From Naegleria gruberi (lineage: Eukaryota), in assembly GCA_000004985.1 (NCBI GenBank), contig GG738854.1: a stretch of 64,000 nucleotides of DNA; one strand, written 5' to 3'. The position numbers and the translations under genes are program-made. Numbering within the stretch: position 1 is the stretch's first letter; every line of letters starts with the position of its first letter. The notes beneath the pieces are model-generated. The model was not told the DNA's origin. It made no database searches and worked only from the letters and a program-made list of their open reading frames with translations. Shown one piece after another: positions 1-64,000 of the stretch.

Positions 1-6
1 GCTAAT

Positions 7-1193
7 ATGGAACTTTCGTTTTGTCCTGTCTTGTTAGATATTGGTGCAAAGAATTACAGATTTGGATTGGCTAGAGATAGTGCCTTTTTCACATCTTGCT
101 CATTAGTTGGGCAACCAGATCATCCTCACTTTTATTTACCTAACTATGGCATGGACGATATTGTGGTTGGTGATAGATACATCCTCACCATTCATCACTG
201 CTCGTCTTTACCCCTCCTGGCAACAAATGGACAAATAGTAGATTTTAACAACTTGAAGATTCTTTTGTGCCAAGTTTATGGTGATGATTTAAACGTTAAA
301 TTGAGAGAACATCCACTCCTTCTTGCAGTATCTCCAATGTGGAGTCAAGATGATTTGAACCGAATTAGAAAGATTGTGGTAAGTTTGAAATATTCAATTC
401 ATTTATTACAAAAAAATTAATAATTCAGTTTGAGTTGGAAATTCCTGCACTATGCATGGTTGATTCGAGAGAACTTGTTTCAAATTACTACCAAAAACCA
501 AATTCCATACTAGTTCATATTGGTGCCTCCGGAAATATGTGTACTGCAATTCAAAATCACAAGCCTCTTCAGGACACCTTTTCAAGTGAGACTTTAAATC
601 TGAAACAAATTCTTTCTCAATTTACATCAAGAACTCAATCATACTATTACGAACAATATAACTCATGGGATCAGGAATTACATCAGGGCGCTATTGTTCC
701 TCCAATCTTGCAGGATGAAGATGTTGCTGCTTATAGGAAATTTGTTTCTGAACTCGGAAGATGTAAACTTGGACAAGAATCAGCCTATAATCGTACCTAT
801 TTATCTGCAGAACAGAGAGTTTCAATTGGTGAGAGTATTTTACTGTCAACATTAAGTCAATTCACTAAATGCATCCAAACTGTAATCCACTCAACACAAC
901 TCACCGATTTAGAAAAGCAACAAATCTTACAAAATATTGTGATTGTTGGAGGATTTTCTCACGTGAAAAATCTTACTTCCAAGCTTACTGAACTCATTTC
1001 AAAAATCTACAATGACATTCCTTTCAAAATCACTCCAACCTTCACCTACCAATCCTTCCATGAAGTACAAAGTGTCAATAGAAAAGGAATTAAGTACAGC
1101 CATTTTGGGGCTTGTTATGATGTGATTGGAGGTGCTAAGATCCTCGCCTCTCTCAATAACTTTATCGATATGTGCACTTTTATTGATGAATAA
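7..1193 (+). CDS. Actin-related protein (Arp family); exons 7-378 and 429-1193, intron 379-428 (GTAAGT...CAG, 50 bp)
   Basis: Translation aligns to the actin fold: LLDIGAKNYRFGLA resembles actin VVDNGSGMCKAGFA, EHPLLLAVSPMW resembles EHPVLLTEAPLNP, FELEIPALCMV resembles FETFNVPAMYV, and IVIVGGFSHVKNL resembles IVLSGGTTMFPGI. The two ORFs join in frame through a canonical 50-bp intron. Confidence 0.7.
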
Positions 1194-1458
1194 AACAATA
1201 ATTTCAGAGTCAGTCTATTACATTTGCTTCAGTAACACCAACCTTCACAACAAATTCCAGCATGTGAACCAGCCCTATTCTCAACTTTGCCTAATTCACT
1301 ATCAATAGATGCGCATCAAGCCATTTTAGAATTTTCCTCTTTCAAAATCATAAAAAATTTTAAACCAATCCAAAAATTCAACGCTCCACAAATATTAAAT
1401 TACAAGATAATATAATATAATTGAAAATTGGAAAACAATAAACACACTAAACACACAT

Positions 1459-1775
1459 ATGGAAACAGATAAAGTTGTTGTAGAAGAAGGAGCAACCACC
1501 ACCACCACCTCTGATACTACCACTCTCTCCGAACTCTCCACTCATTGGATCCATCTTCATCAAATAATAATACAAATAATACAACTAATAATAAGAATAA
1601 TAACAAGAATGATAATAACAACAACAATCGGAGAGAACCAATCTCTCAGGATTCATATAGCAGTAGTGGTGATTCATCATCTTCATCCACATCAAGTTGT
1701 TCATCGAGTCAACAACAACAACAACAACACGAATTAATACCAACAACAACAATAGCAACAGACTATTACAAATAA
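1459..1775 (+). CDS. N/Q/S/T-rich low-complexity ORFs, possibly 5' exon(s) of the downstream gene
   Basis: Overlapping ORFs in two frames encode poly-N, poly-T and poly-Q tracts with (CAA)n and (AAT)n microsatellites. No domain is recognisable. Confidence 0.2.
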
Positions 1776-2025
1776 TACAATATTAAACAATCAGCACAGC
1801 TCGACTCTCCCAACAACTCCAATTAAAAGTAATTTCCTAACCAAGGAGGAAGAAGAGGAAAATCAAATCATTATTCATAGTAGTCGAGGAGATGAACAAC
1901 AGGAAAAACAACAAGAGGAATTACTAGCCTTACAAAATCAAATTTTCCTCTCACAGACTGGTATTTCAGAGACACCAATACTTGATAGTGCTGGTAGAGT
2001 TTTATTCGCTCATAAAACTTCATCG

Positions 2026-3562
2026 ATGAGTATGACACACGATCAGCAGCAACAACATCAACTTGTACCAACATCACCATCGAGAAGTAGAATTCTATCA
2101 AATGTATCATCATCAGGTGTTGGTACTGCTGGTGGATTGAATAATCAAGATGTCATTGGAGCTAGAGATGTAATGCTATTAACACCAACTAAACAACATC
2201 AACAACATAACAATAATTTGGCATCTCCTAAAGGGTCTGAGAAATCCTCATCTCGACATTTTGCTCTATTTGATAGTGCAGATTTGGAAGAGGAGAAGCA
2301 CCAATCGGAAAAGTTTACAACTTTGGAAAGTAATAGGGAATCACTTAAATTAATGAAGAGAAGACATCGAGAAAATTATCTACCAGAGACTTTTCTTCAC
2401 TTTTGTAAACATGAAACATCTAAGATTTATGGTTGGAGTTTAGAGAGCGAGAAACATTCTGTCCAATTTTATAACAAATCGATATCACTTCATTCATTGA
2501 CAACTGGAGACTTTTCTGCAATTTCTAGGTTAACTTCACAAAATACTTTAGAAAGTACCAGTACACAGGATTTATCGAAAAATTTACGATTCAAGCAAAC
2601 ACCAATGATTAACGATTCTGTTAATTTTGTAATTGCCAATAGATTTGTTGGTATTTTGAGTGATACGAATTTTAGGGATGCATATTTGGCTTGTAAGGAT
2701 ATTCAATTGAGAAAACAAGCAAAACAAATGGAAGAAGTTGTAGTTTTGGAAAGTTATTATCATGTGGAAGGACCTGAAATTACTGATTCACGAAAATCTA
2801 AGATACCAGATGAGAGTTTTGATATTATTTATCAGAGAACCTCATCACCGAATACTCTATTTGGTAGGTTTTTTGTTCATTTTGGAGGATATTAATGTTT
2901 CTTATATTATTGGAATAGTTTCAAAGAGAGAATATCTCACAGCAAGATACTTTATTGAGGAATCGGAACGATTAATTATTTTGGAAAGATCTATCGAAAA
3001 GATACTTCCCATTCCATCAATGCTTCAAGCACTGACCATGGAGAATGATAAGATACTGAACGATTTCAAGAATGAGCATCATCATCACCATCTGAGTGAA
3101 ACAAACACTCCACTTCAATCCAATAATAATTTACAAAATGATATTTCACTTTCTCCTTCACAACGACAACGTAGTAGGAGTGTTGGAATGAGCAATTCTA
3201 GTAGGCCAATAAGTGAAATTCACATGACACCACTCTCTGCCAGAACAACTACATCATCTCATATTTTACAACAAAGCGCTCCGAATTTAACTTTACAACC
3301 CTATCCAAACGACACCCTCAAAACCACACTTGCAAGCAGCACTGCTCCAACTCAGAAAGGTGTGGTTCGAGCTAATATTTTATTCCAAATTTTGATATTT
3401 GATCGATTGAGCGATACGGAGACCAAGTTCCAGATCATTAATAATGTAGATGTTAAGGGGTGGCTTAAATCTTGGAATTCCATTACTCAGAAGAGTACGC
3501 CACACAAAATATTTGAAGATTTTGTTGATGTAATTGAAGAGCACAAGAAGAATACAAAGTAG
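2026..3562 (+). CDS. Hypothetical Q/S/H-rich protein; exons (?)2026-2863 and 2919-3562, intron 2864-2918 (GTAGGT...ATAG, 55 bp)
   Basis: Two long ORFs join in frame across a canonical small intron. The sequence has a poly-Q/H N-terminus and no recognisable domain. Confidence 0.45.
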
Positions 3563-3693
3563 AACTTTGCAAGAAAATTAAAGCCCTTCACCTTATTTTG
3601 GTATTCTAATACATTGTTAATTGTTACAAATTAATGTTTATTATCAATAGGTTTCACTGATAATGATGTTATTTCGTTAGGTAATTAGGAGTG

Positions 3694-6111
3694 TTATTTG
3701 TTTCTTTTGAATTTGCTTTTGAGGATTGCAACCAAGCCTTGCTTTTCGCCCATGTCAAAAACAAGGGAAGAAGCAGAGCCAGAAATTGATTTTTCTTTTT
3801 GCCACTTATCAGTTGCCTGGGTGAGACAATCCTTAATAGTTGCCCATTCAGATCTGGTAAAATCCATAGTAGAGATTATATCAAAGGCTGTCTTTCCACT
3901 ATTATCCTTGATAGAGAGGAAGTTATAGAGTGTGAGAGGTGTCTTGACAACAATATCATTTCCTGGATGGCATAAAAAATTTTGTTCTAGCCAGGTCATT
4001 AACCATTCGAAACCATTAAGCCAAGGTAAAAAGTCATCAGGTTTTTTAGACATCATTCTTACAGCAAAGTCCATGCTGATGTGGAAAATGGTCTTTCCTT
4101 CTTTATCTCTATCAAAAACCATTGAAGAAACAAACTTGAACTTGTCAGGATTCTTCAAAGTATACTCGAAAAGGAATTTACAAATTGTTTTGACGCAATC
4201 CACATCATTGAAACAAACTGCTTGCATCAATACATTGTATCCAAATGAGTTTTTCATTAAGAGAGCCTTTTCAAATAGCTCTGTACCGAAGAGTGTTGTT
4301 CCATTACTGAGTATATCTTTAAGGAAGAGATAATATTTGCCACTTGTATTCTTGTTAATGACAACCAGATTACTCATTCTCCTCTCTACTCTTGTCTTTT
4401 TCTCGGTGAGATCCAATAAATTAGATGATGAATTTGAACTGTGAGTGTTAATAGTTCTATAATCTCTGAGGCAAGCGAATAGAGCATGCTCCTCTCTTTG
4501 ATTCTTTTTGAGTAAGAGTCTTGGCATGTACTTGCAAATGTATTGACTCATATCCATATTGCAATCTCTGAATGCTCCATGAAGTAATGACTCTCCCAAA
4601 ATACCTACACCAACTGTAATATCCAACTTGGCTCCAAATAATTGAAGCATATCACAAAGTTCGTAATCTTTACGCTTCAATGCCAATACTATTGGAAGAT
4701 TTCCGTATTGATCTGGAATAAAGTTCAATTGCTTTTCTTGAACTGATGGTTGACTACATAAAAATACACAAGCATCATGAGCCTTCTCACCCAAATCATT
4801 TCCACCAACACCATAGAATAATGGTGTCATTTCTTGTTTGTCCTGTAAGACCCACAATTTAGCTTGTCTTTGTTTACACTTTTTAGAGTGTTCTGCTGTT
4901 TCACCTGTTGGACTATCCTTGCTGCAATCGTGGTCACAACAACATTCCAAAAGCCATTGCAAAATATCAACATGATTATACTTGGCAGCTAAATGCACAA
5001 CAGAAGCGTTTTGGAAATTAGGATAGGTCAAGTCACAAACAAAGTCAGCAACATGAGGTCCAACAATTCTCTCCCTAGCAATTCTTCTAATAGGACTGAA
5101 AGAATGTTGGGAGTTTCCTGAAAGTGTTGCCTCAATAGTTGGTGGACTTTTAGTTTTTTCATCTTGAGCAGGATCCATTTTGGTTGGAGTTGAAAACACT
5201 GTTTCCTTTTGTGGTATTGGAGGTGGAGAAGGCTTTCCAAAGATGGAAAGTTTTTTTCTCGAAGGTGATTGCTCGACAGGTTTGTTACTAGATGTTGAAA
5301 TGTCACATGAATATGTAGTGTTTAGGAAACTTGTGTCAGTGATGATCGCAGACATTCTTTCCTCCTTCATTCTAGTTGGTGCCTTTGGTCTTGAAAACTT
5401 GCCCAAAGCAGCTGCTGCTCCAAACGAACTTGAAGATTGGTGTGTTCCTCGAGTAGCTTGTTTGTTTCTGTTAGCATTTGTTGTTTCATAGGTTTCTTTG
5501 TTTTGAAGATATGTCAGTAAATCCATTGTTACACGTTTATCAGTGCTGGCGGCTGACTTGAAATCATCATCCATATCAATCTTATTCTTTTCATTATTAC
5601 TCGAGGTTGTTGTTGTTTCTATAGGGTTTGTATTTTCATTAGGGGTGGTGGTGGTTGATGATGTGGAAGGTTGAGTTGGTGGAAGTTTAGGTAAAATTTT
5701 GTGTGAATATCTTGGTATTCTTACTTGTTGCGATATTCTCGACAGGTAATCATCAATATAATCCTCTACTCTACATTGTACTCTTTGTGAAAACAGAGCA
5801 CTGGTTGAGTGTCGAACCAAATCTCCTCCAACGCTCGACAGAGCTGGCTCAATTTCGAATAATTGCAATAAATCACTTCTCTTTTGCAATCTTTCTTCAT
5901 GTGGCAGCAATTCTCCAGTACTAACTGGAGTAGCACATGAAAAGGCCTTTCTATCACTGTGATAATTGTTGTGGTTGTTTGAAGATTGTCCGATGTGATT
6001 CATGGCAGACGAAAGGCAATTACTTGTTGATGACGAAACAAAATTCATCAGGGAGAGATTGATAGGTTCTACCACAAGAGAATCAGTAGAATCAGAAGCT
6101 GTGGATGCCAT
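3694..6111 (-). CDS. Ankyrin-repeat protein (805 aa, S/T-rich N-terminus)
   Basis: Single 2418-nt ORF. The C-terminal half contains ankyrin-like units (VVHLAAKYNHVDILQWLLE, LPIVLALKRKDYELCDMLQLFGAKLD, GYNVLMQAVCFNDVDCVKTI). Confidence 0.5.
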   Translation of the reverse strand: MASTASDSTDSLVVEPINLSLMNFVSSSTSNCLSSAMNHIGQSSNNHNNYHSDRKAFSCATPVSTGELLPHEERLQKRSDLLQLFEIEPALSSVGGDLVRHSTSALFSQRVQCRVEDYIDDYLSRISQQVRIPRYSHKILPKLPPTQPSTSSTTTTPNENTNPIETTTTSSNNEKNKIDMDDDFKSAASTDKRVTMDLLTYLQNKETYETTNANRNKQATRGTHQSSSSFGAAAALGKFSRPKAPTRMKEERMSAIITDTSFLNTTYSCDISTSSNKPVEQSPSRKKLSIFGKPSPPPIPQKETVFSTPTKMDPAQDEKTKSPPTIEATLSGNSQHSFSPIRRIARERIVGPHVADFVCDLTYPNFQNASVVHLAAKYNHVDILQWLLECCCDHDCSKDSPTGETAEHSKKCKQRQAKLWVLQDKQEMTPLFYGVGGNDLGEKAHDACVFLCSQPSVQEKQLNFIPDQYGNLPIVLALKRKDYELCDMLQLFGAKLDITVGVGILGESLLHGAFRDCNMDMSQYICKYMPRLLLKKNQREEHALFACLRDYRTINTHSSNSSSNLLDLTEKKTRVERRMSNLVVINKNTSGKYYLFLKDILSNGTTLFGTELFEKALLMKNSFGYNVLMQAVCFNDVDCVKTICKFLFEYTLKNPDKFKFVSSMVFDRDKEGKTIFHISMDFAVRMMSKKPDDFLPWLNGFEWLMTWLEQNFLCHPGNDIVVKTPLTLYNFLSIKDNSGKTAFDIISTMDFTRSEWATIKDCLTQATDKWQKEKSISGSASSLVFDMGEKQGLVAILKSKFKRNK

Positions 6112-7474
6112 TCTATTCTAACTGGTAAATATTGTTGTTAATTAATAAATAATTGAATGGTTGCTGAGTGTTGTTTGTTTTTTTCTTCTAGTTTGGAGTT
6201 GAATATTAACAAGAAGCCTCTTACTGTTTGATCACTCACTGAATTTGAATGGAAAAGGTGAGAATAACTTGTTTTGCTTATGAAAGGGACAGATTGACTC
6301 AACTAAAGTTGTGTTCACTTCTAAAATTAGGTCGCTGTTTTATATTTCTTGTTGAGTACTTTCCGAGTGAACAATAATACTCTTCTTTAAAACAACCAAT
6401 CAATTCTTCAATCCTTTGAGTTGTGTTGTTGCTCTAATATTTTACTTCACTGGAAAGCTTAACTCTGTGCGGGATCTTTTGAAACACAGTAAAAAAGCAA
6501 AACGGTAAGTTTTTGTTTTGGAGGGAAAATGTTGGAGGTTTTTTTTTCAATTCAAAAAAAGAGGCTTATCGTGATCTAGTCGCTTGTTGTTGGTTCGCGA
6601 AGCTTTCTTGCTGATATGAGACTCTTTATGATGAAGCGTTCGTTGTGTTGGTGAATAGTGATTGGAGAGTTGGTCCCTTTGTTTTTTGTGATGTGAATTT
6701 TGATGCATTGTAGAATGTCTTTTGAAGAATTATCGTTCTTATTGGCCAAAATGTTTTTCTACTTGTCCACTGTCTACAATAATAGGCTTTTTAAGGCTTG
6801 TTAATGAGGAGGGAACTTTGATGATCTTGAACTAATGGATTTAAAAATTAATATTGAATTCGATAGTATTTGTAGTTAATCTTTGAAAATATTAATTATT
6901 ATAATTAATTGTCATACAAAGGATTGAAAGAGAATCAAACAAGTTAGATGAAAGTTAATTGGAAAGATTAATTTGACACATTTGTAGGGTTAATTGCAAA
7001 ATTGGAGACAACATTTATGATTGAACATCATATGACTCTTTTTTGATTAACTTCCCAAATTACATCAAAGTGAAAGGATTATTACAAAATATTTAAATTA
7101 CAAATGGATTGTATTGGCTTACTGAACATGTTTGGAAATATTTACAAACTGGAAACTATGTGGACAAACCTCTTTGATTTTGAACGGCCCACATTAACTG
7201 TTACACAGACATTCCACTATGCAACATTATTGGAACAATCATGATTCGGCATGGAGATTCGTGTTAACATAGAAGTGTGCCAGAAGTATTTTTACAATGG
7301 AAGCTTGTTGTATCAGCATTAACACTGTTCATTATTTGAACATTCGTATTGCATTAACTTGAATAGGAATTCATTGAGTTATCTTTAAACATGGAATACA
7401 AATGGATAGGAATTGAATCTAATGCCAATTCAATGTCAGAAATCCAACTAATTAACATTATCTCACAAATTGAT

Positions 7475-8507
7475 TTATTTGAAAACTTGAACCTTTCTCT
7501 TGTAAACATTAGTGACATAGAACTCTCCAGTTGTAAAATCAATTCCCATCTCCAATCCTTCTCCTCCATCAAGTTCAAACTTGTGATCAGAATCAGCGTT
7601 TTCATTCTTGAAAAGAGTCAAACAAGATCCATCCAATTTAGTAGATTCAAGACCTTCATCTCCAATATAATAGAGAAGTTGACCGCTTGGATCCAATGTA
7701 AGTCTACTTGCAGCTCCTGGACTTACTCTTGAAACTCTGCTAATGACATTTCCTGTCTTGTCAGTTTTAATAATTGACTTGGAAGAGGTCAGTAACAAAT
7801 TGTTATCAAAGTCTGTGGTAATTCCAAACAAGTATTCAAATGGAGGCACAAACATATTTTGACCACAAACATCTTCTCTCAATGTAGCTGTAACCTTACC
7901 ACAACACAACTCCATCCTTTTGAATGGTATAAATGCTTCCATCATGTCTATCAATGCACATATCACGAACTCTTGATTGCTTATTAATACTCCAAAAGAT
8001 TTTCTTTCCATCTCTTGACACTTTGGTAATGTCAAAATATGCACCTCTGTCAATACAATAGACAAGTGCATTGTCATTTTGATCGTAACACATTTTGAAA
8101 GGTGCATCTTCTTGTGGCTCTTTGAATGAAGCTTTGACTTTCTTGGTGGCCAAGTCAAATTCCACAATGATTAAATCGTTGGCCACAAACAAGGAGCCAT
8201 GCTTCAAGTCAATTGCGCTACATTTTGGTTTGGACAAACTTGGCAAATCAACATGTTGCTTTAAACTTGGTAATAATGAGGCATTGGACAGAATTTTAGA
8301 AACCTTTCCAGTTTCGGCATGAGATTTAGTCTTGTTCGATGTATTGTGTAAATGCAAGTGGGCACCACAATAGTTTTGGTTGCATTCAGAGCAGTGATGA
8401 GTTGCGAGAACTTGTTCATCTTCAGCAAGGCATTTGTTGCAGAGCTTGTCTTGGGTCATGGTTGTGATGGTTGTATTTTTTTGAAGTGTGTATTTTGGAT
8501 GTGTCAA
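7475..8507 (-). CDS. B-box zinc finger plus NHL-like beta-propeller protein (RING-less TRIM-NHL-like); reading frame breaks near 7896-7900
   Basis: The N-terminus has a B-box Cys/His pattern (CNKCLAEDEQVLATHHCSECNQNYCGAHLHLH). The rest aligns along its whole length to the paralog at 8781-9959, but only if the frame changes after ...TIQKDGV, so two overlapping ORFs (8507-7896 and 8167-7475) cover it. This is either a real frameshift or an indel error. Confidence 0.45.
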
Positions 8508-8780
8508 AGCATCATCTTTTTATAGGAGACATGAACCTCTCATCATAATCATGTCAATAACCAAAAGATGGTTCTGCCCTTCTCCTTTGATTGTTCCTAT
8601 CTTGTTCTCTAGTTTGTCCATTGGACACGCCAAATTTTGAAGGTAAATAATTGGTAATTATATCGGTTTACAATATTTGAAAGTTCGATTAATACCTTTC
8701 GTACTCTATTAGAACATCAATCCAAACATAAATCAACAAGAAAAAATATCAAAACATTTCCTCACACAAATTTTCAAGAA
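8508..8780. promoter_or_regulatory. Shared intergenic region between head-to-head B-box paralogs (divergent promoter candidate)
   Basis: Inferred from position only: a 273-bp AT-rich spacer lies between two divergently transcribed paralogs. Confidence 0.3.
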
Positions 8781-9959
8781 ATGGTCAATTGCGATAAGTG
8801 TTTTAAAGATGACGAAGAAACAGTGCCAGCTACACATAACTGCAAACAATGCAACATGAACTTTTGTGATTCTCATACAACACTACATAATTCTGCTAAC
8901 AAGACTAAATCCCACACGCCAGATGTCGTCCAGTTGGAAGTAGCTGTAAAGAATTGTGAAAAATGTTTGAAAGACGAACAAGAAACTGTTCCAGCAACAC
9001 ATTTTTGCAAATCATGCAATGCAAGCTTGTGCCAGGCTCACTTAACTTTGCACAATACATCAAACAAGACAAAGTCTCATGTCAATGACATTATTCAATT
9101 AACTAGCTCACCTCTCACTTCGTTTATTCCATTCAGTGGAGCTTTTGAACATATTGCAACTCTTGGCGAACAAGAACCAGTCAATTTTCAGTTCTCCAGA
9201 GTTGCTGCCATCACTATCGATCCAGTCAACCGTTCCTTATTCGTCTCTGATAAGAATACCTTCTTGGAATTTGATTTGAAAACCAAAAAGCTGAAAAACC
9301 AATTCAAAGAACCCCAAAACAGAGAAAACAAAATGTTAAATTATGATCCAAAAGATGATGCCCTAATTTACATGATTCACAGATGTAGCTCAGCACTTAT
9401 TGTAAAAACTTCCAGAGATGGAAAGATGATTTATTGGGAAACCGCTGTGGGAGTTGTTAAAGGAATTACTGTTGATAGAAAGGATGGAACTGTTTATGTG
9501 CTACAAAAGAATGGAGTTGACTTTTTGTCACCTACCAATGGGGCAATTGTAAAATCTTTAAGAAATGACATTAATGGAAAGAGCATTTTTGAAATGCAGA
9601 ATATTGATAGTATTGGAATTAATCATGATAATGATTTGGTGCTTATTGATCAGTATAATATTATAGTTTCGAATAAGAATGGAAAAATTTTAAAGAAACA
9701 TACCAAGCACTCTACTGTTTTGCATGTAAGACCACAATTTGAACCAGTTACCAATAGAATATTTTGTGTTTCGTCTGGAATCGTTTTTATGAATGAAGAC
9801 GGCACCTGTGTCACTAACTTTGAAAATGAGAAATCTCAAAAGTATAGATTTAACTTGTTTTATCCTGGTGAGGGCTTGGATATTGCATTGGATACAGAAA
9901 GTGGTGAATTATATGCTGGTGTCCACAGTGATTCAGAATTTGTAATTGTTTTCAAATAA
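8781..9959 (+). CDS. Protein with two tandem B-box zinc fingers plus an NHL-like beta-propeller (392 aa, intronless)
   Basis: Two copies of the CxxC...H...C...C..H..LH pattern (CDKCFKDDEETVPATHNCKQCNMNFCDSHTTLH and CEKCLKDEQETVPATHFCKSCNASLCQAHLTLH) are followed by propeller-like repeats. These repeats match those at 7475-8507 and 15021-17375. Confidence 0.6.
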   Translation: MVNCDKCFKDDEETVPATHNCKQCNMNFCDSHTTLHNSANKTKSHTPDVVQLEVAVKNCEKCLKDEQETVPATHFCKSCNASLCQAHLTLHNTSNKTKSHVNDIIQLTSSPLTSFIPFSGAFEHIATLGEQEPVNFQFSRVAAITIDPVNRSLFVSDKNTFLEFDLKTKKLKNQFKEPQNRENKMLNYDPKDDALIYMIHRCSSALIVKTSRDGKMIYWETAVGVVKGITVDRKDGTVYVLQKNGVDFLSPTNGAIVKSLRNDINGKSIFEMQNIDSIGINHDNDLVLIDQYNIIVSNKNGKILKKHTKHSTVLHVRPQFEPVTNRIFCVSSGIVFMNEDGTCVTNFENEKSQKYRFNLFYPGEGLDIALDTESGELYAGVHSDSEFVIVFK

Positions 9960-10071
9960 ATTAAAACAGGTTTGGACAAAGTTCATAGAATGTTCCTTGT
10001 TCATCCATCTCACCTTAATTGAAACGATAAAAAAACTAAAAATAAAATTAAATTAAAAAGAAATTAACAAA

Positions 10072-11013
10072 ATGTTCTCCTCAAGCAATCAAACTTCATC
10101 ATCGGAAAAATCACAATCATTATTAAATAATTCCCTCCATGAACACTGGGATAGTATAATAACGAGGGATAAATTAGCAATTTTAAAAACAAATAATTTC
10201 ATAGTAATTGATGATTTCCTGCCTCTCCACCAATCAAATAATAACAATTCCGAAAATAATTTCTATGAAAAGATTGTTTCTCTCTCAGAGAATAATCTCC
10301 TCACACGAGAGGAATCATACATGGAGGATGAAGATAGTGGACAAGTGATACAAATTGGACAACATCCTTTCTACACATTAAAGATGATTAAGAAGGAACA
10401 TGAAAAATCATCAATTAAGGAACATGTTGATATGTATGCTCTCACTACACAGATTGGACAATATTTTCAAAGGAGAGTTGTATTTGATGAAATATTAAAA
10501 AAGCCAGATGAGTCAATCGATGATGATTTCTTTAATAAGGTTGCATTGTGTAAGGATTTTGAGAATGGACTTCCAGTTCATTTGGATAATCATAATGCTG
10601 ATAGTAGAAAGCTGACGATTGTTTATTATACAACTCCATATGTGGATAATCAAGAGGAGAAACAACAAATGGAAAAGAAATATAAAGGATTTCAATTTGA
10701 GGAGAGAAATTGGGAAGGTGGATTATTGAGAGTTTACAAACCATCAACCAAGTTGTATATTAATTATTGGGAAACTGAGAAGGAAGATATTGAACCTAAA
10801 TTCAATAGAGCTGTCCTCTTTTACAGTGATACCATAGTTCACACAGTTACAGAGACGAAACCAAAGGCAAATTTGAATCAAATTGTTAATAATACTGAAA
10901 TGCATCCACCTCGAACAACAATCACCACATGGATCCATTGCAATGACATGTCCTTCATTTGTCGAGATAGGGTCCTATTCCAAAGACAAATGATCAAATT
11001 CTTCCAGAACTAA
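10072..11013 (+). CDS. 2OG-Fe(II) oxygenase (prolyl-4-hydroxylase-like)
   Basis: An HxD motif (VHLDNH) is followed by a TIVYY strand, GGLLRVY, and a distal His in NRAVLFYSDTIVHTV. This is the jelly-roll iron-binding triad arrangement of P4H-type dioxygenases. Confidence 0.45.
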   Translation: MFSSSNQTSSSEKSQSLLNNSLHEHWDSIITRDKLAILKTNNFIVIDDFLPLHQSNNNNSENNFYEKIVSLSENNLLTREESYMEDEDSGQVIQIGQHPFYTLKMIKKEHEKSSIKEHVDMYALTTQIGQYFQRRVVFDEILKKPDESIDDDFFNKVALCKDFENGLPVHLDNHNADSRKLTIVYYTTPYVDNQEEKQQMEKKYKGFQFEERNWEGGLLRVYKPSTKLYINYWETEKEDIEPKFNRAVLFYSDTIVHTVTETKPKANLNQIVNNTEMHPPRTTITTWIHCNDMSFICRDRVLFQRQMIKFFQN

Positions 11014-11171
11014 TTCCTCACAACACTTTTCACACTCTCCCACAACCCAACATAACCAAGCATTTCAGAGATCAAATGCTATTGAACCAATTAAAGAACA
11101 ACCTTCCACTTAATAATCCTTGTTTCCCTTCCAATAGCTAGAGCTGTAATATGCATCATTGAGTCGCATGA

Positions 11172-14100
11172 TTGTTGTTGGTATTTAGCCACCCATTCAA
11201 AAAAAACAACGACAAACACTCGGTGTTCCATCATCACACATCTTTTGTTGAATTATTTGGGGATGATGATAGTGCCACTATGGTTTTGAAACGACATCAT
11301 GATGAAGAACAGAATTATCTTAATCAGGATGGGAAGAAATTAAAGATATTATTGTTGTGGACAATGATAATGATGATTTGTTGTTATTCATCAATGTGTT
11401 TTAATATATTTGTGAATGGTACTTCCGAAGAATTATCCATACTTCCAATAATTGCATCATCATCTTCACCACCAATAAGAAGAATATCAACAAAACCAAC
11501 ATTAGCATTGGATCAAACCATTAGACAATTAGTGAATGAAATTATACATGAAGACCTCACCTATTCATCTTCCTTATCATCACCATCCACAAGAACATCA
11601 TTATCATCATCATCTCTATTAGGAACATCATCAGATGAAGAAAGTGTTACTGTCTATGTGAATCCACAGAATGGTTCTGATAGTATTGGATGTTCATCGG
11701 ATGCCATTACTTCATGTAAGACAATTCCATTCTCTTTGGATGATTTAAAAACAAATAGGAAAATTGTGAATACGAAACAGATTCTTCTCTATTTGCAGGC
11801 ATCTATTGAAGAGAAAGATGTTGGAGATGCTATTAATTGTAAAGGGTTTAATTTTACTGGAATTAACTTTTCTGAGGTTAAAATTTCAGCAAATAGTCCA
11901 GTAATTGTTAATTGTAATTATGTTTCGAATTGGAGTTCTAGTTTTAGATTTAATTTGACAATGAGTAATATAGTGTGGAGGAATTTTAATATTCCAATAG
12001 TTTCCACAATGGACTCAATTGTCATTGAAAATTCAGTGATTCAGAATGTAACCATTTCCATGTCAAAATTTCTCAATATTCGAAACTGTAGAGTTACCAG
12101 TGATGGAGCTGATTTTAGTATTCTTCATATGAATGATATTGAAAATGTGATAATAAGCCAGACGTCATTTGAGAAGAAAGCTATTGGATATTCCATTTCT
12201 AGAATTTCCTCAAATATTTATATTGAAAATATTAGTGTGGATAATAGTTTATTGATCTTTTATGGATTTGTTAGCATGGTAGATGGTTCTTCAGTGAAAA
12301 ATTCTCTCACTTTAGTGGATAGCAGATTCACAGCAAGTACAGTGAGGATTATTGAATTTAGTGAAATCTTTTTCAGGAATAATACTCATTCAGGAAATAT
12401 TCTACCTACAAACATTCCAAATATTGTCTCGTCATACTTTTCAGAGTATAGCTATTCTGGATTTTCTGTGAGCTGCCTCACTGTGAGAAGTGATTTGAGG
12501 GTGAGGAATGTAACAGTGGAGAATATGAAATTATATGGAGGAGCACTGATTGAAGGCCCAGGTCTGTATGCTCGATTCTTTGATTCCATTTTCAAAAATA
12601 ATAAGAATAACCTTGGAGGAGGAGCTATTCATGTGAGGACTGTTTTCAGAGTTTTCATTGAAAATGTCCAATTCCTTTCTAATAGTGTAGATTCTTCTAA
12701 TGGAAAATTAGGTTTGGATTACATTGGAGGTGGAGCCATTTATCAATACAGAAGTGTCCTCATCACCAGTGGCTGCTACTTTGACAGTAACAATGGTGGT
12801 ATATTTGGTGGAGCCATCTTTAGTTTCTTACCACTTGAATACTTTTCATTGGATGATAATTTCGTTTCCAATACTGCTGGTTATGGAGGAGGTTATGCCA
12901 GTATGGATACCATTTCCATTTCTCAAATTGCATTTACAGATACCTCCATGATAGGTAATAATTGTTCAAATTCTGGAGGTGCCATTTTCACAATGAATTC
13001 TGAAATTACATTCAGTTATGGATCTTCAGATTTCAAATCCATTTCTGGAAATAATGCAAATCTTTTGGGAGGTGGTATTTTCTTTATTAATTCAAAGCCA
13101 TCATTTGCATATAGAAGAATATCCAAAATATTTGTGAATAATTATTGTAAGGCATCTCCTTATTTATCAGATTATTCTTCATTTGCAACTGAAATTCAAA
13201 CAACTCCATCTGATTTTACCCTTAAACCTGGTACTGCGGATATTTTACTTTTTGATTTATATGACATGTTTGGAAATCAAGTTCCTTTCACGTCTAATTT
13301 AGAGATTGAAATGTCTTCAGATGATGCAATCTATCCAGAGATTAGTTCAATGAACTCACTTGCAACTGGTTTCCAAAAAAGATTTACTTTTACAGTTTAT
13401 TTGAAAACAAACCGATTTCTAACATTTAACACAACTGTGAATATGGTTATTGGTTTGACTAATATTCCATACGAAAAGAATTTGAATTTAAAGGTGAAAT
13501 TACAGAGTTGTTCGAGTGCAGAATCTCTAGTAGTCAACCTTTTCAAGAGTTCTACATCTAGGGTTTATTATGAATGTGGACCAAATGCAGCCTTGGTAGC
13601 TTCCTTAGTTGTCCTGGCATCTTGCTGTTGTGGAGCGTGTTGCCTTATTTTCTGTGTCTTTATTACTTATAAATTTGTAAAGATGAGAGGTCAGGTTGCA
13701 CTTTTAGCAAAGAAGGAAAAAGCTGAGGAAGAATTGACTAAAAAACTGATGGATCTCCAAACACTTTATAATAGTGAATTGGAAAATAAGCACTCATACA
13801 AGGAATGGCTTATTAAATTGGATGATGTGGAATTGATTAAGAAAGTTGGTGAGGGAGGAGGTGGAATTGTCTATTTGGCTAATTGGAAACGAGTTCCAGT
13901 TGCTTTGAAAACTATCAAGATTGAAGATGAGGATTTGGATTCTAATGATTTTGAACATGAGGCATCACTTTTGAGCTCAATTAGACATCCACATATTGTA
14001 ACATTTTATGGTAAGTTTACAATAATTTGGACCCATATCAAACAATTTTATTAGGAGTTTGTTTATCTAATTCTGCCAAATTCATGGTTACTGAATTTAT

Positions 14101-14981
14101 GCATGGAGGAAGTTTGGATACCTTTATTTATGGCTTGAAAAATCATAAAAAGAAGATTTCGTTCGTGCAAAAGATTAGAATACTTTCGAATATTGCTTCT
14201 GGAATGTCCTATCTCCATGACCGTTGCATCATGCACAGAGATTTGAAACCTGGAAATATTTTACTTTCGAATGAATTAACAGCAAAGATTACAGACTTTG
14301 GCTTGTCAAAACTCTATACTACGGATAGTGGAAGCATGACCAAGACTTGTACAGTTGGAACTTTACTATGTAAGTATTAGTTATTTGTTTAAATTGATTT
14401 GTTAATTTCCAATGTTAAAGATATGGCACCGGTATGTGAAATATTCTTAGATTTTTGTTAATATGTAATTAAATGATAATAGGAAGTTTTATTAGGAACT
14501 AAATATGATGAAAAGTGTGATATTTACAGTTTTTCTATTATAATGTGGCAAGGTGAGTATAAAATGGAATTTGTGAGAATATTTAATATGATTTCAACAA
14601 GTCTTATTTGAGGAATCGTCACTATTCAATTCATCCTACGTGAATGATCCTAAATACAGCTTAATTATGACAGAAACTCAAAAATTGGCTTTCAAGAATT
14701 TGAATGAGGCCTACATGGTTGTTCCAAAGATGGTAACTGAAGGTTTGAGACTTCCGTTACCTTCCTTGCCATTAAGTGATAGCTATGTGGATTATTGGAT
14801 ATATGCAGATTGTGGAGATAAAAAAGTGGGTGCCACTCTTAAGGATAGTTATGATTTCGTACTGGCAGGAATGTTTAAATTGATTGAGGAATGTTGGAAT
14901 GCAGAGGTAGCTCAAAGACCACCATTCACTCGTATAGTGGATAAATTAGTGGAATTTGAAAAAACTTTACAAAGTAAATAA
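11172..14981 (+). CDS. Receptor-like protein kinase with a Pmp-like beta-helix ectodomain; exons 11172-14010, 14055-14369, 14421-14431, 14483-14552, 14602-14981 (~1204 aa)
   Basis: The ectodomain carries repeated GGAI/GGGI and FxxN motifs (GGGAIHV, GGGAIYQY, GGAIFSF, SGGAIFTMNS, GGGIFFINS). A transmembrane segment follows (LVASLVVLASCCCGACCLIFCVFITY). Kinase subdomains are assembled across four small introns: GEGGGGIVYLA, VALK, HRDLKPGNILL, DFGLSK, GTLLYMAPEVL, DIYSFSIIMW and CW...RPPF. All splice phases are consistent. Confidence 0.65.
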
Positions 14982-15020
14982 ACATATTTTACCAAACCAA
15001 CAAGTCAGTTATAGTAATAT

Positions 15021-17375
15021 TTATTGAGCCTTATAGATAAATACTTGATCATAACTTCCAACGAAGAGTTCACCTGTTTCATCTAAAATATCTACTGCTT
15101 GAATTGGAATATCATTAACTAAAATCTTATCATAACCTTCCAAATTGACCAAACGAACACTCTTGTGATAATCATTCAACAAAATATTTCCAGTAGCTCT
15201 ATCAAGTCTCATTGAATCTGTATGTGCTCCAGCATTGTGTGTCTTTAAGATTCTTCCTTTAGAATTAATGAGATAGATTGTTGAACTATCTCCAATGTAG
15301 AATTGATCTTCAACGCCAGAATACAAGACAGAGCAGAAGCAATAATAACGAGATTTTCCTTGGGAATCTTCTGAAATGACTTTTCCACTCTGACCATCCT
15401 TTGTACACATTTGGATAATTTGAGTTCCACAACCTTCCGTCAAGCACATAATTGAAGAATCTAATTGGTTGACTGCAATGTAACGTGGAATGAATTTAAA
15501 TCCTTTTTGTTCTCTGTTATGATAATCAACTTTCCACATGATATCTCCTTCATAACTGAATTTGTAAAATGCATCAGTAGCCACAACGATTGTATCCTCA
15601 TTGTAATCTATATCAATATCATAAATACTTTGACAATCTCCAACTGGAACCTTAATTGTCTTGATGTGTCTCTTTGTTGTCAAATCAAAGATGTGAACTT
15701 TCAATCTTTCAGCCACAAGCAAATGCTTTTTCTTTTGATGAACAACCATGGCAATCAATCCTGAAAATTTGAACTCACCACAATCTTCTTCATCACCCAA
15801 TATAGCTAATCTCTTCATATTTCTATTTGGAGTGACCTTTGGTGGTTGAGTAACTGGTAATGGTCTAATTCCCATTTGAGAAACCAAGTGAGCTTCACCA
15901 GATTTGTAAATTACAATCTTATTGTGGAATGAGACGTATAATTCACCCAATTGATCAGAAACTTCACAACAACTTGTGCCACCTTCTTCAGCAAAACTCT
16001 TTGAATAACCTTCCATATTAACAAACTTGATGCATTTGTGATAATCACTCAAAATGAGACAACCAGTGTAATGGTCAACTCTCAATGAATCAGGAGTAGC
16101 TTCCAATTGATGAGTTTTCAAAATTTTACCAGTTGAGTCAATCAAGTAAATTGTTGAACTATCTCCAATATAAAATTGATCTCCATAACCAGAATAACAA
16201 ATAGAATGGAAGCAATAATAACGAGATTTTCCTTGAGAATCTTCTGAAATGACCTTTCCACCTTTTCCATCCCTTGTCATGATTTGCAATACTTGAGTTC
16301 CACTTCCTTCAGTTGCACACAACACAGACGAATCAGCTTGGTTGACTGCAATATAACGTGGCACAAATTTCATTCCCTTTTCTTCCATATTTTGTGAATT
16401 GAGTTTCATTATCAAATCTCCTTCAAAATTAAGCTTGAAAAGCGAATAATCTGCAATGACATAAAAAGTGTCATCATTGTAATCAATGTCAATATCAGTT
16501 GGATAACTGCCACTTCCCCATAAATGGTTACAATTCAAAGTTTTCAAATTTCTCTTGGTGTTCAAATCGAAAATGTGAATATATTTCCAATCAGCAACGA
16601 AAAGCCAATTTCTCTTTTGATGGACAACCATTGCATAGACATTTTGAAATTTGAATTCGCCACAATCTTCTTCTTCGCCCAAAGTTGCAATTTTTTGATA
16701 GGTTAAATTACGTGGAGTTGGTTTTTGTGGAATACTTGTTGGTAAATGTTGTGGAATTTGAGTTTGTGGTTGACCAAATGGTTGTTGTTGAGGTGGAGGA
16801 ACACCAGTTTGAGGTGGAAATTGTCCATAAGGAATTTGAGTTTGTGGTTGTCCATATGGTTGTGGTTGACCTGGAATGCCAGTTTGAGGTGAATATTGTG
16901 GTTGACCATAAGGTTGATTTACGTATTGTGGAGGATATTGTTGAGGAGGAACATTTGGTTGACCATAATATCCTTGTTGAGGTGGATATTGTTGATTAGT
17001 TTGTGGTTGACCAAATGGTTGAATTTGTGGTGAATATTGACCAACAACATTTGGTTGACCAGTTGGAGGAGGAATTTGAGAAGTACCAATTGGTTGTTGA
17101 CCTACTTGTGGTGAATATTGTGGTTGTCCATAATATCCTTGTGGAGGATATTGTGGTTGTCCATATGGTTGTGCATAACCTCCATAATAACCTCCTTGTG
17201 GTTGTTGTTGTTGTGGAGGATATCCATAACCTTGTTGTGGTGGATATTGTGGTTGACCATATGGTTGTTGTTGTGGATGGGGTGGGTATTGGTAATAGCC
17301 TTGTTGTTGTTGTTGTGGAGGTTGGTGTTGACCAGTAGTTGGTTGAGAGTTTGTTGGTGGTGTGTTAATTGACAT
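15021..17375 (-). CDS. Prion-like P/Q/Y-rich N-terminus plus two tandem NHL-like propeller domains (784 aa)
   Basis: Single ORF. The first ~230 aa are degenerate GQPQYPPQ-type repeats. Two ~270-aa units follow, each starting LG(E/D)EEDCGEFKF and ending ...VSEDSQGKSRYYCF...DQFYIGDSSTIYLI. Both units are homologous to the B-box paralog propellers. Confidence 0.55.
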   Translation of the reverse strand: MSINTPPTNSQPTTGQHQPPQQQQQGYYQYPPHPQQQPYGQPQYPPQQGYGYPPQQQQPQGGYYGGYAQPYGQPQYPPQGYYGQPQYSPQVGQQPIGTSQIPPPTGQPNVVGQYSPQIQPFGQPQTNQQYPPQQGYYGQPNVPPQQYPPQYVNQPYGQPQYSPQTGIPGQPQPYGQPQTQIPYGQFPPQTGVPPPQQQPFGQPQTQIPQHLPTSIPQKPTPRNLTYQKIATLGEEEDCGEFKFQNVYAMVVHQKRNWLFVADWKYIHIFDLNTKRNLKTLNCNHLWGSGSYPTDIDIDYNDDTFYVIADYSLFKLNFEGDLIMKLNSQNMEEKGMKFVPRYIAVNQADSSVLCATEGSGTQVLQIMTRDGKGGKVISEDSQGKSRYYCFHSICYSGYGDQFYIGDSSTIYLIDSTGKILKTHQLEATPDSLRVDHYTGCLILSDYHKCIKFVNMEGYSKSFAEEGGTSCCEVSDQLGELYVSFHNKIVIYKSGEAHLVSQMGIRPLPVTQPPKVTPNRNMKRLAILGDEEDCGEFKFSGLIAMVVHQKKKHLLVAERLKVHIFDLTTKRHIKTIKVPVGDCQSIYDIDIDYNEDTIVVATDAFYKFSYEGDIMWKVDYHNREQKGFKFIPRYIAVNQLDSSIMCLTEGCGTQIIQMCTKDGQSGKVISEDSQGKSRYYCFCSVLYSGVEDQFYIGDSSTIYLINSKGRILKTHNAGAHTDSMRLDRATGNILLNDYHKSVRLVNLEGYDKILVNDIPIQAVDILDETGELFVGSYDQVFIYKAQ
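15024..16700 (-). repeat. Internal tandem duplication of a ~270-aa propeller-like domain (copy 1 ~16700-15900, copy 2 ~15830-15024)
   Basis: The two halves align residue by residue. Examples are LGEEEDCGEFKFQNVYAMVVHQKRNWLFVADWKYIHIFDLNTKRNLKT against LGDEEDCGEFKFSGLIAMVVHQKKKHLLVAERLKVHIFDLTTKRHIKT, and KFVPRYIAVNQADSSVLCATEGSGTQVLQI against KFIPRYIAVNQLDSSIMCLTEGCGTQIIQM. Confidence 0.55.
16701..17372 (-). repeat. Low-complexity coding repeat (P/Q/Y/G-rich, degenerate octapeptide GQPQYPPQ units)
   Basis: Direct inspection of the translation. The antisense frame gives artefactual V/E-rich ORFs (16685-17338 +). Confidence 0.6.
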
Positions 17376-18669
17376 TTTTTTTTGTTTGTTGTTATTAATT
17401 AGACTTTGTTGGTTTCCTTTTTTAAATGATTAACTTGTCAAGTTTCTCTTAATTTTACAATGTGAAATGTTCAGGGAGAGTTCTGGTTGAGTGAAAGGAA
17501 TTTGTTCACACATTTCAAACTGGTGTATGATTATTGAAATTTACTATCTTCAGATTATTTAATTACTTGTGACAAACGTTGAAATAATATAGTGGGTCAA
17601 TTTGTGAATACTAAGAAACGGACTTATTCTTAAAGATTTCATTCCCAAGATCGAATATTTCATGTCAATTATTATTAGTAGCATTGTCATTATTTATATA
17701 ACTCCATAATTATTCAAGTTTCGTCATCTGATCCAAGATTTATTCAGAATTAAGGAAAAAAAGAGTGTTAAGGAGTGCCTTATATAAAAAAAAGTGAAAT
17801 TTATTATTAATTTGATATGTACTAATACATGGGAAAGTTGCACGATTTGGAAATTTAATTTGGGCGAGTAAATAACCAAATCTTAGTCAACCAAACCGGA
17901 ACTTGACCAACACAAAAGAACAGGAATAAATTATAATAAATATGATGTTTATTATCAATTTAAATAGTACTACTAGAAGAAACTTTTTGATTTGGTGAAG
18001 TACATGATGGGTAGTATACATGTGTATTTTCAAATTTCACACATACCTTTCCCTATCATTACTTGACCAAAAGTCATCGGACAAAATCTTTTCTGATACT
18101 ATTGACCATTCCGAACAATACTATATTGACAGATTTCCAACTTGTACAGTAGATTCCACACTGATGATGAATAGTAGTGAGAACTAAAATTAAATTACTA
18201 AAAATTAATTTCCACAAATACTATTATTATATCGATGGAAAATATCATTGATGATGGTTGGTGAATGATCAGATGATGGTATCACTAACATGACTTTTTC
18301 CATGATGAAAAATAATTTCTAATTTCATGATGATAATTTTCCAATAAAAATCACTATTACTACTATTATATAGATGATGTAGAGATGACGAGCTGAAATT
18401 ATTGTAGTATAAAGATGTGAAACCACTCCGTAAATCATCAAAGTACATCACGTACTAGAGGTTGAATTTTTTTTTAATTTTTTTTTCTTCCAAAATCCAA
18501 ATCCAAGTCGGGATGTGATATTCTTTCAATTTTTGTGTTATGCAACATTTTCAATAAATATATTTCAACTAATTGCATGGATGAGAAACACCAAACACAT
18601 TGAAATTCATTTATTGAAATCCAGTCACATCTCAGCTAAACTGGAAATTTGTTTCTAATAGTTTCTGAA

Positions 18670-19010
18670 TTACAAATTATAACGCATGCAATGATGATAA
18701 CAAGAAACCTTATAATCACCAGTACTACCAGCACAATATCTAGCACAATCAAATGAAGAGGCATCACTCAAACTCTTTACAACGTTATCAACAGTCTTAG
18801 GAGCAAGACGTCTTTTGATTGACTCTTGGGAATAACTTTCTAATAATTTGACGATCACTTGCATCTGGATACAAGTTACGAGCAAGTTTTCTCAAAAGAG
18901 CAGCAGAGTCAATTGGTTGTTCTTCTCTGGCTTGAGTGAAGGATGCAATACAAGCAAACAATGCAATTAAAGCAAATAAGATACACTATGTAATCTTGTT
19001 CATTTTGTTT
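18670..19010 (-). CDS. Candidate small secreted Cys-containing peptide gene; uncertain, with an in-frame TAG 5 codons after the ATG
   Basis: Minus strand reads ATG AAC AAG ATT ACA TAG then CILFALIALFACIASFTQA (signal-peptide-like), then REEQPIDSAALLRKLARNLYPD. The 71-aa ORF at 18670-18885, with five Cys and CYHHCMRYNL, lies in a different frame and overlaps. Confidence 0.2.
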
Positions 19011-19370
19011 TTTTCGAACAGGGCTTAATTAATGCCAGCTGGCATGATTTAAAACCAAAGAAAGACAGTTAGTTGTGTGGCTCTATTGTAAACAATTTGT
19101 CCGGTCCAGCTTTTAATTGATTATTTGCCATAGGTGTTACAGCAAGTTTGTTATGTAACACAAACCTCCAAAAACAGATTGATCGAAAAGACCATACCAA
19201 ATTCAAATAGTGCTACCCCTATTAAATCACAGATAACAATTACAATGCTGTAAATGTGTTTATTCTACAAATTTTCTCCAGCTATTACCTTGTTGTTAGC
19301 ACCAATTTTCTATGTGTTGTGGCGTGAGTTTAGCTGATGAAATAAGCTATTAAGAATTGTTTAAATAAAA

Positions 19371-20567
19371 ATGAGAAAACCCGATGTAGACTCTCATGGT
19401 GATGATGATGATGCATTATTAGATTTTATTACTGAGGAAGGATTGTATGAGCATGATCCGAATGCTACCCCAATTGGAGTAAATACTACCGAGGCAATGA
19501 TGTTCGAAACTCTAATATTCAATATTAAGGACAGTGAGAATTCTGTTTCCACTATTAAAATAATACCAACCGAAAATGAAACCCTGCACTATAATGCTAA
19601 TTCCTTAATTCCAATGAAAAACGACAAGATAATCAATAAGAGAAATGTGATTACTCCCAAATTTATATCAAAAAAGCATTGCTTTAAAGCAAATCATGAA
19701 AATCTCAACTCAATTTCGGAGCAGGTTTGCAAAATAACTGCCTTAATGAATAGTGCCTCCGACTCAATTATTTACTCATCAATTGGTACTGCAGTGATTG
19801 TGCTCAATAATATGAAAGGATACGTTATGGCATTCACGTGTGCTCATGTTTTGTATCCAACTAAAGATCATGATTTATCCCTTGTTGAGGTTGTTGCAGA
19901 AATTGATGGAAAGAAAGGACAGTGTGTTGTTGTAGAAGAAGGGGCCTTTCGACTCAGTAATCAAGTTTCGGATGACTGGGTATTGTTAAAGATAATTGTT
20001 GAGGATTTGGAACCACTTCAATATGTACCAATTATTCCTTCTCCATCAATGATTGGATTGTTGAACCATATTACAGATAGCAATTATTGTCCTGAGTTTT
20101 ACACTACTCTCTTGTTTGGTTACTTTGTTGGGAATAACCATCTAGAAGAACTAAAGCTCAGAAAGTTAGGATTGAATAGTTCAGATGTTTGGAAATTAGT
20201 CCCACAAGAACAAATGTCGGCATCTTTGGGTTGGACAGTGGAAACTTGCAACAGTAATGTTATTTACAATAGTGGAAGTTTGAATTCTTGTTCTGGAGGA
20301 CCAGTTTTCAAATGTAGGATAAAGGTAGAAGAAGTGTTGGAATGTGACAATACTGATCTAGCATCCTTAATGGAGAAAAGCTATTTCTCGATCGGTTTAC
20401 TGGGACTTCATTGTGGTGGAGCAACTGGAGGGAATATAATATGTTCATCTCATAACTATTTCAAGAGCTATTATTTCAATGTTTACACTCCTCACAAGAA
20501 TTGTTTCTCTAAAGAAGATCAACACAAAATTGAAATGGAATGGGATTTTATTAATCAATTATCCTAA
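19371..20567 (+). CDS. Chymotrypsin-fold (trypsin-like) serine peptidase domain protein
   Basis: A catalytic His context (AFTCAHVL), acidic residues, and NSCSGGPVF resembling GDSGGP appear in the expected order. The resemblance is weak and rests on motifs only. Confidence 0.35.
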   Translation: MRKPDVDSHGDDDDALLDFITEEGLYEHDPNATPIGVNTTEAMMFETLIFNIKDSENSVSTIKIIPTENETLHYNANSLIPMKNDKIINKRNVITPKFISKKHCFKANHENLNSISEQVCKITALMNSASDSIIYSSIGTAVIVLNNMKGYVMAFTCAHVLYPTKDHDLSLVEVVAEIDGKKGQCVVVEEGAFRLSNQVSDDWVLLKIIVEDLEPLQYVPIIPSPSMIGLLNHITDSNYCPEFYTTLLFGYFVGNNHLEELKLRKLGLNSSDVWKLVPQEQMSASLGWTVETCNSNVIYNSGSLNSCSGGPVFKCRIKVEEVLECDNTDLASLMEKSYFSIGLLGLHCGGATGGNIICSSHNYFKSYYFNVYTPHKNCFSKEDQHKIEMEWDFINQLS

Positions 20568-20645
20568 CTCCTTAATGATTTCATTCCATTCCAACACCAC
20601 ATCAACTAATTGAAAATATTTCCACATTAACATTAACATTTATGT

Positions 20646-23600
20646 TTATTTCTTGTTCTTTCTTTTAACAAAAATGCAAACGACAACAATTAAAGCAATA
20701 ATTGTACCAATGACACACAATCCACCAACACTACCAACAATGGCAGCAATCAATACAGTATTATCTTGTAGAATGGCTGCATCTTCCTTGTTTGGTTGAC
20801 TTGTTGCTTTTTTGTAATTTTGGTCAATTACTGAAAAGGATGTCAAATGATTTGTGTTACATTTGATTGACAATGTTACGGTGACATTTCCATCGGCAAG
20901 TTGCTGAGTAATGATTTGATTTTGAATTTCAGTTTCCAATCCATCTGATTTCCATTCTTTTGAATTTTCATCCAAGTAAACACATGAAATATTCAATTTT
21001 TCTATATTTGGTAGAGTTAATGTTACATTTTCAAAGGAGAATGAAATTGGTTGTTGCAAATTTTGGACTGTAATCTTTTCATTTGAATTTGATTTCAATA
21101 AAACTAATGAAACAACTTGAGAAATTACAGCAGTTTCGGATTTCTTACTTTCAGATAGAGAAGAAACTACTTGAACTGAATCATTCTTCAGAGAAATTTC
21201 AGAACTTTGAAGATATTGAGAAATGATTGATGGAAGTGAAATTGAAATGGATGGAGTTGACGAAAATTGAATAGTCTTTGAATCTAATTGAGTGATATTC
21301 GAAACTATGCTTGTTTGAGATTCAGTTGTGTTGAAAGATGAAGATGAGCAAACAGTTGAAGTTGGATAAAGAGTACAATAATCAGCAATAGAACAATCCA
21401 ATCCTGAATATCCAGTCAAGCAAGAGCAACTATTCAATGCTTGACAAGTTCCCTTACCAGAACAAACTTTCGAATCATCAAACGAAACTCCATAACATGT
21501 TGTAATGTTACACACCAATCCACCCGATGGTAATTGATTCATAATATATCCAACTGGACAATAAGGAGTCAACATTCTAATTCTCATATTCATGGTATCA
21601 GCAAATACAATTCTGCCATCTTTCAAAGTTGATAATCCTGTTGGATTGTTCAACAATGAATTCTTTGCATTGGAAGAATCTCCATTGAAACCTGCTTGGA
21701 AAGGTTTTCCTGCAATTAAGGTGATATTTCCAATCAAGTCAACCTTTCGAATAACATTATTATTGGTATCTGCAATAATCACTTCTCCATTTGGTAAATA
21801 AGCAACTGAGCTTGGGTTATTGAGATAGGATTGAGTTGCCAATTCATTTTCTGGCATTGAAACAATACCTATATTAGTTCCCTTTCCTGCAATAGTTGTC
21901 ACTTTGCCTTTTCCAGAAATATCTGTCTTTCTAATTTTGTTATTTCCTGAATCGGTAAATAGAATTTGATTATTAAGAATTCTAATATCATTAACAAGAT
22001 TAATATTTGTCTTATTGGCAAAATTATCTCCATTATCAGTGTAATAATAAGCACCAACCACTGAATCAATTAATCCACTTGAAAATGAAACCTTTCGAAT
22101 TCTATAATTTCCCTTATCGGAAAGGTATAGATCTGTATCAGTAAGGGCCATAGACGAAACAGTTGACAGCTCAGAATTGACAGCTAAACCTCCATCTCCA
22201 ATTCCACCAGCTATCGTAACAACCTGTCCAGACGAAACCTTTCTAATCAAATACACATCGACAAAATAAACTTCACCATTCCAATAAACTACACATTGAG
22301 GAACGGCAATACTTGTGGACAAAGCAGGTCCATCACCAGTTGTGGCCATATAGGACACTAGTCCAGCAATAGTCGAAACCATATTCGAACCATAAATCAT
22401 TCGCTTAATGCCATGAGTAGACGGACTGTCAAAGTACAAATCTCCGTTCGGAGCGAATGAAATTGCAGAAACTCCGCCAATATTTGTTGCATTGGCTAAA
22501 CTTGTGGCAGAAAGTGATTGACCACCTCCAATTACTGTATAGACCTTTCCATCTTGTGAATTAACTCTTCTAATGAGATATTTTCCAGTACTACCACCAA
22601 TGTCAACAAAATACAATTCTAAACTAATTGGATGAATAGCTAAACCTCTTGGATAAACTGAGGTGGAAGTGGCATTGAATCCATCTGCAGTGAAGGCGGA
22701 AGATCCTGTTCCAATAACTGTGTAGATTTTACCTGTGCTGGCATCAATCTTTCTAATTCTGTAATTCTGGTTTTCTTTTTAAAAATTATATTAGAAATAG
22801 TTTTGAATAAACTTACCTGAATAGAAAATATCACCATTACTTGCATTAACGCAAATACCAGATGGATAATTCATATTTGTGGAGAGCGCAGACAATCCCT
22901 CTCCATTATATGTGGTATTTCCTGTTCCAGCAATTGTTGTAATATTTCCAGAGACGAAACTCAACTTTCTAATTCGATTGTTGGAAGATTCTGTAATTAA
23001 CAAATCACCATTTGGTGTGAAAGCTAGAAAACCTGGTCCATTTAACTTGGCTTTCAATGCTGGTCCATCTACATATCCTGCTGAACCAGTTCCTGCTACA
23101 GTGGAGATGACACCTTTCGAATCAATCTTTCGAATAGTGTGACTGCCCTTATCACTGATGAAAACTTCACCACTTGTTGAGATTGCTATTCCTTCTGGGC
23201 TTGACAATCTAGCTGCAGTAGCTGGATATCCATCTCCAGAGCTATAAGCTTGTGAACCAGCAAAAGATGAAATAAGCTTATTAGAATCGGTTAGTTTCTT
23301 AATTCCAATAGTGGTACCAATGTAAATATCACTTGAGGATTCTGATTGAGTAACTGAAATGGGAGTATAAAGCGAAGTTAAATTTCCCAATTTTCCATCA
23401 GTGTCCAATTCGATAATTCCAGTTCCAGCCACACGGTCAACCAATGAATTTCCATAATTAGCAACTGAATTAAGTTTTAAAACAACTCCAACTGAACTAT
23501 CCACTACCAACAATTCATCTCTTTTAGAATTATAAAATGTAGATACTGGATTCAAAAGTGAAATATTCGAAACATTTCCTGAAAGTACTTGATATCTTAT

Positions 23601-24967
23601 TGAGCCATCTCCTGCAACTGTATTAATATTTCCAAGTACCAAGTCGATTTTTCTAATTCTATAGTCAGCAAAATCTGAAACATATAAACTATTTCCATAA
23701 ATAGCTAATCCAGATGGATAGGTAAAACGAGCATTGAGAGCACTACCTCCATCTCCGCTGAATCCAACAACTCCTGCATTGTTGGCAATGACAGTTTTAA
23801 CACCATTAGAAATTTTGATAACTTGACCTTTTGTCAAGCTGAGAGCAAATAAATTACCATTCGAATCAAAAACAATCGCTCCAGGAGAAACAATAGAGAC
23901 GTAGGTCAATAATGTTCCATTACTTGCCACGTAACGAATCACATTATTATTTATATCTTAACAATATTAGAAATAGTTTCGAATAAAACTTACCAGAGAA
24001 GTACATCTCACCTTTTAAATATTAGAAATACTGTCAGTGTGTAGAATAAACTTACCTGTTACTGGATGAAAAGCAATTCCATATGCAGTTTTAATACTAG
24101 CAGTGACAGCTGGCGTGCCATCTGGACTATTTCCAAGTTGTCCATTTCCAACAACATTATAAAAGGTATCATTCACAATCTTTCTAATATTATTGTTATC
24201 ACAAATGAAAATTTCATCTTTTGGCGAAACTGCAATACACACAGGATAGGATAATCTAGCCGAAAGTGCAGGAACGCCACTTGTCGTCAAAGATCCACCT
24301 CCTGCTATTGTAATCATATTGAACTCATTAATAGTTGAGTTGAAAAAAACCTTCTTCACTCTATTCATCAATCCACACTACCAGATAAGCTTCAATCACC
24401 CAAGCAAAAACTGGTGTACCGCCACTGGTTTCAGTCTGTGTTAACTTTTCCGCCACTTACTTCGGATACATCCCCACATCAGTCCGCCATAGGCAATAAG
24501 CAAGAATCGCTACACTAGTTTTTAATAGCTTACCTGGTAGTGGTAATGAAAACTTCACCTTTCGAATTGATTGCTACTCCATATGGATTAGTCAGAGAAT
24601 CATTGGCGAAAGCCAAACTATCTGAACCAACACCTGCTTGGTAATTTGGTGCTCCAGCAAAATAATGTGAAATTCCACTATTCGAATCCAAGTATCTCAC
24701 TTGATGATTACCCGATTCTGCATAATAAATATTACCGTTTTTCTTGTCAACTGCCAATCCATAAGGTCTATACATTCCAACATTGGTTGCCTTCATGCCA
24801 TCTCCAATTTGTCCTCCCAATATAGTTTCAAGAGAATACTCAACTGGTCTACTTTTTTGTGCATGAACTAGAAATAAATGAGCGATTAGTTGGAGCGATA
24901 ATACAAGTGCAAGTGCACGAAATAACATATTGGAAGTAGTGGTTGTTGACTTTCGTCTTGTAAACAT
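20646..24967 (-). CDS. NHL-repeat receptor-like type I membrane protein (~1341 aa); exons 24967-24534, 24360-24056, 24011-23994 (micro-exon), 23956-22817, 22774-20646
   Basis: A signal peptide (MLFRALALVLSLQLIAHLFLVHA) is followed by about 12 NHL blades. Each blade has the hydrophobic-x-D-x-x-N-x-x-IR(K) signature, for example YYAESGNHQVRYL, CDNNNIRKI, SDFADYRIRKI, SDKGSHTIRKI, ESSNNRIRKL, DTNNNVIRKV and DTMNMRIRML. An EGF-like module follows (CSGKGTCQALNSCSCLTGYSGLDCS), then a Ser/Thr-rich stalk, one transmembrane helix (LIAAIVGSVGGLCVIGTIIALIVVVCIFV) and a KRKNKK tail. The exon/intron model keeps phase through four GT-AG introns of 173, 44, 37 and 42 bp. Confidence 0.65.
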
Positions 24968-25662
24968 TTTTTTTTCTTCGCTACTAGTAGGAAACGATAA
25001 CAACTAAACTTGGTGTGTGTGAAATTGAGAGATATGTTCCAGTACAGAAAAAGTGTTGGGTTGGAATGGGAAACCATGTCCTGGAAAAGAAGTATCAACA
25101 CTATGCGTTGAAACACGGTAAGATATTGCAAACTCAATGAAGAAGGGCTTTTTTATCTAACGTCAGCAAAAAGTCATAACTCAATTGTTAGTAATCTTAC
25201 TAACATTTTTTTCGTAGCCGTAGTACTTGGTAGTATATATTACAATGCTTCATGAATGCCTTTTGCAATAATATTTCCATCAAGAAATTAGTTAAGGATA
25301 TGTAGAGATAGTAATGGACTGTACACTTTTGTAATTAGAAAGGAAGATTCATCAACAATATTTTACCAACAGCCAGTAAGCACAATACAACGTGGCGAAG
25401 TCAAAGGACGTGATGAAAAAAACAAAAGAAAAAGAAGGCGGGAAAAAAATCCTTGCAACCTCACTTCTTACCATCATCACGCTACATCAAAGCTGGTAAA
25501 GTATCGGAGTGAATGAACAATATGCAGGCTTCTGTTTAGTTTCTTGCCAGCCATGTTCTTCATCCTTTGCTTCCTGTTGAAAGTGGTATTATCAACAAGT
25601 TGTCAAATTCACCTTTCAACCTTTGAATTTTGTTTTTTCCGTTCAGATTTCAATTAAAAAAA
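24968..25662. promoter_or_regulatory. Divergent intergenic region between the NHL receptor-like gene and NHL-BTB copy A; 25048-25662 is repeated at 26886-27496
   Basis: The two flanking genes are head-to-head. The upstream ~250 bp is also conserved (~80% identity, inverted) at 53843-54130, upstream of copy C. Confidence 0.35.
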
Positions 25663-26835
25663 TGTCTTCACTTGCTACCAGTGCACAACTGAATTCTCCT
25701 TTTGGTGTTTTTGTTTCATCAAATAATGAAGTTTATATTGCTGATTATGGTAATCAAAGAATTAGAAAAATATTAAAAAATGGAAATATTGTAACAATTG
25801 CTGGAAATGGAACTGCTGGATTCAGAGGTGATAATGGTCCTGCAACAAATGCACAACTGTATAATCCTTATAGCGTTTTTGTTTCATCAAATAATGAAGT
25901 TTATATTGCTGATTTTAGTAATCATAGAATTAGAAAAATATTAGAAAATGGAAAAATTGTAACAATTGCTGGAAATGGAACTGGTGGATTCAGTGGTGAT
26001 AATGGTCCTGCAACAAATGCACAACTGAATAATCCTTATAGCGTTTTTGTTTCATCAAATAATGAAGTTTATATTGTTGATTATAATAATCATAGAATTA
26101 GAAAAATATTAAAAAATGGAAATATTGTAACAATTGCTGGAAATGGAACTGGTGGATTCAGTGGTGATAATGGTCCTGCAACAAATGCACAACTGAATAA
26201 TCCTATGGGTGTTTTTGTTTCATCAAATAATGAAGTTTATATTGCTGATTATTATAATCATAGAATTAGAAAAATATTAGAAAATGGAAATATTGTAACA
26301 ATTGCTGGAAATGGAACTGCTGGATTCAGTGGTGATTCACCTTTTGATATTAGAACGTATCCTCATATTGGAAATAAGTTATTAACTGGAAATGGTAACT
26401 TACATTCTAAAATAGAATTTCATAATTTGAAAAAACATTCAAGAGATGAATTATTTGGATTGCCAATTTATGGATTCATTCCCCTCATTGAAAAAACTTC
26501 ACCAAAATTTAGTAACATTTTGAAGAATGAAAAGATACTTTGTTTGATGAGTTCATCACAACAAGAAATTATTCAAAAATTAATTGACTCTTTGATATAC
26601 GATAAGAATAAGGTAAAGTTTAACAAAGAAGAAATGTTGGATGTTTTATTCATTTTGGGTTTATTTAAGAATGGTGAATTTATTGATTTGAAAAGATCAT
26701 TAACAAGTGAATTTGTGAACTCACTCACATTAGAAAATCTTACTTTCAAATGGGAAACAATTGAAAATTTACTCAAAATTTGCAAGGAGGAATTCAATGT
26801 TCAAAATTACATTCTTGATCATTTGAATAACTATG
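25048..26835 (+). repeat. Tandem duplication unit 1 (promoter plus NHL-BTB gene)
   Basis: 25048-25662 is ~99% identical to 26886-27496, differing only by indels, e.g. ggaatggg against ggatggg. The coding parts are also near-identical. Confidence 0.7.
25663..26835 (+). CDS. NHL-repeat plus BTB/POZ family protein, copy A; the 3' end is lost in the assembly gap
   Basis: Start MSSLATSAQLN. Four near-identical 57-aa NHL units (NAQLNNPYSVFVSSNNEVYIADYNNHRIRKILENGNIVTIAGNGTGGFSGDNGPAT) are followed by a linker (KKHSRDELFGLPIYG...). The ORF runs directly into the N run. By comparison with copies B and C the missing part should hold the BTB domain. Confidence 0.6.
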
Positions 26836-26885
26836 NNNNNNNNNNNNNNNNNNNNNNNNNNNNNNNNNNNNNNNNNNNNNNNNNN
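26836..26885. other. Assembly gap (50 N) inside a tandem duplication
   Basis: A literal run of n characters. It is flanked by the truncated copy A and the re-start of the duplicated upstream sequence. Confidence 0.95.
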
Positions 26886-29538
26886 AAAGTGTTGGGTTGG
26901 ATGGGAAACCATGTCCTGGAAAAGAAGTATCAACACTATGCGTTGAAACACGGTAAGATATTGCAAACTCAATGAAGAAGGGCTTTTTTATCTAACGTCA
27001 GCAAAAAGTCATAACTCAATTGTTAGTAATCTTACTAACATTTTTTTCGTAGCCGTAGTACTTGGTAGTATATATTACAATGCTTCATGAATGCCTTTTG
27101 CAATAATATTTCCATCAAGAAATTAGTTAAGGATATGTAGAGATAGTAATGGACTGTACACTTTTGTAATTAGAAAGGAAGATTCATCAACAATATTTTA
27201 CCAACAGCCAGTAAGCACAATACAACGTGGCGAAGTCAAAGGACGTGATGAAAAAAACAAAAGAAAAAGAAGGCGGGAAAAAAATCCTTGCAACCTCACT
27301 TCTTACCATCATCACGCTACATCAAAGCTGGTAAAGTATCGGAGTGAATGAACAATATGCAGGCTTCTGTTTAGTTTCTTGCCAGCCATGTTCTTCATCC
27401 TTTGCTTCCTGTTGAAAGTGGTATTATCAACAAGTTGTCAAATTCACCTTTCAACCTTTGAATTTTGTTTTTTCCGTTCAGATTTCAATTAAAAAAATGT
27501 CTTCACTTGCTACCAGTGCACAACTGAATTCTCCTTTTGGTGTTTTTGTTTCATCAAATAATGAAGTTTATATTGCTGATCAAAGTAATAAAGAATTAGA
27601 AAAATATTAGAAAATGGAAATATTGTAACAATTGCTGGAAATGGAACTGCTGGATTCAGAGGTGATAATGGTCCTGCAACAAATGCACAACTGTATAATC
27701 CTTATAGCGTTTTTGTTTCATCAAATAATGAAGTTTATATTGTTGATTATAATAATCATAGAATTAGAAAAATATTAAAAAATGGAAATATTGTAACAAT
27801 TGCTGGAAATGGAACTGGTGGATTCAGTGGTGATAATGGTCCTGCAACAAATGCACAACTGAATAATCCTATGGGTGTTTTTGTTTCATCAAATAATGAA
27901 GTTTATATTGCTGATTATTATAATCATAGAATTAGAAAAATATTAGAAAATGGAAAAATTGTAACAATTGCTGGAAATGGAACTGGTGGATTCAGTGGTG
28001 ATTCACCTTGGTCCTGCAACAAATGCTCAACTGAATAATCCTTATAGCGTTTTTGTTTCATCAAATAATGAAGTTTATATTGTTGATTATAATAATCATA
28101 GAATTAGAAAAATATTAGAAAATGGAAATATTGTAACAATTGCTGGAAATGGAACTGGTGGATTCAGTGGTGATAATGGTCCTGCAACAAATGCACAACT
28201 GAATAATCCTATGGGTGTTTTTGTTTCATCAAATAATGAAGTTTATATTGCTGATTATTATAATCATAGAATTAGAAAAATATTAGAAAATGGAAATATT
28301 GTAACAATTGCTGGAAATGGAACTGCTGGATTCAGTGGTGATTCACCTTTTGATATTAGAACGTATCCTCATATTGGAAATAAGTTATTAACTGGAAATG
28401 GTAACTTACATTCTAAAATAGAATTTCATAATTGAAAAAACATTCAAGAGATGAATTATTTGGATTGCCAATTTATGGATTCATTCCCCTCATTGAAAAA
28501 ACTTCACCAAAATTTAGTAACATTTTGAAGAATGAAAAGATACTTTGTTTGATGAGTTCATCACAACAAGAAATTATTCAAAAATTAATTGACTCTTTGA
28601 TATACGATAAGAATAAGGTAAAGTTTAACAAAGAAGAAATGTTGGATGTTTTATTCATTTTGGGTTTATTTAAGAATGGTGAATTTATTGATTTGAAAAG
28701 ATCATTAACAAGTGAATTTGTGAACTCACTCACATTAGAAAATCTTACTTTCAAATGGGAAACAATTGAAAATTTACTCAAAATTTGCAAGGAGGAATTC
28801 AATGTTCAAAATTACATTCTTGATCATTTGAATAACTATTGTATTGAATATGCTGTTGTTCAAATGAGGACTAAAGAAGGAAACACTGTATTACCGACTC
28901 TTCCAATAATTATGAGAAATGGTGTTGCCATTTTTTCAAAAATGATCATTACTAAACCAACTGCAATTAATATTGAGGAAACAATTGAGATTAAACCACA
29001 AACAATTGAATCATTATATAATGACAAGAAAACAAGTGATGTGAAAATCAAAATGGGACAAAACAAATACTTATATTGTCACAAAACTGTATTGAGTTCA
29101 TCAAGTACATTGTTTAATGCATTATTTGACAGTGGATCTTGTTTCAGTGATTTAAGTGATGATGGAATATTCACACCTGACGAATCAGAAGATTTAGAAT
29201 TATTGGAAATTGTGATCAAACATTGTTATGGAATTTCAATTGACAAAATTGATGCTGTTAAAATTATTGGATTACTTGATATGGCAATGAAACATGAAAT
29301 TCAATATCTGGTCGATTATTGCAAGAATAACTTTAATCTATCCATTGATAATTACTTTACAATACTTGAAGCATGTGAAAAATATCTTGATTTACAACCA
29401 TTTGAGCAATTTATGAGAGATATTATCAAATTTAGCATTACCAACAGAAAACAACTTTTCAAGGATCGCAATAGAATTTCCAACTTACCTGAAAAAGTTT
29501 GGCAAGAAATGGTCTTCAAGTTTTCACAGGACTTTTGA
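26886..29538 (+). repeat. Tandem duplication unit 2 (promoter plus NHL-BTB gene copy B)
   Basis: As for unit 1. Confidence 0.7.
27497..29538 (+). pseudogene. NHL-repeat plus BTB/POZ protein, copy B; at least three frame disruptions (apparent pseudogene or assembly/indel errors), with the BTB-containing part 28432-29538 intact
   Basis: A 1-nt deletion plus divergence at ~27583-27612 leads to a TAG. An internal junction at ~28000-28012 fuses the end-of-array sequence (ggtgattcacctt) to a mid-repeat sequence (ggtcctgcaacaaatgc). At ~28427 the T run is one T shorter (cataattgaaaaaac) than copy A (cataatttgaaaaaac), shifting the frame in front of the BTB ORF. The BTB motif itself is clear: DVKIKMGQNKYLYCHKTVLSSSSTLFNALFDSG...LELLEIVIKHCYG...IIGLLDMAMKHEIQYLVDYCKNNF. 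Confidence 0.5.
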
Positions 29539-30237
29539 GATTATTTTGGATAGATAATTACAATCTATATTAAAACATTCTTTTATTTGCAAATGACAAC
29601 ACATGAACATAATCGAAACACAATAACCAAATACAGAAAATACTCAACAAGTAGCATATGTAGAGCAAAAAACAAATCTCAATTAAGCAGCAGCGAGAAG
29701 GTTAGAATACACCACCAATCAGACCAAGAAACCTCAGCCCCAAACGCACAGTCTTGGACTTTGCGCATACATGAAAGGCTTCAATTAAAATTCCTGGTCT
29801 GCTCGGTATTATTATTATACATGTTGCTAGCCTTGTCGACGAATGGAAAACCAACTACTCCTCCTCCATCTCGTGCTAATGTTGTTCTTGTTCTGGTTGT
29901 TATTAAATGTCTACTATCGGCTGGATATTGTTGATGATGATGAACATGATCATTATGATGGCCGTGGTCAGGATGTTGATCAGAATTAATACGAGTCGTG
30001 ATGGAGTGTAAAGTTAGGTTATTGTTGTTATTATTCTCAACATGGTTGCATGAAAGGAAAAGAAGGCGGTCGAAATCTTTATCTATTTGTTCAAAGTTTG
30101 GTGAATGAGCAGTGTTGTTGTTGGTCGCTGCCATGATGTTGTTAATATGATTACAGCTTAGCGTGGTTAAAAGCTAAAAGGAAAGTTTTGTTTTTTTTGT
30201 TTTTGAAATTTATTTTTAATTTTGTAAAACTTTCGTC

Positions 30238-32142
30238 TCATTTCTTCCAAAATCTTGCATAACATTCCTCAAAGTATTGTTTTGAAAATAAGACATAGGT
30301 CATTCCCCACAATGAAAATCCAATTACATAACTTCCAATTCGATGTTTAAACAAAATTGTCCACAAATTCTCAAAAACATAAAGTTCAGTCGCAAATCCA
30401 AATTCTGAAATCATTTCGTATAACAAATACGAAATGGACACTATTAACAGTAATAAATATTGTGAAAATTTGAATCTCATCACATTAATCTTTCTATATT
30501 TGGATAAGAGAAGATAAATTTTCATTGAATATCCAAAGAGAATTGACCATGAAATTATTAAGGCAATTAATGTCAAAATTAGACAAATGACACGTATGTA
30601 GTTTTGAATTTCAATTGGGACAATGGTTGAGCATAGACAAGCAACTGTCAAAATGAATAAGCTGCTGCAAACTATAAAGACAGTAACCAATCCGACAAGT
30701 GACATTTTCTTCTTTTCATCTGACATTTTCAGTAATATTTCATAAAATAACACAGCTAATGGAACATTTCCAATCGTTACATAACAATCAGCAGATACCA
30801 ATAATGTGAAATTATAATTATCATATAGAGATATTCCATTAGTTCCCTGAATGACAATAAATAGCAATGCATTAACTGTCAAAATTAATTGTGACAGAAC
30901 AATGCAAATACTTGCAAACAGTCTATTATCAAATAATACTCTAATGAGTTCATAATCAATATTTTGTAAACTTTCTCTCACATTAGTTTTTTTCGGTTGA
31001 CTTTCGCTTACAATCGTTTGACTTTTTTCAGATTTTTCTGGAATTGTTTCTTGATTTTCCTTAACTCCACTGTTTTCAGACTTTTCCTTAATTGAATTTT
31101 CCAATCCACGAGGTGTCAAATTATTTTCATCTTTAAGAGAAATTTGATTTGTGACATTTTGTGAGTTTTTCACACCTTCCAATTCATTCTTCTTAATATA
31201 TTTTGTGTTTCGTCTACGATGAATATAATATTTCCAATTTTTACAATATTGAAACGAAATTGGAATGAAAATGAGGAAAATAATCGAAACTAATTGAATC
31301 AAATAAATAACGAGTTCTATAATCTTGAGTGAGAGATGACCACCGAGTGGAACCCAGAAAGTTACAAAGGCACTTTCACATTCGAATGAGGAAAGAGTTT
31401 CGAATTGGTTTCCATTCGAACAGAGACAAAGTTGTGTTCGATTGAGAAGTGTCAACTCGTTTCGTCCACATACACTCTTGACATTATCTCCGAATAAAAC
31501 ATTTAGAGTTTGAACTTTTGTGGAATTACTTTGAGTTACCATATTAGGAAGCCATTCTTTGTGAAAAATTTCAAAATTGGAATTATTTCTCTTACAATAA
31601 AGTAAATAATTGAAAGCATTCACCAATTCCAAGAATGTTGTTCCATCATTCGAAACTTGCTTGTCGAATTCGTATAAAAAATAAGGTCTTGGAGTTTGAA
31701 AGATATTTTGAGGATTTTCCAACACTAACTTTTCCAAATGGGGAATAATCCATTCTTTCATCATGGAAATATTCGAATAATGATTAATTGCTCGTTCGTA
31801 AACATTCCACACACTTTCGTCCACTTTCACCTTTTCACAAAATAAACTTTCTCTTCTAATAAAGAGAACATTGTACTGCCAATCCGAAAGAGCTGCTCCA
31901 TCCAATCCATAGTAAATATCCTTATCGAATAATGTGTTCGGTATCGATTCACAATACCACTCCTCCCAATTTTCTATCATTAGTTTCGTATAATTTGTAT
32001 TTGAAACAGTTGAAGTATTCGAAAATAAACGCCAATACAAAGGACAGTCATCAATCTGATAGGATTTAACTGAATTGACTGTCAGTGCAATGACAACAAG
32101 CAGGAAGATATCACATAATAAAAGATTTTTGATTCTTGACAT
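30238..32142 (-). CDS. Multi-pass membrane protein with an N-terminal Cys-containing ectodomain (signal peptide, ~260-aa ectodomain, 7 predicted transmembrane segments, long charged loop after TM1)
   Basis: Single 634-aa ORF. Hydrophobic segments are LKIIELVIYLIQLVSIIFLIFIPI, ICIVLSQLILTVNALLFIVI, LAVLFYEILL, LVGLVTVFIVCSSLFILTVACL, VICLILTLIALIISWSILFGY, LLLLIVSISYLLYEMI and VIGFSLWGMTYVLF. No family is assignable. Confidence 0.4.
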   Translation of the reverse strand: MSRIKNLLLCDIFLLVVIALTVNSVKSYQIDDCPLYWRLFSNTSTVSNTNYTKLMIENWEEWYCESIPNTLFDKDIYYGLDGAALSDWQYNVLFIRRESLFCEKVKVDESVWNVYERAINHYSNISMMKEWIIPHLEKLVLENPQNIFQTPRPYFLYEFDKQVSNDGTTFLELVNAFNYLLYCKRNNSNFEIFHKEWLPNMVTQSNSTKVQTLNVLFGDNVKSVCGRNELTLLNRTQLCLCSNGNQFETLSSFECESAFVTFWVPLGGHLSLKIIELVIYLIQLVSIIFLIFIPISFQYCKNWKYYIHRRRNTKYIKKNELEGVKNSQNVTNQISLKDENNLTPRGLENSIKEKSENSGVKENQETIPEKSEKSQTIVSESQPKKTNVRESLQNIDYELIRVLFDNRLFASICIVLSQLILTVNALLFIVIQGTNGISLYDNYNFTLLVSADCYVTIGNVPLAVLFYEILLKMSDEKKKMSLVGLVTVFIVCSSLFILTVACLCSTIVPIEIQNYIRVICLILTLIALIISWSILFGYSMKIYLLLSKYRKINVMRFKFSQYLLLLIVSISYLLYEMISEFGFATELYVFENLWTILFKHRIGSYVIGFSLWGMTYVLFSKQYFEECYARFWKK

Positions 32143-33623
32143 TTTTTTTTGATGTGTTTGTGAAAGGTGAAATTCTCACTGACCTATTTCAATTATCTCT
32201 AACGGTTGCTGCTGAAAGGGTCATCTACATTAGTAACTATTTTGCCAACATTTTTTAGCCATCGATTGAGGTTATTAGTTAAGGAATAGTTACAGTGAGG
32301 ATAATACTGATCCAATTTAGTATTCGAATAAGAAACTTCCTGGAACTTCTGAAATGAAAACTAACAACAATGTAGTACACATCATTTCTCACTGAGTGTT
32401 CTTGGAGCTTCTAGTGTATATCATTTTTATTGAAAAAGAAAATATGGAAATTCATTAAAGTTTGTAGAATTGTGAACCAACTCTATTCGAATGACAAGAT
32501 TTTAAAATACCATCCTGTAGACCTCTAATGAATTAACTGTAAATATGATCCAAATAATGAATTGCTAAATTGTGTTTGATAAATGACAGATTCGAAAATG
32601 AAACTAGTCGAATCTCAATTATAACAAAATAATTTCAAGACTACATTTTCATATAATTGACTTTGAAAAATCTGATGCTTACGGAGCTACTTTCCAATTT
32701 GATATTCGAAACTTTACAGTTCCACATTTAGAAATCCTGAGTCTCAAATTGGATTCATATAAGCTTTGCAATCTGTTCCTTAAATTTCTTGTAAAGTTAC
32801 AGGGCATTGGGGAATAAATCTGCAAGAATTATAAAATGTTAAAAAATTGTGTTTCTATTAACCTTTTATCCAAACGGAAAAATGTCGCAGATTTAAAAGC
32901 GAAACTAGACGAATCTCAACACGATTATTAAGGATCAATTTTTTTCCCTGAACTCTAGTATTCATGCAGGTCGTGTTTTAGGTATTCCAGATAAAAACAT
33001 GAATGTATTCAAGGTTCAAGTTTTGTAACTTTCCTTTCCAATAAAACCAAACTAATCTTTGAGGATAATAAAAAGGTATTTAAATAGATGTTGCTTTCTA
33101 ACCGAGATACATGATACAATGCAATAATTGCCAAAATATTAAGAAAGGCGACAATTTCTTTTGGAATTTTTACTCAATTCTTGTCTTGTTTGTATAATAC
33201 GAAACTCACATTCTCAGCATTTCAATTTACTATCTCTTCTTCCTTTTGGTCAAAGATTAAAACCAAGCATTAGGACTCCCATAGTCATCAAACACCTCAC
33301 TTTTCTTCTATCCTTTTTTGACAACAATTTCCTTATATATACAAATTATTTGGATATGGTGAGCGTAAGTGAATCTTGTCAATTCAACTTCACGTTTTTT
33401 TAATAGTGGTTTTGCACCTGTTTTGTTTGAAACAAAATGATTTTCATTGTAAGTACACTTACCTTGTCAGTTGCCAACTATCATGATGACAGATTCTTTA
33501 AAGACCTTTCGTTTGCATTTTAAATATTAAACGCACAAAGTATTATGATTATTTAACGCTACAAATAAAAATTGTCAACTCATTGCCGGCGACTAGTTCA
33601 ATAATCGAGTTTCGGATAAGAAT

Positions 33624-34571
33624 ATGTTTAGGTCAACACCAAATTCTTTGAATTCTTCCATTGAAACAACCTATAGTTTAGGATCGACAAACTCACAAAC
33701 CTTTCTCTCTCTGGATATCGATGATTTTTGCGAATCCTATTCCAGACTAAAGTTATTAGAAAGGGATCCTGCTCAAGATGTGATTTCACCTACATTATCC
33801 AATTATACAATGATGAGAAATACGACAATTATTTCATCATCGCCAATTACTTCTCATCAAAACTCTACTCAACCAGAACTATTCGAAACCAATAGGCAAC
33901 AATTCTTCATTGATGAACCAGCTCAGTCATCATTAAATCAACAAGTTTCCAACAATGAATCATCCTTCTCCAAGTTTCTTGCCTTTCTCACAAAACAGGA
34001 TGAAGAGCAAAATTCAATTATTCTACAACATGGACCAATAGATTCGAATAATGTTAGTTCTTCACCACCGACAATGAATCGAATCAACAACCAGAATGTA
34101 GAACCATCGCCAAGAATACATCTATCGTCATCCACTTCTTTCAATCAGAAAAATTACCTTTCGAATAATGCTGATTCGCCGTCCAATGAAAGTGGAAACT
34201 TGCCTAATGTTGGAGAATCAACCAATAATCCAATTAACACTACTTCACCTTCTACCCCAACAAGTATCAATTCTCTCCTCCAAACCATTACTTCACCTTC
34301 GAATAGCTCCAATATGAATCCTAAGGATAGCAAGACTAAACTTGCTTCAAGTCCAAAACGAAAGAATTCAATCGTTTCCACCACTAATTCGAATAATACT
34401 TCCTCATCGTCATCCTCAAACATACCCACACTGATAAATACCAAGTTGACCAAACAAACTAAAACAACAAGGAAACGGAAAAACTCTTCCACTTCTCCAT
34501 CACAACTTTCAATGCAATTTAACTTCCCAATGTGGACTTTTCACTTTTCTAAGGGACGATCTAATAAATAA
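33624..34571 (+). CDS. Hypothetical S/T/N-rich low-complexity protein
   Basis: Long ORF with strongly biased composition. The antisense ORFs inside it are artefacts. Confidence 0.3.
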   Translation: MFRSTPNSLNSSIETTYSLGSTNSQTFLSLDIDDFCESYSRLKLLERDPAQDVISPTLSNYTMMRNTTIISSSPITSHQNSTQPELFETNRQQFFIDEPAQSSLNQQVSNNESSFSKFLAFLTKQDEEQNSIILQHGPIDSNNVSSSPPTMNRINNQNVEPSPRIHLSSSTSFNQKNYLSNNADSPSNESGNLPNVGESTNNPINTTSPSTPTSINSLLQTITSPSNSSNMNPKDSKTKLASSPKRKNSIVSTTNSNNTSSSSSSNIPTLINTKLTKQTKTTRKRKNSSTSPSQLSMQFNFPMWTFHFSKGRSNK

Positions 34572-35078
34572 GGATGATTCGAAATACAATTCATGGATCC
34601 AATGGTCTGTTGAAAGTATGTACTGGAATGTTAATTTAAAGTTGAGTACATTGTTTGTATGGTAAGTGTTATGTTTTCCTTTTTCGTGTAAGAAAATCAT
34701 ATTAGTGAACTAGATTCTTCTCTCGAGTTTGAAAGGTTGATCTAGGGTGGCTATCATACCAATAAAGGTACATTCAAAATATATCCTCGGTAAAAATATC
34801 CTTCCTTGATTTCTAATAATTACTAAATAATTATTTCTTACTTGGAATTGTAATGGTAAATAAAAGGAAGCAAGTCACCAATATTGAAATTTCTATTGTT
34901 CAATTATGTTGAGATATTTACAAATAGGTTTGTAGTAGACAAAATAACATTCCCAACCTAATTGACCATCTATCGTACGGTAGAAGGACCTAAATAAGTG
35001 TTTCTTCTGTAGTACATTGTAATTTTATACAACAAATTACAATTTATTTCCTCACTACTTCCAAATGATGATGTCATT

Positions 35079-36212
35079 TTAATTGTTTTTCCACTTGACA
35101 TAGAGCCAAATAGCAACCTTAATAAATACGAAAAATAAAATTGGTGCAGCAAAACAAAAACAAATAACTCCACCAGTAATGTAAGAAGTGTACAAGTCAC
35201 TGTATGGGTCCAGAGATACTGCTGTTTCATACTTGTTTGTGTAGCAATCTATCATTGAGGAAGAGGGCATAGAGAGGGAAAAAGAACTAGAGTAAGTTTT
35301 GGCAGAGGTCATGGTCACAACTTGATTTCCAACAGCTGAGCAAGTCAACCCAAATCCTTTTTTAGGATCTTGTTGAATTTTGGCACTGCCCAACCTTGGA
35401 AATGAAATGGTAAAGTAACAATAGGAATTCGATTTGTAATAGGAACAACCATTCAGAGTTGCATTACAACATCCTTGATGAACATAAGAAATTCCATTTG
35501 GATCATTATAGCAATAATAATCTGAATTAACAACTCCGTACAGAGCTCCACCTACTCCAAATAATGCCAGTGCAATGAGAACCAGCAAGACACCTCCACC
35601 ATAAATAACGAGTATTCCCTTGGTTTTTGCTGAGCAATCACAATCAATTGAAGAAAATGATGGGCATGAACATGAAATTGTTGGACATTTCCAACTTGTT
35701 CTTCTTCTACTATTGTAATTAGAAGAGGTATTATTGGTAGCACTGTAATTATTATTATTCGAATAGGTTGTGGTTGCAGCTGGTGCAGTTTCCGAAACAG
35801 CCGAAATATTTGAACTATTTGCCAATTCTCTCTGAATGACAGGATCCACTTTCACGTCATCATTATGAATTTTCTGTGGAGGTAAATTCACAACATTCTC
35901 AACTGGTCTTTCACTAATTACCACAATACTCGGTTCACTCACAGGAGGAGCTTGATTCGAATAATCACCACCACCTCCAGAATAATACTGATTAGTATAA
36001 TTAGTATCACTATTCGGATAGGAAGAATAATATTGTGTTGTTGATGAAGATGCTGAATCAATAATGACAGGTGTCGATGATTCAGAGCCATTTCCTCCAT
36101 TTCCACCAACAACATAGGAAGGAACATATGGATTGTAATAATTTACATAACCTCCAACTCCACTTTGATTTGTATCGTTATTTTGTTGTTGTTGTTCTTC
36201 ATACGGATTCAT
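35079..36212 (-). CDS. Hypothetical membrane protein with a P/Y-rich (PY-motif-like) N-terminus and a Cys-rich region with two hydrophobic segments
   Basis: 377-aa ORF. The N-terminus has YYNPYVPSYVVGG and YYSSYPNSDTNYTNQYYSGG. Hydrophobic segments are GILVIYGGGVLLVLIALALFGVGGALYGVV and GGVICFCFAAPILFFVFIKVAIWLYV. Confidence 0.35.
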   Translation of the reverse strand: MNPYEEQQQQNNDTNQSGVGGYVNYYNPYVPSYVVGGNGGNGSESSTPVIIDSASSSTTQYYSSYPNSDTNYTNQYYSGGGGDYSNQAPPVSEPSIVVISERPVENVVNLPPQKIHNDDVKVDPVIQRELANSSNISAVSETAPAATTTYSNNNNYSATNNTSSNYNSRRRTSWKCPTISCSCPSFSSIDCDCSAKTKGILVIYGGGVLLVLIALALFGVGGALYGVVNSDYYCYNDPNGISYVHQGCCNATLNGCSYYKSNSYCYFTISFPRLGSAKIQQDPKKGFGLTCSAVGNQVVTMTSAKTYSSSFSLSMPSSSMIDCYTNKYETAVSLDPYSDLYTSYITGGVICFCFAAPILFFVFIKVAIWLYVKWKNN

Positions 36213-36748
36213 TTCTTCAAATTCTCTAGTTTGTTGTTTTTTAATTAAAAAGAAAATAGATAACTCTTTTATCCTTCAAATAAATGTTGAAGTTTGGCAG
36301 GTAAGTTTTTTAGTTTTTTCTAAAGATGTTTTTATATTTGGGAAGGAGATGTAAGGGTTAAAGTTCCACCAAAATGCCCTTTGAACTTGTTTGGAACTAG
36401 TAGTTTCGATCTTTCCAAATTCTTTCCAATCCAACATGTAATTTCATTTACAGTTTAAATAAAATCAAAATGCAAGTTGTTCAAAAAAAATAGTAATCAT
36501 CATTTTGAGGAAATCAAAATTTAAAATTAAGGAAAAACATTTTGCAAAGACAAAATTCTTTTTCCTCATTTCTCAATAAATTGTAATTTCACATGTTTTC
36601 TAAAACAATTTTTTGTCATTTATGAGAGGGATATTATTCAATATGAAAAACATTACTTAATTTTATTAAATATTAATATTTTTATATTATTAAATATTAA
36701 TTAAATAAAATATTATTTGATTATTTATTTATTTAAATTCAAAAAAAA

Positions 36749-39569
36749 ATGAGTGGATCGGCAGGGAAGGATTTTTCTCATTCTTTGCAAATCCACCTCA
36801 AACAAGCCTTGTTTTATTCATTGTATGGAAGAGTTTCGGAATTGGAAGGTGGAAATTATGAAAACAAAAAACGAGGAAATTCAATGGAAAAGATTGGAAA
36901 GAGGCTTTTGAAGGAATACGAGACAATTATTGAGTGGATGGAAAATGATGGAAGGGAAAATTCATCATCGTTGAATGAATGTAAATGTCTGTTTATGGAT
37001 TGGAATTTATTGAAGAGGAGGTTTAATTATTTAAAATTCAAGTTTTATGCTTCGTTTGTGGAGAGGACACGAAAATTAGATTCAATGATGAAGTGGTTTG
37101 CTAAATTTACGAGAATGATAGTGTTTCCGATTAGAATGCTGAGGAGATTGATATTCTCATCGATGAAAATTCATATCAATTCCGAGTTGAAATCATTGAT
37201 AATTGTTCCGAGAGAAAAGCTGTCGTGGATTGTGTTATTTTCAGATAGAGTCTTGTCGAGTCATTCCAGTATTGCTCAATTATTTACTTGTTGGAAGCAT
37301 GTAAAGGCAGAAATTGAACGAGTGAAAAAATTGAGGTATGGAACGATTGTGGAGAGATTACAGCTCTATTTGGTATTTAGAAAATTGAGTTTAAGACTGG
37401 AGCAACAATCGCGTCATCACTCTTCACATACTCGATTTTTACTAGATTTTGGTTTGAAAGGATTGGAAAAATTCGAGCATGATGTTCACCATTTGAAAAA
37501 GCAACCACTCTCTCCTTCTATTGATAGCTTTGTGCACTTGGCCAAAGTTTACAATCCCATCGAGAATGAAGAGTATTCTGGTATACTCACTTTCGAAATG
37601 CTAGATAATTTATTGGGACATGTTGGTGTAAAATCAACATTTATGGAAAAAAGCGAGGATATAACAATGATATTTTCCAGAATATTGGATTCAATGGAAG
37701 TAATTTCAAATAAGTGTATTAGGAATTTACTATCAAAAGTCAAAGTAAATGGAAAGATAGAAAGGAATCAACATGTCTCAAAATCTCACCTCTACAAATC
37801 GTTCAATGTTTGGAAGTCCATGTTTTCAAAAACAGACAACTCTAAAATCTATCCCTACTGGGAAGAAATTGAGGAATTTATGGATACGTTCATACATATG
37901 AAAGGAAGCACAATCATAAGCTTTTTCATGTATCTTTTCAATGTGAAGACCCTTATAGAATTTATAACTTGTAAACTTCGAGGAACATTTGTAAATGTAA
38001 ATATTAATCAATCTGTAGAGAGCACACTACACCAAGCAAGTGACATGTTGATGAATTTGGAATCAGGACTCAATGAGGAATATTCTGTATTTTCCTTTTC
38101 ATATTTGAGACAAAGTATTGGAGAGATTTGTAATTTTGAAGAATTATTGGAAGAAATAGATTCCAATAGAAAGAAACATGCTCTTCAAAATTTTATTATT
38201 GTAAGTGCTTTAAGTTATTAATTATAATTTTATTCAATATGAAAATGTAGGACCGAATAATTGATAGATTATTCTGTGCATACTTTTTAAAGCAGACTAT
38301 TTCTAAATTAAATAACTCTGCTCAAACTAACTTGTTACAAACTAACTGGATTTTGGAGAATTTTCCATACAAGTTTATGAATGATTTTGTAAATTTGCAA
38401 TCAGAGAGAGGTCAACATTTTTCTACGAAAGTGGATTATTTTATTACTTGTTTAAAGGCAGAATCAACGAGCTCTTTGCAAGAATCTTCTCTCCTCAATT
38501 ATTTACTTTCAATTTATTCAGAAATTAAAACGTAAGTTTATTAAGAACATAAATAGAGATGAAAATCAGCAGTGCTAACGAAAATCCTCTGAAGAAATCA
38601 TTTTTGGGAATATTATCAGAAATACTAGTGGAACACAATGAAACCTCGAATTCGCTTGTTCAAATTTTGAGTAGAAAACTGTCAGGTTTTAACAGAAAAT
38701 ATGTAAAACGATTTTCCAATAGAATTATTAATGATGAAATGGAAATGCTAGCCATGATTAGCAACAATGAATCTGAAACTGTTTCGGAATGGATCACATC
38801 CATGCGAAAGGACTTAATTTTGAAAATGCTCTATTCGTGCTACATTTCTCAAACGGCAAAGTATGCAATTTTAAACAAACTCTTAGAAAATAGAGAACCA
38901 ATCCAGAGAAGTAATATTTTACTTTCCGTCTTGGTTCACTATTCGAGCATTGTAACTGTTGGTACCAATTTATGGATTGAAAACCAAATTCGCTCCCTAT
39001 TGGAAAGGAAAAAACTTGGGCTTATTGAGGATGAAACCATTTTATTGATAAGGAGCTTTAAAGCATTTAGAATTGACAAAATGGAACAATCAGCTGGCCC
39101 TTTAAATTATAATTATGATGGAACCTGGTTTGCTCAACAATTGAAGCTCAATAGAGATTGGAATGAATTGATGCGAAAGATTGCAGATGAAAAGCAACTC
39201 TCAACCATCACAAAAACTCTCTACGCAGCCAATCCTAAGAAGATTGGTAAGATTAAATATGGGAAAAGATGGTATGATGATAATTTGGAGCCAGATAAAT
39301 GGAAACTCAATCCTGAGGATAAAACATGGGAATATGATAAGAGAACACAACAAAAGAATCGATCTAATGATGTCACTAACTCGGAAGAAATTAATCTTAC
39401 TATCAATGATACTTGGCACTTGACTATTAGTACAAAAACATTTTTAATTAACGATCCATCATTCCAAAGAATGATAGTTCCAAAACAAGAAAATAATTCA
39501 TCACTGTGTTCTCTATCAGCATGGGAATCATTAGCCTTGTGTAAATTTACGGAATCAATTCAAAATTAA
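36749..39569 (+). CDS. Hypothetical protein, probably multi-exon (segments 36749-38200, 38251-38531, ~38570-39569)
   Basis: ORF 1 ends at a GTAAGT donor (38201). The next segment follows an AG acceptor (38249-50) in frame and ends at another GTAAGT (38532). The join to the third ORF would need a 38-bp intron, so that splice is uncertain. No domain is recognised. Confidence 0.3.
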
Positions 39570-39577
39570 TAAATTGT

Positions 39578-39907
39578 CTAGAGTAATGGATGAGGAGCTT
39601 CTTCAGATGGTGGATTCTCTTTCTTTTGAGTTTCAAAAATTTCTTTAGATGGAACCTTTTGAATGGCATTCTTGACAGGGAGTGGAGAATCGTGGAAATC
39701 TATTATTCCAGAACTGGAAGGTTTTTCATCTTTTGGAGGTGTATTTACAGTATCATCCTTTGTTTCATCAGTTTCACGTGGCGATTTTGGTGAAAGCTTT
39801 TTCATAATCCACTCAATTTCTCTATCTTCAAAAGGTAATTGGAATTTGAGACAATCTCTCACATGTTTCAATTCAGCCACAGACATTAATAATCTATCCT
39901 CATCCAT
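39578..39907 (-). CDS. Small charged hypothetical protein (109 aa)
   Basis: ORF only. Confidence 0.2.
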   Translation of the reverse strand: MDEDRLLMSVAELKHVRDCLKFQLPFEDREIEWIMKKLSPKSPRETDETKDDTVNTPPKDEKPSSSGIIDFHDSPLPVKNAIQKVPSKEIFETQKKENPPSEEAPHPLL

Positions 39908-39979
39908 TTTTCCACTATATTCGAAATTAAAATTATAATTGAAAATTAAAAGTCAGTTAAACATTCACAATAGAAACAC

Positions 39980-41704
39980 TTACTCTAAAGCCATTTCTTG
40001 TAATACATTTAAAACTACATCAACAACATCACCCAACTTCTTTTCCTTAGCAACATAGGATTGAGCTTCATTGGAATAAGAGTGGTGTGAAGTTGCCATT
40101 GTTCTTATGGAAGGGGTTGGATTATTGAGTGGTTTAATCTTTCCAGGGAATAATTGACCAACACCACCGAATAAAGAAGGGGATGGTTTGCTATTTGTAG
40201 TGCCATTACCATTTGTTTTCTTTGGTGAAACTGAATTTGAAGAAGAGGTTGGTTGAGGAATGAGCTTTGATGTCTTGATGCTTCTCTCAGTGATTGGCAC
40301 ATCCTTTTGCATTCTTTGGAAAGGAGATGAATCAACTTCTTGTGCAACTTGCTTTACAGCCATGAGGGGAGTAGCAGTTGGTGAAACATCATTCGTCAAG
40401 GGCTCCATAGATGGAAGCAAACTGTTTGGTCTAGATCTTGACTCTAAGGCTTGCTCAATGAAAATGTGTACATCCTCAACAGGTGGATATCTCATCAATC
40501 TCTTCAAGCAATAACTTGAATCAGAGGCGAGCAAACTCTTTCTAATATAGTGCAACATGGCAACTGAGATGTGTTCAACGAGTGAGAGATCAATATCCGA
40601 TGAAGAAACCTTCTCAGCTCTGAAACCTCCACAATCCGAGAATATTGCATCCCACAAAATGATTGCATCATCAATGTGGAATTCTCTACCGAAAAGTAAT
40701 CTGACCCATCTCAATAAATATATTTGTGGTTCAATTGCCATCTTGATGAGATGTCTGTACAGTTCTGGATCTTTCTTTTCGAGGAGTAAGTATTGAATTC
40801 TATTTGAAATTTTGAAAATCGGTAAATCATAAGCATCAATCTTTCTTTCTCTATTTAACATTTCATCGAGTGGACTCTTGGTAGCAATTTTGGAAAGAGT
40901 ATTTTGAACCACTGGTTTTTCATTAACAAGGAAGAACTCTTTCATTTTGCTCATTAATTTCTCAAAGAGGCAATATGTATCATGCTCCAAATATTTACGA
41001 TCCAACAAGTTCAGAATGAGTTTCAATTTTTGATCCTCCTCCTCAGTCATCATGTATTCATATTTGGAAATATCTTGGGCATCTCTATATACAACTAACA
41101 AAATTGGTGACAATAACTCGTGCATTCCTTGTCTGTACGAAATATCATCATTTTCTTTCGACCAAATAAATAACATTCTCTTTAAATAATTTTGAATTTC
41201 TTCAGTTCTAAAGAATGGATATTCTGGATACAATCTCTTTAAATCTTGAACAATAACCTTTTCCAATTCTGAATTTTCAAAGAATTCAGACCAAGGATTC
41301 TATTTTCAAATGATAATATCATCATCATCATTAATTGATAATAGATTTTAATAGAATTCATTAATTTGAAATAATGTTAATAAATCCACATTGTTTAAAC
41401 AATAACCTACCGATTGTGATTGTGAAAGAGGATCACAAAATGTAACATCAACAACATCATCCTCTGATGAATTTGCTGCTTGTGTTTTTCTTGGATCAAT
41501 TTCATGCTTTTTAATCAAATCCTCATATCTGGCTCTATCATTATTCACTTTAGCATTCCAATGATCAGTTCCTTCCTTCTTATTCAGTGGAAGTAATCCG
41601 AGAAATATCTTCCAAATGATGGAACGTATGGTTGATTGTCCCAAATTACCAGACAAGGATTTTGTACATAATCCTTGAAGAAGAGAAGTTGAATCTCGAG
41701 ACAT
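39980..41704 (-). CDS. TBC-domain Rab GTPase-activating protein (TBC1D5-like); exons 41704-41411 and 41299-39980, intron 41410-41300 (GTAGGT...AATAG, 111 bp)
   Basis: Exon 1 holds IRSIIWKIFLGLLP and DPLSQSQS. Exon 2 holds NPWSEFFENSELEKVIVQDLKRLYPEYPFF (Arg finger region) and ISYRQGMHELLSPIL (YxQ Gln finger). These are the TBC signature motifs in the correct order, and the splice phases are consistent. Confidence 0.65.
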
Positions 41705-42369
41705 GATGATTTGTTCAAATTCCTTACTAATTAAAATTAATATTAATTGATAATATTCCGAAATTTAAATATATTTAAATATTTTAATATTATTATTAAT
41801 CATAATGATAATTCCAATAATTTAGACCATATTCCAATATATTGTAATCCATTCATTACACGATATTAACATAAAATAATTATAGTAAACAATTTTCATC
41901 ATCATACAAAAATCAAACTCTTCTTTCTCTAACAAAAAACACGTACATTTGCAACATGAAATCATTCACTCTAACCGAGAGAAAAATCTCTTCGTCTTCC
42001 TCATAGGCTGGTTGTGAATTCATTTTAATTATTGTGTGTGCTTCATGTTTGGAGCATTCTCCGAACTATGTTGCTAATCCATCAACACAATATTGCCACA
42101 TCACTTTGCAAAGGCTTGTTGGAGTTTCGCGCCCAAAAAATATCTTGTGTAACGGTCAAAAAAATCATCAAAAAGTGTCTCGGCATGAGATTATTAGGTC
42201 GGAGTTTGATTGTATGAAGAATTGAGTGGATTCATGTATTCATCAATGTATGAGTTTATAGTATGATAGTAGATAAGTGGTGGAGTGATGAAAATTTGTT
42301 ATTTATTTACAAGGAAGAAATACATTCGATTATGAATTTCAAATTGTTGATTACGGAATTATTCTGGTA

Positions 42370-43464
42370 TTATTTCTTCTTTTCCTGCTTGAGCTTCTTT
42401 TCAAGTGCACTGTTGAAACCATTATTTGCATGCGAACCTGAATGGTTTTGTGATTTATGTTTGCCCAAATTTTCTCGACTAGCATAACGCTTTCTATGAT
42501 TGACAAACCATGTCTCTAGTTGTTCCTTGGTCATGCTATATTCAATCTCCTTCAATAGTTCTTGCTTCTGTTCCTCACTTGGATAGGGATAGTCGGGATT
42601 ACGTATTATGAAGTTTTTGAGAATATCAGTGTGTGCCTTACTGTAGGTGGTTCTTTTTCTCTTCCTCTTTGTCTTCTCTTCATTAGAGTCCTTGGTAGAT
42701 TTGGATTTGGAGGATGTAACTTTGGAAGAAACTGATTTGCTTCTTGTGATACGAATTGTTTCAACATCACTATCAGAGGTAGGATCGAAAGAAGTGTCTT
42801 CATCTTCATCTGAGGAAGAGCTTTCATCAGAATCTGAATCCATTGTCTTTCTCTTCTTTGATTGAGGTTCTTCTGCTTGAGATCTCAAATTATAATTCTT
42901 TTTCACACCATCCTTTGTTGTTGATGTAGAACCATTATGTTTTGACTCTACAGAGGTAGTAGGAGAATGAATTGAATCTCCTTGTGCACAAGGAGAATCC
43001 ACCTTCTTCAAATCTCTATAGTACTGTATAAATTTCTGCTCTACTGGTTCTACTTCCTGTAATAATTTAAGAGAACGAGAATCTATTGCACACACCAATT
43101 GGTCAAACATTTTGGATAAATCCCTTCCTGGAATTGTTAATGGAATTATATTCTCTTGTAGTGGATTGGAAAGAAAAGATATTTGATTGGTATCTTTAAA
43201 TAATTCATTGAAATGAAGGAATTCATCATCCTCAAAAGCAAAGCATTCAGTATCTGTCAGATAACTCAAGATGCTATCACAACAAGACCAAGGTTTACTT
43301 GCTTTCATATTTGCTTTTTTGTTTAAGGATTGCATTTTGATGTCATCCCTCAATTGAGTCCTATTAATTCGTCTTTGAGAGGCCATCAATGACTGAACTC
43401 TACGGAATTGATTCCATTCTCTCCAATCTGATGTACCCATCAAATAGACATCCATCATTAACAT
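42370..43464 (-). CDS. TALE-class homeodomain transcription factor
   Basis: The C-terminal homeodomain reads KRKRKRTTYSKAHTDILKNFIIRNPDYPYPSEEQKQELLKEIEYSMTKEQLETWFVNHRKR. The three-residue loop extension (PYP) and the WFxNxR helix 3 are characteristic of TALE homeoboxes. An acidic/Ser-rich region lies upstream. Confidence 0.6.
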   Translation of the reverse strand: MLMMDVYLMGTSDWREWNQFRRVQSLMASQRRINRTQLRDDIKMQSLNKKANMKASKPWSCCDSILSYLTDTECFAFEDDEFLHFNELFKDTNQISFLSNPLQENIIPLTIPGRDLSKMFDQLVCAIDSRSLKLLQEVEPVEQKFIQYYRDLKKVDSPCAQGDSIHSPTTSVESKHNGSTSTTKDGVKKNYNLRSQAEEPQSKKRKTMDSDSDESSSSDEDEDTSFDPTSDSDVETIRITRSKSVSSKVTSSKSKSTKDSNEEKTKRKRKRTTYSKAHTDILKNFIIRNPDYPYPSEEQKQELLKEIEYSMTKEQLETWFVNHRKRYASRENLGKHKSQNHSGSHANNGFNSALEKKLKQEKKK

Positions 43465-43878
43465 GTTCTAAAAATTAACAATTTTACATGTTGTTAATAA
43501 TTAACATTTGATTTGCCATATTGAAAATTTTCATATGTTCAAATCTGACCAGTACCCTTATTATTATTTAAGTCGATCATCACACTTTACAACTTCAACA
43601 TTGGAAATGAAAATCGCAACGATGAACTCGGCATTCAGCACACCATGAACAAGTAAACACATTGATCCAAAAATAAAATCGAAAAAAAATTCGCAGGGAG
43701 TTTTTTCATAATCGTCGCATTAAATTTATAATTGCTCTGCTCCTCTGCTTGCTGTATTTGTGTGATTCATCATCAATTCTGTACAACAATAAGAATATTT
43801 TGTATTTTAAATAGTATTAATACTATATAAACATCATCAGTAGTATATACTTCTGCTAGAGATTTCGAGAGTTTCAAA

Positions 43879-46309
43879 ATGAGTCAAGGAGGAAAGACAC
43901 CATCTTTGGGTGGAACCAACAAGTTGCTCATTCCTAGTTATATTCAAAGAAAGGGACAAATGGGAAAGAGTGATGTTGATGATAAATTGGAAAAAATCAT
44001 CCATGCTATTGATCAAATCTATCAAGAAAATCAATCCCAATTATCTTTCCAAGTTCTTTATACGTAAGTTGTTATTGTTTCTATAGAAAAAGGAGATGAT
44101 TTACCTTGATTCGTGTTATTGTTAATTATTCCATATTTTGTTGATTTGATGGCCTTTTCTCCACTTTCCATCATTTTAATACAACACACAATATGATCAA
44201 CAACAAAAACATGATGATCTACACAACAATAATGATAGATCGGGCTACCAAATCGTTCTTCACAAAAACGGAGACTCATTATATGATGCTGTCAAGAACA
44301 AGCTCAGCGAATACATTCAAGGTGTTAGAGAAAAGACTATGGAATTCACTGATGATGGATTCTTGAAGGAACTTTTAAAACAATGGGAAAAGCACAGAAC
44401 ATCCGTAAGCATGGTCAGAGATATTCTCATGTATATGGATCGTAACTATGTTAAACAATTTAAAAAGACACCAGTTTATGAACTTGGTATCAAACTTTTT
44501 GGTACTGAAGTTTTCCACAAATCTACTTTGGAAAGAATTCAAAGACTTATCATGGATATTATCCTCAAGGACAGATGTGGTGAAGTTGTTGCCGATCGTT
44601 TCTTAATGAAGAGTCTTACACAAATGATGATTGAAATTTCCAAGAAGGATATCTATGAAACTCACTTTGAAAAGAAGCTTTTAGATGAAACTAGACAATT
44701 CTATACCAAGGAATCCAATGAATATTTCGAATCTTCTACTGCTACTGATTATCTTAAGAAGGTTACTCTTCGTTTGAAGGAAGAAAGAGAAAGAGTTGAC
44801 AGATGTATGGACCCTGATACTAAACCAAAAATTGAAGCTGTTCTCAAGAATGTAATGATTGATAAGTATAAGCATAGAATTATTGAAAAGGAAGGATCGG
44901 GATGTATTGCCATGCTTCAAACTTGGAAGGTTGATGATTTACGTCTTGTATTCGATGTCTTGTCACTTGTTGAAGGTGCTTTGGATCCATGTGTTGATTT
45001 GGTTGAAAACTTTTGTAGAAGTGAAGGTTATCAAATTGTTAAAGATAAGAATAAGGAAGAAAATCCAGTCGATTTTATTGCTGACTTGATTGTTTTGAAA
45101 GAAAAGTATGAAGGTTTGCTTGATCGTGCCTTCTCTGTCAAGAAGGGTAAACAATCTGCCAGAGATTCTAAATTCCAAGCTTGTGTTAAGAAAGCTTTTG
45201 ATGATACTATTAATGCCAATGAAAGATTCCCTGAATTCTTGTCACTCTATGTTGACAGCAAGTTGAAGAAGGGTAAGACCCAAGTTAGTGAATCTGAATT
45301 TGATGTTCTCTTTGAACAAGTTATTACTCTCTTTAGACATTTGCGTGAAAAGGATATTTTCGAAAAGTATTACAAGACTCACTTGGCTAAGAGATTGCTC
45401 AATCAACGTTCACAATCTGATGATGCTGAAAAGGCCTTTATCGGTAAATTGAAACAAGAATTTGGTTATCAATTTACTGCCAAACTTGAAGGCATGTTTA
45501 ACGATATGAGACTTTCCAGAGAAACTAATGAATCTTTCAAGTCTTATATTGATAGATTTCCAAACAAGAAACCAGCTATTGATTTGTCTGTTCAAGTTTT
45601 GACAACTGGTTACTGGCCTGTTACTCAATCTATTGCAATTACAGTTCCAGAAACTATTGACAAGTCTGCAAATATTTTCAAGGAATTCTATATTGATTCT
45701 CACAATGGTAGAAAGCTTACATGGCAATACAATATGGGTAGTGCTGATATCAAGGCTAATGGTTATGATAAGAAGTATGAAATTAACGTTTCCACCTTCC
45801 AAATGGTTGTCTTGTTGTTGTTCAATGAAAAGGAAACTATTTCATATGGTGATATTTTGCAAACTACCAAGATTCCAATGAATGAATTGAAGAAGAACTT
45901 GCTTGCTTTGACTGTCAAGACCGCTACTCACCAAAAGTTATTGACTTCTAGCACTGATAAGACTTTGACTAAGGAATCTGTTTTTACTGTAAATAATGAA
46001 TTTGAAAGTAAGCTTATCAAGGTTAAGATTGCACCAATCGTTTTGAAGGAAACTAAGGAACAACAAGAAGAAACTAAACAAAAGATTGATGAAGAAAGAA
46101 AATGGCTTTTGGATGCCACAATTGTTCGTATCATGAAGGCAAGAAAGACCTTGGAACACAGAGACTTGGTCATTGAAGTTACTAAACAATTGCAACAAAG
46201 ATTTATGCCATCTCCTGACATGATTAAGAAGCGTATTGAAAGTTTGATTGAAAGAGAATATTTAGAACGTTCACAAGAGAGTCGTTCCAAGTACAACTAT
46301 GTAGCATAA
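43879..46309 (+). CDS. CUL3: Cullin (CUL3-like); exons 43879-44063 and 44239-46309, intron 44064-44238 (175 bp), ~751 aa
   Basis: The N-terminus LSFQVLYTSGYQIVLHKNGDSLYDAV matches human CUL3 [26 protein letters not shown], and MVRDILMYMDRNYV matches MIRDILMYMDRVYV. The C-terminal cullin-homology and neddylation region reads ...IVRIMKARKTLEHRDLV... Confidence 0.75.
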
Positions 46310-46408
46310 GTTAAATTACTTATAATATTAAAATCATAATTTATTTTTGTAAACTACAACCATATCTCTACAAGTTCAAGGATTTGATCATATGAATGAA
46401 TATAAAAA

Positions 46409-47662
46409 ATGTCAACACAAGATGTTCTCTGTTATGCATTTACATTTCTCGATTATTCACACGTAGGAATCTTGTGTCTCGTCTGCAAGGAATGGAACAT
46501 GATTGCAAGCTCAAATCGATTATGGGAATTTTACTTTCATCTTTTATCCAACAATCGGAGTGGAAAAACAAAAGTACCAACAGAAACCATCACCAATAAT
46601 CCCAAATTCTGGAAACACAAAATACGAGACAATTTTACAAACTACACTTGCAGAACCTCAAAGAGAATTGATCCGAGAAGTTCTTTACCAAGTTTATTGA
46701 AAGGAAGTTTTCCAGACAATTTTTCATCACTCTATTCTAGAATGAATTTGAGAAAACCATTCAAATTAGTTAGTACTACTTGGGAAGAGGAATTTAACAC
46801 CAATCAGACTTATTACAAGATGAGTGTGAAAATTAGTGGAATTGATTCACCATTGATTGTGAGATGGAGTACGATTAGCAGTAATTTTGGACTTTTTGAA
46901 TATAACTATTCCAAGCTGTTTTATTATTATTTTGCAATGGAGAAGGATGACTTGTTGAATGAAAATGAGTTTTTTGTGAAGGAAATGAATAGTGCAGATT
47001 TTGAAAATTTGGGAAAGAGTAATAGAGCTTTCCTTTTCAAATTTAATGGAAAGGCTAATCCAGGAAGCGTCTATGGAAAGGAATATTTGGTAAGGGAGAT
47101 TCTTGATTATTTGGTTCCAACTGTGAATTCATACCAAATGTCACCAATGAACTTCATTCCATATTGGTGTTTCTTATTCGATTTGATTATGTATTCTAAT
47201 GATTATCATAAGGAACTTTACAAACACTATCCTGCCATGATTTCCCATCCATCCGTATACAAATTCTTCTACCTGAAATACCAACCAAGAGTTGTAACAA
47301 TTACAAAATCTGCTCTGAATCAATTTTCCACCTATAAACCAGGCAATGAAACTGAAACGAAGCTCTTCAAATCCATCACAGAAAACCATGTTGAATCCAT
47401 TAATTTCGAATCAGAAAATAGAGAGCAACTCATGACAGGCATTCAAGGTTTGTACAAAATAATTGTTTCACGTCCCTCAAAGTTTTTCCCTCCCTTACCA
47501 CTCGCAAAAACAATTCAATATGATGAGAAGGAGGAATTTGAAATTAAGGCAAGCTATTTGGCAAGTGTTTACAAAATGTGTAAATATATGGATGAACATA
47601 TGGATTGGTATTTGGGAAGTAAACTTAGAAAATCATATCAAATTGATCTGTCTAATAAATAA
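46409..47662 (+). CDS. F-box-like domain protein
   Basis: The N-terminus LCYAFTFLDYSHVGILCLVCKEWNMIASSNRLWEFYF fits the F-box pattern (L..a...L......l.l.VCK.W..l.....LW). The rest is unassigned. Confidence 0.4.
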   Translation: MSTQDVLCYAFTFLDYSHVGILCLVCKEWNMIASSNRLWEFYFHLLSNNRSGKTKVPTETITNNPKFWKHKIRDNFTNYTCRTSKRIDPRSSLPSLLKGSFPDNFSSLYSRMNLRKPFKLVSTTWEEEFNTNQTYYKMSVKISGIDSPLIVRWSTISSNFGLFEYNYSKLFYYYFAMEKDDLLNENEFFVKEMNSADFENLGKSNRAFLFKFNGKANPGSVYGKEYLVREILDYLVPTVNSYQMSPMNFIPYWCFLFDLIMYSNDYHKELYKHYPAMISHPSVYKFFYLKYQPRVVTITKSALNQFSTYKPGNETETKLFKSITENHVESINFESENREQLMTGIQGLYKIIVSRPSKFFPPLPLAKTIQYDEKEEFEIKASYLASVYKMCKYMDEHMDWYLGSKLRKSYQIDLSNK

Positions 47663-47787
47663 TTCCTTTGGGTGAAATCATGCAAGAAGAAGAAAATGAT
47701 AGTAATTGAATGTAATATTGCTTTTATTGCAAACTTGCTAATGTTCTCAGAATTTCCCTTCTCAAATATGTACATTATATTTTACAA

Positions 47788-49290
47788 TTAAAAGTCAACC
47801 TTCTTCTTCTTGAGCTTGTCAACCTTAATCTTATCAATTTTCATTTCACGTTGGAAAGCAAGCGATTGTTTGAATCTGTGATGAGTATCCATCATTACGA
47901 GACAAGTTTCCTTTTCCAAAATATTGAACATATCTTCTGGAAGAGTTTCAATTTGCTTATCATTGAACTTGTCAAGCTTATCCTTGACAGCATCAACCAA
48001 AACGTGAGAAATATTGACAGCCATATCACCTGTAACTTCCAAGAATTCAGTAAAGATTTCAAATGCAACTTCATACTTTTTAGCTTCAACTTCTGCGTAT
48101 TCCTTTTCAAGTGGTGATTCCTTCTTCTTCTTTGATGATTGAGCTGAATCTCCTGAAATATCACTTGAAATATCACTCAATACATTGTTATCACCGAATA
48201 ATCTCATTTGTAAATCCAAAGAACGTTCACACAAGGATCTAAAATATTGAATCTTTTCAAGTAAAAGATAATTTTCAACTGATTTTTCCTTTTCACAATG
48301 AATTTTGAAAAGAGCTCTCAAACCATCATCTTCCATTGTGTCCATCAACATGATTGCATTGGCACGACGAATCTTATCCAAATAAAGTGAATCACGATTG
48401 ATGGCATATGTGAAAACAAAGACAATGATTGGTAGAATGACGAATAGTGAAACTACAATGACAACTAACTGAACCAATGTAATTGCCAATACTTGAGTGT
48501 CCTTTTCCTTTTCCTTAGTTTGCACAAATGAAACCAATTGATCGAGACCTCCCTCAAAAGTTTTTAAAATTGTGTTATACGAATCTGAACTAATCTTTGC
48601 CTGAGCATCTGCCTTTTGATCCTGGAAAACCATAATCATAGTTTGTGAATTGAGTGAATCCAAAGTATTTGAAGCTTCAATCGAAGTTGAATTGAAAGTT
48701 TTTTGAATTGACGCATCGTCCAAATTTCTCAAAATTGTTTGTAAGAGAGTTTTCATTTCCTGTGTTGAATTCTTATAATTAAATTGATAACTATTGTACA
48801 TTGAAAGATCAGCAGCTGCTCCAACAAAGGTATATTTCAAAACTAGTGAATTTGAACTTTCGAATAATGAAGTGACCTTTCCCACAGCAATTAAAATATC
48901 AGTTGATTTCGAACTAGCAGTTATGAAAGCAGCAATTGCAACAGCTGCCAAAACAACCAAACCAACAACTGTCACCATCATTCCAAGTAAACAAGCTAAT
49001 TTCATTGAAGTCAACTCAACCACTCCACAACATGTTCGTAAAGTTATTTTACTTTGACTGAATGAACTTCCCGAACGACCACTTTCACTTGGGTTGACTA
49101 GATTCACCTGTGATTGTGTTACAGTTGGTTTTGTGGTGGTTGGTGAAGCAATAGTGACAACTTTCTTATTCGAAACTTGGGTGGAAATTTGGTTTGGTGG
49201 AAGGTTGAGGTGAGAACCGGAAGTGATTGGAGAGTGTGGTTTATCGCTGGGAGAACCTATCTGACTTGAAGTTGATGTTGTGTTATTCAT
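47788..49290 (-). CDS. Membrane-anchored RGS-domain protein
   Basis: Transmembrane segments are present (LACLLGMMVTVVGLVVLAAVAIAAFI and LAITLVQLVVIVVSLFVILPIIVFVF). The C-terminal region has an RGS-like ...FKIHCEKEKSVENYLLLEKIQYFRS ... AFEIFTEFLEVTGDMAVNIS arrangement. Confidence 0.45.
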   Translation of the reverse strand: MNNTTSTSSQIGSPSDKPHSPITSGSHLNLPPNQISTQVSNKKVVTIASPTTTKPTVTQSQVNLVNPSESGRSGSSFSQSKITLRTCCGVVELTSMKLACLLGMMVTVVGLVVLAAVAIAAFITASSKSTDILIAVGKVTSLFESSNSLVLKYTFVGAAADLSMYNSYQFNYKNSTQEMKTLLQTILRNLDDASIQKTFNSTSIEASNTLDSLNSQTMIMVFQDQKADAQAKISSDSYNTILKTFEGGLDQLVSFVQTKEKEKDTQVLAITLVQLVVIVVSLFVILPIIVFVFTYAINRDSLYLDKIRRANAIMLMDTMEDDGLRALFKIHCEKEKSVENYLLLEKIQYFRSLCERSLDLQMRLFGDNNVLSDISSDISGDSAQSSKKKKESPLEKEYAEVEAKKYEVAFEIFTEFLEVTGDMAVNISHVLVDAVKDKLDKFNDKQIETLPEDMFNILEKETCLVMMDTHHRFKQSLAFQREMKIDKIKVDKLKKKKVDF

Positions 49291-50290
49291 TTTCTTATTG
49301 TTGTTGTTGTTGTGATATCTTGAAGATTAGGATAATATTATTGGAAACTGAAGGATAACATTATGATAACAAGCACAATGCAATAGGGTTGCGTTATTTG
49401 TGCGATAAACAATGCAATTGCATTGCGCAGAAACACGAAACAATTTAAACATTATCAGTCTGAATACGAAACCTACCTATTCTTTGCCGGCAATTTATTC
49501 GAAACAAAATAATCTCTCAAGTGTTGTCTGTTTTTTTTCTGTGTGTATTTTGCATCTCTCTGAGATGTTGATATCTGTTCAAGTGAACATTTCTATGAAA
49601 ATACAAAAAGAAGCACTTGCCATTTTGGAGGCGGAAGAAAGCTGACGAAAGGAATTTTTTAGCTAGTCTGCATTTTAATTGTATAATTCTGTCTAAATGT
49701 TGAGTTGCTTGTCTTTGGGTTGTCTTTCTGTGTTGGTTTCTGATTTGATGTGCGAAATGTAGAGATATTTCGAATAGAGTAAGGTTGAGGGTTGCATCTA
49801 TTGAATTCGCGATGTTGCTTTTGAGATTTCTACATAATAGTATGGAATGGCCACATTGTAAATATGTAGAAATTTACAAAATTCACATTGAAGGAAGTTG
49901 TGACATTGAAGGAAGTGGGAGAAACGAAACTCCATTGCATTTTTGTTTAGTTTTGTTGAATCTTGGGTGAAAGGTTTGGTGTTTGTTTCCATTCCTTGCG
50001 CATCATAAAATGCAATATAGCAATTAGGAAGTGAAAGTTCAGATTTAATAACCGATTGAGCAGAATAATAGATACTGTCGTTTGGCAGTTCATATTTCTG
50101 AACAGAATGCTAGCCGTTCGATAGATGGAAAGTTGTGTTTCAATTTGAATGAGAGGCAAAGTGGAAAGGAATCTCATGGAAAGTAATGGAAGAACAACAA
50201 ATCATGGTTTTGGCAACTTGCTTTCAAACTGAAACACACTCGGCACCTCTTTTAACTGTTGTCTTAACTATGTTGTTTGAAATATTGGAT

Positions 50291-50380
50291 GGTGCGATGG
50301 TCGAGTGGTCTAAGACGACACGTTAAGGTATTCTAATACCGTGTTCCGCAAGGGCGTGGGTTCAAATCCCACTCGCATCA
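50291..50380 (+). tRNA. tRNA-Leu(AAG): tRNA-Leu (anticodon AAG), class II, with a 10-nt intron (50329-50338) 3' of position 37
   Basis: Folded by hand. The acceptor stem ggtgcga pairs with tcgcatc (one G-U) and the discriminator is A. The D-arm is gtc/gac with an 11-nt loop gagtggtctaa. The anticodon stem acacg pairs with cgtgt, and the loop is ttAAGg plus c once tattctaata is removed. A long variable arm and a T-arm gtggg-ttcaaat-cccac complete the fold. No encoded CCA. Confidence 0.8.
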
Positions 50381-50382
50381 AA

Positions 50383-50387
50383 TTTTT
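50383..50387 (+). terminator. Oligo-T Pol III terminator downstream of tRNA-Leu
   Basis: A TTTTT run lies 3 nt after the discriminator base. Confidence 0.4.
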
Positions 50388-50655
50388 GCTTCAACTGAGT
50401 TAATATGGTATTGTGAGAAGGAAAAATCTCTTTACTTTGAGAATGAAGACGGTTCCAGAAGATGAATTTCCTCACAGATGTTGACTTGTTCTGTTTTGCA
50501 AAATGGCACTGTGGCATGACTATTAGAAATCATCCATTTTTTTAAAGTTGACCAGTTAAATACCAAATAGATCAATAAAATCTGATTTCATTGACCTCAA
50601 TTCAATTAGGGAGGTGTTGAATAAATCAATTATTTAATATTAACGATGAGGAAGC

Positions 50656-51384
50656 TTAAATAATGGCAGCTGTTGCTGTAATTTCAATTCTCCATTCAGG
50701 TCTAGCCAATTGAGCTTGAACAGTAGCTCTTGGTGGAGTATTACCTTTTGGAACCCAAGCATCCCATACCTTATTCATTCCAGCAAAATCCTCAACCATA
50801 TTAGCCAAGAAAATTTGAACCATCAATAATTTTGTCTTGTCAGTTCCTGCCTCCTTAAGACGAGCATCAAGCATTGCCAAAACTTCCTCAGTTTGTCCTT
50901 CAATATCCTTAGTTCCATCATCTGGTACTTGTCCTGAAATGTACAAAACTCCCTGATAAGCAGCAGTCTCACTAAAACGTTCTCCAACATGGAATCTCAC
51001 CAAACCATTATTCTCAATTCCTGAACGAGTTTGAGCTTGCAATTGTACCTTAATTTTAGCATCAACTTGTGAATCAATTTCCATCAATGTAACAGCAGGT
51101 AATTGATTTCCAAAAACTCTTCTCAAAACTGAAAAACAACTTGTAAAATCCTCATCCACATTTCTAAATTGGAGGGTGAGTCTTTCAACATCTCGGAGTG
51201 ATGCGGAGGCAACAATTTGCTTGATGGATTGTTCCGCATTGGTTAAACATTGTTCAAATTGTTCGATCAGATTTTGTTCTTGTTGTTGTGGAGTGCTGTT
51301 TGTGATTGGAACGAAAATTGCTCCATTTTCTTCTATGATGGCTTTTTGCATTTTTTTTAACTTTGACTTTTCAAAATATTTCAT
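50656..51384 (-). CDS. RidA/YjgF/YER057c (reactive enamine/imine deaminase) domain protein with a ~120-aa N-terminal extension; intronless
   Basis: The C-terminal 125 aa read AAYQGVLYISGQVP...EGQTEEVLAMLDARLKEAGTDKTKLLMVQIFLANMVEDFAGMNKVWDAWVPKGNTPPRATVQAQLARPEWRIEITATAAI, which matches the RidA family pattern. The N-terminal half is Q/E-rich with no assignable domain. Confidence 0.6.
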   Translation of the reverse strand: MKYFEKSKLKKMQKAIIEENGAIFVPITNSTPQQQEQNLIEQFEQCLTNAEQSIKQIVASASLRDVERLTLQFRNVDEDFTSCFSVLRRVFGNQLPAVTLMEIDSQVDAKIKVQLQAQTRSGIENNGLVRFHVGERFSETAAYQGVLYISGQVPDDGTKDIEGQTEEVLAMLDARLKEAGTDKTKLLMVQIFLANMVEDFAGMNKVWDAWVPKGNTPPRATVQAQLARPEWRIEITATAAII

Positions 51385-51635
51385 AATTTACAAAAACTGT
51401 TACATGGAATAGGTACACGGTGATAATTATTTGAATTGAATAAACTCTCAATATTTATTCGATTTAATTCTTTCAAAGTTCCAAAAATTTAGAATTGGTT
51501 GTTCTCGATATTTTGATGAACATTTAATCATGCGTCTTGTTAAATTCCTCGATTAATTTCCAATCGAATATCTTACATTGCTGAAATACAATATTGACAG
51601 TGATTCCACTATTCACATAACATATCCAAATAATC

Positions 51636-53842
51636 TCAAAAGTCCTGAGAAAGCCTTAAGAGCATTTCTTGACAAACTTTTTCAGGTAATTTGTAAATTC
51701 TATTGGTGTGATCCCTGAAAAGTTGTTTTCTGTTGGTAATGCTAAACTTGACAATCTCTCTCAAAAATTGCTCAAATGATTGTAAATCAAGATATTTTTC
51801 ACATGCTTCAAGTATTGTAAAGTAATTATCAATGGATAGATTAAAGTTATTCTTGCAATAATCGACCAGATATTGAATTTCATGTTTCATTGCCATATCA
51901 AGTAATCCAATAATTTTAACATCATCAATTTTGTCAGTTGAAATTCCATAACAATATTTGATCACAATTTCCAATAATTCCAAATCTTCTGATTCGTCAG
52001 GTGTGAATATTCCATCATCACTCAAATCACTGAAACAAGATCCACTGTCAAATAATGCATTAAACAATGTGCTAAATGAAGTCAATATAGTTTTGTGACA
52101 ATATAAGTATTTGTCTTGTCCCATTTTGATTTTCACATCACTTGTTTTCTTGTCATTATATAATGATTCAATTATTTGTGGCTCAGTTTCAATTGTTTCC
52201 TCAATATTAATTGCAGTTGGTTGAGTAATGATCATTTTTGAAAAAATGGCAGTAGCATTTCTCATAATTATTGGAAGAGTTGGTAATAAAGTGTTTCCTT
52301 TTTTGGTCCTCATTTGAACAACAGCATATTCAATACAATAGTTATTCAAATGATCAAGAATGTAATTTTGAACATTGAATTCCTCATTGCAAATTTTGAG
52401 TAAATTTTCAATTGTTTCCCATTTGAAAGTAAGATTTTCTAATGTGAGTGAGTTCACAAATTCACTTGTCAATGATCTTTTCAAATCAATAAATTCACCA
52501 TTCTTAAATAAACCCAAAATGAATAAAACATCCAAGATTTCTTCTTTGCTAAACTTTACCTTATTCTTATCATACATCAAAGAATCAATTAATTTTTGAA
52601 TAATTTCTTGTGATGAACTCATCAAACAAAGTAACTTTTCATTCTTCAAAATGTTACTAAATTTTGGTGAAGTTTTTTCAATGAGGGGAATGAATCCATA
52701 AATTGGCAATCCAAATAATTCATCTCTTGAATGTTTTTTCAAATTATGAAATTCTATTTTAGAATGTAAGTTACCATTTCCAGTTAATAACTTATTTCCA
52801 ATATGAGGATACGTTCTAATATCAAAAGGTGAATCACCACTGAATCCAGCAGTTCCATTTCCAGCAATTGTTATAATATTTCCATTTTCTAATATTTTTC
52901 TAATTCTATTATTATAATAATCAGCAATATAAACTTCATTATTTGATGAAACAAAAACACTAAAAGGATGATTCAGTCGTGCATTTGTTGCAAGACCATT
53001 ATCACCATTGAATCCATGAATTCCATTTCCAGCAATTGTTATAATATTTCCATTTTCTAATATTTTTCTAATTCTATTATTAAAATAATCAGCAATATAA
53101 ACTTCATTATTTGATGAAACAAAAACACTATAAGGAGATTCAGTCGTGCATTTGTTGCAAGACCATTATCACCATTGAATCCATGAGTTCCATTTCCAGC
53201 AATTGTTATAATATTTCCATTTTCTAATATTTTTCTAATTCTATTATTAAAATAATCAGCAATATAAACTTCATTATTTGATGAAACAAAAACACTATAG
53301 GATGAATTCAGTTGTGCATTTGTTGCAAGACCATTATCACCACTGAATCCATGAATTCCATTTCCAGCAATTGTTACAATATTTCCATTTTCTAATATTT
53401 TTCTAATTCTATGATTACCTTGATCAGCAATATAAACTTCATTATTTGATGAAACAAAAACACTGCAAGGAGTATACAGTTGTGCATTTGTTGCAAGACC
53501 ATTATCACCACTGAATCCATGAATTCCATTTCCAGCAATTGTTATAATATTTCCATTTTCTAATATTTTTCTAATTCTATTATTACCTTGATCAGCAATA
53601 TAAACTTCATTATTTGATGAAACAAAAACACTGTAAGGACGATTCAGTTGTGCATTTGTTGCAAGACCATTATCACCACTGGAACCCTTAGTTCCATTTC
53701 CAGCAATTGTTACAATAGTTCCATTTTCCAATATTTTTCTAATTCTATTATTAAAACAATCAGCAATATAAACTTCATTATTTGATGAAACAAAAACATT
53801 ATTAGGTCGATTCAGTTGTGCACTGGTAGCAAGCGAAGACAT
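51636..53842 (-). CDS. NHL-repeat plus BTB/POZ family protein, copy C (inverted relative to copies A and B); one frameshift near 53127
   Basis: Start MSSLATSAQLNRPNNV, then six NHL units. The frame is lost at aatc-tcctta, where the other repeats have aatcatcctta. The reading then continues into an intact linker and BTB domain (DVKIKMGQDKYLYCHKTILTSFSTLFNALFDSG) ending at 51636. Confidence 0.5.
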
Positions 53843-54130
53843 TTTTTTAATTGTAATCCGAACGGAAACAACAAAATTCAAAGGATGAAAGGTGAATTTG
53901 TTGATACTTCATTCAACAGGAAGCAAAGGATGAGCAATAGACCCTAAGAAGAAAGCAACCAACATATGATGAGGAACATGGCAAGAAACTGAAAATATTG
54001 CCTGAATATTGGTCATTCACTCCGATACTTTACCTGACTTCAAAGCAACAGAGGAAATGCTATGATGAAGCGTATTACTCAAGATGAAGAATACACTGTA
54101 AATCCTACTTTGCTGAGAGTGGTGAAGCAT
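53843..54130. promoter_or_regulatory. Upstream region of copy C, homologous (inverted, ~80%) to the upstream region of copies A and B
   Basis: The reverse complement begins ggtaaagtatcggagtgaatga..., as at 25496-25517, and shares conserved blocks up to the ATG. Confidence 0.3.
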
Positions 54131-54508
54131 CGTTCTTGAATCATTTTTTTAAGGAGTGTTTTAAAAATATATTTATCTAAAAGGAGCCACGTGACCTTAA
54201 CTTTAAAGTTTGATAAGCTGCTAACTAGCAGACAACATGACGATAAGTCTGGTACTGGCGGAAGAGTGAGGGAACAACATTTAGTGCTAATCATAATTTT
54301 CATGAGCATCTCAATGGCACTAGTACAGAAAAATCTGAATTTTCAAAAGCTAACTTCCTATATGCTGCAGTTTAGCAGTGGCTTTCAATCCTCGCTAGAT
54401 ATATATTGCCATTCCTGATGTGACTTTCAATTAATAAATTTCAATGTGCTCATTGAGTCACTTTGAATTAAGGTGTTGTTTTATTTTTAAAAAAAAATTT
54501 TAAAAAAA

Positions 54509-55102
54509 ATGCACAATTTGTTTAAACCTAACGAACAGTTTTCTGAGGAAGAGTTTAAGAGAAAGGCGTTATCGGGTCAATTTAAGGTATTGTCTGATTT
54601 CAATTCCGCAACCATTCTAAAAGAAAATCAAGAATTGGGATTACTAACTACTGAACAACAAGCTCCTCCTACCATAGAATTTCTTAAACTCGAGAAAAGT
54701 TGGTTACAGGCTAAAGAGTTGGCAACGAAACTCCTGAATGAAAATCAAGATCTTAAAACGTTTATTGAAACTCAAGAGAATGACTTTTATGAGATATCCG
54801 AAAAGAGAGAAAACGAAGTTGAAATTCTTCAAAACAAATATTCCGAAGCCTGTGAATTGAATCAAAAATACCAGCTTACACTTGAAGGTATCGTTAAAGA
54901 TGTTAAAGCCATCCAAAAGGAAAGCAATGAGCTCAAAATCCGTATTACTGCTGTTGAAAAGGAGAATCAAGACTTCAAGAAGGAAAATCAAGACCTCAAA
55001 ACCCGTATTACTGATGTTGAGAAGGAGAACGAAGGCTTTAAAATCCGTATTACTAATGTTGAACAAGAATTGCAACTTATGCAAATTCTTAATGCCTTAT
55101 AA
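54509..55102 (+). CDS. Coiled-coil protein with tandem ~21-aa repeats (ENQDLKTRITDVEKEN-like)
   Basis: Heptad-rich translation. The DNA carries 2.5 near-identical ~63-bp units at ~54890-55075. The ORF at 55112-55393 may be a downstream exon. Confidence 0.35.
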   Translation: MHNLFKPNEQFSEEEFKRKALSGQFKVLSDFNSATILKENQELGLLTTEQQAPPTIEFLKLEKSWLQAKELATKLLNENQDLKTFIETQENDFYEISEKRENEVEILQNKYSEACELNQKYQLTLEGIVKDVKAIQKESNELKIRITAVEKENQDFKKENQDLKTRITDVEKENEGFKIRITNVEQELQLMQILNAL

Positions 55103-55833
55103 TGCTCCTTTATGTTGTTTACTGAAAAGTATTTACAAGAAAAAACTGGAAGTTGGTGGGAAAAAATGGATAATTACATCAACCTTACTAATCCACAAGT
55201 TCTTACTGTTGGGTTATCTTTCTCTGATATCAAAACACTTTGGCAATTCTATACCAACAATTACCCTCAAAGGAATAAGATTGCACACACTGCAACAAAA
55301 ACAATATCTTTATTTAATGATATATTAAACAAGCTCATTGAAGAATTCCTAAACTGGGCAGAGCAACATGATCCTTTTATTCACACTAAGTGAGTTCACA
55401 GACTACTACTCTCAACACTTCAAGATGATTCAAATGGTCAGACTGCAACTGCACATGAAATAAATATGAATTGATATTTTAATAGCAGATATATGAATGG
55501 TAAAATTACCAGCTCTATTGAGTGAGTTGGTCTGTATCTATGGTTAAGGGATTGAGCGATGATCAATGATCTTTGATACAGAAAGAGTCTTAACAATGAT
55601 TGAGAAAAAATTTCCAAACCCTCTGATTCGTCAAATATGAATAATTCACCAATCAAAATATTGAATTCCTCCATTCAAATTTTTAGTAACTTATCTATTG
55701 CTTCCCATGTGAGTTGTTCTAAATTTGCTCAATTTGAATGATTGTAAGAATGATTGAAATGCGCTCATTCATCTTCTGAATAGTATTAAAAGATAAAAAC
55801 TCTATGATGTTGGTTCGTACCCGTAATCAATTA

Positions 55834-57429
55834 CTAATAAAGAGTTGTTTCTTTGAAATATCTGAATCGTCCAATGAACATGACTCCACATAATAGTAAT
55901 TTAGAAAATGAATTGAAATGTGAACACAGACTTAATTTGCTATTCGAAAGTCCAATAGAAAAACCAGTGTTTGATAACGCACTTGTCACTTCGAATGTAA
56001 TTTCAAATATTAAAGTTGAATAATTGGAAAGTTGAGAAATTTCAGAAATGGAAATTAAAAGTGTAAAGAAAACTAAAGTTAATGATTGAGTTGAAATAGA
56101 ATAGAATATAGTAGAGATTAATTTTGAGAAGAAACTGGATGAAATGTTATAGAAACTTGCATGGTAAGGCTCATTAGATGATATTTCAAGTGATTTTGCA
56201 TCTTGATTTCTGCCAGTTTCGCCCATGGTTGAGTAATTGGAGAAATTCAACATTTCATAAACTCTACACCCCAAATTATAAACCATTTTCGGTTTGATAT
56301 ACATTAGAAATATGTAAAACACCAAAGTTATATTCGAAAGTGATGATAAATCCATTAAGGAAATGCCTGCATTTCTAGCAGAAATTGGAAGAAACAAACT
56401 AATTACAACATTTTCAATTCCTCCTCCATTTTCACTATTTTTCATAGCCAATAATTGAACAGATTCATTCCAGTAGGTAAAAACGAAACCTATCAGAATC
56501 AATAATACATTAGAAACTCCATAAATCCAAGTCTGATATTCCTGATGAGCCATTAATGGACTCATTTGATGACAATTCTCCAAAATATACTTGAAAAGTT
56601 TCTTTCGTTTTGTTGAAATTCTCCAGAAAATCCAAAATATAAATTTCAAAGTTATTGGAAGAAAAACATGTCCCATTAAGATTAATAAGGAAATTGTGGA
56701 AAAGATGATTGGATTGGTAAAGTTTTCAAGGCCTTCATCGAGGAGAGTTGTTCCACAGTTGAGGAATGCAGAGGTGGAAATGAAGAGTCCTAACCAGAAG
56801 GGATTGTTTCCTTTCAGATAAAAGTTATTGGAAAGGTGGAATGAAATACCTAAAATTAAGAAACCCAACAATATAGAAAGAATAAAGAAAGAGTAAATTA
56901 TGATATTTGTCCAAATGATGCTGTAGAATTCAATTTCACTCTCCTGATAATAATCATATTCTTGTTGTAAAGGTTTCTTACAAAGTGACGAAACCCTTCT
57001 TCCAAATCTATTGAACAGTCCTTCGGAAGCAACTCCTGAGAGTTCATCCTCCAATATTTCATCGTCCATACTTTCTTCTTGAAGTACTTTCCTAATCATT
57101 TCATTTCTTGTATTGTAAACTTTACAAATTGTAATCGGAATCATTGTTACGAAAATGGATCCAGTCAACATGGCCAATAACAAACAAATCTGTGAAGATA
57201 CTCGTATATTTTCCAATGAATGATTCAAAAATCCTGTCAGACATATATTCGTTATAGAAATAAACAATGAATCCAGAAATGAAAATTTAGTTTTCACATT
57301 CGAAAGTTCTAAACAATAAAATACAATTCCATATAAAAATCCGCTCACAATCAAGATCAATACATGTATGTATATCGAATATCTACCTAACATACTCTGT
57401 ATCGACATTTTCTTTGTGTTTAATCTCAA
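55834..57429 (-). CDS. Trk/Ktr/HKT-family cation (K+/Na+) transporter; intronless
   Basis: Four pore-loop-like segments carry the conserved glycine filter positions: FLDSLFISITNICLTGF, FLNCGTTLLDEG, a third segment, and SALSNTGFSIGLS. Hydrophobic M1-P-M2 units alternate, matching the superfamily pattern (sAvTvTGL / NaGF / sAfttvGlStG). Confidence 0.6.
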   Translation of the reverse strand: MRLNTKKMSIQSMLGRYSIYIHVLILIVSGFLYGIVFYCLELSNVKTKFSFLDSLFISITNICLTGFLNHSLENIRVSSQICLLLAMLTGSIFVTMIPITICKVYNTRNEMIRKVLQEESMDDEILEDELSGVASEGLFNRFGRRVSSLCKKPLQQEYDYYQESEIEFYSIIWTNIIIYSFFILSILLGFLILGISFHLSNNFYLKGNNPFWLGLFISTSAFLNCGTTLLDEGLENFTNPIIFSTISLLILMGHVFLPITLKFIFWIFWRISTKRKKLFKYILENCHQMSPLMAHQEYQTWIYGVSNVLLILIGFVFTYWNESVQLLAMKNSENGGGIENVVISLFLPISARNAGISLMDLSSLSNITLVFYIFLMYIKPKMVYNLGCRVYEMLNFSNYSTMGETGRNQDAKSLEISSNEPYHASFYNISSSFFSKLISTIFYSISTQSLTLVFFTLLISISEISQLSNYSTLIFEITFEVTSALSNTGFSIGLSNSKLSLCSHFNSFSKLLLCGVMFIGRFRYFKETTLY

Positions 57430-57764
57430 GTTTTCTTCTCAGATATTTAAAAGATTTTCTTTCAATAGATTTTTTCCAACCTTTCCTTATTTATAACCTA
57501 ATACTCAACAAGTGAAGATGAAAAAGTATGTCTTATATCAGACATCTTATTATTTTCCTTTCAAAATACCTTTGCATTCGAAGAAAAATTATATGTTTAT
57601 TCAATGAGTTCCTGAGATATTAAAAGCACTTGAAATTTTGGTCATCATCTGTTTATTACAAAGTGATTTATTTCAATTGCTTGTTTATTGTCTCTATGGA
57701 ATTCCTTGATTGCAGTCCAATTGCGATTTCAAGTTTAGTTTGTGAATTAGTTTTGTAATATAAT

Positions 57765-58160
57765 TTATTGGAAAGATGGATTGGTGGCAAAATAATGTTT
57801 GAGAATTGTCTCTTGTTTGGATTTAATTTGATAGGAAACGAAAAAACATCTTGGATGTGAAGGAAGAGTTTCGTCTTTACAAGGTTTAGTTTCTTTTGGT
57901 TTCTCCTCTCTTCTTTTCTTAATTTTCTTAATTTTATGAACGTGTTTAGGATGTTTCCTATGATGATGATGCTTTTTATGAGTAGATTTATGGTACTGAT
58001 GAATTATTTCTTCTTGGCCATTCGAATGATTGCATTCGAAACTTTCCAAAGATGGATGTTTCGTTTTCCTCGAGTGTTTCCTTCTCTCTGAGCAATACAC
58101 TGTTTGTGCAAACTGTATAATCAACACTATTGCTATCAACAATACAATAAATCGTTTCAT
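57765..58160 (-). CDS. Secreted His/Lys-rich small protein (signal peptide MKRFIVLLIAIVLIIQFAQTVYC)
   Basis: The ORF has a strong N-terminal signal-peptide-like segment and HKKHHHHRKHPKHVHKIKKIKKRREEKPK. The start is placed at the ATG at 58160; the ORF tool extends to 58214. Confidence 0.4.
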   Translation of the reverse strand: MKRFIVLLIAIVLIIQFAQTVYCSERRKHSRKTKHPSLESFECNHSNGQEEIIHQYHKSTHKKHHHHRKHPKHVHKIKKIKKRREEKPKETKPCKDETLPSHPRCFFVSYQIKSKQETILKHYFATNPSFQ

Positions 58161-58366
58161 TTTCTTTTTGAAATTACAAAACATTAATTTTTCATCTTTC
58201 ATTCCACTTTTCAAACATTTCCATTTTTAGCTTTTTCTCAATACTACTCCAACATGTTCTCATAGTATTTTTTTATCAAGATTAGTTTAGTTTCCCATAA
58301 AATCTTCACTTCTTTCAACATCAAATTCCCAACAATTTTTTCACTTTCTAAAATCTCTAATTTTAT

Positions 58367-58726
58367 TTAAATAACACCCTTATACTTCATATCAGAAGCA
58401 CAAATGTGAGTAATCAACCATTGCTTAATAAATTGCATCTCAGCATCTCCAACACTAGTCAAGGCCAAAGCATCCTGAACAAATTTATCATGAGTTTCCT
58501 TATGAGAGGCAGATTCAGACCAACCAGCCTTAGCAAACAAATCTTCTTCAGTCTTGAAGTGGAAAACAACGTAATCTAATAATTCCTTCAATGTTGTGCC
58601 GCAACTTCTCTTGGCATCTAAAGCGTTGATTAAAGTGAAGAGTTTCTTGTGTTGTTCGTTTAATTCAGCATTGCCAATATCGAGAGTGGTTGACCATTCG
58701 TATGGGGTTGGGATTGGATAAGACAT
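58367..58726 (-). CDS. Single-domain hemerythrin (bacteriohemerythrin-like), 119 aa, intronless
   Basis: All seven di-iron ligand positions are present in canonical spacing: H25 (EQHKKLF), H54/E58 (HFKTEEDLF), H73/H77 (HKETHDKF), and H106/D111 (ITHICASD). W11 and the helix-breaking pattern are also conserved. Confidence 0.65.
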   Translation of the reverse strand: MSYPIPTPYEWSTTLDIGNAELNEQHKKLFTLINALDAKRSCGTTLKELLDYVVFHFKTEEDLFAKAGWSESASHKETHDKFVQDALALTSVGDAEMQFIKQWLITHICASDMKYKGVI

Positions 58727-59128
58727 TTTTGTTGTTAGTTGTATTGATTGTTTTTTTTGTTTGGTTGATTGGCAGGTGACAGTTGTTGGGGTTTTAAAGG
58801 TTTTTTGTGATCAGAAACTTTAGAAGGTGTGGTTGCAATTTGTCTTTTTTTGGAAATTTTTAGGTTTTTGTCGGATTGTAATGATGTAATTTTACAGAGT
58901 TGACTTGTCGTTGTAGGGAATGTGGCGTGTTAAATGTGACATTATTCGAAACAACGCCAGTTTTTCAAATATGGCGTTCAAAAATTATTTCTCCAAATGT
59001 ACATCCAATCAAAACTCAACAATTACAATTATTCGAATGAAAAATTGTAGTCAAAGATTATAATACAACATTTTAAAGTTTGTTTTTTCCACATGTTGTT
59101 ACAACTGTTTATTCTTCCACAACTAAAT

Positions 59129-60178
59129 TTATTCTTTGAGTTGGAAAAGAGCCCAATCTACTCTTGGTTGAATAGTCTTTCCATCTTCCAACACATTAGA
59201 AATAATGTGTCCAGCAAACATTTCAGTCTTATACTCTGTACCATTATCTTTGACTAAAATTGGAACATTGACGTATCCTCTCGGAATATCTTGTGAATCA
59301 ATCTTTGGCCATGCACCAGGTTTACAATCTCCTTTCCATGTTCCCTCATCTGAAAATACACAGAAAGTTGTAATCCATCCACCCAAATAACGAGGACCTG
59401 ATCCACTACCTGAAAAGTGAGCTACTCTATTCCACCACTCCTTATCTGGATTTCCCTTGATTGATTCTACAAAATGATCCAAAACTGGGAATAATAAAGT
59501 AGACCATTTTTCCATATATCCTTCCTTTGTGTCAAATTCCAATAATCTGTTCGCTCTTTCTCTAATCTTGATCCAGTCCTCAACCTCTCCCAATAATGTT
59601 ACACTTGGCAAGTTACAAAACAAAAAAAACTTGTAATCAAAGTAATTCTTCATAGCAGCCATAAGAACCACTGCTCCAACCATCCTATCATTCTCAGTGG
59701 TGGTAGTAAAGTCTGGCATGACCCATTCTCTTACACTTGGATCCTTAATATTCTGTACAATTTGATTGGTCATATCCAATGAGAGGGAAACATAATCAGC
59801 CGAGAATAAATTACCAGAACCGTAGACTGTTAATTGCTTCTTTCCATCAAAGTCTACAAATTTGTCTCTCAATTCTTCTGACTTTCCATTCACATATTTC
59901 GAAAATTGAGTACAAATAGTAAGCCATACATCATCAGGTCTAATGACCAAATTATTATGATAGGAATAGGCTTGAACAACACTTTTTACAAAAGAATTTG
60001 ATCCCAACATGATCATGGATTCATCTATTTTACCAAAACTTGATATAATCGGTTGCTTTACATAAACTTCCTTTTCTTCAGTCTTTGAAAGATTTCTCTC
60101 CTTTCCAGGAAGAATTTGTTCAGGTTCAAAGGCTTGTTTTGGTTTTAAAGAGAGAGAAAATACAAACTGCAACCTCAA
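59129..60178 (-). CDS. Hypothetical conserved-looking protein, intronless; the first ATG is at 60016 and the ORF tool start at 60178 is a TTG
   Basis: 349-aa ORF with a non-biased, globular-looking composition ([19 protein letters not shown]..., [19 protein letters not shown]). I have a weak, unverified recollection that it resembles fungal or bacterial DUF4419-type proteins. Confidence 0.3.
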
Positions 60179-60695
60179 TATATAATGAATTCACAACCAT
60201 CGCCTCAGTGACTTTGAATGTAATTGGCATTTTTTTTCTTGAAGTTATATTTTGTAAGTTTTGGAGTTTATTAATAGGAAAAAGGAGTATATATTGATGA
60301 ATGAACCCTTGATGCAAAACGTGATTTGTTCAATCAAGTATTGTATATTTACTATGTATTTCATATTATTCGAATGATTTTTCTGATTGACCATTTATTG
60401 ATTTTCGTGAAAGATTGGTAACTGTGTTGTTTATTATATATTATTAGGAAAATGACCTTTAATTCATATGCTTGGGTTGGGTTTAATTCTTCATGTTGTG
60501 AATGTTATTGTAAGCCTTCGAAGTGCTTCTAACAAATATAGCAATAAAGTTTACTAATGCTAAAATAGCTGTGGCACTAAAACACCACCATTTGCAATCC
60601 GCTAATGTCAATGCAATGAATAGAGGGAAAATAGAAAGCATTGATATCCCAACAATCTTACTATGAAATGAAGATTTCTTTTGTTTAGACTTGGC

Positions 60696-61343
60696 TTAAT
60701 TAAACTTGAAGAAACTCATTACATAATGAACTGCACCAAGTATGGTGCCACTCAAGATATTCACATATGATCCAATTTGACTTAGATTAGAATTGAAAAT
60801 GGCTCCATAATCACCAGTTGAATAATCAGTTTTCAAAAAGAAAAAGTAGATTGACATAACTATGCCTATAACTGAAATGAAAACATGAGGATAATTCTCC
60901 TTAAAGTCATCAAACTGTTCCTCATACGTATGGAAGTGGCTTCTAATTTGGTTAAACAAATGAACTGCAAAAGGTTGAGGAGCAGAACGAGTAGTACTAG
61001 TTTTTCCCTTACTAAAATAGTGAATAATATAGCACAGGATAATATCTCCAAAGTCTACAAAAAATGTCCAATTAGAAAAGTCTCCCATAAAATCAATAAG
61101 GCAATTTACAATAAAAAAACAAAGATAAAAAAAAACTGGCAAAATTGGCATCTCATGGCCAATCTCCAAATAAATATTATAGAAGAAAAAATAGAAAAAT
61201 ATAATTGCCATCAAATTACTACTGGACGTGATGTAATCATATGCACTTCTAATATCGTTGGTCTGTGGATTATAATTCATCAATAACACAACACCTGTGC
61301 AACACAGAGCAAGAACAATTCCAGAAAGCGAAGCCTTGCCCAT
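60696..61343 (-). CDS. Small multi-pass membrane protein (215 aa)
   Basis: The ORF has 5-6 hydrophobic segments. It may have further exons at 60480-60690. Confidence 0.3.
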   Translation of the reverse strand: MGKASLSGIVLALCCTGVVLLMNYNPQTNDIRSAYDYITSSSNLMAIIFFYFFFYNIYLEIGHEMPILPVFFYLCFFIVNCLIDFMGDFSNWTFFVDFGDIILCYIIHYFSKGKTSTTRSAPQPFAVHLFNQIRSHFHTYEEQFDDFKENYPHVFISVIGIVMSIYFFFLKTDYSTGDYGAIFNSNLSQIGSYVNILSGTILGAVHYVMSFFKFN

Positions 61344-61906
61344 TTTTTTTGATATCGTGTCGTAATAAACGATTTTTTTTTGATATCTTTCTCATCTATT
61401 AATAGCAGAGATTTGGAATGTCATTACCAGTATTAGAAAATATTATGCTTTTAAAAGATGAATGAAGGAGCTTTGATTATTCTTCTTAATGAAATTGGAT
61501 TTTATTCAAAATATTGTTTGTAATACTGTACTTTACAATATTGAGCCAATGGTAGGTCTAAATATGTGTTCGTAATCATAGTAATGCGACAGCCCATTGT
61601 ATTTGGAAGTATTTGCATGGAGTGATAACATTCTTAAAAAAAACGAAATGAATGTATGTTGATGCTCTGTAATTTATTACTAATATTCTCGTTGTTATTT
61701 GATGATCATCTTTTGATATATTGGTGGATGATGAATATTTGTGATTTTTAATATGTGATGATATTTTGTGTGGATGACGACGGCTAATCAATAATCATCT
61801 TTATCATCATAATGGAATAATTATCTTCTATTAATATGAATAATATTATTTACATGCTATCATCATTCTCCATTATTAACTTCTAACATGTATTATTATT
61901 GCTTTC

Positions 61907-62539
61907 ATGAAAATTATAACAAAACAGCCTAGAAATATTTGCCTCGTTCTCCTCCTTCTCATTGTTGCTCTCGTAGTAGCTCCATCATACCAATTGTCTC
62001 TCTCACCAGAACTTCGTGCCACTTGTTTGGCTGCCATTCAAAGCTATGATAAGTGTACCTTCTATACACAATGTTTGGAAAAGATCAAGCCTTGTGGTCC
62101 TAATGGTTATGCTCTTGGATATGGTTACAAGTATTGTTCTAAATTCTTCTCTGATGTTAATAGAGGAGCTTACAAGAGTGAATATGCTCAAAAGTGGGTT
62201 TCTTCAACTGGTCACTGTTTGCAAAAGTTCTTGATGCAAAATGTTGTTGAAAAGTTGTTGTCTAATACTGGATCTGAATGGAATTGTGAACGTATCATTG
62301 ATGCTAGCTTTAATTCCCATCCTGGATGTTATACTGATTCCATCTCACCTATTGATGGTCAAAAGTATAGTATTTGTAAGCTTAGAAATGTTTTTGATGT
62401 CAAGACTGTTTTGATGACTGTCGATGCTAAGGACTTGTTGACTGCTAGATCTATGAAGCAAATTGTTGGTGTCTTGAAGAATTGTATGTCTGATGTCTTG
62501 TCTTTGGATGAAGTCAATGAATTGAATGATTACCTTTAA
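61907..62539 (+). CDS. Secreted Cys-rich protein (signal peptide plus 10 Cys), function unknown
   Basis: MKIITKQPRNICLVLLLLIVALVVAPSYQ is signal-like, and the spaced cysteines suggest a disulfide-rich extracellular fold. Confidence 0.4.
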   Translation: MKIITKQPRNICLVLLLLIVALVVAPSYQLSLSPELRATCLAAIQSYDKCTFYTQCLEKIKPCGPNGYALGYGYKYCSKFFSDVNRGAYKSEYAQKWVSSTGHCLQKFLMQNVVEKLLSNTGSEWNCERIIDASFNSHPGCYTDSISPIDGQKYSICKLRNVFDVKTVLMTVDAKDLLTARSMKQIVGVLKNCMSDVLSLDEVNELNDYL

Positions 62540-62750
62540 ATTATTTTCCAATTAATTAATTATTATTAAATAAATATTAATTTATTACTACATTTAATTA
62601 AATCATATTTCCCTGATGTCTAATACTGCGTAGTCTGAGAATCATGTTAAGAAGAACGATGATGAAGAAAATTCTCTCTTCCACGTAAGTGCCAGCTAAT
62701 ACAATCCAAAAATTATCATCACAACAAATAAAAATTAATTATAAAAAAAT

Positions 62751-63716
62751 ATGAGTGCTTCTACTTCATCACATTCAACTGCTCCAATTAAAACCTTCTC
62801 ATCTGAACATCAGGATATGATCCATGATGCTCAAGCTGATTACTACGGAAAGAGATTGGCCACTTGTTCAAGTGATGCTACAATTAGAATTTTTGATTTG
62901 GCTCCAAGTAATTCTGAGGAACCAAAGTTGGTGGATACTCTCATCGGTCATGAAGGTCCAGTCTGGCAAGTTAGTTGGGCTCATCCACAATTTGGATCGA
63001 TAATTGCCAGCTGTTCCTATGATCATAGAGTTATTATTTGGAAGGAAAATCAACAAACTCACAAATTTACTAAAGTTTTTGAATATAGACTTGAGAGTAG
63101 CGTAAATTCAATCTCTTGGGCTCCTCACGAACATGGACTTCATTTGGCTAGTGCAAGCTCCGACTCACAAATTACATTCTTCTCCTACGATGAACAAAGC
63201 AATAATTGGAAGGTTTCTAATATTAGAGATGCTCACAAAACTGGATGTAACTCTGTTTGTTGGGCTCCTGCATCACACACTGGTGCTTTGGTTCAACAAT
63301 CTTCACAAGATCAACCAGAAAATTTAAAGTTTGTTAAGAGAATTGTTTCAGGTGGAAGTGATAAGCTTGTTAAAATTTGGGAATTCAATGAAAGCTCAAA
63401 CCAATGGCAAATTGAAGCTGAATTGGAAGGACATGACGATTGGGTTAGAGATGTTTCTTGGGCACCAAATATTGGTCTCCCTTATGAAACTATTGCCTCA
63501 TGCTCCCAAGATAAACGAGTTATTATTTGGACTAGAGATCAAAATTCAAACCAATGGAGCAAGCAAATTTTACCTTTCGAAAATGTTGTTTGGAGAGTTA
63601 GTTGGTCATTAACTGGTAATATTTTGGCCATTTCTACTGCTGATAATGAAGTTACTTTGTGGAAGGAAGATGTTAATGGTTCTTTCCAAAAAATTAGTTC
63701 ATTGAGTGACAAGTAA
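62751..63716 (+). CDS. SEC13: SEC13 (WD40 protein of the COPII coat, nuclear pore and SEA/GATOR complexes), intronless, 321 aa
   Basis: Six WD-like blades with characteristic SEC13 strings: DAQADYYGKRLATCSSDATIRIFD, GHEGPVWQVSWAHPQFGSIIASCSYDHRVIIWKE, SVNSISWAPHEHGLHLASASSDSQI, GCNSVCWAP, GGSDKLVKIW and GHDDWVRDVSWAPNIGLPYETIASCSQDKRVIIW. Confidence 0.8.
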   Translation: MSASTSSHSTAPIKTFSSEHQDMIHDAQADYYGKRLATCSSDATIRIFDLAPSNSEEPKLVDTLIGHEGPVWQVSWAHPQFGSIIASCSYDHRVIIWKENQQTHKFTKVFEYRLESSVNSISWAPHEHGLHLASASSDSQITFFSYDEQSNNWKVSNIRDAHKTGCNSVCWAPASHTGALVQQSSQDQPENLKFVKRIVSGGSDKLVKIWEFNESSNQWQIEAELEGHDDWVRDVSWAPNIGLPYETIASCSQDKRVIIWTRDQNSNQWSKQILPFENVVWRVSWSLTGNILAISTADNEVTLWKEDVNGSFQKISSLSDK

Positions 63717-63894
63717 ACTGCTTGTGATAATATTTTAAATAAACCTTTTGTAATCTTAATATAATTTTTTCACAATATTTAAATGTATGAATCGATTAAC
63801 AATAGGTAAATCTTCTGTCATCTCCTTACATACATTCAAGATCACAAACTTCCAAGTTCATGGGAATAATAACAGAACAACAAGAACAAAAAAA

Positions 63895-64000
63895 ATGCAA
63901 CCACAAGAAGAAACAAAACGACACACTTTTCAGAGAAGGGTAACAATAACAGATCTCGTATTGATGCAACAACAAGAAGGAAAAGGTAATAATAATAATA
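63895..64000 (+). CDS. Possible 5' exon of a gene truncated by the window end
   Basis: ATG CAA CCA CAA GAA... runs open to a GTAATA donor-like site at ~63987. Very weak. Confidence 0.15.
   Translation, partial: MQPQEETKRHTFQRRVTITDLVLMQQQEGKGNNNN

What the first reader, a model, noticed from the sequence alone, without database searches (positions are those of the whole stretch)
51636..54130. Inverted third copy of the NHL-BTB unit (promoter plus CDS) 22 kb from the tandem pair
Copy C is the reverse complement of the A/B unit and includes ~250 bp of conserved upstream sequence. Homology stops ~15 bp after the stop codon. Large inverted repeats flanking ~22 kb of unrelated single-copy genes (TBC, homeobox, cullin, F-box, RGS, tRNA, RidA) are substrates for inversion or ectopic gene conversion. 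They also suggest recent dispersal of the whole promoter-gene cassette.
Basis: seen in the sequence. Interest (0 to 1): 0.5.

Follow-up and report, generated by a model that had tools for sequence, protein, structure and literature searches.

The report
Inverted NHL-BTB gene copy in Naegleria
The window (Naegleria gruberi) really does hold a reverse-oriented second copy of an NHL-propeller/BTB gene 22 kb from its partner, an ordinary dispersed gene-family duplicate, but the "tandem pair" it was compared with is most likely one gene assembled twice across a scaffold gap.

Summary
Copy C is real. Its minus-strand CDS runs 53842..51636: six 168-bp NHL units, a helical linker, then a BTB domain. 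It is about 94% identical to the gene at 27.4-29.55 kb, and the spacer is 22,070 bp. Homology covers about 190 bp upstream of the ATG (not ~250; it ends near 54034, not 54130) and stops 13-15 bp after the stop codon. C carries a 1-nt deletion in NHL unit 5, which the public gene model hides with an invented intron.

The organism is Naegleria gruberi. The gene belongs to a species-specific family of at least 12 gene models on several scaffolds.

The "tandem pair" is doubtful. A 50-N gap (26836-26885) separates A from B, and A/B homology abuts both gap edges. The 1,020 bp of non-array overlap has 0 substitutions. The overlapping part of B carries four small indels. Merging A with B gives a clean 623-aa ORF. 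So the locus probably holds two inverted genes, not three.

A 239-bp perfectly identical tract between AB and C (p~1e-4), and a mosaic paralogue (P0003), support gene conversion. Inversion cannot be tested here.

Side observations: the NHL blades are nearly identical to each other except for hypervariable sites on one propeller face, and a Cullin-3-like gene lies between the arms.

The parts
51636..53842 (-). Copy C coding region. ATG at 53842-53840, stop at 51638-51636. After repair of one missing base it encodes 735 aa.
   Evidence: Pfam NHL 88.6 bits, TEN_NHL 134 bits, BTB 37.9 bits. It corresponds to the N. gruberi predicted protein P0002.
52821..53827 (-). NHL array of C. Six head-to-tail 168-bp (56-codon) units starting at 53827, 53659, 53491, 53323, 53155 and 52988. 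Units are 85-97% identical to one another.
   Evidence: (family D2)
53130..53143 (-). Frameshift site in unit 5. The sequence reads CTGAATC-TCCTTATAGT where the neighbouring unit 6 has CTGAATCATCCT, so one base is missing.
   Evidence: The public model P0002 skips 36 aa here.
52167..52742 (-). Helical linker domain of about 190 aa between the propeller and the BTB domain. It has no Pfam match.
   Evidence: AF2 pLDDT mostly 80-97, all-helical
51846..52166 (-). BTB/POZ domain, followed by C-terminal helices (51639-51845) that superpose on the 3-box/BACK region of CUL3 adaptors.
53843..54034 (-). Conserved 5' flank shared with the A/B upstream region (presumed 5'UTR and core promoter). The blocks are 53843-53933 and 53979-54034.
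51623..51635 (-). Last 13 bp of homology, downstream of the stop codon.
26886..29552 (+). Partner arm 'copy B'. It has 611 bp of upstream sequence and a CDS at 27497-29538 with five NHL units. Relative to A/C it carries four small indels, three of them frameshifts in the CDS. It starts at the first base after the gap.
25050..26835 (+). 'Copy A'. It has the same upstream sequence, four NHL units and 405 bp of linker, in one clean reading frame, and ends at the gap. It probably represents the same locus as B.
26836..26885 (.). 50-N scaffold gap, the only N run in the window.
29553..51622 (.). 22,070-bp single-copy spacer between the inverted arms. It holds TBC, homeobox, Cullin-3-like, F-box, RGS, tRNA and RidA genes.

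Best explanation
Copy C is a genuine paralogue, in inverted orientation, of the NHL-BTB gene at about 25.7-29.5 kb of this Naegleria gruberi scaffold. Both belong to a young, species-specific multigene family.

The protein has an N-terminal six-bladed NHL beta-propeller, a helical linker, and a C-terminal BTB domain with a BACK-like tail. This is the layout of a Cullin-3 substrate adaptor of the SPOP type, with the recognition domain first and the BTB domain second.

The duplicated segment is gene-sized, running from about 190 bp upstream of the ATG to about 14 bp past the stop codon. After duplication the copies diverged to about 5-6%, but short gene-conversion tracts have exchanged sequence between them and with other family members.

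The apparent tandem pair A/B is most likely a single gene written twice. The two contig ends overlap, but could not be merged because the near-identical 168-bp NHL units were assembled differently (4 units against 5).

C carries one single-base frameshift, which is either a young inactivating mutation or a consensus error in the repeat.

Shown here: the homology, its limits, the domains, family membership, the pattern at the gap, and the identity tracts. Inferred: the CUL3-adaptor function, gene conversion as the cause of the tracts, and the artefactual nature of A/B.
For: Homology and limits.

Organism and family. There are at least 12 N. gruberi gene models. The young subgroup is 80-91% identical. 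B and C are each other's closest match at 91% aa identity.

Domains:
- Pfam NHL, TEN_NHL and BTB all score above their cut-offs.
- The AF2 model of the C-terminal 368 aa has pLDDT 83. Its best Foldseek PDB matches are SPOP, KLHL11-Cul3 and KBTBD2/4.
- The AF2 model of the intact paralogue P0003 shows 6 x 4 strands with pLDDT >90.

Age: dS 0.063, dN 0.040.

Conversion:
- 239-bp and 142-bp perfect tracts between AB and C (p~1e-4).
- The P0003 mosaic (p<1e-4 and 2e-4).

A/B as an artefact:
- The 50-N gap lies exactly between A and B, and homology runs to both gap edges.
- The upstream region (615 alignment columns) and the linker (405 bp) have 0 substitutions and one 1-nt indel, 15 bp from the contig start. 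C, by comparison, differs from both by 4-6%.
- The B units are mosaics of A units, and B has -1, +4 and -1 indels.
- A's 5' part joined to B's 3' part gives an uninterrupted 623-aa ORF.
- Intact family members have six units, whereas A has 4 and B has 5.
- Highly similar propeller repeats are documented to mis-assemble without long reads (PMC12222747).
- N. gruberi is heterozygous, and only this one assembly of the species is listed in the 2023 pangenome paper (PMC9928731).
Against: - No independent assembly, reads or transcripts of N. gruberi could be reached. Neither the A/B artefact reading nor the reality of the frameshift in C is proven.
- Unit B1 carries a sequence variant (QSNQ) absent from A. 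B is therefore not simply a garbled copy of A. It could be a second allele or a real second copy.
- A very recent true tandem duplication would also give identical flanks truncated by a gap.
- At the protein level, B-C differences are not significantly clustered (p=0.23).
- CUL3 binding is inferred from fold only. At the sequence level neither the protein nor the family profile listed a BTB structure in the PDB (no hits; the 60 hits shown are all NHL proteins).
- dN/dS of 0.63 is compatible with relaxed constraint or decay.
Confidence: 0.72

Rival explanations
1. There are three real copies: a genuine very recent tandem duplication (A then B) plus an older inverted copy C. The gap hides the 3' end of A and the duplication junction.
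For: - The sequence as assembled contains A and B in tandem.
- B1 has substitutions not present in A.
- Homology truncated at both gap edges is also what a real tandem repeat broken by a gap would show.
- The family is clearly prone to duplication.
Against: - The gap would have to hide at least 700 bp of gene A plus the junction, yet it is written as 50 N.
- There are zero substitutions in 1,020 bp but four indels, an error-like spectrum.
- A and B both have fewer than the six blades seen in intact members.
- A and B merge into one clean ORF.
Confidence: 0.2
2. Copy C, or its position or orientation, is an assembly chimera. The assembler jumped between paralogous NHL-BTB loci inside the repeated sequence, so the inverted arrangement does not exist in the genome.
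For: - C is identical over 199 aa to paralogue P0003, which sits on a 14-kb scaffold. The assembly also holds a near-duplicate gene on a small scaffold (P0005 and P0121, 98.7%). Cross-locus joins are therefore conceivable.
- Repeat arrays of this kind are known to mis-assemble (PMC12222747).
Against: - C lies in uninterrupted sequence with no N run between 26886 and 64000.
- It has unique genes close on both sides: RidA about 250 bp downstream and a coiled-coil gene 667 bp upstream.
- It differs from A/B by about 6% throughout, with its own unit signatures such as GDNGLA.
Confidence: 0.06
3. C is a dead duplicate (a young pseudogene) with no function. Its only significance is as a sequence donor or acceptor for the family.
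For: - There is a single-base frameshift in blade 5.
- dN/dS against B is 0.63, and 0.82 in the BTB half.
- The annotators needed an artificial GT-AG 'intron' that removes 36 aa of a blade.
Against: - There is only one lesion in 2.2 kb. It lies inside near-identical repeats where consensus errors are likely.
- The remaining 735 codons are open.
- The promoter-proximal 190 bp is conserved.
Confidence: 0.3

Closest known systems
SPOP and other BTB-type Cullin-3 substrate adaptors (KLHL11, KBTBD2/4; RCBTB1/2 by domain order, from general knowledge)
   Same: Both have a BTB fold followed by helical 3-box/BACK-like helices. The best structural matches are SPOP, KLHL11-Cul3 and KBTBD2-Cul3. As in SPOP, the recognition domain is N-terminal to the BTB. 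As in BTB-Kelch and RCBTB, a beta-propeller serves as the presumed substrate-binding module.
   Different: The propeller is NHL rather than Kelch, MATH or RCC1. A ~190-aa helical linker with no family match sits between propeller and BTB. No BTB structure appears among the sequence-level PDB matches. By eye, the stretch where SPOP and KLHL carry the CUL3-contact motif phi-x-E reads F-S-D. Binding to CUL3 is untested.
Inverted low-copy repeats (segmental duplications) that mediate non-allelic homologous recombination
   Same: There are two arms of 2.2-2.4 kb in inverted orientation at about 94% identity. They are 22 kb apart and contain perfect tracts of 239 and 142 bp.
   Different: No inversion polymorphism or breakpoint is documented. 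The arms are short and diverged, and only one assembly exists.
False duplications at scaffold gaps (unmerged overlapping contig ends or haplotigs)
   Same: For A/B, the duplicated sequence abuts both sides of the gap and the unique parts are identical. Differences are confined to a tandem array plus homopolymer-type indels, and the merge restores an ORF.
   Different: This is not proven at read level. B1 has real-looking substitutions, so allelic variation may be involved rather than pure error.
Podospora anserina HNWD (het-d/het-e) WD40 repeat genes with high internal conservation
   Same: Both are multigene families with propeller repeats about 90% or more identical at the DNA level within a gene. 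Both show a few hypervariable positions on one face, exchange of sequence between family members, and unreliable assembly (PMC1805685, PMC12222747).
   Different: The repeat type differs (NHL, 56 aa, against WD40, 42 aa). The effector differs (BTB against NACHT plus a death domain). The organism differs (a heterolobosean amoeba). No recognition phenotype is known here. The evidence for selection is weak: 10 units, and sites chosen by their variability.

Membership tests
BTB/POZ Cullin-3 substrate adaptor | BTB/POZ fold | tested here: met
   Pfam PF00651 scores 37.9 bits for C and 40.1 bits for B, against a cut-off of 20.5. The AF2 model matches the SPOP BTB domain with a target-normalised TM-score of about 0.6 and probability 1.00.
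BTB/POZ Cullin-3 substrate adaptor | Helical 3-box/BACK-type extension after the BTB | tested here: inconclusive
   The model has about 6 helices after the BTB. The alignments to full-length SPOP and KLHL11 BTB-BACK cover about 200 columns. However, E-values are only about 2e-3 and rmsd is 5-6 A.
BTB/POZ Cullin-3 substrate adaptor | CUL3-contact motif (phi-x-E) and physical binding to Cullin-3 | not testable with these tools
   By eye the equivalent stretch reads ...GSCFSDLSDD..., that is F-S-D. No alignment to a solved BTB was obtained at the sequence level. A Cullin-3-like gene is present in the window, but interaction needs an experiment.
BTB/POZ Cullin-3 substrate adaptor | Separate substrate-recognition domain | tested here: met
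   There is a six-unit NHL array N-terminal to the BTB.
NHL-repeat six-bladed beta-propeller (PF01436 / TEN_NHL) | Six NHL repeats able to close a propeller | tested here: met
   C has six 56-aa units once the 1-nt deletion is repaired. Pfam scores are NHL 88.6 bits and TEN_NHL 134 bits. The family profile hits teneurin, NHLRC2 and TRIM71 NHL structures. The model of paralogue P0003 shows 24 strands with pLDDT >90. As assembled, C itself is frameshifted in blade 5.
Inverted repeats as substrates of NAHR inversion | Two arms in opposite orientation with long, high identity | tested here: met
   The arms are 27395-29552 and 51623-53933, at 89-96% identity depending on the segment (about 94% over 2 kb). 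The longest perfect runs are 239 bp and 142 bp.
Inverted repeats as substrates of NAHR inversion | Both orientations of the interval observed in a population or clone | not testable with these tools
   The only N. gruberi sequence that could be reached was this window. The exact-match look-ups found no other contigs.
Scaffold-gap false duplication (applies to A/B) | Duplicated sequence abuts the gap on both sides | tested here: met
   The A/B alignment runs 25050<->26886 (first base after the gap) and 26834<->28839 (the alignment stops one base short of the gap).
Scaffold-gap false duplication (applies to A/B) | Essentially identical unique sequence, with differences of the error or repeat-collapse kind | tested here: met
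   There are 0 substitutions in 1,020 bp, and the indels include two at homopolymer runs. The B units are mosaics of A units, and the merge gives a 623-aa ORF.
Scaffold-gap false duplication (applies to A/B) | Single-copy read depth, or a long read with one gene | not testable with these tools
   No reads or alternative assemblies are available.
High-internal-conservation repeat recognition genes (HNWD-like) | Repeat units nearly identical at DNA level within a gene | tested here: met
   There are 5-27 differences per 168 bp. Internal units C2-C5 differ by 5-14, and A2/A3 differ by 6. Framework codons have pS 0.033.
High-internal-conservation repeat recognition genes (HNWD-like) | A few hypervariable codons under diversifying selection, clustered on one propeller face | tested here: inconclusive
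   Ten codons were defined as hypervariable from other paralogues. In the A/C units they give pN 0.365 against pS 0.187. The remaining codons give 0.031 against 0.034. The ten codons lie in the strand2-3 turn, just after strand 4 and just before strand 1. By beta-meander topology these are all on the same face. The sample is small, the sites are saturated, and no codon-model test was run.
High-internal-conservation repeat recognition genes (HNWD-like) | Role in self/non-self or pathogen recognition | not testable with these tools
   No literature on Naegleria NHL-BTB proteins was found.

The most novel reading that the evidence does not exclude
The NHL-BTB genes of Naegleria gruberi, including C and its partner, may form a rapidly diversifying family of Cullin-3 adaptors. 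Concerted evolution keeps the propeller blades almost identical, while about 10 residues per blade, all on one face, are hypervariable. Blades and gene segments are shuffled within and between loci.

This would be the same evolutionary device as the fungal het-d/het-e WD40 sensors, here coupled to ubiquitin ligation. It suggests a recognition repertoire, for example against viruses, intracellular bacteria or non-self. Two members flank the Cullin-3-like gene.
Probability: 0.2. Interest if true: 0.55.

Novelty: new member of a known kind. Interest (0 to 1): 0.25.

Why it matters
For the finding as stated, the stakes are small. Inverted paralogues of a lineage-specific gene family are common in eukaryotic genomes, and both genes are already in the public N. 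gruberi annotation as 'predicted proteins'.

The practical value is corrective:
- One public model (P0001, 928 aa) fuses two assemblies of what is probably one gene across a gap.
- Another (P0002) hides a frameshift with an invented intron.
- Copy-number counts for this family in the reference are unreliable.

The wider point, if it holds, is that an amoeboflagellate may have a propeller-repeat family with high internal conservation and a hypervariable face attached to a BTB domain. That would extend a diversification mechanism known from fungal NLR-like genes to a different repeat type, effector and eukaryotic supergroup.

Tried and rejected
- **Independent DNA for this locus or its paralogues.** Exact-protein look-ups of P0003, P0005, P0002 and the neighbouring RidA ORF all returned nothing. 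No second assembly, haplotig or read-derived contig could be compared.
- **Literature on Naegleria NHL-BTB proteins.** The search gave only an unrelated abstract book. The search for the genome paper's assembly conventions failed. The meaning of a 50-N gap in this assembly therefore remains unverified.
- **Sequence search of the linker+BTB half against PDB.** The single-sequence search gave no hits. The profile search listed only NHL structures among the 60 hits shown. The BTB assignment therefore rests on Pfam and fold comparison.
- **Second homologue search with the BTB half.** It returned only 4 proteins, so family size is a lower bound.
- **Retrocopy origin of C.** Considered and rejected. 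The copy includes 190 bp upstream of the ATG and has no poly(A) tract at its 3' limit.
- **Real intron at the frameshift.** Considered and rejected. The modelled GT-AG removes 36 aa from the middle of a blade, and no other family member has it.
- **Bacterial-style promoter and terminator scans.** Not run, because the organism is a eukaryote.
Full report
**1. What is in the sequence**

A self-comparison of the window shows that 51623-53933 is the reverse complement of sequence at 25.6-29.55 kb.
- C 51623-53665 aligns to 29552-27506 ('copy B') at 93.9% over 2,053 bp.
- C 52338-53497 aligns to 26834-25671 ('copy A') at 94.4% (also I1-I25).

On the minus strand the region reads as one gene. The ATG is at 53842. 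Six head-to-tail 168-bp units follow, then a unique stretch, and the stop is at 51636-51638.

The reading frame is broken once. One base is missing in unit 5: CTGAATC-TCC, where the next unit has CTGAATCATCC. With that base restored the product is 735 aa.

**2. Limits of the homology**

- Upstream, it is continuous for about 90 bp. After a ~30-bp indel it resumes in a well-conserved block, C 53979-54034 against A 25495-25549.
- Beyond 54034 the alignment is at background level.

The conserved 5' flank is therefore about 190 bp, not ~250, and the reported end (54130) is about 95 bp too far. The spacer between the arms is 22,070 bp.

- RabGAP-TBC, homeobox, cullin, F-box and RGS genes
- a tRNA
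- a RidA/L-PSP gene

**3. Organism and family**

The best database matches are 'predicted protein [Naegleria gruberi]'. Two of them, P0001 (928 aa) and P0002 (699 aa), lie on one 665-kb scaffold.

Their sequences show that they are the annotators' models of this very window.
- P0002 is C with 36 aa of blade 5 removed. An invented GT-AG 'intron' steps over the frameshift.
- P0001 strings together A, the gap, and B.

Further N. gruberi members are P0003, P0004, P0005, P0017, P0052, P0058, P0059, P0121, P0122 and P0123, on several other scaffolds. One N. lovaniensis protein is 34% identical in the BTB half.

Within the young subgroup (80-91% identity), B and C are each other's closest relatives at 91%. 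Between B and C, dS = 0.063, dN = 0.040 and dN/dS = 0.63 over 368 codons.

**4. What the protein looks like**

- Pfam gives NHL (88.6 bits), teneurin-type NHL (134 bits) and BTB (37.9 bits), all above the curated cut-offs.
- An AlphaFold2 model of C's last 368 aa has mean pLDDT 83. It is an all-helical linker domain followed by a BTB fold and more helices.
- Its best matches among solved structures are SPOP, KLHL11-Cul3 and KBTBD2/4, all Cullin-3 adaptors. The E-values are modest, about 2e-3.
- A model of the intact paralogue P0003 shows six blades of four strands with pLDDT >90.

The most likely function is therefore a Cullin-3 substrate adaptor whose NHL propeller binds the substrate. This is inferred from folds, not shown. 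No sequence-level match to a solved BTB was obtained.

**5. The 'tandem pair' is doubtful**

The only run of N in the window, 50 bases at 26836-26885, lies exactly between A and B.
- A's similarity to B starts at B's first base after the gap (26886<->25050). It stops one base before the gap (26834<->28839).
- Outside the NHL array the two are the same sequence. The upstream alignment (615 columns) has no substitution and a single 1-nt indel 15 bp from the contig start. The 405-bp linker segment is 100% identical. C differs from both by 4-6%.
- Inside the array A has four units and B has five. B's units are mosaics of A's units, and B carries -1, +4 and -1 indels. A is open throughout.
- Joining A's 5' part to B's 3' part at the overlap gives an uninterrupted 623-aa ORF.
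- Intact family members have six units.

This is the pattern of two overlapping contig ends, or two haplotypes, that could not be merged because the near-identical repeats were assembled differently. They were then laid end to end by the scaffolder.
- Such propeller repeat arrays are documented to be unreliable without long reads (PMC12222747).
- N. gruberi is heterozygous, and the 2023 pangenome paper lists a single assembly for the species (PMC9928731).

A very recent true tandem duplication is not excluded. Unit B1 has a QSNQ variant absent from A, and I could not verify what a 50-N gap means in this assembly. I put the artefact or haplotype reading at about 0.75-0.8.

**6. Gene conversion and inversion**

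Between the merged AB gene and C, 66 differing columns in 1,384 leave one run of 239 identical bases (26296-26534 against 52873-52635). The permutation p is about 1e-4. In that stretch other paralogues differ, so constraint alone is an unlikely cause.

At the protein level B-C differences are not significantly clustered (p=0.23).

Paralogue P0003, on a 14-kb scaffold, is a clear mosaic. It has 199 consecutive residues identical to C (p<1e-4) and 86 identical to B (p=2e-4), and it is diverged elsewhere.

Exchange among family members is therefore supported, unless P0003 is itself an assembly chimera. Inversion of the 22-kb interval cannot be addressed with one assembly.

**7. Is C itself an artefact?**

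C sits in gap-free sequence. Unique genes lie about 250 bp downstream (RidA) and 667 bp upstream (a coiled-coil ORF). It also has its own unit signatures. A paralogue-jumping mis-join inside the gene cannot be ruled out but has no positive evidence (about 0.06).

**8. A side observation that is more interesting than the inverted copy**

The six blades of C are 85-97% identical to one another at the DNA level, and so are the blades of A/B. Ordinary NHL propellers have diverged blades (general knowledge).

Variation is concentrated in about 10 of 56 codons.
- I defined those codons from other paralogues and then measured them in the A and C units. This gives pN 0.365 against pS 0.187 at those codons, and 0.031 against 0.034 elsewhere.
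- In the P0003 model these positions lie in the strand 2-3 turn, just after strand 4 and just before strand 1. In a four-stranded meander these are all on one face.
- P0003 also shows a recently duplicated two-unit block.

This resembles the Podospora het-d/het-e WD40 family, which combines concerted evolution with hypervariable sites on the interaction face (PMC1805685; PMC12222747). The evidence here is thin: few units, saturated sites and no codon model. I report it as a lead only.

In addition, the cullin ORF between the arms is most similar to Cullin-3 (498 bits, against 378 for CUL4 and 334 for CUL1). Cullin-3 is the ligase scaffold that BTB adaptors use. This may be coincidence.

**9. 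Verdict**

C is a gene-plus-promoter copy in inverted orientation, with signs of conversion.
- The locus probably has two genes rather than three.
- The phenomenon is an ordinary member of a dispersed gene family already present in the public annotation.
- Interest is low (0.25). Novelty: a new member of a known kind.

Noticed in passing
window 44339-46309 (+): The cullin ORF inside the 22-kb interval is most similar to Cullin-3 (498 bits, against 378 for CUL4 and 334 for CUL1). The ORF starts at about CUL3 residue 98, so the BTB-binding N-terminus must be on an upstream exon. A CUL3-like gene is thus flanked by two putative CUL3-adaptor genes, and an F-box gene lies next to it at 46409-47662.
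   Followed up: partly
window 52821-53827 (C) and 25677-26348 (A): NHL blades within one gene are 85-97% identical at the DNA level. About 10 hypervariable codons per 56-codon unit fall in alternate loops on one propeller face. At those codons pN/pS is about 2, against about 0.9 elsewhere. This pattern resembles the fungal HNWD WD40 repeats with high internal conservation.
   Followed up: partly
P0003 (N. gruberi paralogue on a 13,986-bp scaffold): P0003 is a mosaic protein. It has 199 aa identical to copy C, 86 aa identical to copy B, and is diverged elsewhere. Its NHL units 2-3 and 4-5 form a duplicated two-unit block. The cause is either gene conversion among dispersed paralogues or an assembly chimera.
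   Followed up: partly
P0001 and P0002 (public gene models of this window): P0001 (928 aa) fuses copy A, the N gap and copy B into one protein. P0002 (699 aa) removes 36 aa of blade 5 with an invented GT-AG intron to bypass the frameshift in C. Both models are likely wrong.
   Followed up: yes
P0005 (23.6-kb scaffold) vs P0121 (236-kb scaffold): These two N. gruberi NHL-BTB models are 98.7% identical in the BTB half but sit on different scaffolds. This suggests that small scaffolds in this assembly are alternative haplotypes, so family counts are inflated.
   Followed up: no
window 21570-25003 (-): A large NHL-repeat gene, 29-36% identical to C's propeller, has a hydrophobic signal-peptide-like N-terminus and no BTB domain. 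It is transcribed divergently from copy A, with its start 659 bp from A's ATG.
   Followed up: partly
window 50290-50381 (+): A tRNA gene of about 90 nt scores 47.9 bits in Rfam. ARAGORN could not name its anticodon, so it presumably contains an intron.
   Followed up: no
window 15202-15501 and 16075-16374: Another direct repeat pair, 300 nt at 74% identity and 873 bp apart. It is unrelated to the NHL-BTB genes.
   Followed up: no
one search hit list; Outside Naegleria, the closest relatives of the NHL propeller are bacterial proteins (45-57% identity, annotated by their sources e.g. as 'sugar lactone lactonase YvrE' or 'TIGR03437 family') and a teneurin-like protein in the PDB. The origin of the domain in Naegleria was not examined.
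   Followed up: no

What the first reader, a model, noticed from the sequence alone, without database searches (positions are those of the whole stretch)
58367..58726. Complete single-domain hemerythrin with all di-iron ligands in a eukaryotic nuclear context
The 119-aa ORF keeps H25, H54, E58, H73, H77, H106 and D111 in the spacing of O2-binding (bacterio)hemerythrins. Such stand-alone hemerythrins act as O2/NO/iron sensors or O2 carriers and are sporadic in eukaryotes.
Basis: partly seen in the sequence, partly recalled or inferred. Interest (0 to 1): 0.5.

Follow-up and report, generated by a model that had tools for sequence, protein, structure and literature searches.

The report
Known Naegleria gruberi hemerythrin gene
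The ORF is a real, complete, intron-free hemerythrin gene, but it is the already annotated and experimentally studied hemerythrin of the amoeba Naegleria gruberi, so it is a correct call, not a discovery.

Summary
Window 58367..58726 (minus strand) encodes a complete 119-aa, single-domain hemerythrin. All seven di-iron ligands are present, at H26, H56, E60, H75, H79, H107 and D112 in ORF numbering. Pfam PF01814 and the NCBIfam hemerythrin models match. The AlphaFold2 model (pLDDT 94.4) superposes on myohemerythrin 2MHR at TM 0.93 and 1.2 Å. dN/dS against a 95%-identical relative is 0.057. Neighbours are eukaryotic (cullin, F-box, RGS, BTB, Sec13/WD40, TRK transporter).

The protein is residue-for-residue identical to N. 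gruberi "myohemerythrin" NAEGRDRAFT_44819 (D2V6E6, EFC47558.1). Neighbour accessions place the window on the 665-kb NEG-M scaffold. That locus is listed in a 2016 hemerythrin survey, and a 2008 survey counts five N. gruberi hemerythrins. XP_002680302.1, which is this gene by my accession mapping, was detected by proteomics. Papers I read cite work showing in-vitro O2 interaction and strong iron regulation of N. gruberi hemerythrin. The N. fowleri homologues (Nfa1, Nf-hemerythrin) bind O2 and NO.

Verdict: observation confirmed, interpretation supported, novelty nil. The physiological role is still unresolved: O2/NO buffer, iron pool, or phagocytosis factor.

The parts
58367..58726 (-). Complete single-exon CDS (119 codons plus TAA) of N. 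gruberi hemerythrin NAEGRDRAFT_44819 / EFC47558.1 / D2V6E6
   Evidence: ORF. Exact-sequence match to the N. gruberi entries. Neighbour accessions. Pfam and NCBIfam. Structure.
58649..58651 (-). Codon of H26 (myohemerythrin H25), ligand of the five-coordinate, O2-binding iron
   Evidence: Invariant in alignments A1 and A2.
58559..58561 (-). Codon of H56 (myohemerythrin H54), second ligand of the O2-binding iron
   Evidence: Invariant.
58547..58549 (-). Codon of E60 (myohemerythrin E58), bridging carboxylate
   Evidence: Invariant.
58502..58504 (-). Codon of H75 (myohemerythrin H73), ligand of the six-coordinate iron
   Evidence: Invariant in A1 and at least 90% conserved in A2.
58490..58492 (-). 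Codon of H79 (myohemerythrin H77), ligand of the six-coordinate iron
   Evidence: Invariant.
58406..58408 (-). Codon of H107 (myohemerythrin H106), ligand of the six-coordinate iron
   Evidence: Invariant.
58391..58393 (-). Codon of D112 (myohemerythrin D111), bridging carboxylate
   Evidence: Invariant.
58727..58772 (-). A/C-rich stretch of about 45 nt directly 5' of the ATG, a putative 5' leader. It is the only flanking sequence still alignable with the 95%-identical relative L004.
   Evidence: Weak: two sequences only, with no transcript data available here.

Best explanation
This is gene NAEGRDRAFT_44819 (EFC47558.1 = XP_002680302.1 by my mapping, UniProt D2V6E6) of Naegleria gruberi NEG-M. 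It is one of three sequence-identical copies, within a family of five single-domain hemerythrins.

It encodes a 13.5-kDa, untargeted and therefore cytosolic myohemerythrin-type four-helix bundle. From established hemerythrin chemistry, one iron is held by H75, H79 and H107 and the other by H26 and H56. E60, D112 and a hydroxo/oxo group bridge the two irons. O2 binds end-on to the five-coordinate iron in a hydrophobic pocket (F57, W103, L104 = myohemerythrin F55, W102, L103). Two electrons and the bridge proton pass to the O2, giving a diferric hydroperoxide, and the reaction is reversible. The reduced site can also capture NO.

Shown here: the identity of the gene, the ligands, the predicted fold and purifying selection. 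Taken from the literature: expression, O2 interaction in vitro, monomeric state, strong down-regulation on iron starvation, and up-regulation under copper stress.

Inferred: the cell uses it as an abundant cytosolic O2/NO/oxidant buffer whose level follows iron supply. I rate identity and chemistry at about 0.95, and this physiological role at about 0.5.
For: - Exact match to the N. gruberi 'myohemerythrin' entries.
- Neighbours are EFC47555, EFC47560, EFC47431 and EFC47433-47435, all on the 665,159-bp scaffold.
- PF01814 is above its gathering score. TIGR00058 aligns end to end (1-115/115, 121.8 bits) and NF033749 is above its cutoff.
- The best solved relative is myohemerythrin 2MHR/1A7D, E=9e-16.
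- The seven ligands and the pocket residues map one-to-one onto myohemerythrin.
- The AF2 model has pLDDT 94.4 and four helices. Foldseek gives TM 0.93 and rmsd 1.2 Å to 2MHR.
- dN/dS is 0.057.
- There is no extra domain and no N-terminal extension.
- Literature: XP_002680302.1 'Hemerythrin' was quantified in the N. gruberi proteome and rose 2.0-fold under copper limitation (PMC9035749).
- An antibody was raised against N. gruberi hemerythrin. The protein falls dramatically on iron deficiency in both species (PMC7326272; PMC7578549).
- N. gruberi hemerythrin interacts with O2 in vitro and is monomeric. This is Malych 2022 as cited in PMC9540462 and PMC11964265.
- Recombinant N. fowleri hemerythrin shows oxy-Hr bands at 330/380/500 nm and consumes about 3 NO per protein (PMC11964265).
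Against: - No experiment could be run here. Metal occupancy and ligand binding of this protein rest on papers I could only read second-hand, because Malych 2022 and Mach 2018 are not in the library.
- Proteomics cannot tell the three identical copies apart, so expression of this particular locus is not proven.
- The authors who study the protein state that its function is still unclear. They favour an iron-pool or iron-buffer role at least as much as O2 handling.
- TIGR00058 falls just below its trusted cutoff (121.8 against 131.85 bits).
Confidence: 0.85

Rival explanations
1. Same protein and same di-iron site, but its main cellular job is to act as a cytosolic iron pool or buffer. It would sequester iron when iron is plentiful, or when copper releases it from Fe-S clusters, and be sacrificed when iron is scarce. 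O2 binding would be incidental.
For: - Hemerythrin is among the most strongly iron-regulated proteins in N. fowleri: -7045-fold at protein level, and also regulated at mRNA level.
- It is abundant under iron-rich conditions.
- Naegleria lacks inducible iron uptake, and the authors explicitly propose a cytosolic iron pool (PMC7326272).
- It is up-regulated under copper overload, and iron buffering is proposed there too (PMC7578549).
- Three identical copies plus one 99%-identical copy fit selection for high dosage.
Against: - Two Fe per 13.5-kDa protein is a very poor storage ratio.
- The O2 pocket residues F57, W103 and L104 are conserved along with the ligands, which argues for selection on ligand binding and not only on metal binding.
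- Down-regulation of a non-essential iron protein on starvation is equally expected from simple iron sparing.
Confidence: 0.3
2. It works like Nfa1 of N. fowleri, as a pseudopod or food-cup associated factor needed for phagocytosis and contact-dependent feeding.
For: - Nfa1 is a 360-bp, 13.1-kDa hemerythrin homologue with the same ligand set.
- Knock-down and antibody studies link Nfa1 to cytotoxicity (PMC11614482; PMC2556348).
- Decreased hemerythrin expression correlates with decreased phagocytosis (PMC7326272).
- The gene here has the same size and architecture.
Against: - N. gruberi is non-pathogenic.
- This protein is only 59% identical to the N. lovaniensis homologue P0010, and I could not compare it with Nfa1 itself.
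- No mechanism links a di-iron O2 site to food-cup formation.
- There is no signal peptide or membrane anchor.
Confidence: 0.1
3. It is an O2, NO or iron sensor that transmits a signal, as the hemerythrin domains of DcrH, Bhr-DGC or FBXL5 do.
For: It has the same ligand set as DcrH-Hr, which is a weaker PDB match (E=6e-10; TM 0.76-0.79). An F-box gene and a cullin gene lie 11-14 kb away, but that is only a coincidence of neighbourhood.
Against: - It is single-domain, 119 aa aligned end to end with 118-aa myohemerythrin, with stops upstream and no output domain.
- The reported abundance is atypical of a sensor.
- The F-box ORF has no hemerythrin domain.
Confidence: 0.05
4. It is a bacterial contaminant, a recent horizontal transfer, or a chance or decaying ORF.
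For: Hemerythrins are far more common in bacteria. NF033749 (bacteriohemerythrin) also passes its cutoff.
Against: - It is embedded between eukaryotic genes on one contig.
- Its GC and GC3 are close to its neighbours'.
- It is closer to metazoan myohemerythrin than to bacterial hemerythrins in sequence and structure, and it lacks the bacterial loop insertions.
- Homologues exist in N. lovaniensis and in many other assemblies.
- dN/dS is 0.057.
Confidence: 0.01

Closest known systems
Naegleria gruberi hemerythrin / 'myohemerythrin' NAEGRDRAFT_44819 (D2V6E6; EFC47558.1, by my mapping XP_002680302.1; identical copies EFC37887.1 and EFC38044.1)
   Same: 100% identical over all 119 residues. The flanking genes also match this scaffold's entries. 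It is the same gene.
   Different: Nothing.
Nfa1 and Nf-hemerythrin (A0A6A5BXL4) of Naegleria fowleri
   Same: Same length class (360-bp ORF, about 13 kDa), the same seven ligands, and single-domain and monomeric. O2 and NO binding has been demonstrated for Nf-hemerythrin.
   Different: They are orthologues or paralogues in another species. The N. lovaniensis relative is only 59% identical. The virulence and food-cup roles are described only for N. fowleri. I made no direct comparison with the Nfa1 sequence.
Myohemerythrin of Themiste zostericola (PDB 2MHR, 1A7D)
   Same: The two proteins align end to end, including the N-terminal IPxPYxW arm. All ligands and pocket residues F55, W102 and L103 are conserved. 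TM 0.93, rmsd 1.2 Å; the protein is monomeric.
   Different: Identity is only 32-34%. It comes from a protist, not animal muscle, and it is regulated by iron and copper. TIGR00058 is just under its cutoff.
Bacteriohemerythrin of Methylococcus capsulatus (PDB 4XPX) and DcrH-Hr of Desulfovibrio vulgaris (2AVK)
   Same: Same fold and di-iron ligand set. The NF033749 model passes.
   Different: The bacterial proteins carry longer loops (about 130 aa) and lack the N-terminal arm, and they score lower (TM 0.76-0.85). DcrH-Hr is a domain of a chemoreceptor, whereas this protein stands alone.

Membership tests
Hemerythrin/HHE cation-binding superfamily (Pfam PF01814) | Profile match above Pfam's gathering score | tested here: met
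   37.1 bits against a cutoff of 25.3, E=5e-9, covering residues 20-116.
O2-binding hemerythrins | Seven di-iron ligands in the pattern H...HxxxE...HxxxH...HxxxxD | tested here: met
   H26, H56/E60, H75/H79 and H107/D112 align one-to-one with myohemerythrin H25, H54/E58, H73/H77 and H106/D111. All are invariant in A1.
O2-binding hemerythrins | Up-down four-helix bundle enclosing the metal site | tested here: met
   The AF2 model has pLDDT 94.4 and helices 20-38, 43-67, 72-87 and 94-115. TM is 0.93 and rmsd 1.2 Å to 2MHR. This is a prediction, not a solved structure.
O2-binding hemerythrins | Hydrophobic O2 pocket (myohemerythrin F55, W102, L103) | tested here: met
   F57 and W103 are invariant and L104 is at least 90% conserved in A1. 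F57 and W103 are also invariant in A2.
O2-binding hemerythrins | Di-iron occupancy and reversible O2 binding of the protein itself | not testable with these tools
   Reported for N. gruberi hemerythrin by Malych 2022, as cited in PMC9540462 and PMC11964265. The primary paper is not held.
Animal-type hemerythrin subfamily (NCBIfam TIGR00058) | Score at or above the curated cutoff of 131.85 bits | tested here: not met
   121.8 bits, E=2e-35, with a full-length alignment (1-115/115). It is closely related but just below the trusted cutoff.
Bacteriohemerythrin (NCBIfam NF033749) | Score at or above the curated cutoff of 84 bits | tested here: met
   93.1 bits. It lacks the loop insertions seen in the longer homologue P0027 (135 aa; origin not established) and, with gaps, in 4XPX.
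Hemerythrin-domain sensors (DcrH, Bhr-DGC, FBXL5 type) | Hemerythrin domain fused to a signalling or output domain | tested here: not met
   Pfam finds only one domain, the protein is 119 aa, and there are in-frame stops upstream.
Naegleria gruberi hemerythrin gene family (five single-domain loci) | Sequence identity with an annotated N. gruberi locus and matching genomic neighbours | tested here: met
   Exact match. Six neighbouring proteins match entries on the same 665-kb scaffold: five exactly, and the cullin ORF through its 90% cluster. The locus tag is listed in PMC4919030.

The most novel reading that the evidence does not exclude
The evidence does not exclude that the three identical copies, plus one copy differing by a single residue, are a recent dosage amplification of a protein whose real job is iron buffering, not O2 carriage. 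It also does not exclude that the hemerythrin gene forms a small metal-handling unit with the apparently unannotated, signal-peptide-bearing His/Lys-rich ORF directly downstream (57765..58160, minus strand). That ORF travels with the hemerythrin 3' end in a second sequence (L005) and has a distant homologue.
Probability: 0.1. Interest if true: 0.35.

Novelty: already known. Interest (0 to 1): 0.08.

Why it matters
As a finding it matters little. The gene has been annotated since the N. gruberi genome release. A 2008 phylogenomic survey counts five N. gruberi hemerythrins, a 2013 survey relates them to the animal respiratory hemerythrins, and a 2016 survey lists this locus by tag. The protein has also been detected and characterised.

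The family itself is of real biological interest. It is the protist lineage closest to the animal respiratory hemerythrins, and it includes the N. fowleri antigen Nfa1 and an NO-binding candidate virulence factor. Its physiological role is still open: O2/NO buffer, iron pool or phagocytosis factor. This window adds nothing new to that question beyond confirming an intact, strongly constrained copy.

Tried and rejected
- **Exact-protein contig look-ups.** For the window protein and its identical or near-identical N. gruberi entries these returned nothing. I could therefore not compare the three identical loci, or decide whether they are true paralogues or haplotigs.
- **Primary papers.** The two primary papers on N. 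gruberi hemerythrin (Malych 2022, Mach 2018) are not in the library, so I used papers that cite them.
- **Synteny.** The two N. lovaniensis hemerythrin loci (L002, L003) have different neighbours: B-box/SPRY, F-box-like and kinase genes.
- **Shared promoter motif.** I searched the upstream regions of the window, L004, L001, L002 and L003 for shared 8-mers. Only generic A/C-rich strings such as AACAAAAA turned up. Flanks diverge quickly even against the 95%-identical relative, apart from about 45 nt before the ATG.
- **Second copy in the window.** tblastn found none.
- **Bacterial contamination or chance ORF.** Considered and rejected.
- **Sensor architecture.** Considered and rejected, because there is no second domain.
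- **Neighbouring ORFs.** Exact look-ups of the His-rich ORF (three start variants) and of ATG-trimmed DUF4419 and TrkH ORFs found no identical entry.

Full report
**1. The observation**

Window 58367..58726 holds, on the minus strand, an ATG-to-TAA ORF of 119 codons. In-frame stops lie 27 and 30 codons upstream of the ATG. The product is MSYPIPTPYEWSTTLDIGNAELNEQHKKLF...KYKGVI, 13.5 kDa, pI 5.4.

Positions 25/54/58/73/77/106/111 are Q, V, K, A, E, T and S. The ligands are at H26, H56, E60, H75, H79, H107 and D112. An alignment shows that these correspond exactly to H25, H54, E58, H73, H77, H106 and D111 of Themiste myohemerythrin. The protein has just five histidines, all of them ligands.

An ORF of this length is not expected by chance in this AT-rich sequence: shuffles give 0.25 per window, against 40 observed.

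**2. What it is**

- *Profile matches.* Pfam PF01814 is above its gathering score (37.1 against 25.3 bits). NCBIfam TIGR00058 (hemerythrin) aligns over its whole length at 121.8 bits, just under its 131.85 cutoff. The bacteriohemerythrin and hemerythrin-domain models pass their cutoffs.
- *Solved relatives.* The best are myohemerythrin 2MHR/1A7D (E=9e-16), then M. capsulatus bacteriohemerythrin, the sipunculan hemerythrins and DcrH-Hr.
- *Conservation.* In a 10-sequence alignment all seven ligands are invariant, as are the pocket residues F57 and W103; L104 is at least 90% conserved. In a 29-sequence alignment six ligands are invariant and H75 is at least 90% conserved.
- *Structure.* AlphaFold2 gives a confident four-helix bundle: pLDDT 94.4, helices 20-38, 43-67, 72-87 and 94-115. 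It superposes on 2MHR at TM 0.93 and rmsd 1.2 Å over 118 columns. The bacterial proteins follow at TM 0.76-0.85.
- *Selection.* A 95%-identical relative on a short contig (L004) differs mostly at synonymous sites: Sd 26, Nd 8, dN/dS 0.057. Its flanks are barely alignable except for about 45 nt of A/C-rich leader.

**3. Whose gene it is**

The exact sequence is in the protein collection as N. gruberi "myohemerythrin", under D2V6E6, NAEGRDRAFT_44819, EFC37887.1, EFC38044.1, EFC47558.1 and XP_002670631.1, on three contigs.

Neighbouring ORFs of the window match N. gruberi entries on the 665,159-bp scaffold. Five match exactly, and the cullin ORF matches through its 90% cluster:
- RGS protein, EFC47555/D2V6E2
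- cullin, EFC47431/D2V6E0
- EFC47433/D2V6E5
- EFC47560/D2V6E8
- EFC47434/D2V6E9
- Sec13, EFC47435/D2V6F0

The window is therefore from N. gruberi NEG-M, and the hemerythrin here is EFC47558.1 = D2V6E6. The EFC-to-XP offset (2,632,744) holds for three independent pairs. EFC47558.1 is therefore XP_002680302.1; this mapping is an inference.

Other neighbours are F-box, L-PSP, BTB, NHL, TrkH-type transporter and DUF4419 proteins. A 90-nt tRNA gene is also present. The gene's GC and GC3 (0.38/0.37) are close to its neighbours'. The nuclear eukaryotic context is solid, and contamination can be dismissed.

**4. What is already known**

- Bailly et al. 2008 reported five hemerythrins in N. gruberi and placed the heterolobosean sequences basal to the metazoan respiratory hemerythrins (PMC2556348).
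- Martín-Durán et al. 2013 agree (PMC3730353).
- Alvarez-Carreño et al. 2016 list NAEGRDRAFT_44819 by name, with _36233, _83311, _83016 and _81770. They found O2-binding hemerythrins in only 4 of 135 eukaryotic genomes (PMC4919030).
- XP_002680302.1 "Hemerythrin" was quantified in the N. gruberi proteome, 2.0-fold up under copper limitation (PMC9035749).
- An antibody against N. gruberi hemerythrin exists. The protein is abundant and collapses on iron starvation in N. fowleri and, per Mach 2018, in N. gruberi (PMC7326272; PMC7578549).
- N. gruberi hemerythrin interacts with O2 in vitro and is monomeric. This is Malych 2022, as cited in PMC9540462 and PMC11964265.
- In N. fowleri the homologue Nfa1 (360 bp, 13.1 kDa) is a long-studied antigen (PMC11614482). 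A paralogue binds O2 and about 3 NO per protein (PMC11964265).
- The Naegleria pangenome paper notes multiple hemerythrin genes per strain (PMC9928731).

**5. How it most likely works**

*Shown here.* The gene is intact and strongly constrained. It encodes a single domain with no targeting extension, and it carries the complete di-iron ligand set and O2 pocket in a myohemerythrin fold.

*From established hemerythrin chemistry.* H75, H79 and H107 hold the six-coordinate iron, and H26 and H56 hold the five-coordinate iron. E60, D112 and a hydroxo group bridge them. O2 adds end-on to the five-coordinate iron and is reduced to a bound hydroperoxide, reversibly.

*Inferred.* The cell uses an abundant cytosolic pool of this protein to buffer O2, NO or oxidants, and the amount is tied to iron supply.

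*Rivals.* The main rival is that it serves chiefly as an iron pool or buffer, which is the hypothesis favoured by the group that studies it. Against this, two Fe per 13.5 kDa is poor storage, and the O2 pocket is conserved. A role like that of Nfa1 in food cups is possible but lacks a mechanism. A sensor role is unlikely without an output domain.

**6. Comparison and novelty**

The protein works like, and is a member of, the O2-binding hemerythrin family. Within that family it is closest to the animal myohemerythrin type, although it narrowly misses the TIGR00058 cutoff. It is not merely similar to a known protein: it is a known, named, published gene. Novelty is therefore "already known" and interest is low.

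**7. Side observations**

Directly downstream on the same strand lies an ORF (57765..58160) with a signal-like N-terminus and a His/Lys-rich core. It has no Pfam hit, and no identical protein exists in the collection. It does have a 96%-identical homologue, P0049, and a 32%-identical one, P0050, that shares a C-terminal ...HPxCFF...Y...K...L..YF motif.

The P0049 contig (L005) also carries the identical hemerythrin 3' end. Its only gap inside the ORF is a 3-nt in-frame deletion. L005 is thus a second copy or allele of the hemerythrin plus His-rich pair. This linkage is absent from the 95%-identical relative L004.

Noticed in passing
window 57765..58160 (-): There is an ORF 206 bp downstream of the hemerythrin stop, on the same strand. 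It is 131 aa from the ATG at 58160, with a signal-like N-terminus (MKRFIVLLIAIVLIIQFAQTVYC) followed by a His/Lys-rich stretch (HKKHHHHRKHPKHVHKIKKIKKRREEK). It has no Pfam hit, and no identical protein exists in the 15-billion collection, so it appears to be unannotated in N. gruberi. It does have a 96%-identical homologue (P0049) and a 32%-identical homologue (P0050, E=1.7e-7) with a conserved C-terminal HPxCFF motif. It could be a secreted metal-binding peptide.
   Followed up: partly
L005:1-1146 (ENA ERZ929261 contig) vs window 57600..58480: A second sequence carries the identical hemerythrin 3' end plus the His-rich ORF at about 96% identity. The only gap inside the ORF is an in-frame 3-nt deletion, while both flanking non-coding stretches carry other indels. 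It is either one of the other identical hemerythrin loci, an allele, or a closely related strain. So the hemerythrin and the His-rich ORF were duplicated or inherited together.
   Followed up: partly
N. gruberi genome (outside the window); The 119-aa hemerythrin occurs as three residue-identical entries on three contigs (EFC37887, EFC38044, EFC47558). There is also one copy differing by a single residue, A95G (EFC37982), and a 78%-identical paralogue (EFC46050). I could not determine whether the identical ones are real paralogues or assembly haplotigs.
   Followed up: partly
window 50290..50381 (+): A 90-nt tRNA gene (Rfam tRNA, 47.9 bits). ARAGORN could not assign its anticodon. It is probably a nuclear tRNA with an intron or a long variable arm.
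   Followed up: partly
window 44339..46309 (+): The cullin ORF is 656 aa, but the annotated N. gruberi cullin in the same 90% cluster (EFC47431.1) is 751 aa. At least one upstream exon or intron must therefore exist, which shows that some genes in this window are spliced while the hemerythrin is not.
   Followed up: no
protein P0026 (Logan assembly, 146 aa): This is a called protein whose C-terminal third is 85% identical to the N-terminal third of the hemerythrin and then diverges after ...LDAKRTC. It may be an intron-containing homologue, a pseudogene or a mis-assembly in a related amoeba.
   Followed up: no
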